This document shows, piece by piece, positions 1-50,466 of a DNA stretch of 50,466 nucleotides. The position numbers and the translations under genes were made by a program. Below the pieces are notes generated by a model. The model saw only the letters and a program-made list of their open reading frames with translations. It was not told where the DNA came from and searched no databases. The number at the start of each line of letters is the position of its first letter. The stretch's first letter is position 1. Source of the DNA: Promethearchaeia archaeon (GTDB lineage Archaea; Asgardarchaeota; Lokiarchaeia; Sigyniarchaeales; SOKP01); NCBI GenBank assembly GCA_029856105.1, contig JAHQWH010000036.1:1-50466 (forward strand). The letters are read 5' to 3'.

Positions 1-888
1 TTCTAATTTTTTTTTTATAAAAATAGAAATTTGGTTTTTTATAGTATCAACAAGCTCTAATACATTGTTAAAGCTCTGATAGGATTGGTCATAATACTCT
101 TCTCCAAGATAATAATATAATTTCCCAAACTTTATACGAGTTTGGATGACTCCATAAACATCGTTGGTTTTTGTAAAGAATTCCAGATTGTTTTTCAATA
201 TTTTGGTAACACGATCATAATCTTTTAAAGAAATTAGGATTTCAACTAAATTACTTGAAGTTTTTATTGCGTCTAATTCTAGGCTTTCTTTTTTGGTTAA
301 AGTTAGCGCCTTTTGATAATATTTGTAAGAGCTTTTTAAATCATTGATTAAATAATAGACATTTCCTAAGTTATTTAAAACCTGAACTTTCTTCTGATTA
401 TCTTCAAGATTTTCTAAAATTATAAGAGCACTATCAAAATGATAGATTGCTTGATCAAAAAATCCTGTTTCTTCATGGATTAAACCTAATTCGTTATGGC
501 ATATGACTGCATTTAAGAATTCTTTTTCGTCAAGAAAGTTTTCTAGGGCCAACTCTAAATTTTTTAAGGCGTTAGGGAAATCTCTTTTTTTATAGAATAA
601 ACTTGCTTTCTTTAATAAGAGATCTCCCATATTTTTACCAAATCTTTCGTTCTCTGCTAGTTGATCTTCTAGTTCGTTCAGTTCGCGTTCAACAACCTCA
701 TCGTCGAGAATGTTGATATCATAATAATCTTCTTCAAAGTCGTTAGTATAAAATGAAGCCTCATCGTGAGAGTCTCTTACTCTTTGATTTAATTCGTTGT
801 CAAGGTTCGTAATTAAAGGTTTATTACAATTACGGCAATACGTCCAATATTGCTCAATTGGCTTCTTACAAAATGGACAATAATTCAT
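1..888 (-). CDS. Zinc-ribbon + TPR-repeat protein (partial, runs off window start)
   Basis: Not in the ORF track. Manual translation from ATG 888 gives MNYCPFCKKPIEQYWTYCRNCNKPL (2x CxxC), an acidic linker, then TPR-like repeats (CHNELGLIHEETGFFDQAIYHF; VLNNLGNVYY). The frame is open to position 1. Confidence 0.85.
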   Translation of the reverse strand, partial: MNYCPFCKKPIEQYWTYCRNCNKPLITNLDNELNQRVRDSHDEASFYTNDFEEDYYDINILDDEVVERELNELEDQLAENERFGKNMGDLLLKKASLFYKKRDFPNALKNLELALENFLDEKEFLNAVICHNELGLIHEETGFFDQAIYHFDSALIILENLEDNQKKVQVLNNLGNVYYLINDLKSSYKYYQKALTLTKKESLELDAIKTSSNLVEILISLKDYDRVTKILKNNLEFFTKTNDVYGVIQTRIKFGKLYYYLGEEYYDQSYQSFNNVLELVDTIKNQISIFIKKKLE

Positions 889-1010
889 TACTAAGTGAAC
901 ACTTGAAGTATTTTATTTAGATTACTTTAATTAAAAATGAAAATTCGTTCATTTATAATTATTTAAATTGTGTTTTGAAACGTGATTATTTTCCAATTTA
1001 TCAATAATTG

Positions 1011-1943
1011 CTATTTTATTCTAAGGTTTCGATAATTTCTTAGCTCTTTTTCTATTTCTTCCTCATTTAATCCTAATGATTTTAAAAGAATTTTTATTTG
1101 AATAATTGAATTCTTTACTTTAAATTTTTCAGAAGTACTTAATGCTTTAATATATACTTCTTTAGCGGCATTCATCTTACCCTGGTAAACCAAAATCTCC
1201 CCAACATATCCTAACCCTTTTAAAATTAGTTCTATATAATTCGAATCAATTGCAATATTAGTTCCTTTTTTAAAATATCTAATGGCTTGACTAAAATCGT
1301 TCCCTCTTTTTTCAAGGATGCCTAAATTAAAATAAGAAACGATAGTGCCCCTATTATCGTTTAATTCTTTAAAAGCTTTGAGAGTTTTTTTGTATAATTC
1401 AGATACAACGTCCCAGTTCTCTTGTTTTTCATGAATATAAATTAAATTACCTAAACAGTCCAATAAGTTGTAAATATCGTTGATATTTGAACATAAAGCG
1501 CTACATTCAAGCAAGTTATCACACGCTTCGTCAAATTGGTTTAATTTAATTAAGTTGATTCCAATTCCTTTTAAGCAAGTAATTTGCTCCTGTATCTGAT
1601 TAAACTCTTTATAAATTTCATGTGCCATATTGTAATAATCAATAGATTTCTGGTATGCGCAACTTTTGAAATGTAAAATTCCTAGGATCCCATAAACAGC
1701 AGCTTTTCCTAAAATATCGCGTTGTTTTTCGAAATGTTTTAAACAAACGTGTAAATTTTTTTCTGAGTTTGTGTATTGTTCAACTTCAAGTTGCATGAAT
1801 GCTAAATTACTTAATTCTTTAATATATTCTGAATGTTTACCGTACTTTTCTAATTCTTTTAATCTCTCTTCAGTTTCTTCAATTAATTTTTCGATTTCTT
1901 CTCTTGTTAGCTCAATATGTTCTTTAACGTGAATATTCTTATT
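1011..1943 (-). CDS. TPR-repeat protein; true start uncertain (frame open upstream of ATG 1796 to 1943)
   Basis: TPR-like motifs (YFNLGILE...QAIRYFKKG; GLGYVGEIL). About 49 further sense codons lie upstream of the tracked ATG. Confidence 0.75.
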   Translation of the reverse strand, partial: NKNIHVKEHIELTREEIEKLIEETEERLKELEKYGKHSEYIKELSNLAFMQLEVEQYTNSEKNLHVCLKHFEKQRDILGKAAVYGILGILHFKSCAYQKSIDYYNMAHEIYKEFNQIQEQITCLKGIGINLIKLNQFDEACDNLLECSALCSNINDIYNLLDCLGNLIYIHEKQENWDVVSELYKKTLKAFKELNDNRGTIVSYFNLGILEKRGNDFSQAIRYFKKGTNIAIDSNYIELILKGLGYVGEILVYQGKMNAAKEVYIKALSTSEKFKVKNSIIQIKILLKSLGLNEEEIEKELRNYRNLRIK

Positions 1944-2058
1944 TCACCATTTAGTTTTATTGTTGTTTTATTTTAGTTTTTAATTCCTCTTTTATTAACT
2001 CTGTTTCATTCTCAGTCACAAAAATTTTATATAATTAGTAGTTCCTTATACAATCTTC

Positions 2059-2502
2059 TTATAATATATCTTCTAAAATCATTGCAGAATCTTTTACATA
2101 TTGAAAGCACTTCTTTTCAAAAAAATCATTTCGCTCGTAGTAGGATTTTCCTTCAGGTGTATTAATATCACAACCAAGCAATTCTTTACAAATTATAGAG
2201 CCATGAATTTCTTGAAATCGATTTGAAAATTCTCTTATAATCTGATACGTCTTTTCTTTCGCTTCTGTATCGTCCATTATTCCCATACCATATCTTAAAC
2301 CAATAACCATAAAAGCTCCAGACACTGCACCACATGTATTTTGTAAACGGGTCATTCCGCCTCCAAATCCTGTAGATAATCTTAGAGCGGTATTTCTATC
2401 TAATCCATATTGAGTGGCAAAAGAACTTAATATTGATTGAGCACAATTAAAATCTCCTCTAAAGGAAGAAATAGCTTTCTCTATTCCAGATATTTCGAAC
2501 AA
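2059..2502 (-). CDS. C_GCAxxG_C_C family putative redox-active protein
   Basis: FNCAQS, GFGGG, TCGAVSGA and CKELLG motifs. Confidence 0.9.
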   Translation of the reverse strand: MFEISGIEKAISSFRGDFNCAQSILSSFATQYGLDRNTALRLSTGFGGGMTRLQNTCGAVSGAFMVIGLRYGMGIMDDTEAKEKTYQIIREFSNRFQEIHGSIICKELLGCDINTPEGKSYYERNDFFEKKCFQYVKDSAMILEDIL

Positions 2503-2614
2503 CTCCTTTTTTTTTATGAATATTGCAATTTAAATGTATAAAAAATATAAAATTTCTTATCATTATTTAATTAATGAAATAATTGATTATTTTTTAACAA
2601 AGTGTTGATTTTAA

Positions 2615-3727
2615 ATGAAATTTAAAGCAAGATTGTGGGATTCATTGGGAGATAATAAAGTAAAATGTCATGTTTGCGCTAATGAATGTGTTATTCTACC
2701 CGGGAAAATAGGAATTTGTAGAACTCGAAAAAATTTTGATGGAGAATTATATACTCTTATTTATGGATCTATGATCTCTAGTGGAAGTTTAGACCCTATT
2801 GAAAAAAAACCTTTATATAATTTTTGGCCTGGTGCTACAGCTTATTCGATCGCTTCCATAGGGTGTTCTTTTAGATGCCTGAATTGCCAAAATTGGAATA
2901 TAAGCCAAGCAAATCCAACTGATAATGGTAAAAATGGTTTTTACTCTTTAGAAGAATTAGAAAATCGAAAAATGTCTTTAGTAGAAATGACACCAGAACA
3001 ACTTGTTGAAAATGTTAAAAAAAGCGGTGCTACAACATTAGCATACACATATAACGAACCTCTAATCTGGCACGAATGGATACTGGATACCGCAAAATTA
3101 CTTAAACAAGAAAATATTAAGCCCATTTTAGTAACAAATGGGTTTTCTACGGCAGAAGCTACAAAAGAGTTAATAGAGGTTGGGATTGATGCTGCTAACA
3201 TCGATATAAAATCAATGTCAGACGAGTTCTATAAGACGATATGTGGCGTGAATTCAGTACAGCCTGTTTTGGACACTGCTAAAAGATTTAAATCAAATGG
3301 AATTCACATAGAAATCACCAACCTAATCATTCCAGATTTGAACGATAGCAACGCTGAAATTGAAAAATTAACTAATTGGATTGTCGAAAATCTAGGAGTT
3401 GATACTCCTACACACTTCTCTGCTTATCATCCAGACTTTAAGCAGCCATCTAAGAAAAGGACTCCATTTGAAACATTAGATAATGCTTATAATATAGCCA
3501 AAAAAGCAGGTTTGAATTATGTATATGTTGGTAATATAAGACACGAAAAAGGAGGAAATACTTACTGTCCAAATTGTAATCATTTAATTATACGTAGAAG
3601 TGGTTACAGCCTTACCAAAGTTGATATTACATCCGCAAAACATTGCCCAAACTGCCAATACGATTTAAGTAATGATATTAAAGGAGAAATTAATAGAAAT
3701 ACCTTTCATAGATTTAACTACTTCTAA
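2615..3727 (+). CDS. amrS: AmmeMemoRadiSam system radical SAM enzyme
   Basis: N-terminal CHVC..C..C, DPIEKKPLYNF, radical SAM motif CSFRCLNCQN, YTYNEP, C-terminal CPNC pair. Confidence 0.9.
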   Translation: MKFKARLWDSLGDNKVKCHVCANECVILPGKIGICRTRKNFDGELYTLIYGSMISSGSLDPIEKKPLYNFWPGATAYSIASIGCSFRCLNCQNWNISQANPTDNGKNGFYSLEELENRKMSLVEMTPEQLVENVKKSGATTLAYTYNEPLIWHEWILDTAKLLKQENIKPILVTNGFSTAEATKELIEVGIDAANIDIKSMSDEFYKTICGVNSVQPVLDTAKRFKSNGIHIEITNLIIPDLNDSNAEIEKLTNWIVENLGVDTPTHFSAYHPDFKQPSKKRTPFETLDNAYNIAKKAGLNYVYVGNIRHEKGGNTYCPNCNHLIIRRSGYSLTKVDITSAKHCPNCQYDLSNDIKGEINRNTFHRFNYF

Positions 3728-3771
3728 AATACTATATGTAAAAAGAAAAATATAATAAAAATTAAAAAAAA

Positions 3772-4443
3772 TTAGAAAATTCCTGAAATTGAAACTCCTA
3801 TTACTAGGAGCAAGAACCCTTGAAGTATACAGAATCCTGCGATTATAAAGGCTAAAATTGGCCATGAAATTGCCTTCGAAATTGACATCAAAGCTCCAAT
3901 GTAAAATTTGACAGTAAGAGCGACAATAGCGAAAATTACTATAAAAACTATTACTAATAGCAACTTTGGATTAATATAAATTGCAATTACTTGAACAATG
4001 TGGTCAGGAATAGCCATTGAAACAACGACAACGACAATAGAAGCTAATAAAATTCCTAAAACGCTTGAAATCGGGAGATCGTTTAATGGTTTTAAAAGCG
4101 TTAGTATCCCTAGAATAATAAGGAAAGCAGAAGTAAATAAACTTTTAGCGTCTTGAGTATTAGCTGCGTATGCTACGCTTGGCGCTTGATCGAGAATAAG
4201 CCCACCAACACCGCTAAGTAAACCAAAAATACCGACAACTATTCCTAAATATGTGAAAAATTTCAAGAACTTTGTAATGTCAAAGTTCCAATCCTCTACC
4301 TTTCTTTTTTTGACGGATCCTCTTCTTTTAGCCTCGTAAAATGCGTAGACTAACCACATAGCGCCAAGAACTAACGTAAAGAATCCAGCAAGTTCTGCTA
4401 AAGGTCTTAAAAAACTTTCTGTAAAATCAAATTGATATATCAA
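3772..4443 (-). CDS. Multi-pass membrane protein of unknown function
   Basis: About 6 hydrophobic segments; no recognisable motif. Confidence 0.7.
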   Translation of the reverse strand: MIYQFDFTESFLRPLAELAGFFTLVLGAMWLVYAFYEAKRRGSVKKRKVEDWNFDITKFLKFFTYLGIVVGIFGLLSGVGGLILDQAPSVAYAANTQDAKSLFTSAFLIILGILTLLKPLNDLPISSVLGILLASIVVVVVSMAIPDHIVQVIAIYINPKLLLVIVFIVIFAIVALTVKFYIGALMSISKAISWPILAFIIAGFCILQGFLLLVIGVSISGIF

Positions 4444-4578
4444 TAAATTTCACTCTTTTAAATTGTTTAAAATTGTTATTATGTTGAATATTACTTTTTA
4501 AGTATTTATATTTCATCTAGTCCAATTTTTAAGATGCATGATATTGAATAAAGTGTAAAAATAAGATTTGTTCAATAA

Positions 4579-6273
4579 TTATTGTATGAATGAAACTGTT
4601 TTTTTAATGTAATCCAAATAGTTATTGATTTCTTTTTTGGTTGTCTCGTCTCCCCAAGAATATTCTTTCTGCATAATCTTTGCCACTTTTTCTGCTGCTT
4701 CAGAAGCTCTTCGGTGATGTATCCATAGTGACATCTCTGTTCGTCGACAAAATACATCAATCAAATGAGGTGATAGTTCGTATCTTAGTACATAAATAAT
4801 TTCCGCATTTATAAAATCATTTTCATCGATGATTCGTTCTTTTAGAGACTTGTCTTCTTTTATCATCTCGAGGATTTGGATTGCACCTTTCCCGTATTGT
4901 TGATAAAGGTGATCTGAAAGTTCCTCATCTAATTTGACACCTGATTTTTCTAGTATATTTAACCATTCATCTTTCTCTAGTGAAATTATGAAGGTTTGTC
5001 GAGACCAGTATTTTTCTCTTTTAATTCCTGGAAAAATTTCCTTTTCTTCCACAGATACAAATAAATCTTCGGCCATTTCACGCCATTCAGTCAGTTTTCC
5101 GCCAGTTATTGTTAACAAATTATCATCTGAAAAAAAGATAACATGTTGTCGTGAAACTTCACTTTCTGATTTTCCTTTTTGCATTACTAATGGTCTAATT
5201 CCTGCATATGTAGAAAGAATATGATCATAATCTAAATTTGCGTTCGGATAAAATTTCTTAACGGACTTAATTAAGTAGTCTGCATCCTCTTTATCACAAA
5301 ACGGACTTGCTAAATCACCGTGGAAATCAGTATCAGTCGTTCCTACTAGTGTATACTTTTTATCCCTTGGAATAATAAAGAAGAATCTATTATCAACATC
5401 TGAATATAGACCACTTGCTATATTATTTCCAATGTCTTCACGTTTATAGAGGAGATGAACACCTTTAGTTGATCTAATTAGTGGTTTTGGAATATTTTCG
5501 GGATAGCTCTCCAATAGATTATCCGTCCATATACCTGTTGCATTGATTACTAAAGTAGCCCGAATTTTAAAATCAAATTCATTAACTAGATCTCTGCATT
5601 TTACCCCAACGATTGTCCCATTGTTTTTGATATACCCAATAACCTCACAATAATTTATCACATCCGCTCCTCTTATTACGGCTTCCTTTAGAATTTCAAT
5701 TGTTAAACGAGCATCATCAATGTTCGTATCGTAATATATTACACCCCCTTGTAGACCCCTTTTTGAAAATTCAGGTTCTAATTTATAAAATTCTTCAGCG
5801 GTGTAGGTTTTACTTTTTTGGTAATTTTTAAATTCTGATTTATCATCGCTTAAAAAATCATAAATTTTAGTGGCATTTTGTAAAACGCGCTTTTTATACT
5901 TTGATCCTTCAATAAATGGTAAAGCAAATGGAAGAGGTCTAACTAAATGAGGTATTTGAACTCGCATCCAATTCCTTTCACGAGATGCTTTTTTAACTAA
6001 ATCCATTTCACTACGAGCTATATATCTAATTCCGCCATGCGCCATTTTTGTACTTCTCGATGAAGTCCCTGCAGCAAAATCTTGCATATCTACTATAGCA
6101 ACTTTAAGCCCCCTCATCGCTGCTTCTCGAGCTACTCCTGCTCCCGTAACACCTGCCCCTATTATGAAAATGTCGTAACTTTCTTCTTTTAATTTCTTAA
6201 TAAAAAAATCTCTGTTTTTATAATTCCAAGCTTGATCAAATAATTTTTTTTCCAAATCTTCCATTTTAACCAT
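4579..6273 (-). CDS. glpD: FAD-dependent glycerol-3-phosphate dehydrogenase/oxidase (GlpA/GlpD family)
   Basis: IIGAGVTG, GTSSRSTKMAHGGIRY, DDARL, GTTD, YAGIRPL, GGKLT. Confidence 0.9.
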   Translation of the reverse strand: MVKMEDLEKKLFDQAWNYKNRDFFIKKLKEESYDIFIIGAGVTGAGVAREAAMRGLKVAIVDMQDFAAGTSSRSTKMAHGGIRYIARSEMDLVKKASRERNWMRVQIPHLVRPLPFALPFIEGSKYKKRVLQNATKIYDFLSDDKSEFKNYQKSKTYTAEEFYKLEPEFSKRGLQGGVIYYDTNIDDARLTIEILKEAVIRGADVINYCEVIGYIKNNGTIVGVKCRDLVNEFDFKIRATLVINATGIWTDNLLESYPENIPKPLIRSTKGVHLLYKREDIGNNIASGLYSDVDNRFFFIIPRDKKYTLVGTTDTDFHGDLASPFCDKEDADYLIKSVKKFYPNANLDYDHILSTYAGIRPLVMQKGKSESEVSRQHVIFFSDDNLLTITGGKLTEWREMAEDLFVSVEEKEIFPGIKREKYWSRQTFIISLEKDEWLNILEKSGVKLDEELSDHLYQQYGKGAIQILEMIKEDKSLKERIIDENDFINAEIIYVLRYELSPHLIDVFCRRTEMSLWIHHRRASEAAEKVAKIMQKEYSWGDETTKKEINNYLDYIKKTVSFIQ

Positions 6274-6401
6274 GTTTAGAAAATTCTGGACTATAAATAA
6301 GGTTTCTTAATGTTTCTATTATCAATACTTTTGATTTTTAAGACATAAATAAATTGATATACTTGTAATCTTATTGTTTTATATATTATAAGGTGATAAA
6401 A

Positions 6402-6833
6402 ATGGTAAATTCTGAATTATTAAATGAGATTAAATTAAAATTATCAGATGGTAGTGCTATGCCTGGAGATTGTCTCAAACTTTTTGAAATATATAAACAG
6501 ATCTCATCAGAAAATGCGGGATTGAGAGATGAATTCGAAGATATGGCCATGTTAGATATGGACTTCTTAGGACAAATAATTATATCAGATGAAAACAAGA
6601 AATTTTGGCTTAAATTCAACGAAGGAAAAGTGGATTATGGAGAGGGTGATGCCGATAATCCCTCATTAACCTTTACCACCAATATGGCGACTTTTACAGG
6701 AATTCTTTATGGAACAATTGAGATTTCTGGCGCACATGAAGCCGGAGATGTCAGCTTTGATGGTGGTAGTGAAGCTCTAATGGATCTTCAGGCTATTACT
6801 TCCGTTTTGAATGATTTTTTACAAAACATCTAA
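6402..6833 (+). CDS. SCP2 sterol/lipid-binding domain protein
   Basis: GGTGA RBS before ATG 6402; SCP2-like pattern (WLKFNEGKVDYGEG...PSLTF...GDVSFDG). Confidence 0.7.
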   Translation: MVNSELLNEIKLKLSDGSAMPGDCLKLFEIYKQISSENAGLRDEFEDMAMLDMDFLGQIIISDENKKFWLKFNEGKVDYGEGDADNPSLTFTTNMATFTGILYGTIEISGAHEAGDVSFDGGSEALMDLQAITSVLNDFLQNI

Positions 6834-6921
6834 TATTTTATATGTTTAATGCGGATCTGATGTAAGAATTTATGAGTTTAATTATTATTATATGGTAATT
6901 TAGGATGATATCTCTAAAATG

Positions 6922-7317
6922 TTATTTTTTTTTGCTCGATTTCAACTCTTTTTCTAGCATTTTAATTTTAATATCAATATCTTTCGTTTTAGTTTTCTTT
7001 TCTTTTTCAATCGCTTTCAAATTATGGTTTAAGGTTTTTTCCTTCTCTAATTTCAAAGAATTGCATTCTGATTCCAATTTCTTTGTAATAGAAAGTAATT
7101 CTTTCTTTTTTGCCGTTAGGTCATTAATTTTTTTGAGTAGATCGTTTAAATCAGTTTGTTGATGAAGCAATTGTTCCCCAAGGTCTTTAATTTTAGGATC
7201 AAATTCTTCATTACATTTATTTGTTAAATAGGTTTCTTTTTGTTTCGCTGTCTGTTCAATTTTCTCAATTTCTACTGCTATCTTATTAATTTGATCCCTA
7301 AGTTCTTCGTCTGACAT
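6922..7317 (-). CDS. Coiled-coil hypothetical protein
   Basis: K/E/L-rich heptads; likely start MSDEEL at 7317. Confidence 0.7.
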   Translation of the reverse strand: MSDEELRDQINKIAVEIEKIEQTAKQKETYLTNKCNEEFDPKIKDLGEQLLHQQTDLNDLLKKINDLTAKKKELLSITKKLESECNSLKLEKEKTLNHNLKAIEKEKKTKTKDIDIKIKMLEKELKSSKKK

Positions 7318-7481
7318 TTTGATTTTAATCGTTTTAATTATATACCATTTTTTAAGCAAAAATGATTAATATTGGAAAATCATAATATAATTTTACTTAA
7401 TTAAAATACCGATTGAACTCTATATAAATTTTGATTCTTCTTCTTTTTATAATCAACCAAATATACTTTTTTCATTGTATT

Positions 7482-8666
7482 TTAAGGAAAATTAGGGTTA
7501 TCATTATCAATAAATTCCATATATCTACTTACAAATTGAGATAATTGATTAAAGTTTGGAGAATTTCCAGTTCTTACAAAAATAGCCGTTAGAGCGTTGC
7601 CCATGAGAATTGCTTCAGGAGGGGTAAGGCCACACGATAACCCTAAAACCGTTCCCGAATGAAAATAATCGCCTGCACCAACGGTAAATTTAGGTTTTGA
7701 AGTAAATCCTTCAGTTATCCAATAATGTTCTTCTACAGTAGAGATCGTTGCGAAGTGAGGAGAATGAATTACTAAATAGGATAATTTCATTTCTGTATTA
7801 AGCCGTTTTCCACCGTCAATGTAATCAGTTGAATTTTCTCGATACGGAGCGAAGGTTTTAACATTATCTAATACTTTAGAAAGGAAATGAGCTTCCAGAT
7901 CGTTAGCGCTTAGCATAACTGGAACTAGTTGATCTATTTTTTGAAGAATTTTTATCAAATCTAAAAGATCTTGTCTCGAGCGTTTTCTTATATCGGCTAT
8001 GTCTACGAAAAATATTTTTTCTTTTAAATTGGATATAGAAGGAAAGAGTTCATCCAAAAAATGTTGCCATATATCGTTTAGATTTGGTATTAAAGCCCAA
8101 TGTCCAAAACCCATAATATCAGATGCTTCTATTATCTTAATTAACTTGCCTAGTTTTACATTATCCATTAACATTTTCCAATCAATGTTTAAAATGGGGG
8201 TAAAATCAGTTATCATAACTTTTCCATCGTCAAACTCTAACCCTAACGTTTGACCAGGATTAGAAATCGAAATTGATTCTACTTCAGGTAGTTGGTAATA
8301 AAATTCGTTAAGTTTAGGATGTCCTAAAGCCGCAATTAAATATATTTTTGTTCCAAAAGCATTCAATGCTCGACAAGTGTTAGGTGCAAAACCGCCAAAG
8401 ATCCTCTTTTTTAAGACTCTCTCAATATTTGCTGAACTTCCAGCAACCTCAATTAATAATTCTCCAAAAGACTTCATGCTCTCCATTCTTGTCCATTTTT
8501 TTGCGTTCATCCTGCTCTGGACTAAAGAATAAAGAGAATCAACATACCCATCAAAACCCAAAAAACAAGACTTTTTTACTACAGTTGTCTGAACGGATTC
8601 TAATTTTTTAGTTATTGAATCTAAAGTTTTTAAAGTAACATCGTAGTCGTTTAGCTTCCTATACAT
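7482..8666 (-). CDS. PfkB/ribokinase-family carbohydrate kinase-like protein
   Basis: C-terminal TVGAGDYF motif; N-terminal GFDGYVD. Confidence 0.75.
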   Translation of the reverse strand: MYRKLNDYDVTLKTLDSITKKLESVQTTVVKKSCFLGFDGYVDSLYSLVQSRMNAKKWTRMESMKSFGELLIEVAGSSANIERVLKKRIFGGFAPNTCRALNAFGTKIYLIAALGHPKLNEFYYQLPEVESISISNPGQTLGLEFDDGKVMITDFTPILNIDWKMLMDNVKLGKLIKIIEASDIMGFGHWALIPNLNDIWQHFLDELFPSISNLKEKIFFVDIADIRKRSRQDLLDLIKILQKIDQLVPVMLSANDLEAHFLSKVLDNVKTFAPYRENSTDYIDGGKRLNTEMKLSYLVIHSPHFATISTVEEHYWITEGFTSKPKFTVGAGDYFHSGTVLGLSCGLTPPEAILMGNALTAIFVRTGNSPNFNQLSQFVSRYMEFIDNDNPNFP

Positions 8667-8747
8667 AAATGATGATATTCTTTATCTTTTATAAAATTTA
8701 ATTATGGATCAATAAGAAATGAAGTTATATTTCAGACAACGATAAAT

Positions 8748-9386
8748 TTATTTTTTAAATACAAACGCAATCAAATGTTCAATTCCGAATTCCTTAGAAG
8801 TTTGAATTTTGTGATGGATTTTGAGAGCTTTCATCCCTAACAGAGAAAATATCGTAAGAATCTCTTCTTCTCTGTAAGCACGTGAATACATTTTTTCGCC
8901 CATTAATTCAACAATAACTTCTTTGTCTACATCTTCACCTTCAACCCGGGGCTCATTTAGCGACAAGTATAATAAACCTTTGTCTTTCAGTGATTTAACG
9001 ATTCGATTTGCTACATCCTTGAATAACTGAGGGCTGAGTAAAAGCATTGAATAGCTTGAGAACACACCATCAAATTTTTTATCATAGTCTAAATCTGTCA
9101 TTGATAATTCTTTGAAATTAGCTAGAGGAACATTTTTTTGTGCGATTTTGATCATCTGGGACGAAATATCAACCCCTAAAACATTAAAACCTTTTTCTAC
9201 AAATAATTTAGCGAAAGGTAAGCCAGTTCCAGAGCCTAAATCTAAAATAAAACCATTTTTTGGGAGTCTATCACAAAAAAAATCAATTAACGGGTTTGAA
9301 CTTGTATATTTAGCTTTAGCATACTTTTCTGCTACATTATTCCAAGCTTTTTTGTTTAATGAAATAATGTTAAATTTTTCATCCAT
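8748..9386 (-). CDS. Class I SAM-dependent methyltransferase
   Basis: ILDLGSGTG, GVDIS. Confidence 0.9.
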   Translation of the reverse strand: MDEKFNIISLNKKAWNNVAEKYAKAKYTSSNPLIDFFCDRLPKNGFILDLGSGTGLPFAKLFVEKGFNVLGVDISSQMIKIAQKNVPLANFKELSMTDLDYDKKFDGVFSSYSMLLLSPQLFKDVANRIVKSLKDKGLLYLSLNEPRVEGEDVDKEVIVELMGEKMYSRAYREEEILTIFSLLGMKALKIHHKIQTSKEFGIEHLIAFVFKK

Positions 9387-9419
9387 ACATAGAAATTTAA
9401 TTTCTACAACAAAATAAAA

Positions 9420-10391
9420 TTAAGCTTCCAATAATTTTTGGAGAATCAAAGGCATAGAATAAATATCCCAATAGTTATGTTCAATAATTTCTTTTACTAA
9501 TCCCACATATCTTAAAGAATCTTCCAAATACTTTTTGTAGCACAATCCAACTAATCCACTTGGTAATTCGTTATCCCTTTTCAGATTTAATAGTTTATCT
9601 TCCATGTTTGTTAGCGTATATTTCTCGAAGCTTCCTCTGTATTTCCTACGGCAATTATGATATAGGTCTATATGGTGAAATTTTGTGTTAAACCTCTCGT
9701 AGGGCTCTTCCTCGTTAGTAATCATTGGATTTTCGTCAAAAAAATACAGAAAACGGTTGGCGATGTAAGGAATATCAAATGATTTTCCGTTATAGCTAAT
9801 TAGACATTTAAAATTCGGTAAAATTGCCGTTTTAAGGTGCTCATTCATTGCGATCTCCTCTTCCAAGTCTCTTGCAAAAAGTATGCGGATTTCAAATTTA
9901 TCGTTTTTAAAAAATCCTAACCCAATAACAATTATGGGACTATCATACAATCCTAAAGTTTCTATATCGAGAAAAAGGAAATCCTCCTTATCAAAACAAA
10001 AAGCAACATCTAAATCGTAAATATATCTATTTCTACACAGAAGGTTGTATTTTTTATTTTCAATTAGATCCAAGATATGACGAGCAGATTCGTTGTATTT
10101 TAAATTAGTTCTCAAATCGTACAGAGATTGTACTCCTTTTTTATTTAGTTGATGTTCTATATTTTCACCAATATAATAAACCGTCTTTAAGTTACGAAGA
10201 AGTTTATTCCTTGAGAGAGTTAAATTTAAGTCGCATGAAAAAGTCTCTTCTTTCCAAGTAATTTCCATGAACTGCCCCATGCTATTTCTTACAATGGTGT
10301 GATTGCGGAAAATATCTTCGATTTTCTTGTCCTTAAATTGATCTGCTAAGTGAGTTATATCAAATGTCTCGAAGTTATAGAAGTAATCCAT
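9420..10391 (-). CDS. RNase H-like (YprB/RNase_H_2) DEDD exonuclease-fold protein
   Basis: FLDIETLG, SYNGKSFDIPY, HIDL, HNYWD. Confidence 0.85.
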   Translation of the reverse strand: MDYFYNFETFDITHLADQFKDKKIEDIFRNHTIVRNSMGQFMEITWKEETFSCDLNLTLSRNKLLRNLKTVYYIGENIEHQLNKKGVQSLYDLRTNLKYNESARHILDLIENKKYNLLCRNRYIYDLDVAFCFDKEDFLFLDIETLGLYDSPIIVIGLGFFKNDKFEIRILFARDLEEEIAMNEHLKTAILPNFKCLISYNGKSFDIPYIANRFLYFFDENPMITNEEEPYERFNTKFHHIDLYHNCRRKYRGSFEKYTLTNMEDKLLNLKRDNELPSGLVGLCYKKYLEDSLRYVGLVKEIIEHNYWDIYSMPLILQKLLEA

Positions 10392-10478
10392 TATCAATAA
10401 TAAATAAGAATTTTTATTTAATAATTCAAACTCTGAAAATTTATAATAAAACTAAATAAATAAGGAAAAATGGATTTT

Positions 10479-11813
10479 TTAATAATCAATTTTAGGGATA
10501 TAATCTTCATTTTCTCTGCGTGGAGGCTTGTATTTAAAGAATCTTCGAGATTCACTGTCCTCTAGCACATAATTACTGCCCCCGCCATGTACCATACAAT
10601 AGGGGTCAAAAAGACCAATTTCATTGGCGTATTGTCTAGTAAAACCCCGACCACCCATAGTTCTGAAACAATGAATAGCGCTTTCAAACCCTAGTTCCGT
10701 TGTACTTATTTTTAAGCCCATTGTATTGGCTGCCATTAATTTAGAACCCACTAATTCGGGATGTTCGTCTAATTGCCTTACATATTGTATCATAGCAGAA
10801 ATTAATAAATTCAACTCTCGAATTTTTCGAGATATTGGAAATCGTATAACTTGATATTGATGTAATCTATGTTTAAATTGTTTACGCTGGAGGGCGTAGG
10901 CATGAGAATAAATCAATTTTTTCATGGTGTCACCTAAAGCCTCGGCACTTATAACCAAACGCTCTTCTGTTAATTGATGAAACATAATATCTAATCCATG
11001 TCCTTTAAGTAGATTTTCTTTTGGAATTTCAGTTCTGTCAAATATCAATCGGCTGACAAACGCATCGGTCATGCCATATGTTCTAACCCGAGAACTTAGA
11101 AAGTTTTTTAACTTCTGATTCTCCGTATCGACTATAACAGCGGCTAATTGTCCATTATTTAATCTCCCATATAAAATCATGTAATCAGCGATCATACCGT
11201 TAGTTATAAACAGTTTTTTACCTTTTGCGATTATTTTATCGTCTTTTTCTAGTAAAGATAATTCCATATTAAAAATATCAGACCCTGCGTTAAATTCAGT
11301 CATAGCAGAAGCAGCAATTTGACCATCTTTTGCAACAGGAGTTAAAAAATTTTCTTTTTGAGCATCATTGGAAGCGTAATTCACAGGATTGCAATAAAGC
11401 GTGCCTCCTGCAAGTCGCCCCATCTCTACGCTATAATTACCGGCAATATATCTCTCGCTATATTCACTCCACCGGCCACCACATAAAGCATAGGCAATTA
11501 AAGCGTTCCTAGTAATCCGCCCTACATCATAATCTTCTATGTTAAGAACTGTGGAATAATATCCTTTATTAGATAACTTTTTCATTATTCCAATAACTAT
11601 TTCTTTCTTTTTGTCTTGAGTAGGTTCCTCAACAAGATAGTTTAATTCTTCTAATTTCCTTAGTTCTGGATCAAGCTCTTTCTCCATAAATTCATAAAGT
11701 TCTGCTAAAAATTCTTTTTCTTGAGCGGTAAGCATGGGATTATTCAGTAAATCTAATTCTGGTACATATTTTTGGATTTTGATTTTTTCAAACTCTCTGA
11801 TTCTTGTATCCAT
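10479..11813 (-). CDS. Acyl-CoA dehydrogenase family protein
   Basis: AMTEFNAGSD, GKKLFITNG, QRKQF, MGGRGF. Confidence 0.9.
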   Translation of the reverse strand: MDTRIREFEKIKIQKYVPELDLLNNPMLTAQEKEFLAELYEFMEKELDPELRKLEELNYLVEEPTQDKKKEIVIGIMKKLSNKGYYSTVLNIEDYDVGRITRNALIAYALCGGRWSEYSERYIAGNYSVEMGRLAGGTLYCNPVNYASNDAQKENFLTPVAKDGQIAASAMTEFNAGSDIFNMELSLLEKDDKIIAKGKKLFITNGMIADYMILYGRLNNGQLAAVIVDTENQKLKNFLSSRVRTYGMTDAFVSRLIFDRTEIPKENLLKGHGLDIMFHQLTEERLVISAEALGDTMKKLIYSHAYALQRKQFKHRLHQYQVIRFPISRKIRELNLLISAMIQYVRQLDEHPELVGSKLMAANTMGLKISTTELGFESAIHCFRTMGGRGFTRQYANEIGLFDPYCMVHGGGSNYVLEDSESRRFFKYKPPRRENEDYIPKIDY

Positions 11814-11998
11814 ATTATTTCAATCATTTTTTTAATTTTTAAACTTTATTTTAGTTCTAATTAATTCTTTTGTGAATAAAATTTAAATTGATCATAATTA
11901 GAAATCTTTTAATCATAGTGAAATTAAAATATCATATCAATTAGATATTTAAAATCTAATTATTAAAAAAGAATTTTATTAAAAAAAGTGAATAAAAA

Positions 11999-13420
11999 AT
12001 GATTAAATTTAGCGATAAACAACTGAAAATCCCCAAAATGTCTAAACCTGTATACTTAGCTACTGTAGGCATGTCAAAATTCGACCGTGCTTTCCCTGAA
12101 ACTCGAACGGAGGAGTTATGTGTCCAAGCTTTAACGGCAGCTGCTGATTTTGTTAAGATGACCCCTGCTGAATTGAAAAGTTTCATTCATACTGCTTATT
12201 ACGGTCATTTTGCGGACCATTTTGGAGATCAATTATTAGGAGAAGCAGTCATTCACGATAGACTTGGTCTGGATCCATTAGGAACCATCGGTGTCAAAAC
12301 GGGCGGAGCTACGGGAGGATCCACCATGTGGGAGGCAATTAAAACCGTTGCATCAGGGTATAGCGATTGTGCCCTTGCTTTAGGTTGGGAGAGAATGGAT
12401 GAAGTTCCAACTGATGAAGGTAATCATCTCATTTCTGCAGCTGCAGATAAAGATTGGGAAACTCCATTAGGTCATATCTACACGGGTTACTACGCTGTAA
12501 TGGCTCAAAGATATTGGCAAATTTTTGGTAAAGCAGAAGAATCTTTTAGGAAAACTATGGCAGAAATTGCTGTCAAAAACCGTGGTTATGCAAGAATGAA
12601 TCCTCACGCACATGGACCTATGGAGATCACTGTTGAAGATGTAATCAATTCTCCTGTCATTGCTTATCCCTTACGTGCCTTGGATTGTTGTTTAATGAGC
12701 GTAGGATCTGCTTGCGGCGTTGTTTGCGATGAAAAAACTGCTTATGAGATAACTGATAACCCTCTTCGAATATGGATAGGTGCTGGAAGTCATACACTAA
12801 GAGTGGCTGATCGTCGTAATATGAAAATACCCCTTTTACCAAACGAAAAACCAGGACAATACGATAATTTAGGTAAAAGATTTCCTGGAGCCGATAGGTA
12901 TCCCGGTTTTAGTAGTTTTTTAGCTGCTCGTGTGGCGGCTTATTATGCCTATAACATGACTGGGGTTGTTGATCCAATTGATGATCTTGATGTTGTAGAA
13001 CTACACGATGCCTTTACAATTAGCGATATTCAAACTTATGAGGACATAGGTATTACTCCTTATGGAGATGGGCGTAGTTATATTGAGTCTGGTGAAGCAT
13101 ACCATACAAACCCAAACACTAAAAAACCAGGTAAATTACCTAGCAATTTATGTGGTGGATTAATCGGTTGTATGCATGCTGTTGGAGCAACCGGGCTTAT
13201 GCAAATTGCAGAAATTGGATATCATATATGGAATCGATGGGACGAAATTCATGAGCCCCATGAAAAATGGGACGCTTTTGGTAGAGAAAAACCGAAAGAT
13301 TGGTCAAGCCTTCAAGTAAAAGGGGCAAAAAGAGGTTTAGCAATAAGTCATGCTGGTGTGGGCTCTCATGTAACTTGTACAATTTTAATGCATCCAAATC
13401 ACTTAATCAAGGAGGAATAA
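11999..13420 (+). CDS. SCP2-type thiolase-fold protein (lacks the nucleophilic Cys)
   Basis: ELHDAF, GGLIGCMHAVGATG, VKTGGATGG. Confidence 0.9.
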   Translation: MIKFSDKQLKIPKMSKPVYLATVGMSKFDRAFPETRTEELCVQALTAAADFVKMTPAELKSFIHTAYYGHFADHFGDQLLGEAVIHDRLGLDPLGTIGVKTGGATGGSTMWEAIKTVASGYSDCALALGWERMDEVPTDEGNHLISAAADKDWETPLGHIYTGYYAVMAQRYWQIFGKAEESFRKTMAEIAVKNRGYARMNPHAHGPMEITVEDVINSPVIAYPLRALDCCLMSVGSACGVVCDEKTAYEITDNPLRIWIGAGSHTLRVADRRNMKIPLLPNEKPGQYDNLGKRFPGADRYPGFSSFLAARVAAYYAYNMTGVVDPIDDLDVVELHDAFTISDIQTYEDIGITPYGDGRSYIESGEAYHTNPNTKKPGKLPSNLCGGLIGCMHAVGATGLMQIAEIGYHIWNRWDEIHEPHEKWDAFGREKPKDWSSLQVKGAKRGLAISHAGVGSHVTCTILMHPNHLIKEE

Positions 13421-13425
13421 AAATA

Positions 13426-14025
13426 ATGCCAAAAACTGAAGAAGAAAAAGGTTTTGTTTCTGTTATTAATGGAAGATACAAACCAAAAGGAAAATTTCAT
13501 ATCATTGAGGCAAATCAACCGATTTTTAACAAAGACACAGGAAAATTAGCTGGTGTTACAAATCCTAGAGATATGACTTATATCCACTCTTATGGTGGTG
13601 AAGCTATTTTTTTCGAATCTCTTAGTAAGGGAAAATTGATGGCTACAAGATGCGATAATGATAAATGTGATTTCAAAGGATCGATCTACCTACCTTTCAG
13701 GATTTATTGCCCAGATTGTCTACGAAAAATGTTTGCAATTGATTTTACTGAGAAAGCAAAAAATAGCGCCAGAATTCATTCCTTCATTATAACCCATCGA
13801 GCGGGAGCGTTTAATACCCTAAAAAAGCCAATTAAATTCATTAATATAGAATTTGATGGTGCAGTCACAATATTAATGAGTTATCTCTCGGTAGGAGACC
13901 CCGAACTAGAAAAACGCGTGGTACCCATTTTTAAAACAAAAAACCCCACTTATACTATAATGGATCTCTCATTTGTTCCCGAAGGAACCTCAGAATCGGA
14001 ATTACCTGAAGGATTTACTTTTTAA
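13426..14025 (+). CDS. DUF35 Zn-ribbon/OB-fold thiolase partner
   Basis: GGAGG RBS then ATG 13426; CDNDKC and CPDC, followed by an OB-fold. Confidence 0.85.
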   Translation: MPKTEEEKGFVSVINGRYKPKGKFHIIEANQPIFNKDTGKLAGVTNPRDMTYIHSYGGEAIFFESLSKGKLMATRCDNDKCDFKGSIYLPFRIYCPDCLRKMFAIDFTEKAKNSARIHSFIITHRAGAFNTLKKPIKFINIEFDGAVTILMSYLSVGDPELEKRVVPIFKTKNPTYTIMDLSFVPEGTSESELPEGFTF

Positions 14026-14143
14026 GTTTTAATATTTTCTTATTTTTTTTTTAATTCCTTTTAAAATGTTTAATGAGTATAATCTTCTTTTAATAAATGA
14101 AAATTTTAGTGTATTGAAATTAAAAGAAAAAAAGTAAAAGAAT

Positions 14144-15031
14144 TTATTGTTGATAAAGATGTAATATTTTTCTCGCTTCTTCAGGCGTAGCAATTTCTCG
14201 CCCTGCTATTTTCGAAACTTTAGCGGCCCATTCTACTTGTTCCCACGAGCCTTTAGCTAATGCTCCATCAACTGTACGGATATTATCTTCTAAACCAACC
14301 CTTATGTGTCCACCCATTGCTGCGGCGCACATTCCTGCTTGAAATTGATTTCTTGCTACTCCACACACACTCCAGCTAGCGTCAGGTGGTTTTAAATTAA
14401 GCAAATGTGCTAAATTTTCGAAAGAAAAAGGGACACCACCCAAAACTCCAAAAACAAATTGGAAGTGAAGAGGTGGATCCAGAATCACCTTCGCTTGTTT
14501 GCTAAGATGAAGAATGTTATACATGCCTCCAAAATCATATACTTCGATTTCTGGTTTAACTTGATTTTTTTTCATTGTTTTCGCGAATTTTTGAATCGTA
14601 TCAAATGTATTTGCGAATATAGCCTTAGCACCAAGTCCAACGGCTCCTGTTTTATGGTCTCCAACAGCGAAGTTCATTGAATTGGAATTTAAGGAAGCAA
14701 TTGGAGGTTTAAATGTTGTAACAGGAGCTATTCTTTGTTTATCAGTTACTATTAAACTGATAGCAGAACTTAAGTTGATTAGAATATCTGGAGCCTTTTC
14801 TTTGATGTTATCTAATACGGCTTTAATTATTTCTAATTCGTGCGTTGGATTGCCTTTTTCTGGGTCTCTTGCGTGGATGTGCACAATTGCTGCTCCTGCA
14901 TCGTAACATTTTTTTGCCTCATCCCCAAATTCTTCGGGTGTATATGGAACAGCGGGATTTTGAGATTTTATCGTCGCAGCACCGGCGAGAGCGGCTGTTA
15001 TAACTAATTTTTTTGATAAATCTTCTGACAT
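14144..15031 (-). CDS. Beta-keto acid cleavage enzyme (BKACE/DUF849, Kce-like)
   Basis: GAAIVHIHAR, PEIEVYD, GHIRVGLEDN. Confidence 0.92.
   Translation of the reverse strand: MSEDLSKKLVITAALAGAATIKSQNPAVPYTPEEFGDEAKKCYDAGAAIVHIHARDPEKGNPTHELEIIKAVLDNIKEKAPDILINLSSAISLIVTDKQRIAPVTTFKPPIASLNSNSMNFAVGDHKTGAVGLGAKAIFANTFDTIQKFAKTMKKNQVKPEIEVYDFGGMYNILHLSKQAKVILDPPLHFQFVFGVLGGVPFSFENLAHLLNLKPPDASWSVCGVARNQFQAGMCAAAMGGHIRVGLEDNIRTVDGALAKGSWEQVEWAAKVSKIAGREIATPEEARKILHLYQQ
14216..14260 (+). repeat. 45-nt exact repeat shared by the BKACE paralogues (copy 2 at 15251-15295)
   Basis: aactttagcggcccattctacttgttcccacgagcctttagctaa is present in both genes. Confidence 0.85.
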
Positions 15032-15166
15032 TTTATATACCTATTTTTATTTTCGATTTTATTAAATTTAAAAATTTTTTCTTATTTTTTTAATTCTTCG
15101 TAAAAATATTATAAAAAAAAATATAATGGTTTAGAATTAAACTTGAGTTTAAATTCAACCTAATCC

Positions 15167-16066
15167 TTATAGTGACACATGTTCTTGCTTTAGATGAAAT
15201 ATTTTTCTTGCTTCTTCACCTTGTGCTAGTTCTCTCCCGGCTATTTTTGCAACTTTAGCGGCCCATTCTACTTGTTCCCACGAGCCTTTAGCTAACTCAC
15301 CTGAAACGGCACGAGTGTTGTCCTCTAAACCAACACGGATATGTCCGCCCCATGCGGCAGCACATAATCCAGCTTGAAATTGTTGCTTAGAAACGCCACA
15401 AACGCTCCAAGTAGCATTCGAAGGCTTTAGATCGAGCATTAAAGCGAGATTTCTTGGTGTGAATGGAATTCCTCCAAGTACGCCCCATACAAACTGGAAA
15501 TGAAGCGGTTGAGTGAATGCACCTTCTTGTCTATTTAGGAAAAGCATACTATATATACCTCCTAAGTCGTAAATTTCCATTTCCGGTTTAGTTCCAGCTT
15601 TTTTCATCTCTTTCGCAAATTTCGAAATAGTTTTAAATGTGTTTGCGAAGATATTTCCTGCTCCCATACCAACTTTTCCTGTTCTGTAATCACCAACTGC
15701 GAAATTCATGGACGCAGTATTTAACGAAGCTAAAGGTGGTTTGAAGGTTTGAACCGGCGCTATTCTTTGTTTATCAGTAGCAACTGAACTAATTGCACTA
15801 CTTAAGTTGATTATTAAATCTGGTGATTTTGATTTTATATTATCTAACACTGCTTTTATTAAATCTAAGTCATGCGTTGGATTACCTTTTTCGGGATGTC
15901 GAGCATGGATATGGACAATCGCAGCACCCGCATCATAACATTTTTTCGCTTCATCTCCAAATTCTTCTGCTGTATATGGAACGCTTGGATTATTTTCCTT
16001 AGTTGTGATTGCACCAGCTAATGCTGCTGAAATAACTAACTTATTTTCTGGGTTCGATTCTGACAT
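15167..16066 (-). CDS. Beta-keto acid cleavage enzyme (BKACE/DUF849), tandem paralogue
   Basis: Same motifs as the adjacent gene and clearly similar to it. Confidence 0.92.
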   Translation of the reverse strand: MSESNPENKLVISAALAGAITTKENNPSVPYTAEEFGDEAKKCYDAGAAIVHIHARHPEKGNPTHDLDLIKAVLDNIKSKSPDLIINLSSAISSVATDKQRIAPVQTFKPPLASLNTASMNFAVGDYRTGKVGMGAGNIFANTFKTISKFAKEMKKAGTKPEMEIYDLGGIYSMLFLNRQEGAFTQPLHFQFVWGVLGGIPFTPRNLALMLDLKPSNATWSVCGVSKQQFQAGLCAAAWGGHIRVGLEDNTRAVSGELAKGSWEQVEWAAKVAKIAGRELAQGEEARKIFHLKQEHVSL

Positions 16067-16359
16067 TTTTTATACCTATTTTTAATAGTATGGATTGTAA
16101 TAAATATTATAATTTTATTGTTGAATAAAAATTAAGTATCTTTCTATTTAAATTTTAAAAGTATGATAATTCTTAAAAAAGACTGGTTTTAAAAATTTCC
16201 TTTAAAGATCTACAAAATTGATCATAAATTAGGGAAAAATGATTGATTCTCAAAATTTAAAAAATAGAACTATTGAAAATTTTTTATACCTAATTCAATA
16301 TTTATGATTATAGCATTTTGATAAATATTTTAAATAAAATAAAAAGGAAAAAAACAGAT

Positions 16360-17502
16360 ATGGATAAAGTAGGAATAGTTGGATGTACACAAACTAAATA
16401 CGAAGCAGATAAAATCGATCAAACTTACTCCGAACTTGTTTTTGAAGTTGTAAAAAAGCTTTACAACGAATTAGGAATTACTAATGACGATATAGGGTGC
16501 GTTATTACTAGTTCCAATGATTTTAACGATGGTAGAACGATCGCAAACATGGCTATACAAGATGCTGTAGGATCTGTTGGAAAAGCAGAGTCTAGAGTCT
16601 CTGGAGATGGTGCTTTCGCTTATATTTACGGCGCAATGAGAATTTTGTCAGAGTCATTCGATACGGTAATGGTAGTTTCACATTGTAAATGCTCTGAAGT
16701 TAACCAATATTTAGTAAACAATACAATTTTTGATCCTTATTATCAAAGACATTTAGGTTTAGATCAAATTTCATCAGCAGGTTTAATGGCTAACATGTAT
16801 ATGAATAAATATGGTGTGACTGAAGACCAAGCCGCTAAAGTTGTAGTTAAAAATCGGAAAAACGCTCTCAATAATCCTTATGCGCATTTACAGAAAGAAG
16901 TTTCAATTAACGATGTTCTTAATTCAAAGATGATGGCACATCCTCTAAAAGAATTAGATTTCCCTCCTTTCTCAGATGGTGCGGTGGCTATGCTATTAGC
17001 AAAAGAAGATATAGCTAAAAAGATGACAGATACGCCCGTTTGGCTTAATGGTTATGGAAGTTGTACTGATGCGTATTATTTAGGCCATAGGAACATGACG
17101 GATTTGGTAGGTTTAGAATTAGCCGCTAAGCAAGCTTACAAAATGGCGGGTATTACCGATCCTATTAAAGAAATGGATGTTTGTGAAGTAAGCGAAAACT
17201 TCAGTGCTCACGAATTAATGATTTACGAAGCACTAGGATTATGCGGTCCTGGAGAAGGTGGAAAATTTATAGAGGGAGGGGAAACAGAGATGAATGGTTC
17301 TATTCCAGTAAATCCCTCCGGAGGCGTGTTATCGAGTAATCCCATAATGGCAAATGGTTTAATTAGAGTCGCTGAAATTGCGTTACAATTGAAGGGTAAG
17401 GCAGGGAAAAGACAAATTCCTAACGCAAAAACGGGTTTAGCTTACGGAATGAACGGAATATGTTCTCAAGGAAACTGTGTATTAATATTTGGAGGCGAAT
17501 GA
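16360..17502 (+). CDS. Thiolase-fold protein, Ltp4-like
   Basis: SSNDFNDGRTI, ESRVSGDGAFA, VNPSGGVLSSNP; no catalytic Cys/His motifs. Confidence 0.85.
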   Translation: MDKVGIVGCTQTKYEADKIDQTYSELVFEVVKKLYNELGITNDDIGCVITSSNDFNDGRTIANMAIQDAVGSVGKAESRVSGDGAFAYIYGAMRILSESFDTVMVVSHCKCSEVNQYLVNNTIFDPYYQRHLGLDQISSAGLMANMYMNKYGVTEDQAAKVVVKNRKNALNNPYAHLQKEVSINDVLNSKMMAHPLKELDFPPFSDGAVAMLLAKEDIAKKMTDTPVWLNGYGSCTDAYYLGHRNMTDLVGLELAAKQAYKMAGITDPIKEMDVCEVSENFSAHELMIYEALGLCGPGEGGKFIEGGETEMNGSIPVNPSGGVLSSNPIMANGLIRVAEIALQLKGKAGKRQIPNAKTGLAYGMNGICSQGNCVLIFGGE

Positions 17503-17504
17503 AT

Positions 17505-18671
17505 ATGACAAAACACGATGTGGCCGTTGTCGGCATGGGTCAAACTAAATTCAGAAGTAAGAGAAGAGATGTTAATATCCCTGAAATGATATACGAAGCC
17601 GTTAAAATGGCTCTTGACGATGCTCAACTTGAACCTAAAGAGATAGATGCCATAATAATTGGGAATATGGACCATTTTGAAGGAATTAATTTCTCTGAAT
17701 TGTTCTGTGGAATTGAAGGTGCTCCTGGATATTTAAAACCTGTAGTTAAGGTTGCAACAGGAGGCACAACCGGTAGTTCCTTAGCTATATGTGGTTATCA
17801 CAATGTTGCCTCAGGAATTTATAACAAGGTTTTAGTTGTTGGTTGGGAAAAATTAAACGAAGGTGGAGCTACTACTGGGATAATAACGGCATTTGATCCG
17901 GTATGGGAAAGACCATCTTTAGCCGGTGCTCTCGGTCCACTAGCCCTTATGGCAGGTATGTATTCGGCCAAATATGGAATAACATCAGAACAAGCAGCAA
18001 AAGTTACTGTAAAAAATAGGAGTAACGCGGCAAATAATCCATTTGCACATTTACAGATGCCAAATATTACCGTTGATTATGTTATGAGCTCTCAAATGAT
18101 ATCATATCCTTTAAGGCTACACGATGTTTGCCCTCAAAGCGAAGGCGCTTGTGCTCTTATTTACGCTAATGAGGAAGAAACTAAAAAGATAACCGATAAC
18201 CCCGCTTGGTTCCACGCGGTAGAAACTGCCCATTATTACACTTTTGGCACTGATGAAGCAATGTTCGATCTTCCTACTGCTACAATCGCGTCTAAGAAAG
18301 CTTATAAAAAAGCAGGCATTAAAAACCCCGTAAAGGATTTAGATGTAGCAGAAATCTATGAACCGACATCTTGGAGCGAACTTTCATGGACCGAAGCTTT
18401 AGGTTTTTGCAAACCTGGTGAAGGCGGAAAATTATTAGACGAAGGAATAACATTAATGAGTGGAGAGTTTCCTGTCAATCCCTCAGGTGGCGTTTTAAGC
18501 ACAAATCCTATTGGGGCTACGGCATTAGTGCGAGTTGCAGAAGCTGCAATTCAAGTAATGGGAAGGGGTGAGAAAAGACAAGTACCCGATGTAGAAAAAG
18601 CTCTCGCAATGGGATTTGGCGGAAGTCTTTGGACGGAAATTCTAATATTAGGAAAAGAACCTTTGAGGTGA
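17505..18671 (+). CDS. Thiolase-fold protein, Ltp3-like
   Basis: DHFEG, EIYEPTSWSELSWTEALGF, VNPSGGVLSTNPIGATALVRVAEAAIQVMG. Confidence 0.85.
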   Translation: MTKHDVAVVGMGQTKFRSKRRDVNIPEMIYEAVKMALDDAQLEPKEIDAIIIGNMDHFEGINFSELFCGIEGAPGYLKPVVKVATGGTTGSSLAICGYHNVASGIYNKVLVVGWEKLNEGGATTGIITAFDPVWERPSLAGALGPLALMAGMYSAKYGITSEQAAKVTVKNRSNAANNPFAHLQMPNITVDYVMSSQMISYPLRLHDVCPQSEGACALIYANEEETKKITDNPAWFHAVETAHYYTFGTDEAMFDLPTATIASKKAYKKAGIKNPVKDLDVAEIYEPTSWSELSWTEALGFCKPGEGGKLLDEGITLMSGEFPVNPSGGVLSTNPIGATALVRVAEAAIQVMGRGEKRQVPDVEKALAMGFGGSLWTEILILGKEPLR

Positions 18672-18675
18672 TAAT

Positions 18676-19167
18676 ATGAGTAGAAAAAAAGGTCAAGAAA
18701 AAGTGTTTGAAATTAAATGGAAAACTGACTTACCGTACAGATATTCAATTGGCAAACTTGCAGTTAAATTTTTCGAGGAACTCAAAAAAAATAAAAAGAT
18801 AATGGGAAGTAAATGCTCAAAATGTGGTAAGGTCCATTTTCCACCAAGAGCAGTTTGTGCCGATTGCATGGTTGAAATGACTATCGATGATATGGTTGAA
18901 TTATCCCCTAAAGGTACTTTGGAAGGATTCACTGTAGTTAATTATCCGTTCACTGATCCTAACACTGGGGGTATTCGTCCATTTCCATATGGTTATGCCC
19001 TATTCAAATTGGATGGCGCTGATACCTATACAATGCATTTCGTAAATGAAACCGATGTGACTAAGATGAAAATAGGACAACGAGTCGAGGCGGTATTTAG
19101 CGAAGAACTTATAGGTGATTTAACTGCAGATATTCCATATTTTAATATAGTTAAAGAGGAGGAATAA
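18676..19167 (+). CDS. DUF35 Zn-ribbon/OB-fold protein
   Basis: CSKC..PPRAVCADC; KLDGADT; GQRVEAVF. Confidence 0.9.
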   Translation: MSRKKGQEKVFEIKWKTDLPYRYSIGKLAVKFFEELKKNKKIMGSKCSKCGKVHFPPRAVCADCMVEMTIDDMVELSPKGTLEGFTVVNYPFTDPNTGGIRPFPYGYALFKLDGADTYTMHFVNETDVTKMKIGQRVEAVFSEELIGDLTADIPYFNIVKEEE

Positions 19168-19180
19168 GAGGTAGAGAAAA

Positions 19181-19630
19181 ATGACAGATGAAATTGAGAA
19201 AAAAGTATATCACGGTCGAATTAAAGTTCCATACAAGCATACTGCAGGGGCTTATGTAGAAAGGTTTATTACTGAAATAGGAAAAAACAACAAAATTTTC
19301 GGCGTAAAATGCCCAAAGTGCAAAAAAGTTTACGTTCCTCCCAAAATGATTTGTTTCGAATGTTTCGAAAAAATGGAAGAATGGATCGAAGTCGGAAACC
19401 AAGGAACCGTTAAAGGATTTACTGTTATCACACATTCAACACCTGTGATGCCCTTAGAACCCCCTTTTGCTTATGGAATTATCACGCTCGATGGTGCAGA
19501 TACAGATTTTGTGCACATAATAAAAGAAAGCGATCCAAAAAAGCTGAAAATAGGTATGAGAGTTGAGGCTGTGTTTAAAGAGGCGCCACGAAAAAGAATA
19601 TTGGATATAGAATATTTCAATCCAATATAA
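19181..19630 (+). CDS. DUF35 Zn-ribbon/OB-fold protein
   Basis: CPKC..PPKMICFEC; TLDGADT; GMRVEAVF. Confidence 0.9.
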   Translation: MTDEIEKKVYHGRIKVPYKHTAGAYVERFITEIGKNNKIFGVKCPKCKKVYVPPKMICFECFEKMEEWIEVGNQGTVKGFTVITHSTPVMPLEPPFAYGIITLDGADTDFVHIIKESDPKKLKIGMRVEAVFKEAPRKRILDIEYFNPI

Positions 19631-19715
19631 GATAATTTATTTATAACTTTTTTTTATTTCTATTATTATTATAATATTAAATTATTAACGATTTGAATTT
19701 TAAAAGTGATATAAA

Positions 19716-20540
19716 GTGGATAATAATATTGTTTTAGTAGAAGAAAACGAAGAAAAAACCATTACTACCATTAGATTAAACCGATTAGCTAAAAAAAATG
19801 CGATGAATTATGAAATGATAGTAGCATTTGAAAAAGCACTGGATCAAATTGAGCGCACTAACACTAGAGTTGTTATAATAACGGGTAGTGAGGAAATTTT
19901 TAGTGCTGGTATTGATTTAAATTTTTTAACTGGACAAGAAAAAGATCCTGAAGGAGTCATTCCAGATTTAAAAATCCCTCGAAACTTTAGGTATTTTATG
20001 AATACTAGACTACATACTGTCTTTACAAAAATTGAAAAAATGGAGAAACCTGTAATAGCTAAAATTAACGGCTACTGCCTCGGAATGGGTTTTGAATTAG
20101 CTTTAGCTTGTGATTTTCGGTTTTGTCGAGATTCTGCGATCTTTAGCCTGCTAGAAACTAAGATGTCAATAAACCCAGATGTAGGAGGTACAATAAGGTT
20201 AACTAGATTAGCTGGCATTCAAAATGCGAAAGATATCATTTTAACTGGGAGAGAATTTGATGGAAATGAAGCTTACCGTTTAAGAGTGGTGAACAGAGTA
20301 GCTAAAACACCAGATGAATTAGATTCGATAATTAAGATGTATACTGATGAACTTATTGAAAGTGGTCCATTAGGTATTGGTTTAGCTAAAAAATTAATTG
20401 ATGATTGTTATGGTAAGGATGTAGCTTTTGGATTAGAATTAGAAACACTTATCAGCTCTCAATTACTCCAAACAAAAGATACTGTGGGCGGAGCTTTAGC
20501 TAGGCTCCAAAAAACAAAACCCAAATGGCGTTGGAAGTAA
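19716..20540 (+). CDS. Enoyl-CoA hydratase/isomerase (crotonase)
   Basis: FSAGIDL, KPVIAKINGYCLGMGFELALACD. Confidence 0.9.
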   Translation: MDNNIVLVEENEEKTITTIRLNRLAKKNAMNYEMIVAFEKALDQIERTNTRVVIITGSEEIFSAGIDLNFLTGQEKDPEGVIPDLKIPRNFRYFMNTRLHTVFTKIEKMEKPVIAKINGYCLGMGFELALACDFRFCRDSAIFSLLETKMSINPDVGGTIRLTRLAGIQNAKDIILTGREFDGNEAYRLRVVNRVAKTPDELDSIIKMYTDELIESGPLGIGLAKKLIDDCYGKDVAFGLELETLISSQLLQTKDTVGGALARLQKTKPKWRWK

Positions 20541-20624
20541 AATTCATAAATTTTTAATTATTTTTTATTTATTTTTTTTCTTAATTGTAATTTTTTATTA
20601 TTTAAAATATATATAATAAAAAAA

Positions 20625-21824
20625 TTATGTTAAAGTTAAGTCTAAATGGATATCTGTAATTGGGTAAGATATACAAGGATGTATATAGCTAAAGTCCTTA
20701 TCCACTTCCCGTATAGTCACCTCTGGTGGGATAAAAACTTTGCCCGAAATCATTTTTGTTCGGCAGAGAGCACATTCACCAGAGCGACATCCACTAGCGA
20801 TTTCGACTTTCAGTTCTTTTGATCGTTCTAGGCTATTTAAGAGAGTTTCTATACATGATCCTTCAATTACTATTTTTTCTTTCGAAGCAAGACCTCTAAA
20901 TTCTACGGTAATTTGAACTTTCTTAGAGGTATCTATTTCTCGAGGCCACCCCATAACTTTAGTGATGTCGTCAGGAACTCCAAACGCCTCGTAATAAATT
21001 CGATGCTTAGGAACTCCAAGAGCTTTTAATTCTTCATCTACGAATTGGTACATGGCACGATTGCCAACAATGTAAAAGTACTTGTTTTCAATCGATACGA
21101 TTTCGTTTAATATCTTATCCTTTGAGATAAAACCACATTCTCCTTTCCATTCTGGAGTTGGTTCAGAGAGGATATATTTGATTTTGATATTTGACCTTCT
21201 TTTTTGGATATCTTCTAATTCACTTCTAAACAAGATATCTCTCTCAGTTAAACTTCCGAATACTAACCAAATGTTTAAGGGAAGTCTTTTCTCGGAGATT
21301 TCTCTTAGCATTGACATAAAAGGTGTAATACCACACCCACCAGCAATAAATACCAAATCTTTGCCGTGAAAGATGGGATTGTAGTAGAGATTTCCTAAGG
21401 GCTCAGTTACTTCAAAAATATCGCCAATTTTTACATTTTCAAAAAGAAAAGGGCTAACAAAACCACCTTCTTTCTTTCTAACACCTAATTCGTAGTAGGA
21501 GAGTTGATTTGGCGACGAGACAAGAGAATACGGGCGCGAGGTTCGAACTCCATTAATTTCTACAGTAAGGCCTACATATTGCCCCGCACGAAAGGGCGCT
21601 AAAGGCTTATCGGGTTTCGCAGAAATAAATCTAAATAGTTTAGTATCGCGTGAAAGAAGTTCAATATCAGTAACTAGTAGAGATTGCTTTTCGGGATGAA
21701 TCCTATTGGATAAATTTTCCAAACCGTCGTAATACCACGGTAGAGGTTCGACCTCATCGCGCCGTTTTTTTAACTTTTCAGCTTTCTGATACTTTTTTAC
21801 ATCTTCCATTATTTCCTTTTCCAT
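20625..21824 (-). CDS. FNR-type FAD/NAD reductase with C-terminal [2Fe-2S] ferredoxin (PaaE/KshB/Hcr-like)
   Basis: FRAGQY, RPYSL, IAGGCGITPF, CRSGECALC...C. Confidence 0.9.
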   Translation of the reverse strand: MEKEIMEDVKKYQKAEKLKKRRDEVEPLPWYYDGLENLSNRIHPEKQSLLVTDIELLSRDTKLFRFISAKPDKPLAPFRAGQYVGLTVEINGVRTSRPYSLVSSPNQLSYYELGVRKKEGGFVSPFLFENVKIGDIFEVTEPLGNLYYNPIFHGKDLVFIAGGCGITPFMSMLREISEKRLPLNIWLVFGSLTERDILFRSELEDIQKRRSNIKIKYILSEPTPEWKGECGFISKDKILNEIVSIENKYFYIVGNRAMYQFVDEELKALGVPKHRIYYEAFGVPDDITKVMGWPREIDTSKKVQITVEFRGLASKEKIVIEGSCIETLLNSLERSKELKVEIASGCRSGECALCRTKMISGKVFIPPEVTIREVDKDFSYIHPCISYPITDIHLDLTLT

Positions 21825-21828
21825 TTTT

Positions 21829-23382
21829 TTAGATCCTCCCTTTAATTTTATCGCCTAAATATAACCCTGCGCCTATCCTCCCACTTAAGAGAGTAGTCGA
21901 AAATCCACCACCAAAATTAGTCCATGCACCTACTTGATATAAACCTGGGATTGCACCTCTACTTTTTAATCGAAGTAAAGGCCCATTTGTAACATCTTGA
22001 GTAGTTCCATAGATAGCACCCTCTATATTTTTAGAATAACGGTAATACGTCAAAGGAGTTGCAGCTACAGCTACTTCGATATAATCGCGAATTTCAGGAC
22101 AAATAGTATCTTCGATCAATGACACCATCCCATCTGCGATCTTATCCTTTAAGTGGAAATATTGATCAGGCGCGATGTTTTGCCAAAGTTTACCCATTTG
22201 TAAAGTAGTTAAAACTAATTGAGTTGTTCCTGGAGGAGATATATCTTCATAAATGTGATTATAACAAGCAGCGACCATATATTTTGGCGGTTCCAATTTT
22301 CTGAAATTCTCGAACGCTTTATTTGTATCGTATAAATCGTTAATAAAAGTTTCATGAGCCGTAAATCCTAAATCTTTATATGAGGCATTTAATCCAATGT
22401 AAACAGAAAAACCAGATGGGCCAATTTCTGGAGCATAAATCATTTTCTTATAACTATCTGGCACTATATCTTGAGGAAGCATTTTCATGGTTGTACATAT
22501 TGGATTAACGTTAGAAATAACTGCTTTACAAAGATAAACGCTTCCGTTAAGGAGTTTCACTCCGCTAACTTTTCCATTTTCCACGAGAATACGATCAACC
22601 AACGCGTTATATCTTATTTCACCACCGAGTTCTTCAAATGCTTGTACCATTGAAGTTGATAAAGAATGTGATCTTCCTATTGGAAAAGCAGCGCCCCAAT
22701 TTAAATAAAATATGAGCATCGCAATATAAGTATAGGCATTTGTTCTGCTTGGCGGTAATCCAATGTATCCCCATAGTTGAGAGATTACAGCCATCAATTT
22801 CTCATCTTTAAAAAATTTCTTGTATAATTCTGATAATGTAAGGCCCGAAATCCGCGGAATCCATGGGTGTTCTTTAAGCATGTTTTGTGGTGAAAACTTT
22901 CCACCTTTAGAAGCTATAAATATAATACCAGCCAAAACAGCTTTGCACATTTCCATAAATTCTTCAATCCCTCGTTTTTCAGAAGGAAATAATTCAATTA
23001 ATTTGTTAGTATACTCTTCCATCCCAAGTGGAATTGTTACATCGTAACCATCGCTAAACAAGCTTCGATAAAACTCAGGAACTTGAATAAATTCTAGTTT
23101 ATTTGGAACTATACCTAATTTTTCCAAGAATCGATAAAGACTGCCTCGATTATTTTTCGTTCCAATATCACTTAACTCGTGCAATGCACCTTCAAATTCA
23201 AACCTTCCTCTAACAAAAGAAGTAGCAAATCCTCCAGGTACGTTGTGTTTCTCAAGTAACAATACTTTTTCTCCTCTGAGAACAAGTTGACATGCAGCAC
23301 CAAGTCCACCAAGTCCAGCGCCAATTACTATAACGGGGTATTTAGAAATTACTCTACTTTCATCAAAATTATTGTTATTCAT
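21829..23382 (-). CDS. Phytoene desaturase/retinol saturase-family FAD oxidoreductase
   Basis: VIGAGLGG, EKHNVPGG, RGRFEFEGALH, ATPLT..RY..GAIYG. Confidence 0.88.
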   Translation of the reverse strand: MNNNNFDESRVISKYPVIVIGAGLGGLGAACQLVLRGEKVLLLEKHNVPGGFATSFVRGRFEFEGALHELSDIGTKNNRGSLYRFLEKLGIVPNKLEFIQVPEFYRSLFSDGYDVTIPLGMEEYTNKLIELFPSEKRGIEEFMEMCKAVLAGIIFIASKGGKFSPQNMLKEHPWIPRISGLTLSELYKKFFKDEKLMAVISQLWGYIGLPPSRTNAYTYIAMLIFYLNWGAAFPIGRSHSLSTSMVQAFEELGGEIRYNALVDRILVENGKVSGVKLLNGSVYLCKAVISNVNPICTTMKMLPQDIVPDSYKKMIYAPEIGPSGFSVYIGLNASYKDLGFTAHETFINDLYDTNKAFENFRKLEPPKYMVAACYNHIYEDISPPGTTQLVLTTLQMGKLWQNIAPDQYFHLKDKIADGMVSLIEDTICPEIRDYIEVAVAATPLTYYRYSKNIEGAIYGTTQDVTNGPLLRLKSRGAIPGLYQVGAWTNFGGGFSTTLLSGRIGAGLYLGDKIKGRI

Positions 23383-23446
23383 AAAAAAATATTCATCTGA
23401 ATAATTTTTAAAGATATGTTTTTATAATAAAAAGATAATCCTTAAA

Positions 23447-24268
23447 TTATCGCCCAATGAAAACGGGATCTCTTTTTTCCTTTAAGGAATTCATCGATTC
23501 GTTGAAATCTTTTGTTCTAAATACTTTTTTTAATCCCTTATTTTCTAAATCCAATGTTTTATCTAAGATATCAATAAAGTAAGAGTTCATGGTTTTTTTC
23601 ATTAACTTTATTGACAAATATGGACCCTTAGGCGGTATCAATCTAAGCGCCTGTTCTCGAGCATAAGGTATTAATTCTTCGTTAGGCAATACTTTATTTA
23701 CAAGCCCAAGTTCATAAGCCTTTTGAGCGGTAATTTTATCGCCAAAATAACAAATCTCCTTTGCTTTTTGGAAACCAACTAAAAAGGGTAACATAAAAGT
23801 GGAACCAAACTCGGGGATTATTGCTCTTTTGGAAAAATAAAACCCTAACCACGCATCTTCGGCCATATAAATTAGATCAGCACCCGATAAAGGCATTGTA
23901 ATAGCGCCACCTATAGCCAATCCGTTTATCGCGGCAATAACAGGTTTAGAGAATTTCCAAAGTGCCATACTTAATTTCTTTTGGGCAATGTCCATCAGAT
24001 CTATCTCTGCTCTAATCTCTTTTTGGACTTTTTCAAAGAATTTAGGCTCGAAATAACCTCCAGACGAGAAAGCATTTCCTTCTGGGTTTCCAGTAATTAT
24101 AAGGACTTTAGCACTATCGTCTTTTTCCATATCTTCTAAAACAGTATAAATTTCTAAAAAAGACACGTAAGACACTGCGTTCCTTCTTTCTGGTCTATTT
24201 ATCGTGATTGTACAAATACCGTTTTCTTCTTTCTCATACAGAATGTCTTCAAAATCTTCTAATTTCAT
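23447..24268 (-). CDS. Crotonase-family protein (isomerase-like)
   Basis: NRPERRNA, KPVIAAINGLAIGG, IPEFG. Confidence 0.88.
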   Translation of the reverse strand: MKLEDFEDILYEKEENGICTITINRPERRNAVSYVSFLEIYTVLEDMEKDDSAKVLIITGNPEGNAFSSGGYFEPKFFEKVQKEIRAEIDLMDIAQKKLSMALWKFSKPVIAAINGLAIGGAITMPLSGADLIYMAEDAWLGFYFSKRAIIPEFGSTFMLPFLVGFQKAKEICYFGDKITAQKAYELGLVNKVLPNEELIPYAREQALRLIPPKGPYLSIKLMKKTMNSYFIDILDKTLDLENKGLKKVFRTKDFNESMNSLKEKRDPVFIGR

Positions 24269-24387
24269 TTTTAGTTCTAGAGTCTTTTTGTTATTAATTT
24301 ATAATAAATTTTCCTCTATTTAAATTTTAAACTAGTTAGAAAATTAAAAAAAAAAAAGATTATTTTAGCTTTTTCTACTAAATAGTA

Positions 24388-26097
24388 TTATTCAGATTTT
24401 CCTTCTTCTCGAAGCGCTTTTTTCAATATTTTTCCTACCATTGTCAATGGAAGTTCTTCGCGGAAATCCCAAATCTTTGGAACTTCGTATTTGGAAAGAC
24501 TTTTTTCAGCGTATTGTTTTATACTTTCTTTAACCTCTTCAGTTTCAGCAATACCCTCTTTTAATTGAATAACTGCCTTAACAATTTCAGCTCCAGGCCT
24601 ATCTGGGTTTGGAACACCGATAATTGCGAGTAATTCAATATCAGGATGTTTAGTCATTACTTCTTCGACGTGAACGCTATACACTTTAAAACCACTAACA
24701 ATCAACATATCTTTAGTACGATCAACGATTTTTAAGTATCCATCTTCGTCAAAAACACCTACATCACCAGTATGTACGTACCCATCTTTATCAAACGTTT
24801 TTGCTGTTGCTTCAGGTTTATTGTGATATTGCTTAACTACTTGTGGACCTTTGATCAATATCTCCCCAGGCTCCCCAATTCCCATTTCTTTGCCAGTCTC
24901 TACATCAATAAGTTTAATATCTGTATCAGGCAAGGGTAAACCTACAGTTCCAATTTTCTTTTCACCATTCATTGGATTTACTGTAGCGAGAACTGCAGTT
25001 TCGGTCATTCCATACACTTCAACAAACTTATTCTCCGTATGGAATTGTTTTTCAAATTCTCTTATTGCTTCTGGTGGGAAGGGAGCGGCACCACTTACAT
25101 ACAATGAAATGTTATCTAATACTTCTGCTGGAATTTGATGCGATTTTGGATTATTCTGAATCATTAAAAACAGAGTTGGGACGTTTCCAAAGCTAGTGGG
25201 TTTCTTGTCGATAATTTCATTAATTATATGATCGGTATCTCTTGGATTTGCAATTAAAATTTGTGCACCTCCTATATAGTTTAAAAATAATCCTATGAAG
25301 TATCCAGCTATGTGAAAGAATGGAAATCCTGAAATAAGAATTTCTTTTCCCTTCTCTCTTTTGAGCCATGAATCGAATTGATGTAAGTTTGATACTAAGT
25401 TTGAGTGAACAATTTCCGTTCCTTTAGGGAGTCCAGTAGTTCCTCCAGTATATTGTAATAATGCTAAATCCTTTTTTGGATCGATATCCACTTTTTTTAT
25501 ATCAATATCAGTGTCTATAGCGTCTAAAAAAGGGACTACTGTTTTGTTTGGCCATGGTTTCATTTTTCCTTTTGGTATCTTGCCAATTAATTTACCCAAA
25601 AGCACCTTAATTCCAGGGAGTCCCATAAATTCAGAAATATTCGTAGGAACAATAACCTTAAGTTTCGGTAAATTATCTAGAAATTGCGAAAAGACTTTTT
25701 CGTAAACGATATCCATGGTAATTACAAATTTTGCGCCACAATCTTCCAATTGATATGCTAATTCGTTAGGACTTAAGAGGGGAGAACAACCAGAAACGGT
25801 GCCTCCCGCCATATATGTTCCATAAGCAGAAAATAGGTATTGAGGACAATTTGGAAGACAAATTGCTACTATATCACCTTTTTCCAAACCATTCTTTTGT
25901 AAAAATGTTGCGAATTTCTGAGAATATTCTAATATCTCCTTAAAAAGGAATGTGCGCTCCATGAAATAAAAACCTACATTCTCGGGATATTTTTTCATCG
26001 CACCAGTTAATATAGTTCCAAGATCTTCTGTTGGATAGGTTAGGGATGGTGAAACATGAGAATCATAAGATTTGAACCAAAATTTTTCTTTACTCAT
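24388..26097 (-). CDS. Long-chain fatty acid--CoA ligase
   Basis: QYTGGTTGLPKG, YGMTE, TGD, DRTKD, GKILKK. Confidence 0.92.
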   Translation of the reverse strand: MSKEKFWFKSYDSHVSPSLTYPTEDLGTILTGAMKKYPENVGFYFMERTFLFKEILEYSQKFATFLQKNGLEKGDIVAICLPNCPQYLFSAYGTYMAGGTVSGCSPLLSPNELAYQLEDCGAKFVITMDIVYEKVFSQFLDNLPKLKVIVPTNISEFMGLPGIKVLLGKLIGKIPKGKMKPWPNKTVVPFLDAIDTDIDIKKVDIDPKKDLALLQYTGGTTGLPKGTEIVHSNLVSNLHQFDSWLKREKGKEILISGFPFFHIAGYFIGLFLNYIGGAQILIANPRDTDHIINEIIDKKPTSFGNVPTLFLMIQNNPKSHQIPAEVLDNISLYVSGAAPFPPEAIREFEKQFHTENKFVEVYGMTETAVLATVNPMNGEKKIGTVGLPLPDTDIKLIDVETGKEMGIGEPGEILIKGPQVVKQYHNKPEATAKTFDKDGYVHTGDVGVFDEDGYLKIVDRTKDMLIVSGFKVYSVHVEEVMTKHPDIELLAIIGVPNPDRPGAEIVKAVIQLKEGIAETEEVKESIKQYAEKSLSKYEVPKIWDFREELPLTMVGKILKKALREEGKSE

Positions 26098-26299
26098 TTA
26101 AATTTAACTCTTTTTTTTTTATTTTTTTTTTATTGAATTTGTTAATTAATTACTTTGCTTCATTTATTTTTAAAAGTTGATATTTTTTTTTGAAAAACTA
26201 ATCAATTTCCATAAATTGAAGATAGAATAATATCAATTTTAAACAAAAAAATATAGGTTTAGAAACGAATTTGATAAAAACTCGAAATTTAAAATTCTA

Positions 26300-27352
26300 T
26301 TAAGATAGATATTTTTTTAATACGAGCCCTATCTGTTCGATACTGTAGCCAATATCGTCTTCGGTGATTCCATAATGAGTAACGAACCTAATCTTATCTT
26401 TACTGATATTAAAAGCTAATAACCCAGCCTTGTTGAGCGTTGTAATAATCTTAATAATTCTAATTTTTTCCAACATTTCAATTATTACAATGTTAGTATC
26501 AGTCGGATATACTTTTATTGGTAAATTGAAACTTTTTAATCCTAGAGCAAGCATTTTAGCATTTTTATGATCCTCATCAAGTCTTTTTATCCATTTAGGT
26601 TCTAAAGCAAGAAGACCAAAAGCGGCTATAATTCCAGCTTGACGCATACCTCCCCCAACCAACTTTCGAAACTTTCTAGCTTTTGAAATAAATTCTTTAG
26701 AACCCGCTACAATTGACCCTACGGGGCAGGAGAGCCCTTTAGACAGACAGAACATTACGCTATCAACATGTTTAGTAAATTCTGTTACGGGAACATTCAG
26801 TCCAACTGCAGCGTTAAAAATTCTCGCACCATCTAAATGAAATTTTAACTCATTTTTATCGATAAAATCCTTCATACTCTTCAATGCACCAACCCCAACT
26901 ATCGCACCGCCATGGTAATTATGCGTATTCTCCGTGCATAGAAGTGTGGTTGGTGGTTTATGTATATCTTCTTTATCGCGAATTAAAGTTTGAAGTTGTT
27001 CGAAAGAAGGAACGCCCCTATCTGAGGGAAATGTCCTTATCATCAAGCCCCCTATTCGCGCAGCACTCCCTACTTCGTTTCCATAAATATGACTTAATTC
27101 TTCTAATAAAATTTCGTCTCCTGGTTTAGATTGCGAAAGAAGTGAAACTAAGTTGCCTTGAGTTCCTGAAGTTACAAACAATGCGGCTTCTTTGCCAATA
27201 ACTTTCGCAGCTTTTTCCTCTAACTCATTCACAGTAGGGTCTTCTCCCATAACATCATCTCCAAGCTGAGAACTATCCATTGACTTTACAAATTCCCACA
27301 TTTCTGGAGAAGGCTTGGTAACTGTATCAGATCGTAAATCAACGATTTTCAT
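26300..27352 (-). CDS. ltaE: Low-specificity L-threonine aldolase (PLP)
   Basis: DLRSDT, GDDVMGEDPT, HLDGAR, CLSKGL, GGGMRQAG. Confidence 0.9.
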   Translation of the reverse strand: MKIVDLRSDTVTKPSPEMWEFVKSMDSSQLGDDVMGEDPTVNELEEKAAKVIGKEAALFVTSGTQGNLVSLLSQSKPGDEILLEELSHIYGNEVGSAARIGGLMIRTFPSDRGVPSFEQLQTLIRDKEDIHKPPTTLLCTENTHNYHGGAIVGVGALKSMKDFIDKNELKFHLDGARIFNAAVGLNVPVTEFTKHVDSVMFCLSKGLSCPVGSIVAGSKEFISKARKFRKLVGGGMRQAGIIAAFGLLALEPKWIKRLDEDHKNAKMLALGLKSFNLPIKVYPTDTNIVIIEMLEKIRIIKIITTLNKAGLLAFNISKDKIRFVTHYGITEDDIGYSIEQIGLVLKKYLS

Positions 27353-27468
27353 TAATATCAATTTAATTTAATTTAAACTGTAATAATGAATTATGTTATT
27401 TTTTTGAGAACCCAAAACTATATCACAATCGTAATATTTTTTCGTTGCTCTACAAAGCGTATATTGGA

Positions 27469-28230
27469 TTACAAACCCGGAATCGCTGTACGTTTATGTA
27501 CAATATCTAATAGTTTGGAAACAAGTGTGATCAGAACTAGAAAGATGACAGCAATAACGATGTAAGTAGTGAGAGAAATAAATGTCCTAGCAACAATCCA
27601 ATGCGCCTCGGCAAACAATTCCTCAACTCCGATGAAATAAACAATAACCGTATACTTCGGAAGGTAGGCGGCCTCATTAGACCATGCAGGAATAACGCGT
27701 CGCAAAGCTTGAGGTACGATAATATGACGAATTCCAGAAAACCGAGACATACCTAGTGATTGGGCAGCCATTAACTGTCCAGAACCTACGGACATAATAG
27801 CTCCACGGAAATATTCTGCTTGATACGCTGAACTATTAAGCCCTAATACAATAATTCCAATTAAAGTTCGTCGATTTAGGAGAATAAGAGTTATTTCCTT
27901 ATCAAAAATCATGAAGCTTGTTGAAAAACTCCACCTCTCTATCGGTAAATTTAAACTATAAGGGAGAAAATATAAAAGAAATAATTGTGCGATTAGAGGT
28001 GTGCCACGCACAATCTCTATAAAGCCTGCAGAGATATCTGAAATAATACCTAAAGGATAAGATGATTTGTATAGTCGGAGAATTGCCAATATTAATCCTA
28101 GAAAAAAACCGATTAAAATTGCCCATCCATATAACCACAATGTTAACAAGAAACCTGAAAAAATATGATCCCAATATTCCAGTACAGCAAGAATTTCCTC
28201 AATCGGTCCAGGAAGAACTTGAAACATCAC
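27469..28230 (-). CDS. Polar amino-acid ABC transporter permease
   Basis: RGTPL, SAYQAEYFRG, PQALRR. Confidence 0.92.
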   Translation of the reverse strand: MMFQVLPGPIEEILAVLEYWDHIFSGFLLTLWLYGWAILIGFFLGLILAILRLYKSSYPLGIISDISAGFIEIVRGTPLIAQLFLLYFLPYSLNLPIERWSFSTSFMIFDKEITLILLNRRTLIGIIVLGLNSSAYQAEYFRGAIMSVGSGQLMAAQSLGMSRFSGIRHIIVPQALRRVIPAWSNEAAYLPKYTVIVYFIGVEELFAEAHWIVARTFISLTTYIVIAVIFLVLITLVSKLLDIVHKRTAIPGL

Positions 28231-29018
28231 TCATTTTTCTCCTTTTTTGAAAGTTCTAAAAGCTTTTCGTGGCCCCCATATAATATACTAATTTGGTTTA
28301 GAAAGCGCCGAACCCTTTCAGATTTAGGAGCCGTAAAGAAATGTTCAGGTGTACCACGTTCAACGATAACACCCCCATCAAGATAGAGCATTTCTGATGA
28401 GACGGCTCTAGCAAATCCGAGTTCGTGTGTAACAACAACCATAGTCGTGCCCGCTTTAGCAAGATCTAACATTACCTGAAGAACTTCACCTATTAGTTCA
28501 GGATCTAATGCAGAAGTAGGTTCATCAAATAAAATTACATCGGGTTCCATGACCAAGGCCCGTGCAATACCTACACGTTGTTGTTGGCCCCCAGAAAGTT
28601 CAGCAGGGTAATGATCAGCCCATTCAGCTAATCTTACACGTTGTAAAGCTTCAAGTGCCCTTTCTCGAGCTTCTTCTTTAGGTAATTTTTTCACCCGCCG
28701 AAGACCGATGCTTACATTGTCTATTGCTTTGAGATGAGAAAATAAATTAAAATGCTGAAATACCATACCGATTTTCGCTCTCAATGCATTAATATTTGCT
28801 TTAGATTCCATTAAATTTTGTCCAGAAAGATATACTTCACCCTTATCGGGAGGTTCTAGCATATTAATACATCGAAGGAGCGTGCTCTTACCTGAACCAC
28901 TAGGTCCAAAAATGACCTTGACATCTCTTTGTGCTAATTCGAAAGAGACACCCTTAAGAACATTTAAATCGTCATATGACTTCCACACATCAACTACACG
29001 TAATATATTTTCGTTTAT
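28227..29018 (-). CDS. Polar amino-acid ABC transporter ATPase (GlnQ-like); probable ATA start at 29018
   Basis: [25 protein letters not shown]. The conserved N-terminus [11 protein letters not shown] lies upstream of the tracked GTG 28988. Confidence 0.9.
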
Positions 29019-29020
29019 AT

Positions 29021-29707
29021 CTAGCCACCTCCCATTCCTAATTTTTTAAGTTTTTTAGTTTGCCGTTCACCAAATAATCTTGCTACTGGATAAGTAAATA
29101 AAAAGTATAGAATGGCAACAGCACCTATAGATAAAGCCCATAAATTTGTGAAACCTACTCCAAGATCATAAGCTGCTTTTGTCATTTCAACAATTCCAAC
29201 TGCATAAGCAAAAGATGAATCCTTGATAACTACCGCATACTCATTGGTCCAACTAGGAACAGCTAACCGTAAGGCTTGAGGCATTATAATAGATCGGAAA
29301 GCTTGGACTTTACTCATACCTAATGCCCGAGCTGCTTCCATTTGTCCTGGGTTCACAGATAGAATAGCTCCACGAAAAATCTGAGATTGATACGCACCAC
29401 TACGAAGAGCAAGTGCCAAAATTACGCTAGCAATTGGTCTATCAAGTAAATCTAAATACCAAAATAAGTCTGGCATCCCGAAAGCGAATATAAAGATTAA
29501 TATAAGGATAGGAATCCCACGCAAAAGTTTTTCGTAACCACTTGATAACCAAATGAGTTCTTTAGCGCCGTAAACGCGCATAATTGCCAAAATTATTCCT
29601 AAGAGAAACCCCCCTAGTAAACCAAGGGCAGTAAGAAGTAATGTATTAAATAAGCCATGAATAATAATATAAAAAAAAATATCAAAGAGGTCTGGCATGT
29701 TACTCAT
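29021..29707 (-). CDS. Polar amino-acid ABC transporter permease
   Basis: RGIP, GQMEAARALG, IKDSS. Confidence 0.92.
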   Translation of the reverse strand: MSNMPDLFDIFFYIIIHGLFNTLLLTALGLLGGFLLGIILAIMRVYGAKELIWLSSGYEKLLRGIPILILIFIFAFGMPDLFWYLDLLDRPIASVILALALRSGAYQSQIFRGAILSVNPGQMEAARALGMSKVQAFRSIIMPQALRLAVPSWTNEYAVVIKDSSFAYAVGIVEMTKAAYDLGVGFTNLWALSIGAVAILYFLFTYPVARLFGERQTKKLKKLGMGGG

Positions 29708-29711
29708 CTTT

Positions 29712-30518
29712 TTATACTGTTACATTGCCAAACCACTGATTTATTAGAGTGTACATGGATCCATCTTGATAACTATCAAAAATAACTTTATTAATTTCGT
29801 ACAGCAGAGCGGGTTCACCGTGTCTAGTCCACAGTGCTAAAGGTTCTTCTTCTGAACTGTATATAACCCTAAGAACATATGTAGTTTCGTATGCATTAAA
29901 GATTGGTCCGTCTACATATGCTGCGTCTATTCCTCCAGCGTTTAAATCTTGAATAAGGACATCAGCACTAGCATAAGTAAAAACATTTATCCCGGAGATA
30001 GCGTCTAACTCGTCCTGCATTACGGTGCCTGATTGGCAACCAACATCGAATCCTATGAGATCTGTTAAATTCGTAATCGGAACTGGAAAATCCAATGAAC
30101 TATTCTTCACGATCACAACTTGACTAACTGAAATGTAGGTTGTAGAAGCTGCAAGTTGAGCTGCGCGTTGTGCATTGTATGTCATAGCCGCAGCAATCAT
30201 ATCGATCGTACCAGCTTTACAAGCACCAATAAGAGAGTCAAAACCTATATCTTGCATTTGGAGTGTAACACCAAGCGCATCTGCTATCATCTGTGACACA
30301 TCAATATCAAAACCTACGATCTCTCCACCGGGATAAGTCTTATTCTCGAAGGGAGGGTAATCAGCACTAGTCCCTACAATGATATAACCTCGATCTTGAA
30401 TTTGATCTAATAACGGTGTAGGTGCTGGCTCGGTAAGAAGTGCAGGAATGAACCATCCTGCAGAAAACCCTACTACTATACCGATGATAATTCCTAATAT
30501 TGCTATTTCTCTTTTCAT
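29712..30518 (-). CDS. Amino-acid ABC transporter substrate-binding protein (N-terminal membrane anchor)
   Basis: GTSADYPPFE, GFDID, hydrophobic N-terminus. Confidence 0.9.
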   Translation of the reverse strand: MKREIAILGIIIGIVVGFSAGWFIPALLTEPAPTPLLDQIQDRGYIIVGTSADYPPFENKTYPGGEIVGFDIDVSQMIADALGVTLQMQDIGFDSLIGACKAGTIDMIAAAMTYNAQRAAQLAASTTYISVSQVVIVKNSSLDFPVPITNLTDLIGFDVGCQSGTVMQDELDAISGINVFTYASADVLIQDLNAGGIDAAYVDGPIFNAYETTYVLRVIYSSEEEPLALWTRHGEPALLYEINKVIFDSYQDGSMYTLINQWFGNVTV

Positions 30519-30701
30519 CCATTAATCAACTTTTTATTTTAAATTTTATTTAGTGTTGTATTTTAGATTAAGTGATACAGAAGATAAAAGTTATAAGTAA
30601 GCTTATAAAGATTTTCATTTATAGTCTAATAATATCAACAGTTAACCTTAGAATGTTAATTAAATTATCATTTCTCTAATAAAAAAAAAAGGAAGAAAAA
30701 T

Positions 30702-31073
30702 CTATTTAGTTTTCAAAACAAGGGTTATTGCTCGAGTTAGGCGTATTACTTCAATGATTTTTCCTTTTGTAACTTTTATCTCTTCTCTACTAATCGCATG
30801 AGTGAAATCGCCCTTACCATTGCAGATTTTTACAATTGCGTTATTGTCTCCCGTTATAATTATGTTAGGATCTGAAGCAGTTCCGTTAATCAGTTCAGCT
30901 TTTCTTCCTTTTACCTTAAGATAAAAAGAGTCCTCGTTATCCAAGTTAAATTGGAAAATCATATCCCAATCAACTTCTTTACCACCAATGTTAGTAAAAA
31001 AAACAGCTTCAACTTTTGCGTTCCCGCTCATAATTTCAACTATTTTACTTAAACTTTCACTTGCTATACCCAA
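30702..31073 (-). CDS. SCP2 sterol/lipid-binding domain protein
   Basis: FQFNL..FYLKV..G..DPNI; AISREEIKV; last gene of the thiolase-DUF35 operon. Confidence 0.75.
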   Translation of the reverse strand: MGIASESLSKIVEIMSGNAKVEAVFFTNIGGKEVDWDMIFQFNLDNEDSFYLKVKGRKAELINGTASDPNIIITGDNNAIVKICNGKGDFTHAISREEIKVTKGKIIEVIRLTRAITLVLKTK

Positions 31074-31075
31074 TT

Positions 31076-31576
31076 TTACTCACCACCTTCAAATTCTGGT
31101 TTATTAATCCATCTTTCCCACTCATCTTCGGGAACAAAGAAGAAATCTGTCATTCTTCCTTCTCGGTCCTCCCTCTTTTTAAACACTGCTTTAACTCGTT
31201 GTCCTTTCTTAATTTTTGAAGGGACCAAATTTTCTGAAAATACCCCTTGAAATAAAGCAGTATCTGCGTCATCTAATTTAATAAATGCACAACCGTAGGG
31301 AACATTTTGAATAAACTCAGCGGCCCCATACCATACTATCGTGCTAATTTGAATCGTGCCGGCGTGGGAGAGTTCAATCCAATCGGTATCTTCATAACAC
31401 TCTGAACAATTAATTCTTGGAGGCATCCATACTTTACCACACTTCTTGCATTTTGTTCCTAATATCTTCTTATCATTCATTAATTCGATGAAGAATTTTG
31501 ATTGCCCGCCCATGGTATACTTATATTCTATTAGGATTTTATCCCTAATTTCATGTGACTGAAATTCTTCGCTCAT
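31076..31576 (-). CDS. DUF35 Zn-ribbon/OB-fold protein
   Basis: CKKC..PPRINCSEC; KLDDADT; ATGA overlap with the thiolase stop. Confidence 0.9.
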   Translation of the reverse strand: MSEEFQSHEIRDKILIEYKYTMGGQSKFFIELMNDKKILGTKCKKCGKVWMPPRINCSECYEDTDWIELSHAGTIQISTIVWYGAAEFIQNVPYGCAFIKLDDADTALFQGVFSENLVPSKIKKGQRVKAVFKKREDREGRMTDFFFVPEDEWERWINKPEFEGGE

Positions 31577-32859
31577 GGTTTTTTCAACCCCTCCTCGTTT
31601 GTCATTACAATTATCGCAGCATAGGCGGCACCAGGCCCTCCAATCGAATGCGCTATAGCCCTTCCTTTTTCAATAGTTACTTGATGTTTACCTGATTCCC
31701 CTCTTAATTGAAGAGCAGCCTCTCCAGTGCTCATAATTCCCGTCGCACCAACAGCATGTCCACATCCTATCAATCCACCTGAAGGACAACACGGGAGTTC
31801 TCCCTCTAACCAAGGGCCTTCTCCAGGATTTTCAAATGTTTTTTCAATCCATGGACCACCTTGACCAAATGGCACAAAACCTAATTCTTCGTAGCTAATG
31901 ACTTCTTGACTGGCAAATTGTCTTTATGACAAGTAATGTCCAGAGAAGGCATCGTGAAGCTCTGCTAGGTCTATTTGGCTTTTAATCTTATTATAGTCCA
32001 ATCCCGCCATTTTATAAGCTGCCTTTGCTGCATATATATTTGAATATAGGCGTCCAATTTCTTCCCTATTACCAATAAAACAATCTGTATTCGCAGCACC
32101 TACGCCAGTTATCCAAATTGGATTCTCAATCTTTAGTTCTTTTACTTTTTCTTCGCTTGCTAATATTAAAGCTGCCGAAGCTTCTGAATAAAGACAACAA
32201 TCAAGCATCTTGAAAGGGTAGCAAATTATCCTGGAATTCAGGACGTCTTCTACAGTTAATTTCATCGGAGATTGGGCTTTGGGATTATTTATCGCGTTCC
32301 CATGGTTTTTAACGGAAACTAAAGCCATTTGTTCTTCGGTTGGATTACCGAATTCTTCAAAGTGCGCGTTTACCATTGAAACATAGGAGCTTGCCGCCAT
32401 CATGCCCATAGGATATTCGTAAGTCATATCAGCAGAATAAGCAATGGCATTCAAAACCTCTGGTGTTGTCGTACCCGTTTTTTCGTCATAACAATCATTA
32501 CATTTTTCTACGCCTAAGCAGAGGCATAAATCAGAAAGACCTGAAGCAACTTCCGCGTAGGCCATTCTCACGGTGTATCCTCCCGTAGCACCACCGGAAG
32601 CGATTCGAGTTCCTGGTTTGTTGTTCATTCCGATATATGAGTTTATAAAAATGTCCGGCATGAATTGTCGTTCGAATAGTTCGTTGTAAATACCGTAAAC
32701 AGTAGATTCTAAATCTCTATGAGTTATCTCAGCCCCATTTTTGTTTGCGTCTTCCAAAGAGAGCTTAGTCGCGTCATAGGCGAGTTCAAAATGCGTTTTA
32801 TCCATATATCTTGCTTTAAAAGGAGTAATTCCAACTCCAATAATAGCTACTTTTTTCAT
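31573..32859 (-). CDS. SCP2-type thiolase-fold protein, two exons (32859..31938 and 31907..31573), 418 aa after splicing
   Basis: The two tracked ORFs share one frame. Removing 30 nt gives ELHDAFSGQEVISYEELGF...PSGGLIGCGHAVGATG. Confidence 0.88.
31908..31937 (-). other. Candidate bulge-helix-bulge (tRNA-type) intron in mRNA, 30 nt
   Basis: The mRNA reads CUUCU-CUGG-[AC^A]-UUACUUGUC-AUAAA-GACAAUUUG-CCAG-[UC^A]-AGAAG. It has a 4-bp helix CUGG/CCAG, two 3-nt bulges, an exon stem CUUCU/AGAAG and an in-frame UAA in the intron loop. Confidence 0.85.
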
Positions 32860-33065
32860 TCTTCTCATTTTAATTGTGTTATTTTAAATTTGATTTTAAT
32901 TATAAGTTATATTAGATTCGTTTGTTAATTAATTTTATAACGATTTGAGAAATGCATATTGAAAAGAAATTTCTTAAATTTTTGCTTTATCAAGGTCTCG
33001 CTTTGTGATGAATAAATAAACTTTTTAATGGTATCTTTTAAATAAAATTTCAATTTAATAATCTT

Positions 33066-33857
33066 ATGAGCAATCAAGATTTAATTTTGTATGAATTGAG
33101 AGGACGTATCGCTATAATCACAATCAATAGACCAGAAAAAGCGCATTCATTTAACGGTGACATGTTAAAATCTCTACACGCGAAGTTGATTAGAGCAGAT
33201 AATGATGAAAAAGTTAGATGTATTTTGATAAAAAGTACTGGTCAAAAATTCTTTTCTGCGGGTTACGATTTGAAAGAAATTCAGGGTGATCCAATGAATG
33301 TGGCTATTATTCAACAGTGGGGGAGAAAGGTCAATGAAACAATGCTTCTTATGAAAAAACCGATAATTACGCAAATTCAAGGCATTGCTATTGGTTTTGG
33401 AGTAATGTTAGTATTAGCTTCTGATTTAAAAGTGTTTGCAGACAGACCGATAGATGATTTATATTTAAGGTTACCAGAACTTGCAATTTCAGCATTTCCA
33501 CAGACAGGAGCAACATTACTGCCCTTATTGGCTTTTGGTTTCAACTATGCTAAAAATGCGCTGTATACCGCTGATAAAATAGGACTAAAAGAACTAAAGA
33601 ATATTAATTTCCCTACTAGAATTTTTCCACTCGATAAAATAGATCCAGAATCCGTTGCATTTGCAAAAGAAATTAGTAAATATCAACCAAAGTTCTCAAT
33701 CTTCCTAAAATCAATGTTAACTATTATGGAAAAAGGTCGTATTAAGTCGTATTTTGACTTAGAAGATGAATGCGGGAAGGTGGCTTACGATAACAGCATT
33801 AAAGACTTAAAGGAAATAGATGCTTTTATAAAAGAGCTACATCAGAAATTCACATAG
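33066..33857 (+). CDS. Enoyl-CoA hydratase/isomerase family protein
   Basis: NRPEK, FSAGYDL, KPIITQIQGIAIG, LPE. Confidence 0.88.
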   Translation: MSNQDLILYELRGRIAIITINRPEKAHSFNGDMLKSLHAKLIRADNDEKVRCILIKSTGQKFFSAGYDLKEIQGDPMNVAIIQQWGRKVNETMLLMKKPIITQIQGIAIGFGVMLVLASDLKVFADRPIDDLYLRLPELAISAFPQTGATLLPLLAFGFNYAKNALYTADKIGLKELKNINFPTRIFPLDKIDPESVAFAKEISKYQPKFSIFLKSMLTIMEKGRIKSYFDLEDECGKVAYDNSIKDLKEIDAFIKELHQKFT

Positions 33858-33980
33858 ATAATAAAATTAAGGAAATACATTTCGATTTCTTTTTTTATTT
33901 AAACTTAATAAGAAAATATTTTTTAATTGCAAAAAAGTATTATTAACTATCATAATTTTAAAAATAGGAAAGAATCAAAT

Positions 33981-35003
33981 ATGATTAAAACTAAAATAAC
34001 AGAATCATTTGGGATAAAATATCCAATATTGAGCGCTCCGATGGGTCCATTCTACACGACCGAGTTATCTGTTGCTGTTTCTGAGGCGGGAGGGCTTGGT
34101 GTTGTAAGTCACGCAACTTTACAAGGAAAAAGTTCGATAAAGGATATGGAAAAGCAGTTAGATTATGTAATTGAACATACTGATAAACCATTTGGCCTTA
34201 ACATTCGAACTGCTCGCGTTCAGACTGATCATAAGATTATGTTGAGAAAAATTGCTCAATTGAGTAATTCAAATCCAAAAATTCGCGAACAGTTAATCTA
34301 TTTGCTAACAAGTGCTGGAAGCCCACGAAATGCTAGTAAAATATTAAAACAAAAGGCACCTCATATCAAGCACTATCATGTTGGTCCAGCTTTATGGCTA
34401 GTTGATAAAATATACGCTTCAGGATGCGATGGTGTTGTTGCTACGGGAACGGAAGGGGGCGGTCATCAAAGTTATGAAGGGATTAGTACATTGGTTCTGG
34501 TTCAACAAGTTGCCCAAAAATACCCCGAAAAACCACTAATTGCTTGTGGCGGTATTGCAAGTCCAGAAGGCGTAGCTGCGGGATTAGCTATGGGGGCCGA
34601 CGCTGTTGCTATGGGAACGCGATTTATAGCTTCTAGTGAAAGCGAATTCCATCCTAACTATAAAGCATTAATTCCACCTGCGACTGCTCGAGATACATTG
34701 CTTACTACAGGTGGGTTTGGACCAATAAGACTATTGAAAAATAAATACTGCTTAGAACATGGAGCGCTCATAACAAAAGAAGATAAAATTAAGCAAGAAT
34801 TAGCTTACGATCTGGATGGATTTATGGAAGATCTTCATCATTACGAAATCGTATACACTAAAGGAGATGTAGATAATGGTGCTATTCCAGTGGGCCAAAC
34901 ATGTGGCCTTATTGACTCGATAATGGATGTTGGCGATATCCTTACCAGTTTTACAAAAGAAGCAGAAAAAATATTAAAGAATTTGTGTGCTAATATCTAT
35001 TAA
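33981..35003 (+). CDS. Nitronate monooxygenase/FabK-like FMN enoyl reductase
   Basis: YPILSAPM, GTEGGGH, ACGGI, AMGTRF. Confidence 0.88.
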   Translation: MIKTKITESFGIKYPILSAPMGPFYTTELSVAVSEAGGLGVVSHATLQGKSSIKDMEKQLDYVIEHTDKPFGLNIRTARVQTDHKIMLRKIAQLSNSNPKIREQLIYLLTSAGSPRNASKILKQKAPHIKHYHVGPALWLVDKIYASGCDGVVATGTEGGGHQSYEGISTLVLVQQVAQKYPEKPLIACGGIASPEGVAAGLAMGADAVAMGTRFIASSESEFHPNYKALIPPATARDTLLTTGGFGPIRLLKNKYCLEHGALITKEDKIKQELAYDLDGFMEDLHHYEIVYTKGDVDNGAIPVGQTCGLIDSIMDVGDILTSFTKEAEKILKNLCANIY

Positions 35004-35025
35004 AAAGGTCGTGAAATAATCCATA

Positions 35026-35070
35026 TTTTTTTTTTTTTTCAAATTCTTTTTGAATAATAATTTATTTTTT
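35026..35070 (+). terminator. Oligo-T tract after the FabK-like gene (possible archaeal terminator)
   Basis: Long T run about 20 nt after the stop; similar tracts follow 14025, 19630, 20540 and 46443. Confidence 0.4.
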
Positions 35071-35076
35071 TAAATA

Positions 35077-35331
35077 ATGAAAACAGCCTCACCTGAATTA
35101 CAAAAAAAAATCAGAGAATTATCTAAATTATCGTATAAAGCGATAACAGAATTATCTAAGTGTAAATCATGTGGAACTTGCGTAATATATTGTCCACTCA
35201 ATATTAGAAAATTTAACGCTGAGGGAAAAGCTATAACAATTATAACTGGATCTTATTGTGGGGGTTGTTCTGTATGTTACCATAGATGTCCTAATAAAGC
35301 GATTAGATTAGTTCCATTTCGTAATAGCTAG
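35077..35331 (+). CDS. 2x[4Fe-4S] ferredoxin
   Basis: CKSCGTCVIYCP and CGGCSVCYHRCP. Confidence 0.9.
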   Translation: MKTASPELQKKIRELSKLSYKAITELSKCKSCGTCVIYCPLNIRKFNAEGKAITIITGSYCGGCSVCYHRCPNKAIRLVPFRNS

Positions 35332-35417
35332 TAAAATTCTATTACAACAATATTCTTTCTTTCTTTTTTTTAAAATTATTTTAACAAAAAAAAAAGGAAT
35401 AAAATTTGTTTTTTTAA

Positions 35418-37202
35418 TTATTGTCGAAGTTCTCTTCTTAAGATTTTACCAATAAGAGTTTTTGGTAGTTCTTCGATAAATTCTATTTGCCGAGGATATT
35501 TATACGGACTAATGTTATCTTTACACCATTCTAACATATCTTCTTCTGTTATCTTACCTTTAAACTCTTCTTTTATTGATATAATTGCCTTAATCGTTTC
35601 TCCCACTCCATCAGGGTGTGGAACTCCTATTACTCCAACTTCGTTTACTGCATCGTGCTGATATATTAATTTTTCTACTTCAGCTGGGAAAACACCGTGA
35701 CCTTTATATTTAATCATATCTCTTTTTCTATCTTTTAAATGCAAATATCCTTCTTTATCTATGCATGCTATATCGGCAGTATAATACCAGATCTTACCTT
35801 GGGAATCTTTCCTTAACGCATATTTAGTATCTTCTGGTTTGTTTAAATAACCTAACATCACTTGAGGTCCATTTACACATAGTTCTCCGATATATTTCTC
35901 TGCTTCTGCTTCTCCACAATTATCGCAAGTTTCATTAGGGCAAATAGGTAAAACTCTCGTTCCTTCTTCAACATCTACGATTTTTAACGATGTATCTGAT
36001 ACGGGTAAACCCGCAGAATTTGGTTTATACCTATGAAATGGTGAAGCAGTTACTATTGGCGCTGTTTCGCTTGCTCCATATCCTTCAATTATCGATGCGC
36101 CCGTTATGTCCTCAAATTTTCTTTTAACTTCTGGCGATAAAGCAGAACCCCCACTTAAACAAGCTGTCAATTCAGGTAATTTATTCTTAAATTTTTCAGA
36201 ATCTGGATCTTGGTTGATTTGATTATAAAGTGTAGGCACTGCTGGTATATAAATAGCTCCTTCCTTCATTAATAGGTCCAGTACATCAGATTTCTTTTCT
36301 GGAGGGGCTGCAAAGAGAATAAGTTTGTAACCTGATGAAACTCCCAGACTCATTCCTGTTGATATACCAAAAACATGCCCAAAGGGAACTAAACAACCAA
36401 CCCCGCCTTTTCCACGAGATTCTCTTGTTTCAGGAACTTGATTATACATCCAAGCAGTTCCTTGTTCTGCGTTTACGGTCATATTATAATGCGATAACTG
36501 AACCCCTTTTGGTACTCCTGTAGTTCCACCAGTATAAATTAGAGTTGCTGTATCTTCCTTAGGATTTAGTGATACATCCGGAATATTAATAGGGACGCCG
36601 TTTTGTAGAATATCTTGCATCTTATGAAACTCAATATCTCCTACTTGAGTCGGCCATAATTTTTTTTTCATTTGAGGTACTTTCCCTAGCGCAGTTCCCA
36701 AAATTGCTTTAATTTTTGGAAGATACTCTGCAATACCTGTTAGGATAATGTTTTTTAGAGATGGCATTTTACTCAAATCTTTGTTATGCAAATATCCTTG
36801 ATAAAGAGCATCTAATATAATCAAAACTGTGCTATTTGAATCATTTATTTGATAAACAATTTCTACGTATTTATGTAATGGAATTATGGGGTTGACAATA
36901 GCGCCAAGACGAGCCGTTGCATAAAAAGCTATGATAAATTGAGGTATGTTTGGTAAATCAATTGCGACTACATCACCTTTTTTCACTCCAAGCTTAGAAA
37001 GTCCTGTAGCAAATTGATCTACCGAAGCATCTAGCTCTTGATAGGTCATTCTATATCCTTGAAAAAATATAGCTTGAGAATTAGGAAATTCCTCTACTGT
37101 ATTTCTTAAAACATCTCCTAACGTTATTTCTTGATAATTTATGTGTTTTGGAACTCCTTCTGGCCAATAATTATACCATGGTCGATTAATATCATCACTC
37201 AT
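35418..37202 (-). CDS. Long-chain fatty acid--CoA ligase with Cys-rich insert
   Basis: IYTGGTTGVPKG, GYGASE, DRKRD, GKILRR. Confidence 0.92.
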   Translation of the reverse strand: MSDDINRPWYNYWPEGVPKHINYQEITLGDVLRNTVEEFPNSQAIFFQGYRMTYQELDASVDQFATGLSKLGVKKGDVVAIDLPNIPQFIIAFYATARLGAIVNPIIPLHKYVEIVYQINDSNSTVLIILDALYQGYLHNKDLSKMPSLKNIILTGIAEYLPKIKAILGTALGKVPQMKKKLWPTQVGDIEFHKMQDILQNGVPINIPDVSLNPKEDTATLIYTGGTTGVPKGVQLSHYNMTVNAEQGTAWMYNQVPETRESRGKGGVGCLVPFGHVFGISTGMSLGVSSGYKLILFAAPPEKKSDVLDLLMKEGAIYIPAVPTLYNQINQDPDSEKFKNKLPELTACLSGGSALSPEVKRKFEDITGASIIEGYGASETAPIVTASPFHRYKPNSAGLPVSDTSLKIVDVEEGTRVLPICPNETCDNCGEAEAEKYIGELCVNGPQVMLGYLNKPEDTKYALRKDSQGKIWYYTADIACIDKEGYLHLKDRKRDMIKYKGHGVFPAEVEKLIYQHDAVNEVGVIGVPHPDGVGETIKAIISIKEEFKGKITEEDMLEWCKDNISPYKYPRQIEFIEELPKTLIGKILRRELRQ

Positions 37203-37363
37203 TTTTAATCATTTTATAATTTTTTATTAGATATTGTATATTATTTTGAATACCTATTTAAAATTTTTAGAAAATCAACTTAATTTTAATTTAAGGCGAA
37301 ATGAAATTTAGATATCTTTTTGTATTAAAATAAAAAAAATAGTTTTAATTTAGTAAAAAATTA

Positions 37364-39133
37364 TTAAGTTCTAAGTTCTCTTCTTAAAATTTTACCCACT
37401 ACGGATTTTGGCAACTCTGGTATGATTTCAATTATTCGAGGGTATTTGAAAGCAGAAATATTTTCTTTAGCCCATTTTGTAATATCTTCCTCAGTAACTT
37501 TACCTTGAAATCCTGGTTTTAAGGATATATACGCTTTAATATTTTCTCCAACTTCTGGATCTGGAATACCTATAACGCCAACTTCGTTAACGTATTCTAA
37601 CTGATATAGTAAATCTTCAACTTCCCTAGGAAAGACAGAATGACCCTTATATTTAATCATGTCTCGTTTTCGATCTTTAATACGTAAATAACCATCCTTG
37701 TCAATACATCCAATATCTGCTGTATGGTACCATGTTCGTCCTTTAGAATCCTTCCTTAACGCATATTCTGTAGCTTCTGGTCTATTCAAATATCCTAAAA
37801 ATACTTGAGGTCCATTTCCACAAATTTCGCCAATATATTGGGCTTCATTAGCTCCACAATTCTCACAGTTCTCGTTGGGACATTGAGGTAAAATTTTTGT
37901 ACCATCGTCGGAATCTACTATTTTAATTAAAGTATTTGAAACTGGGAATCCCACTGTATTCTCCTTATATTTATGGAACGGTGTAACTGTTAAGATTGGG
38001 CTGGTTTCTGACATACCGAAACCTTCTATTATTAATGATCCTGTTAAAGCTTCAAACCCTTGTTTGACTTCTAATGGTAAGGGGGCAGCACCACTTAAGC
38101 AAGCTACTAAATCCGTCAATTGATCTTTATACTTTGCACAATCTTTATCGAGAGTTATTTTTTGCCACAAAGTAGGTACGCCAGGACCGAAAGTAGCTCC
38201 TTCCTTTTTAATTACTTTTAAAAAAGTAGAAAGCCTTTCTGGAGGTCGAATAAACAGTATTAACTTATACCCACTGATAATTCCTAAATTCATAGCGATG
38301 GATAATGCAAATTCATGCGCTAAAGGTAGAATGGTAAACATTCCTCCTTTACCATATGTACTTTCAACCTCGATTTGTGTTTGGGCCCATATTTTCCCTT
38401 GCTCGGCATTTACAACAAAATTATAATGAGACATCATACAACCCTTAGGAAGACCAGTCGTACCACCAGTATAAATCAAAGTAGAAATATCCTCCTTCGG
38501 ATTAATTTTAACATCTGGCAGATCAATTGGAAGTCCATTTTGCATAACATCTTGAAATTTATGAAAATTTACATCTCCAACTTTAGTGGGCCAATTTTTC
38601 ATTCTGGGAACCTTACCTAAAGCTGTTCCTAATTTTGCTTTGATTTTTGGTAGATATTCTGCAACACCTGTTAGAATGATGTCCTTCAAAGTAGTTATCT
38701 TACTTAAATCCTTACCTTGTAGATGTTCTTCATAGAGAACATCTAAAATAACCATTATTTTACCTTTGGAATCGTTTACTTGATGAACAATTTCCACAAA
38801 TCGGTTTAAGGGAATTACAGGATTCGCAATTGCACCGATTCGACAAACCGCGTAATAAACAATTATATATTGGGGCATATTAGGTAAATCTATAACTACC
38901 ACATCACCTTTTTTAACTCCCATTTTTGAAAGTGCTGTAGCAAACTGATCTACTGCCATATCTAGTTCTTTGTATGTCATTCGAAAACCTTCAAAAAATA
39001 TAGCCTGACTATCAGGATAGGCTTTAACTGTGTTTCTTAACATTTGTCCTAAAGAGATTTCAGGAACATCAATATGTCTTGGTACTTCCTCAGGCCAATT
39101 TTGCATCCAATATTCGTTAATTTCGTCACTCAT
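37364..39133 (-). CDS. Long-chain fatty acid--CoA ligase with Cys-rich insert (tandem paralogue)
   Basis: IYTGGTTGLPKG, GFGMSE, DRKRD, GKILRR. Confidence 0.92.
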   Translation of the reverse strand: MSDEINEYWMQNWPEEVPRHIDVPEISLGQMLRNTVKAYPDSQAIFFEGFRMTYKELDMAVDQFATALSKMGVKKGDVVVIDLPNMPQYIIVYYAVCRIGAIANPVIPLNRFVEIVHQVNDSKGKIMVILDVLYEEHLQGKDLSKITTLKDIILTGVAEYLPKIKAKLGTALGKVPRMKNWPTKVGDVNFHKFQDVMQNGLPIDLPDVKINPKEDISTLIYTGGTTGLPKGCMMSHYNFVVNAEQGKIWAQTQIEVESTYGKGGMFTILPLAHEFALSIAMNLGIISGYKLILFIRPPERLSTFLKVIKKEGATFGPGVPTLWQKITLDKDCAKYKDQLTDLVACLSGAAPLPLEVKQGFEALTGSLIIEGFGMSETSPILTVTPFHKYKENTVGFPVSNTLIKIVDSDDGTKILPQCPNENCENCGANEAQYIGEICGNGPQVFLGYLNRPEATEYALRKDSKGRTWYHTADIGCIDKDGYLRIKDRKRDMIKYKGHSVFPREVEDLLYQLEYVNEVGVIGIPDPEVGENIKAYISLKPGFQGKVTEEDITKWAKENISAFKYPRIIEIIPELPKSVVGKILRRELRT

Positions 39134-39250
39134 TTTTGATCACAATTGAATAATTTGTAAGTATGATTATATTCTTCCAATAATATATAAAATTTTAATA
39201 TAAACTAAAAAAAAAAGTATAAGGATGGTTAATGGTTTAAAATAGAATTT

Positions 39251-39694
39251 TTAAATTTCAATGTCTCTTTTATATAAACTTTTATCCGGAACAAAGCTCA
39301 TCATAATTAAATCGTCTCTAGTGTCCCATCCTAATTTCTTATAAAAATCTACTACTTCTTTATTATGTTTCTCAATAAATAAGTGAACTTTGTGTACTTT
39401 TTTTTTACGAAATCTTTCAATTAATTCGTCCATCATCATTTTGCCATTCCTTTTTTTTTGATAATCTGCATCTATAGCAAGATGGTGCACGTAACCTCTT
39501 CTTCCATCAAAAGCACCCATTACTACTGCTACAACTTTTCCATCTTCCTTACCGATTAGAAATAGATCTGGATTTCGCTTTAGTATCTTAGCTATCTCGT
39601 CTTGTGTGTCTGATGAGCTTACTTCTATTCCTGATCTTTTCCATAGATCAATAATATCGTGGTAGTATCGCATAGAAAAAAGTTCTATCTTCAT
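39251..39694 (-). CDS. GNAT acetyltransferase (YpeA-like)
   Basis: RNPDLFL, FDGRRGYVHHLA, FYKKLGW. Confidence 0.88.
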   Translation of the reverse strand: MKIELFSMRYYHDIIDLWKRSGIEVSSSDTQDEIAKILKRNPDLFLIGKEDGKVVAVVMGAFDGRRGYVHHLAIDADYQKKRNGKMMMDELIERFRKKKVHKVHLFIEKHNKEVVDFYKKLGWDTRDDLIMMSFVPDKSLYKRDIEI

Positions 39695-39695
39695 T

Positions 39696-41813
39696 TTAAT
39701 CACTGAAATAGTTAATAGAGAGTTTATCTATTTTCTTTCTTATTTCTGTTTTATTATCAATAATTTCTTTAATATATTTTGAAATTTCCTTTCTTTTATT
39801 AATCTCAGATGGAATTGGTAAAATTACATCCATTAATCTATTACCAATTGTAGCAATAGTGCCTTGAACGAATGTTATTGCTTTTATTTGCTTTTGAACA
39901 ATGTCAAGATTTAGAAGGTATAACAAAAGGTGCGAATCAATATTCTCATTATTTTTAAGCGTTTTTATCTGAAATATGTGACTCTGGATAATAATTCTTG
40001 TATCTAACTCAGTAATAATTGCCGCATTTCCAATTAGATTTGGACCGCCATCCTTTACTATCAGAATGTCTCCAATTTCTATATTCTGTTTGTCTTTAAA
40101 TTGGTCGTATACTTCATTGGAAGTTTTTTTATGTGAATTTAGATCGACTTCCCAATTATTAATTTCGCTAGTACGGATAAACGGAATATCGCCTAAACCA
40201 TAAACATGTGAGCCAATTTCGTCTCCTCTTGGTAAATACCCTTTATTTTTTGTGTAGATTATTCCATTTTTAACTAAATTACCTATAGAAACTAATTGAA
40301 AGTCCTTATTATTTTCTAAAGATTTTAGAGTTTTTTCTACACCGGTGTAATAGTTAGGTATGAAAATATTGCTTTTTATCTGATTTAGACTTAATTTGAA
40401 AACTTTTTGGTCCTCTAAGTAGCTGAATTCAGCACTTTCTTTAATTTTAAGGTGTAAATTAATTAATTCATTATTGACAATTGGCTTTTTATTCTTATCA
40501 TATTTTATACTTCCATCCTTATTTAATTTATACAAAACTTTTCCATCTTTATCGTGACCAACACTGTCAACAATTCCAAAATCAATTTTATAATTCTTGA
40601 GAAGAACTTTTAATTTTTGAAAGAAAAGAATACTTGTCTTATTACACGTGTAGGGCTGAAAAGTGTTCTGATCTAAACTAATAATTCCTAATATCTTACC
40701 TTTACTCCGCAAATATTCCCAGATATATCTATTTGAAGGATTTCCAAAAAGACCTTCTGGTAAAACAATTCCTAATTTTCCACGGTCTTTTAATAGTTGT
40801 ACACATCTTTCTATAAATAGAATTTGAGGTGGTTGTTTTTTAACTAACTTATTTTGCTTAACCCATAAATTATCTCTGTAGTCCCACTTATGTGCTAAAG
40901 CATATTTTTTTAAAATTTCCTTATTATCAATGGGTATTTTTGCGCCAAAAGGGGGGTTAGTAAACACATAATCAAAATAGTCATTTTTTATAATTCCTTT
41001 TGTTTTTTGTTTGTAATTACTTGGATCCAAAGAATCTTCGCAAATTATGTTGGAATTGCCCTGACTGATAATATTTAGATATAATTCACATAATTTTGCT
41101 AAATAAGAATCTTTATCAATTCCATAGAGATTAGAAATTATTTCACTTTTCTTTTTTTTTATAATATCTATTTGGGCTCCGTATTCCTGTTCAATTTTTG
41201 ACCATAAGAGGTCTTTGCATTCTAATAGAAAACCACCATGCCCACACGCAGGATCTATAACCTTAGAATCAGTCTCAGGATTTAAATAGCGCACCATAAA
41301 TTTTATTATACTCACAGGAGTAAAGAATTGCCCTCCTTCTTCTTTTAATAATCTACTTACAAATATCTCAAAAGTATCAGCCAAAACATCTTTAGAAGAT
41401 TCAAGAAGAGATATTCTTTGTAATTTTTCAACAATTAAAAAGACCAACTCTTTGTTTAAATTGATTCTTTCATTTTCATCAATGAGGTTCTTATATTTAT
41501 CTTTTAGATTCTCCTTAAAGAATTCCTGAAGCCGATCGAACAATTTTTTCTCTGTTTCGTCCTGTCCAATGCTAAACGACATGATAGAATCAGGTAAAGA
41601 ATTACTTATTTCATCAACTAACTTACATAAAATAAGTTTTAAAATTTCTTTTGAACGAGCTCTTGTATCAGTTTCCGTATGTTTTAATTTAGCATAAAGG
41701 TGTTGATTGATCTCATTGAACTCTTTTTTTAGATTTGAAGATCTTTTTAAATCCCTCTTTCTAATTAAATTAGTATTTTTATCCTCAATAAAAGATTCTA
41801 GTGTTTTGGGCAT
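39696..41813 (-). CDS. N6-adenine DNA methyltransferase fused to a type I-like target recognition domain
   Basis: GQFFTP, DPACGHGGF, NPPFG, GIVLPEG; C-terminal IPFIRTSEI..GDILIVKDG TRD. Confidence 0.88.
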   Translation of the reverse strand: MPKTLESFIEDKNTNLIRKRDLKRSSNLKKEFNEINQHLYAKLKHTETDTRARSKEILKLILCKLVDEISNSLPDSIMSFSIGQDETEKKLFDRLQEFFKENLKDKYKNLIDENERINLNKELVFLIVEKLQRISLLESSKDVLADTFEIFVSRLLKEEGGQFFTPVSIIKFMVRYLNPETDSKVIDPACGHGGFLLECKDLLWSKIEQEYGAQIDIIKKKKSEIISNLYGIDKDSYLAKLCELYLNIISQGNSNIICEDSLDPSNYKQKTKGIIKNDYFDYVFTNPPFGAKIPIDNKEILKKYALAHKWDYRDNLWVKQNKLVKKQPPQILFIERCVQLLKDRGKLGIVLPEGLFGNPSNRYIWEYLRSKGKILGIISLDQNTFQPYTCNKTSILFFQKLKVLLKNYKIDFGIVDSVGHDKDGKVLYKLNKDGSIKYDKNKKPIVNNELINLHLKIKESAEFSYLEDQKVFKLSLNQIKSNIFIPNYYTGVEKTLKSLENNKDFQLVSIGNLVKNGIIYTKNKGYLPRGDEIGSHVYGLGDIPFIRTSEINNWEVDLNSHKKTSNEVYDQFKDKQNIEIGDILIVKDGGPNLIGNAAIITELDTRIIIQSHIFQIKTLKNNENIDSHLLLYLLNLDIVQKQIKAITFVQGTIATIGNRLMDVILPIPSEINKRKEISKYIKEIIDNKTEIRKKIDKLSINYFSD

Positions 41814-41878
41814 TTTAAATTCATTACAATTTCAATGTTATAATTTTTTTATTAATAAGTGAAAATTATTGATTTTCT

Positions 41879-42823
41879 TTAAATAGGTTCAAATGCGTTC
41901 ATTTTTTTAAGATAATCGAGCATTTGTAAGTAAAGCTTATCCCTCTTAGTAAGAATTTCTTCTTCAGTTCGACCTTGGTAATCGTAAAAACCTATTGAAG
42001 TTTTAGCCCCTAATTGCCCATTCTTCACTTTATCCCTAAGCAGTACGAGATCCATACCACCCATATTCTTGATGATATCATATACAACATCGAGTCCTAC
42101 AAAATCAAGATTTTGTGCTACTCCAACAAACGGCAAACGTATGCCCAAACTGTTCTTAATCGCCATGTCAATTTCTTCTGGAGAAGCTATGCCTCGTATT
42201 AAAAGAGTAAAAACCGCGGAATTTATTGCTTGCTGGATTTTATTGACAACAAAAGCATTTGTGAACTTTTTCAAGATTAAAGGTTTTTTGCCAATTTTTT
42301 CTAATAATTTAAACGAAATATCGATGACTTTAGAAGAAGTTTTACGCCCAGCTACTATTTCAACTAAAGGAATAATGTATGGCGGATGAAACCAATGGTG
42401 GATTACTAAGCGTTTCGGATTTTTAACTTTTGCGACATTGAAAATATTTAATTCGGAAGTATTGCTTGCTAAAATAATATCTTCTGAGCAGAATTCATTT
42501 AATTGAGAAAAAACTTCTCGTTTAACGTTACGATCTTCAGAAACTGCTTCTAAAACTAAATCGCAATTTTGGGCAGCAACTTTTAAATCGATAGATGGAT
42601 GAATACGATTCAAAATATTAGAAATTTCACCACTTTTTACATGCTTATACTCTACCAACAAAGAAAGGTTTGATTTAATCTTATTCATGGCATTATCAAG
42701 AACCTCTTGATTTAAATCTACAAGATCTACTTCAAACCCGGCAGTGGCATAAACTTGCGCAATGGCGTGTCCCATCGTGCCAGCACCTACAACCAATATG
42801 CGCTTTATTTTATCAAGTTCCAT
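41879..42823 (-). CDS. 3-hydroxyacyl-CoA dehydrogenase
   Basis: VVGAGTMG, EAVSE, ASNTS, HWFHPP..LVEI. Confidence 0.92.
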   Translation of the reverse strand: MELDKIKRILVVGAGTMGHAIAQVYATAGFEVDLVDLNQEVLDNAMNKIKSNLSLLVEYKHVKSGEISNILNRIHPSIDLKVAAQNCDLVLEAVSEDRNVKREVFSQLNEFCSEDIILASNTSELNIFNVAKVKNPKRLVIHHWFHPPYIIPLVEIVAGRKTSSKVIDISFKLLEKIGKKPLILKKFTNAFVVNKIQQAINSAVFTLLIRGIASPEEIDMAIKNSLGIRLPFVGVAQNLDFVGLDVVYDIIKNMGGMDLVLLRDKVKNGQLGAKTSIGFYDYQGRTEEEILTKRDKLYLQMLDYLKKMNAFEPI

Positions 42824-42914
42824 TTTCTTCAGTTATTTAATATTATTCTTATTACTAGTTAGAGGGGATTTTTAATAATAATTACTTTTTATTGAAAGAA
42901 AATAAATTTTATTT

Positions 42915-43691
42915 ATGTCAAATAATAATTTAGATTTTGGAGAGTATATTGAGTTTTCTGTAAAAAAAAGGTTTGGCACGATTACACTCAATAGAGTTCA
43001 TCGATCGAACGCTTTTACTATTGATCAATTAAGATATTTAAAAAAAGCGATTGAATACTGCCAAAAAAAAGATAAAATTAGAGGTTTAATTTTAACAAAC
43101 AACGGCTCTTCGTTCAGCACAGGAATGGATTTAGATGCTATTGATGGTAGCGATCATGCAGCTGTTAGAGATCTCGAAGATACTGCTGCAGATATATGTA
43201 AATTGTTATTTAACGGAAAACCGGTTATTTGTGCTATAAATGGTAGAACGATGGGCGAAGGCGTTGTGTTCTCAATATGTTGCGACTATCGAATCGCCGT
43301 TAAAGATAGTTTTTTTCAAATGCCAGAAATACGCTCTGGAATCTTCCCTGGCACTGGTTGTGTAGTTCTATTTTCAAAAATTATTGGGATTCCATGGTCG
43401 AAAAAGATGCTTATGTTTGGTGAAAAAGTAAGCGCGGAAAAAGCGCTAGAAATTGGGTTAATTGATGAGATTGTAGGTAGTAAAGAGGAATTAATTGAGG
43501 AATCTATGAGAAAAGCGGGTTTTCTCTTTTCAAAAAATCAAACTGTATTGAACGCGATTAAACTATGTAGCAATCATTTCCTTGATAAATCTTATAAGGA
43601 TGCATTTGAGATAGAAAAAATTGCTTCTGGATGGTACGAGCACGAAGATAAAAAAAAATTTATATCAGATTTGCAAAAGAAATTTGAATAG
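42915..43691 (+). CDS. Enoyl-CoA hydratase/isomerase family protein
   Basis: FSTGMDL, KPVICAING, MPE..GIFP. Confidence 0.88.
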   Translation: MSNNNLDFGEYIEFSVKKRFGTITLNRVHRSNAFTIDQLRYLKKAIEYCQKKDKIRGLILTNNGSSFSTGMDLDAIDGSDHAAVRDLEDTAADICKLLFNGKPVICAINGRTMGEGVVFSICCDYRIAVKDSFFQMPEIRSGIFPGTGCVVLFSKIIGIPWSKKMLMFGEKVSAEKALEIGLIDEIVGSKEELIEESMRKAGFLFSKNQTVLNAIKLCSNHFLDKSYKDAFEIEKIASGWYEHEDKKKFISDLQKKFE

Positions 43692-43719
43692 GCAAGAAAT
43701 TGTTTCCTATTTAAAAATA

Positions 43720-43936
43720 CTATTTTATTAAAAATTTATAGTGATTTTCGTCAATAACAGGGCTATAACCTATTTTTTAATAAATACTATTTGAAGTTGG
43801 ATTACTTAAATCCGTAAACAAGAAACAGTACTTATTTCCTTTTTCTAAGAGCTGTTTGCTCAATTTTGCAACGCACTCAGTTGCGTATATTATAAAAATC
43901 ATCTACTTCTTCGTAAAATCTTGCTTCCATACTCAT
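43720..43936 (-). pseudogene. GNAT (FR47-like) acetyltransferase remnant with internal deletion and nonsense codon
   Basis: MSMEARFYEEVDDFYN is joined out of frame to YATECVAKLSKQLLEKGNKYCFLFTDLSNPTSNSIY*KIGY; TAA at 43779-43777. Confidence 0.8.
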
Positions 43937-43989
43937 ATAAGAAGATTCACTAATTAAAAAATTAACGCGTGAGGGAATGTCAATACTAA

Positions 43990-44289
43990 TTAAAGGTTCT
44001 TTTTGAGATCGTCTAATTGCTTTTCGAAGCTTTCAATTTCGGATTTGGAAATTGTTTTATTATTAACTTTTTGAATTATGTCAATAAAACCCCTAATAAG
44101 AGGATGTTCCAGTACAACACATGTTTGATTTAACGTGTTAACATCTAAAATGAGGGCTGAATCTAATATTTCCCCCATTCCGAGCACATCCTTGAATAAT
44201 AATTCACTATCTTCGGTATATGATAAAATTACAATATCTTCTAATATTTGGGAGCCATCGTTTTTCTTTATTATCTTAAACTCGCACAT
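43990..44289 (-). CDS. cooT: CooT-family nickel-binding protein
   Basis: MCE N-terminus, ILEDI, DVLG; divergent from cdhB/cdhC. Confidence 0.75.
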   Translation of the reverse strand: MCEFKIIKKNDGSQILEDIVILSYTEDSELLFKDVLGMGEILDSALILDVNTLNQTCVVLEHPLIRGFIDIIQKVNNKTISKSEIESFEKQLDDLKKNL

Positions 44290-44442
44290 ATCTAATATTT
44301 CACTTTAATTCTAATGTTTATACGTATAAGTTTGGTCAATTTAAATAAAACCAACTTTTTTAAAATACGCTTAATAAATAAAAATATAGTAATTATTTTA
44401 AACTTACAGTTAAAATCTTTAACAGAGGAAATTGATGTAAAT

Positions 44443-44973
44443 ATGACAAGACCATATCAAAAAGCAAATATCCCAGGACCCGAGATGGGTACGACCGTTT
44501 TTGATCCAAAAGTCATGGCAAACTTCTTGAAGGACGATAAAAAGAAGCTTTTTGTCATAGGATCGGAGTCTTTAACTTGGGAACTTGATGGGAAAAAAGT
44601 AGCTGACTATTTTATTGAAATAGCAAAGAAACTAGATTGTCACGTCCTTACTACAGGCCACACATACAAATACGTAAAAGGTAAAATTCCAGAAGATAAA
44701 TTATGGGATATGTCGTTGATTAATATTACTGGTAGATTAGTAGATAAAGATTGGAAAGGCTTAGATGGCAAGGGACAATATAGAATGGCTATTTTTGGTG
44801 GACATATTGTCTACTATATAAGTCAAGCTTTAAGTCGACTGAAGAACTTTCAAAATCACCTGCGGACCGTTGAATTGGATAAATATTCACATCCTAACGC
44901 TCGATTTAGTCTTCCGAATTTTAGCGATAACGATTGGAAAGAATTTTTAGAAAAATTAATTGAAAATTTATAA
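44443..44973 (+). CDS. cdhB: ACDS complex epsilon subunit
   Basis: ANIPGP, DWKGLDGKGQY, YYISQALS.LK.F, HPNA.FS. Confidence 0.88.
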   Translation: MTRPYQKANIPGPEMGTTVFDPKVMANFLKDDKKKLFVIGSESLTWELDGKKVADYFIEIAKKLDCHVLTTGHTYKYVKGKIPEDKLWDMSLINITGRLVDKDWKGLDGKGQYRMAIFGGHIVYYISQALSRLKNFQNHLRTVELDKYSHPNARFSLPNFSDNDWKEFLEKLIENL

Positions 44974-45012
44974 AAATTAAAAAAGGAAAAATAATAAAAG
45001 GAGAATTACAAT

Positions 45013-46443
45013 ATGAGTTTTGAAGATATTCCCGTTCCAATTGGACCCGTATACGAAGGTGAACGTATTAGGGCAAAACAAATGTATGTAGAATTAGGCG
45101 GGCCCAAAATGGAAAAACACTTTGAACTTTGCAAAGTGGTTTCTAAAAAAGAGATTACAGATGGTCAAGTAACAATCCACGGAATCGATTTAAAAGACAT
45201 GGAAGAAGGATCAACCCATCCAATTGGAATCTTCGTAGAAGTCGCCGGGCCAGAATTAGAAGTGGACTTAGAAGCCGTTTTCGAAAGACGGGTTCATGAA
45301 TTCTGCAATTTCGTCAACGGAATTATGCACCTTAACCAGAGATATACAAACTGGCTAAGAATCTCTAAGACAGCAGTTGAAAAAGGCTTCAATTCGTTTC
45401 AACTACTAGGAGCAGTTCTTATTAGACTTTACAAGGCAGAATTACCTATCATTGAACAGGCTCAAGTAACTTTTTTCACAAATGAAAAGGAAATTGAAAA
45501 ACCTTATGCTATGGCAATGGAGATTTACGATAAAAGAGACGAAAGAGCACGAACAATTCACGACGAAGACGTAGACATGTTTTACGGATGTGTCTTATGC
45601 CAATCTTTCGCCCCGACTCACGCATGTTGCATTACACCTGACCGAACAAGTTTGTGCGGTTCAATTAATTGGTTCGATGCAAGAGCAGCTGCGAAAGTCG
45701 ATCCTAAGGGACCTTTATTCGAAATTCCCCCAGGCGAATGCTTGAACGAACTTGCTGGCGAATACACCGGCGTTAACGAAATGATCAAAAAACGCTCGTT
45801 AGGAGAAATTGACAGAATTTATCTGTTTTCGGGCATGGAATTCCCACATACATCGTGCGGTTGTTTCGAAGCTATCGATTTTTACATCCCTGAAGTAAAT
45901 GGACACGGAATTGTAGATCGAAACTACGGCGATGTAGCAATTAACGGGCTTCCGTTCAGCGCGATGGCAAACCAAACGGGCGGCGGCAAACAGATGCCCG
46001 GTTTTAACGGCATCAGCATCCAGTACATCATATCACCGAAATATCAACAGTATGACGGAAAATCACAAGGATTAAATGAAGGAATTGAAACCGTCGTATG
46101 GATGAACAAGGGAGTAAAAGACCGCATCGGCGAATTCCTTCCGAAAGACCTTTTGTCTAAAATCGCAACTGAAGAAGAAGTTACTGATATTAACGCGTTA
46201 AAGCAATGGTTACAGGATGTTAACCATCCCATAGTCGAAACATGGGCAGAGGCGTTAGCGGAAGAAGAAGAAGAGGAAGAATGGGAAGCAGAGGGCGCGA
46301 TGGTTCCAATGGGAACTGTTGGGATGACTATTCCTGGAGTAGGTGGCTCAGGCGGATTCTCGATCATCTTAAAGAACTGTAAAGTGCACGCCGAGGCAAT
46401 AATAATCAAGAAGATTGGGCCTAAGGGTAAAAAGAAGAAATAA
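45013..46443 (+). CDS. cdhC: ACDS complex beta subunit (acetyl-CoA synthase)
   Basis: YEGERIR, GCVLCQSFAPTH, PHTSCGCFE, acidic C-terminal linker. Confidence 0.95.
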   Translation: MSFEDIPVPIGPVYEGERIRAKQMYVELGGPKMEKHFELCKVVSKKEITDGQVTIHGIDLKDMEEGSTHPIGIFVEVAGPELEVDLEAVFERRVHEFCNFVNGIMHLNQRYTNWLRISKTAVEKGFNSFQLLGAVLIRLYKAELPIIEQAQVTFFTNEKEIEKPYAMAMEIYDKRDERARTIHDEDVDMFYGCVLCQSFAPTHACCITPDRTSLCGSINWFDARAAAKVDPKGPLFEIPPGECLNELAGEYTGVNEMIKKRSLGEIDRIYLFSGMEFPHTSCGCFEAIDFYIPEVNGHGIVDRNYGDVAINGLPFSAMANQTGGGKQMPGFNGISIQYIISPKYQQYDGKSQGLNEGIETVVWMNKGVKDRIGEFLPKDLLSKIATEEEVTDINALKQWLQDVNHPIVETWAEALAEEEEEEEWEAEGAMVPMGTVGMTIPGVGGSGGFSIILKNCKVHAEAIIIKKIGPKGKKKK

Positions 46444-46495
46444 GAAACTTATTCTACTTTATTTTTATTTTTTATTTTATTGAATTTCAAAAATA

Positions 46496-47083
46496 TTATA
46501 GCTTCTTAGTTTCACTTAGATTTTTAAGTCGCTTTATTACATCCCATTTCTTTATTAATTTGGCTACGATTGGGGGTACAAATTGTTCCCATTGTCCACC
46601 TTTGAGCATAGATTCACGAATATCGCTTCCGCTGAGCCCTTTTTTTTCTAAAGGAACTTCCCATAAAACTTGAACATTCAATCCTAAAGATTCTAAGTAT
46701 TTTTTCTTTTGTCGGCCCCAATCGTCGTAAATCGAGAGGAAAAACGCCACATCCATTGGAACGTAATATTTTAATAGCTCAGGTACATTTATAGGGAACG
46801 GTACAATAGAGAATTCTGACAATTCCAACCCTTTTTCTAATAAAGTTTCTCTTACCATTACATATCGTTCATAGTAAGTCAAAGGGTTAGCGATAAGCAT
46901 ACTGCGATGAGGATTTGAATCGTGGACTTTAGTTAGGGTAGGGTCGGGATTGGTGATTCCCACGATTAAATGATTGCATAGTTTTTTTCCTGCTAGGAGA
47001 AATTTCACGTGATCGTTGTGGAGTATTTGGAGTCTTCCGTGAATTACGCCTGTTTCGTACTGTGTTCCTTTAATTTGCTTCAT
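46496..47083 (-). CDS. Cytidylyltransferase-like nucleotidyltransferase (NMN/NaMN adenylyltransferase-like)
   Basis: HGRLQILHNDH, VGITNPD, NPLTYYER, SGSDIR. Confidence 0.8.
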   Translation of the reverse strand: MKQIKGTQYETGVIHGRLQILHNDHVKFLLAGKKLCNHLIVGITNPDPTLTKVHDSNPHRSMLIANPLTYYERYVMVRETLLEKGLELSEFSIVPFPINVPELLKYYVPMDVAFFLSIYDDWGRQKKKYLESLGLNVQVLWEVPLEKKGLSGSDIRESMLKGGQWEQFVPPIVAKLIKKWDVIKRLKNLSETKKL

Positions 47084-47183
47084 TCTAGTTAATTATTTGT
47101 CGCAATAAAATAATTCGAATAATTCAAAAAAGATTAATAATTTTGCCATATAAATTATTCAATTTGATGATAGGTGTATTATT

Positions 47184-48443
47184 ATGTTATTAAAAGAGGA
47201 TATCGAAGAATCGAAAGAACGCATGGATGCGTGGTGGGATCACGAAGTAGTTGATCGTCCGGTTATATCTTACTATTTTTCGAAGAAAAGGGCAGCCATT
47301 GGAGGCTATTTAGATGCCCTTGGGCAAGATTGGAGGTTGGCAAAAAACCAAGAGGGAATCGAGGAATCTCTTGATAGTTTTGAGAAAAATGCTGAAAAAA
47401 CTTTTTATGGTGGAGAAGCAATACCTTCTTATTTTCCAAATTACGGACCGGGCATAGTTGCGGCTATTTTTGGCGTTGACCCGAAATTTCAATCTGAAAC
47501 TATTTGGTTTAGTCGCCCAACCAAACCAGAAGAAATAATATCTCTTCTTGAAAGCGTAAAATTAGACCAGAATAACGAATGGTATTCGAGAATTCTTAGA
47601 ATCACGGAGTATGCTGTGAAAAGGGCTAAAGAAAATTATCAGGTTTCAATTACAGATCTAGGAGGAGTTTTAGATATTCTTTCCTCGTTCTTAGGACCAA
47701 CTAATCTACTACTAACTATGAAACGTAATCCACACATAATAGACACTTGCCGAGAAATAATTCTTGAAAAATTAATAAAAATCTACGATAAGCTTTACGG
47801 CATTATTGAGAAGGATTGCAAAGGCTTCAACGCTTGGTTAAATGTCTGGTGTAGGAAAAGTTGGTACCCCGTTCAATGTGATTTTATCGCGATGCTCAAC
47901 CCAAAATTTTTTAAAAGGTTTGCATTACCAGATATTATTACTCAAATCGAACATATGGAGTACGCAATTTACCACATGGACGGCCCTTATCAAATCCCGT
48001 TTTTAGACGATTTTTTATCAATCTCACACTTAACAGGTATCCAATGGGTACCAGGAGCAGGTCGACAACCACAAGGATCAGAAGAGTGGATCCCTCTATA
48101 CAAAAAAATCCAAAAAGCAGGTAAAAACATTGTAATAGATACCCTTTCGGAAAAAGTACCTCATTTATATCGTAATTTAGAGCATAAGGGCTTATACGTT
48201 AGAACGCTCTATTCTTCTAAAATAATCGCAGACTTTTACTTACCCCCTTTTATTGGTGGCGGAGATGGTAAGTTAATAGAAGAGGCAATTAGCTGGGTAA
48301 AAAATAACAATTATCCAAATATAAATAAGGAATTGCTTGAGGAATTTTTAAATACGAAGCACTACGAGTTCGATAGCGGAGTTAAACGACAACTGCTTAA
48401 ACAAATAAATAGTTCTTTAAAAGAAAAGCTGTATTTTACTTGA
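47184..48443 (+). CDS. URO-D/MtaA-fold protein (putative corrinoid methyltransferase-like)
   Basis: NYGPG, QCDFIAM, YHMDGP, IQWVPG. Confidence 0.7.
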   Translation: MLLKEDIEESKERMDAWWDHEVVDRPVISYYFSKKRAAIGGYLDALGQDWRLAKNQEGIEESLDSFEKNAEKTFYGGEAIPSYFPNYGPGIVAAIFGVDPKFQSETIWFSRPTKPEEIISLLESVKLDQNNEWYSRILRITEYAVKRAKENYQVSITDLGGVLDILSSFLGPTNLLLTMKRNPHIIDTCREIILEKLIKIYDKLYGIIEKDCKGFNAWLNVWCRKSWYPVQCDFIAMLNPKFFKRFALPDIITQIEHMEYAIYHMDGPYQIPFLDDFLSISHLTGIQWVPGAGRQPQGSEEWIPLYKKIQKAGKNIVIDTLSEKVPHLYRNLEHKGLYVRTLYSSKIIADFYLPPFIGGGDGKLIEEAISWVKNNNYPNINKELLEEFLNTKHYEFDSGVKRQLLKQINSSLKEKLYFT

Positions 48444-48526
48444 AATAAATTCCTTTATCGAAGAAAATTTGAAGAGCTATTAAACTAATTAAAAATATTT
48501 TAAAGGATAAAAGTAAATTTATAATT

Positions 48527-50116
48527 ATGCGTTTAAAGACTCTATTTTATAAAAACAAAATATTTTCAATAGGAACTCTGTTCTTTTCGATTTGGATTAG
48601 TATTTTAGTTTTGCTTGCAATATTTAGTCGTAGGGAAATAGTTTTTTACGATGCTCTTGGACAAACCGATGTTTCTTCTAATTATATTAGCTTTTTGCCA
48701 TTTTTAAGATATGTTTTTGAACCCTTTGCAACAATTGCTTTTATTTTAGAATACCGATTCACTTGGCTTTTCCTGTATTTAATAATATACCCTATTCTAC
48801 GCGTTATTTATTTGTTCTTAAGAAAATCGGGCAAATTAAACTCAAGTAAATACAACCATCTAAAACATTTGTTAACAGATTTCATTTATTTTTCGTTTAA
48901 AGTCTTTTCTATAACGCTTGTTGCAATTTTACTAATAGTACTAGTAGGATACTTAATTCAAGGTTTTTTCTTTGTTAATAGATACTTTATGGTCCCAGTT
49001 CAAATTGGAATACACTTTAGTGTTATATTAATTTCAATTAAAGCGGTGTGTTCTCTTTTAAAATTATTCCATCCAAGGCTTAAATTTAATTTTGCTGCTA
49101 AAATAGAAAGGGGAAATAGAAAAATTACAGCGAATTTGAAGAAAGAATTTGTTTATTTTGCCGGAATTTTATTATTATTACTAGGGTCTAATGTTATTTT
49201 ATTGTCAATTCAATTTCCAACGCATAAAATAATCCCAATTACTCCTCTTGACGACGACGAGTTTTTGTTTGACTTTCACGTCCACACGACCTTTTCTGAC
49301 GGTTGGCTTACACCCGAAGAGAGAGTTTTATGGTACATTGAACACGGGATTTCTGGAGCGGCATTTTCCGATCACGATAACATAAGAGGAGCTTTAGCAG
49401 CTAGAGAATTTGTTGAGAAAAATGGACTGGATTTTACAGTCTGGATAGCAGAAGAATGGACAAATCACGAACCAGATCCCGAAATTCATATGAATTACTT
49501 TGGGATAGAAGAAGAATTAGTACCTCTCGAATCTTATACACCAGAAGGACCTAAAGCGATGAATGCCTCAGATTTAATAAGTTATGTAAAAGCTAACGGT
49601 GGTTTTATAACGGTGAACCATTATAATTACGAAGACGGGTCTGGAGCACCACATACACTTGAACAATTGCGCGATTGGGGCGTCGATGGTTTTGAAATCA
49701 TTAATGGTGGGGGTTATACCAGGTATACGGAGATACGTCAATTTTGCTTGGATAACAATTTAATTTGCATAGCGGGGTCTGACATTCACACTAACGAAGA
49801 CTTAAACACTTTTATCAAATTAAAATTAGATGATCCAAGTAATAAAACGATTGAAAATATTTTTAAAAACTTAGAAAATAATACACATGAAGCTGTAGCC
49901 ATTCAATTATTTTCTGAAACTTTCAAACTTCCCGGAGATTCGAATGATTCAGGACTTTACATCGTAGAAGAATTTATTAATTATCTCTTAAACATAGATA
50001 TTTATCAAGCCTTATCTTGGATAATTTGGTCATCTATAGTCTATCTAACATTCGCCCTATTTTACAGGAAGGCAAAAAAAGTAGAATTAAAATGGTTAAA
50101 GGTTAAAATTTATTAA
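48527..50116 (+). CDS. Membrane-anchored PHP-domain metallophosphoesterase
   Basis: About 5-6 N-terminal TM segments; DFHVHTTFSDG, SDHD, GSDIH; C-terminal TM segment. Confidence 0.85.
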   Translation: MRLKTLFYKNKIFSIGTLFFSIWISILVLLAIFSRREIVFYDALGQTDVSSNYISFLPFLRYVFEPFATIAFILEYRFTWLFLYLIIYPILRVIYLFLRKSGKLNSSKYNHLKHLLTDFIYFSFKVFSITLVAILLIVLVGYLIQGFFFVNRYFMVPVQIGIHFSVILISIKAVCSLLKLFHPRLKFNFAAKIERGNRKITANLKKEFVYFAGILLLLLGSNVILLSIQFPTHKIIPITPLDDDEFLFDFHVHTTFSDGWLTPEERVLWYIEHGISGAAFSDHDNIRGALAAREFVEKNGLDFTVWIAEEWTNHEPDPEIHMNYFGIEEELVPLESYTPEGPKAMNASDLISYVKANGGFITVNHYNYEDGSGAPHTLEQLRDWGVDGFEIINGGGYTRYTEIRQFCLDNNLICIAGSDIHTNEDLNTFIKLKLDDPSNKTIENIFKNLENNTHEAVAIQLFSETFKLPGDSNDSGLYIVEEFINYLLNIDIYQALSWIIWSSIVYLTFALFYRKAKKVELKWLKVKIY

Positions 50117-50146
50117 ATTCTTTTTTTTAATATTGATTAATTTAAT

Positions 50147-50466
50147 TTAAATATAATACCCCGTTTTATCGTCTACATTCGTATCGTTGTCATCGTCGTT
50201 ATCGTCTTCGTCTTCTTTACCCATTAGCTTTTTAGAGAAAAATTTCATTATATCTTTTGGATCTAAATCTTTTAAGTCGTTCATATCGATTGGGATTATC
50301 CCTTTTTTTAAAGGTCCCATTTGACTTCTTAATTGCTTCTCAATTCTCTTTTTCTCTCTTTCGTGCAAAATTAATTCCTTTTTCATAAGGATATTTAACT
50401 CATTTGCTACTAATTCGTCCAATTCGCTAGGGGCAAAAGATAATAACAATTCTGTATCATATAGTT
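50147..50466 (-). CDS. Hypothetical protein, C-terminal part (frame open to window edge)
   Basis: No stop upstream of 50449; acidic tail ending GYYI. Confidence 0.65.
   Translation of the reverse strand, partial: LYDTELLLSFAPSELDELVANELNILMKKELILHEREKKRIEKQLRSQMGPLKKGIIPIDMNDLKDLDPKDIMKFFSKKLMGKEDEDDNDDDNDTNVDDKTGYYI

What the first reader, a model, noticed from the sequence alone, without database searches (positions are those of the whole stretch)
31902..31948. Canonical bulge-helix-bulge intron interrupting a protein-coding (thiolase) gene in a probable Asgard archaeon
Seen: the ORFs at 31924-32868 and 31573-31875 are one frame reading ELHDAFSG-HYLS*RQFAS-QEVISYEELGF. The other three thiolases here have 7 residues between the HDAF-equivalent motif and (Y/T)ExxG (e.g. 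HDAF-TISDIQT-YEDIG), so the insertion is 30 nt. The minus-strand RNA folds into an exon stem CUUCU/AGAAG (extendable by GAUG/CAUU past one mismatch), a 4-bp helix CUGG/CCAG and two 3-nt bulges, ACA and UCA. The intron hairpin is UUGUC-AUAAA-GACAA, with two mismatches at its base. Cutting after the second nt of each bulge removes 31937..31908 and gives UUC UCU GGA CAA GAA = FSGQE, in frame. Established: EndA cuts BHBs at these positions and RtcB ligates. Such introns are typical of tRNA/rRNA, and the well-known mRNA case is crenarchaeal cbf5. Inference: this metabolic mRNA is spliced by the tRNA machinery, which would bear on intron origins in the lineage closest to eukaryotes.
Basis: partly seen in the sequence, partly recalled or inferred. 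Interest (0 to 1): 0.97.

Follow-up and report, generated by a model that had tools for sequence, protein, structure and literature searches.

The report
tRNA-type mini-intron in Asgard thiolase gene
A thiolase gene of a Loki-type Asgard archaeon is interrupted by a 30-base hairpin shaped like a tRNA intron, and comparison with relatives shows it must be cut out of the mRNA at the predicted bases, a way of splicing protein messages that the papers I could search describe for one other archaeal gene, cbf5.

Summary
The minus-strand thiolase gene (32868..31573) carries a 30-nt insert (31937..31908) with an in-frame TAA. About 50 uninterrupted orthologues read HDAFSGQEVISYEELGF, which is exactly the junction predicted by cutting after the second base of each bulge.

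- Across related species the same gene carries 28-35-nt inserts at 7 or more sites, up to 4 per gene, and 15 of 35 unique inserts (33 thiolase, C10, two uL11) have lengths that are not multiples of 3.
- Of 41 inserts, 32 have a perfect 4-bp central helix at a protein-restoring cut. Only 2 of 637 control registers do.
- Removing the inserts gives clean reading frames in all 29 interrupted genes.
- The exon downstream of the stop is under purifying selection (dN/dS 0.02-0.18).
- Synonymous sites in the exon half of the motif are frozen only in carriers of the insert.
- The genome has two EndA paralogues and one RtcB.
- Two further genes of this genome carry the same kind of insert: a DUF2229/HGD-D-like gene and the single-copy ribosomal protein uL11, which has two.

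Pseudogene, split gene, stop-codon readthrough, ribosome hopping and assembly artefact are rejected.

Caveat: the strict two-bulge fold lies 2 kcal/mol above the minimum-energy fold.

Earlier notes of this scan report the same phenomenon on other Asgard genomes. I found no paper describing it.

The parts
31573..32868 (-). SCPx-type thiolase gene, interrupted: exon 1, a 30-nt intron, then exon 2 including the stop codon
   Evidence: Pfam finds Thiolase_N on exon 1 and Thiolase_C_1 positions 52-142 on exon 2. The gene is 90% identical over residues 1-418 to orthologue P0021, with one TAA inside the match.
31938..32868 (-). Exon 1, ending ...HDAFSG plus the first base (C) of the Gln codon
   Evidence: The orthologues continue with QEVISYEELGF.
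31908..31937 (-). 30-nt BHB mini-intron: A-UUAC-UUGUC-AUAAA-GACAA-UUUG-CCAG-UC, with an in-frame UAA at 31926-24
   Evidence: It is absent from 28 aligned uninterrupted orthologue CDS. This is the only register that has a 4/4 central helix and also restores the protein.
31573..31907 (-). Exon 2, starting with AA of the Gln codon, then EVISYEELGF... to the stop
   Evidence: dN/dS is 0.02-0.18 among intron carriers. Coding conservation starts at the junction, upstream of the first possible start codon at 31875.
31940..31948 (-). 5' exon strand of the motif: outer helix CUUCU (31948-44) and central helix CUGG (31943-40)
   Evidence: Synonymous positions are invariant in 12 unique carriers but variable in uninterrupted members of the same clade.
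31937..31939 (-). 5' bulge ACA, with the predicted cut between 31938 and 31937
   Evidence: In the minimum-energy fold only A31939 is bulged.
31918..31932 (-). Intron hairpin UUGUC-AUAAA-GACAA
   Evidence: Variants keep the pairing: U.G in L008, and A-U in place of G-C in the L005/L053 type.
31910..31913 (-). 3' strand of the central helix, CCAG (intron)
31907..31909 (-). 3' bulge UCA, with the predicted cut between 31908 and 31907
   Evidence: Unpaired in the minimum-energy fold. It is UUA in L008 and L065, where the junction is still Gln.
31902..31906 (-). 3' exon strand of the outer helix, AGAAG
   Evidence: It is GGAAG in L008, which keeps a U.G pair.
31076..31576 (-). Downstream partner gene of DUF35/ChsH2 type (zinc ribbon plus OB fold). 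It overlaps the thiolase stop codon by 4 nt.
   Evidence: Pfam families PF12172 and PF01796. The same gene order is seen in all related loci.
30702..31073 (-). SCP2-like gene in the same operon-like row
   Evidence: Pfam PF02036.

Best explanation
The 30 nt at 31937..31908 are an archaeal-type (bulge-helix-bulge) intron in the pre-mRNA of an SCPx-type thiolase.

Proposed mechanism. The transcript folds so that exon bases CUUCU-CUGG pair with intron CCAG and exon AGAAG. This presents two 3-nt bulges, ACA and UCA, on either side of a 4-bp helix. The splicing endonuclease cuts after the second base of each bulge. In this genome it is probably a two-subunit (alpha-beta)2 EndA. RtcB then joins the exons, making the codon C|AA (Gln) and the reading HDAFSG-Q-EVISYEELGF. 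The product is a full 421-residue enzyme that includes its C-terminal catalytic loop. Unspliced mRNA would give an inactive 314-residue fragment.

Shown:
- the structure elements
- the exact fit of the predicted junction to the orthologues
- covariation that keeps the helices
- selection on both exons and on the exon half of the motif
- presence of the enzymes
- the same kind of insert in other genes of this genome, including the single-copy uL11

Inferred:
- that cutting and ligation happen on RNA
- that EndA and RtcB are the enzymes
- the efficiency of splicing, and any regulation of it
For: 1. Junction. About 50 full-length orthologues read HDAFSGQEVISYEELGF.

2. Not an artefact. The identical insert is in ENA and JGI contigs L001-L004 and in species genomes G241, G242 and G233. 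Variant inserts are in L008, L049-L051, L055 and L065.

3. Variants keep the motif.
- L008 has bulge UUA and exon G (a U.G pair), and its junction CAG is still Gln.
- L005, L006 and L053 carry a 30-nt insert 5 nt upstream. Its central helix is UUUU/GAAA instead of CUGG/CCAG, and its stem has A-U where the window has G-C.

4. The same gene has 28-35-nt inserts at about nt 32, 376, 379, 442, 454/457, 538 and 921, up to 4 per gene. Among 35 unique inserts (33 in this gene, one in C10, two in uL11) 15 have lengths that are not multiples of 3.

5. Cut register. 32 of 41 inserts have a 4/4 central helix at a protein-restoring cut position and the other 9 have 3/4. Only 2 of 637 other registers have 4/4.

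6. Pairing by position. Central-helix positions are 81-96% paired, against 12-84% when the partner is slid (one slid value of 24 exceeds 57%), and several pair types occur at each position.

7. All 29 interrupted genes become open reading frames once the inserts are removed.

8. dN/dS of the exon downstream of the stop is 0.02-0.18 among carriers.

9. Third codon positions inside the 17 exon nt of the motif vary at 1 of 6 sites in 12 carriers, against 21 of 26 elsewhere. In uninterrupted members of the same clade the figures are 5 of 6 and 26 of 26.

10. The genome has two EndA paralogues and one RtcB, and 16 of the 23 tRNA genes found carry introns.

11. Other genes of this genome.
- C10:60290-60319 is a perfect hBHBh' insert that is absent from 8 orthologues exactly at the predicted cuts.
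- The single-copy uL11 gene is split by 32-nt and 29-nt inserts. Each has a 4/4 central helix only in the register that restores the frame. The spliced N-terminus fits the uninterrupted orthologues across both junctions.
Against: - No RNA-level evidence was obtained. The exact spliced junctions of the thiolase and of uL11 gave 0 hits in public metagenome and metatranscriptome contigs. No full-length protein more than 93% identical to this strain's exons exists in the protein collection.
- The strict two-bulge conformer is not the minimum-energy fold: -16.5 against -18.5 kcal/mol.
- The inner helix of this particular intron has two mismatches at its base.
- Across the insert family the exon (outer) helix is not paired above the slid controls. 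Many members are therefore relaxed motifs, and whether they are cut depends on an EndA specificity that has not been tested.
- An ORF-only census of the genome did not rise above the decoy registers, so the genome-wide number of such introns is not established here.
Confidence: 0.87

Rival explanations
1. Translational recoding. The ribosome hops over the insert (as in T4 gene 60, or the 'byp' elements of yeast mitochondria), or it reads through the TAA, so no RNA splicing is needed.
For: The inserts are short (28-35 nt) and form hairpins, and the window's insert holds a stop codon. These features are shared with known bypass elements. No spliced RNA was found.
Against: - Bypassing needs matching take-off and landing codons. 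The direct repeat at the insert boundaries is 0-2 nt in 27 of 35 inserts and 0 nt in 12 of them.
- Readthrough cannot deal with the 15 of 35 inserts whose length is not a multiple of 3, nor with inserts holding 2 or 3 stops.
- The boundaries follow the BHB cut rule, with 32 of 41 inserts at 4/4 against 2 of 637 control registers. Hopping does not predict this.
- The pairing covaries between exon and intron strands.
Confidence: 0.05
2. Broken or split gene. Either the thiolase is a pseudogene, or it is made as two polypeptides: 314 residues plus a C-terminal piece started at GTG 31875.
For: Gene callers annotate two ORFs, here and in public records: 311-314 residues plus 66-115 residues. Other thiolase paralogues exist in the genome.
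Against: - dN/dS of the downstream exon among carriers is 0.02-0.18, with dS up to more than 1.
- The 11 codons QEVISYEELGF lie between the insert and the first possible start codon. They are conserved at the protein level while varying synonymously, for example AGC/TCT/TCG for Ser.
- In relatives, exons as short as about 15 nt lie between two inserts, and up to 4 inserts sit in one gene.
- The insert is maintained in at least 12 distinct sequences across species.
- uL11, single-copy in this genome, has the same kind of insert.
Confidence: 0.03
3. Assembly or sequencing artefact, or a DNA-level element (a small transposon or repeat) that is removed from the DNA before expression.
For: The genome is a fragmented metagenome bin: 238 contigs and 6% contamination. 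The inserts have a uniform length of about 30 nt.
Against: - The same insert is present in independent assemblies from ENA, JGI and several species genomes.
- There are no target-site duplications or terminal inverted repeats beyond the hairpin.
- Inserts in different genes share no sequence, only an architecture.
- No allele with the same flanks but without the insert was found in the metagenome contigs.
Confidence: 0.02

Closest known systems
BHB intron in the cbf5 (pseudouridine synthase) pre-mRNA of Crenarchaeota (Desulfurococcales and Sulfolobales; Yokobori et al. 2009, PMC2738675, and the earlier work cited there)
   Same: Both are protein-coding archaeal genes interrupted by a short intron that is flanked by a bulge-helix-bulge motif. 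Removal is assigned to the tRNA splicing endonuclease and ligase. Presence is patchy among related species.
   Different: - The lineage is different: Asgard/Promethearchaeota rather than Crenarchaeota.
- The gene is different: a metabolic thiolase.
- The inserts have a uniform architecture of about 30 nt (4-bp helix, roughly 9-bp stem, 5-nt loop).
- There are 7 or more insertion sites and up to 4 inserts in the one gene across species.
- Other genes of the same genome are affected too (uL11, a DUF2229/HGD-D-like gene).
- cbf5 splicing was shown on RNA. Here it is inferred.
[quoted passage not shown]
   Same: The recognition motif and the predicted cut positions are the same, and so is the enzyme set. 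Two EndA paralogues fit the (alpha-beta)2 form that the preprint reports for 44 of 60 Asgard genomes. The lineage is rich in introns: 16 of the 23 tRNA genes detected in this genome have one.
   Different: The host RNA is an mRNA. The exon half of the motif therefore has to be built from codons, and this shows up as frozen synonymous sites. Neither of the two papers I read mentions introns in protein-coding genes.
Unconventional cytoplasmic splicing of HAC1/XBP1 mRNA in eukaryotes (Ire1 cleavage, then ligation by RtcB or Trl1). This comparison is from my own knowledge.
   Same: Both are mRNA introns defined by RNA structure rather than by spliceosomal signals. Both are cut by a protein endonuclease and sealed by the tRNA ligase. 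In both, the unspliced mRNA encodes a different or truncated product.
   Different: The endonuclease is different (Ire1, not EndA/Sen) and so is the motif (two stem-loops, not a BHB). HAC1/XBP1 splicing is regulated by stress. No regulation is shown here.
Translational bypass elements (T4 gene 60; 'byp' inserts of Magnusiomyces mitochondria). This comparison is from my own knowledge.
   Same: Both are short hairpin-forming inserts, some with stop codons, inside conserved coding sequence.
   Different: The inserts here have no matched take-off and landing codons, and their boundaries obey the BHB cut rule.

Membership tests
Archaeal bulge-helix-bulge (EndA-dependent) intron | [quoted passage not shown] | tested here: met
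   CUGG/CCAG is 4/4 paired, with ACA and UCA on either side. The 3' bulge is open in the minimum-energy fold. The 5' bulge opens only in a conformer 2 kcal/mol above it.
Archaeal bulge-helix-bulge (EndA-dependent) intron | Flanking helices: an exon-exon helix (h) and/or an intron helix (h') | tested here: met
   The outer helix CUUCU/AGAAG has 5 bp, plus the GAUG/CAUU extension. The inner hairpin has 5 bp, with a mismatched base. Across the family the inner helix is strong, while the outer helix is often weak.
Archaeal bulge-helix-bulge (EndA-dependent) intron | Cutting after the 2nd base of each bulge gives a functional mature RNA | tested here: met
   The predicted junction FSGQE equals that of about 50 orthologues. 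The rule restores the ORF in all 29 interrupted orthologues.
Archaeal bulge-helix-bulge (EndA-dependent) intron | The structure is kept by compensatory change | tested here: met
   Central-helix positions are 81-96% paired, with 4-6 pair types per position, against 12-84% in the slid controls. Exon synonymous sites are frozen only in carriers.
Archaeal bulge-helix-bulge (EndA-dependent) intron | The splicing endonuclease and the RtcB ligase are encoded in the genome | tested here: met
   PF01974 matches at C107:11230-11454 and C12:9220-9468, and PF01139 matches at C191:86017-87324. All are above the curated cut-offs.
Archaeal bulge-helix-bulge (EndA-dependent) intron | The intron is excised from the RNA: spliced mRNA and a circular or linear intron are detectable, and EndA cleaves in vitro | tested here: inconclusive
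   The junction searches in public contigs gave 0 hits. Raw RNA reads and bench assays are not available with these tools.
Translational bypass (hop) element | Identical take-off and landing codons flanking the gap | tested here: not met
   The boundary repeat is 2 nt in the window, 0-2 nt in 27 of 35 inserts, and 0 nt in 12 of them.
Thiolase superfamily, SCPx/archaeal type with a DUF35 partner | Thiolase_N and Thiolase_C_1 domains, with a zinc-ribbon/OB-fold DUF35 gene next to it | tested here: met
   Pfam. The C-terminal domain is complete only after the exons are joined: exon 2 starts at profile position 52 of 144.

The most novel reading that the evidence does not exclude
The window's intron belongs to a lineage-wide population of uniform mini-introns of about 30 nt, cut by EndA. 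These repeatedly colonise and leave protein-coding genes of Lokiarchaeia wherever the codons can supply the exon half of a BHB. The thiolase gene is a hotspot, with 7 or more sites and patchy gains and losses on the gene tree. Essential genes such as uL11 depend on the splicing. On this reading, routine mRNA splicing by the tRNA machinery is a normal part of gene expression in the closest archaeal relatives of eukaryotes, and it may be used to gate protein output.
Probability: 0.55. Interest if true: 0.95.

Novelty: new variant of a known kind. Interest (0 to 1): 0.86.

Why it matters
In the papers I could search, BHB splicing inside an archaeal coding sequence is documented for cbf5 of Crenarchaeota. 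Asgard work so far describes only interrupted tRNA genes.

Here a metabolic gene, and in the same genome a single-copy ribosomal protein gene, cannot be translated correctly unless short structured inserts are removed.

If this is confirmed on RNA, several things follow.
- Asgard archaea routinely splice mRNAs with protein enzymes.
- Standard gene callers systematically truncate or split such genes. The public records of this thiolase are annotated as fragments of 311-314 and 66-115 residues.
- Questions that were out of reach become testable in the lineage nearest to eukaryotes: how introns are gained and lost in coding sequence, how exon sequence is constrained by splicing structure, and whether transcription, splicing and translation are coupled.

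This does not show any descent relation to spliceosomal introns.

Tried and rejected
- Rfam and ARAGORN on the window found nothing.
- A genome-wide census of G000 by BHB shape plus ORF restoration was tried in two versions.
  - The strict version (at least 70 and at least 50 codons on the two sides) gave 773 loci. Nearly all were AT-rich intergenic hairpins between adjacent genes. Only the thiolase and the C10/C26 gene stood out.
  - The relaxed version gave as many loci in the true register as in the decoy registers. ORF evidence alone therefore cannot count these introns. Homology is needed.
- I searched for the spliced junction, as an RNA or an intron-less allele, in JGI metagenome contigs for both the thiolase and uL11. 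There were 0 hits.
- I looked for a spliced-product protein at least 98% identical to this strain. There is none: the best full-length hits are 93% identical.
- My first local-identity scoring of cut positions was biased by a moving window. I replaced it with fixed-bound scoring.
- Readthrough, hopping, pseudogene, split gene, transposon and artefact readings are rejected. The reasons are under the rival explanations.
- I compared the inserts of different genes (thiolase, C10, uL11 a and b) by eye. They share architecture and AU-richness but no evident sequence, so a single mobile sequence family is not supported.
- The radA match at C45:30694-31248 stops at profile position 196 of 244.
- Spliced full-length proteins could not be passed to the look-up or fold tools, because they have no reference. 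Those steps were left out.
Full report
**What is in the window**

On the minus strand, one frame runs from ATG 32868 to the stop at 31573. It is interrupted by a single TAA at 31926-31924 and reads ...ELHDAFSG-HYLS*RQFAS-QEVISYEELGF.... Pfam places Thiolase_N on the upstream part. It places positions 52-142 of Thiolase_C_1 on the downstream part. The two ORFs are therefore halves of one SCPx-type thiolase. Next come a DUF35/ChsH2-type partner gene (31076-31576) and an SCP2-like gene (30702-31073).

**The structure**

- The 71-nt region folds at -18.5 kcal/mol, z = -2.9 against shuffles.
- The minimum-energy fold contains the exon helix CUUCU/AGAAG, its GAUG/CAUU extension, the 4-bp helix CUGG/CCAG, the 3' bulge UCA and the hairpin UUGUC-AUAAA-GACAA.
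- The 5' bulge differs. In the minimum-energy fold C and A of 'ACA' pair with G and U, leaving a one-base bulge.
- The conformer with both 3-nt bulges open costs 2 kcal/mol more, at -16.5.
- The topology is that of a tRNA intron: on each strand the order is 4-bp helix, bulge, next helix.

**Does the predicted splice make sense?**

A search with exon 1 found about 50 full-length orthologues (400-419 residues). They come from Promethearchaeota and Hermodarchaeota genomes assembled from metagenomes, and all read HDAFSGQEVISYEELGF. That is exactly the product of removing 31937..31908, which creates the codon C|AA.

The search also found truncated proteins.
- Three end in ...SGHYLS*.
- One ends in ...HDAFRRVIN*.
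- One runs on in a shifted frame.

Their contigs show the following.
- The identical 30-nt insert is present in four independent ENA and JGI contigs.
- L008 carries a variant with bulge UUA and an exon A-to-G change that keeps a U.G pair. Its junction codon CAG is still Gln.
- L005 and L006 carry a 30-nt insert 5 nt further upstream that lines up with the window's intron position by position. Its central helix is UUUU/GAAA instead of CUGG/CCAG. Its stem has A-U where the window has G-C.
- L007 carries a 29-nt frameshifting insert at the same site.

**The same gene in related species**

Searching 400 genomes of the phylum with an uninterrupted orthologue found the gene in 104 genomes, almost all of one family. 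About 20 matches contained stops or broke off in the middle of the gene.

I fetched these and aligned them with 28 uninterrupted coding sequences. Inserts of 28-35 nt lie at about nt 32, 376, 379, 442, 454/457, 538 and 921. There are up to four in one gene (G231). Of 35 unique inserts (33 in this gene, one in C10 and two in uL11), 15 have lengths that are not multiples of three.

For each insert I asked which cut positions restore the orthologue protein, and whether any of those positions satisfies the BHB rule.
- 32 of 41 inserts have a perfect 4-bp central helix at such a position.
- The other 9 have 3 of 4 pairs.
- Only 2 of 637 other registers have 4 of 4.

Over 33 unique inserts:
- Central-helix positions are paired in 81-96%, against 12-84% when the 3' partner is slid by 1-3 nt (one slid value of 24 exceeds 57%). 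Several pair types occur at each position.
- The first inner pair is formed in 100%, and the inner stem in 57-81%.
- The outer (exon) helix is not above the controls.

The general form is therefore bulge-helix-bulge plus a strong intron stem. The window's intron is one of the members that also has a good exon helix. The typical build is 1 + 9-bp stem with 5-nt loop + 4 + 2 = 30 nt. The first intron base is A in 40 of 41 inserts.

**Selection**

- After removal of the inserts, all 29 interrupted genes are clean open reading frames.
- Among carriers of the site-921 insert, the exon downstream of the stop codon has dN/dS of 0.02-0.18, with dS from 0.08 to more than 1.
- The codons QEVISYEELGF lie before any possible restart codon. 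They are conserved as protein but vary synonymously.
- In 12 distinct carriers, third codon positions inside the 17 exon bases that build the motif vary at 1 of 6 sites, and that one change keeps a wobble pair. Elsewhere in the same 96 nt, 21 of 26 vary.
- Six uninterrupted sequences of the same clade vary at 5 of 6 and 26 of 26.

The exon sequence is thus constrained by the RNA structure only where the intron is present.

**Machinery, and other genes of this genome**

- The genome (3.66 Mb, 238 contigs, 92% complete) encodes two EndA-domain proteins of about 200 residues and one RtcB. This fits the two-subunit, broad-specificity enzyme reported for most Asgard genomes (bioRxiv 10.64898/2026.10.13.758758).
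- ARAGORN finds only 23 tRNA genes, and 16 of them have introns.
- A shape-plus-ORF scan picked out a second clear case. C10:60290-60319 lies in a DUF2229/HGD-D-like gene and is a perfect hBHBh': a 7-bp exon helix, GGUG/CAUC, bulges AAA and UUU, and a 9-10-bp stem. Eight orthologues lack exactly these 30 nt, four of them 84-89% identical in DNA.
- Following a first-stage note on this genome, I tested uL11. The only L11_N match in the genome covers just profile positions 26-58. Removing 9747-9778 (32 nt) and 9829-9857 (29 nt) of C16 gives an N-terminus that fits the uninterrupted orthologues across both junctions (…VTGGS|ASGGPP… and …PTGI|NIKDVV…). Each insert has a 4/4 central helix only in the register that restores the frame.

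A single-copy ribosomal protein gene that needs two such removals argues that the cell really does remove these inserts.

**Rival readings**

- Ribosome hopping needs matching take-off and landing codons. The boundary repeats are 0-2 nt in 27 of 35 inserts.
- Readthrough cannot handle inserts whose length is not a multiple of three, or that hold several stops.
- The pseudogene and two-polypeptide readings are contradicted by the selection data and by exons as short as about 15 nt between two inserts.
- An assembly artefact is excluded by the independent assemblies.
- A transposon-like DNA element is unlikely. There are no target duplications, and inserts in different genes share no sequence.

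**What is missing**

I obtained no RNA evidence.
- Exact spliced-junction searches for the thiolase and for uL11 in public metagenome and metatranscriptome contigs returned nothing.
- No protein at least 98% identical to the spliced products is on record.
- An ORF-only census cannot count the introns of this genome, because it gives as many loci in decoy registers as in the true one.

**History on the gene tree**

Site 921 has 18 carriers and needs at least 7 changes on the tree. Site 538 has 6 carriers and needs 5. Presence is therefore patchy. This is a gene tree with paralogues, so I cannot separate repeated gain from loss.

**Comparison with what is known**

- The closest published case is the cbf5 pre-mRNA intron of Crenarchaeota (PMC2738675).
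- Asgard tRNA genes are known to be heavily interrupted (PMC11291895 and the 2026 preprint). Neither of these two papers mentions introns in protein-coding genes.
- My four literature searches found no paper on BHB introns in Asgard protein-coding genes.
- Earlier notes of this scan report the same kind of 30-nt insert in many other Asgard genomes and in other genes of this genome. Two of them claim RNA support on other DNA. Those claims are unchecked, and I did not rely on them.

**Verdict**

The best explanation is an EndA/RtcB-spliced mRNA mini-intron (confidence 0.87). It is a new variant of a known kind: the known mechanism and motif, in a new lineage and new host genes, with a uniform 30-nt architecture and many sites per gene.

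Noticed in passing
G000 contig C10:60290-60319 (locus L069:1391-1420); an identical copy lies on C26: This is a second protein gene of the genome with a 30-nt insert, a DUF2229/HGD-D-like CoA-enzyme activase partner. The insert is a perfect hBHBh' and carries an in-frame TAA. Eight orthologues lack exactly these 30 nt. C10 and C26 are identical over about 8.5 kb, which suggests a duplicated or redundantly binned stretch.
   Followed up: yes
G000 contig C16:9697-10255 (locus L107): The single-copy ribosomal protein uL11 gene is split by a 32-nt insert (9747-9778) and a 29-nt insert (9829-9857), both in BHB register. The spliced N-terminus fits the uninterrupted orthologues across both junctions. 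Public records of relatives hold N-terminally truncated uL11 calls of 127-142 residues, probably for the same reason.
   Followed up: yes
L065 (G231:C318), L064 (G233:C16), L066-L068: Relatives carry up to four mini-introns in the one thiolase gene. Two of the sites (about nt 442 and 457) are only about 15 nt apart, which would leave a micro-exon of about 5 codons.
   Followed up: partly
L005/L006/L053 compared with window 31908-31937: Two 30-nt introns sit 5 nt apart at 'the same' site. They line up position by position, with the central helix re-matched to different exon bases (UUUU/GAAA against CUGG/CCAG). This could be intron sliding or an independent insertion. It remains unexplained.
   Followed up: partly
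G124:C175 (L024/L050); G245 and G268: Some genomes hold two copies of the thiolase orthologue. G124 has a tandem pair, one uninterrupted (485-1738) and one with the intron (2802-4085). The G124 copy is nearly identical to one from G268, a genome of another family, which hints at a binning mix-up or at transfer.
   Followed up: no
G000, whole genome: ARAGORN finds only 23 tRNA genes, 16 of them with introns, in a genome that is 92% complete. This fits tRNA genes so interrupted that standard finders miss them. One call, tRNA-Phe with a 1171-nt intron, looks spurious.
   Followed up: no
G000:C45:30694-31248 (-): A Rad51/RadA-family match stops at profile position 196 of 244, inside a 285-residue open frame. 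A first-stage note reports a 31-nt BHB insert in radA of this genome. I did not examine it.
   Followed up: no
window 7482-21824 and 30702-35003: The window is dense in genes of beta-oxidation or mevalonate type. It holds several thiolase paralogues (about 12050-13219, 16360-17457, 17517-18656), DUF35-type genes, an enoyl-CoA hydratase (33066-33857) and an NMO-family oxidoreductase (33927-35003).
   Followed up: no
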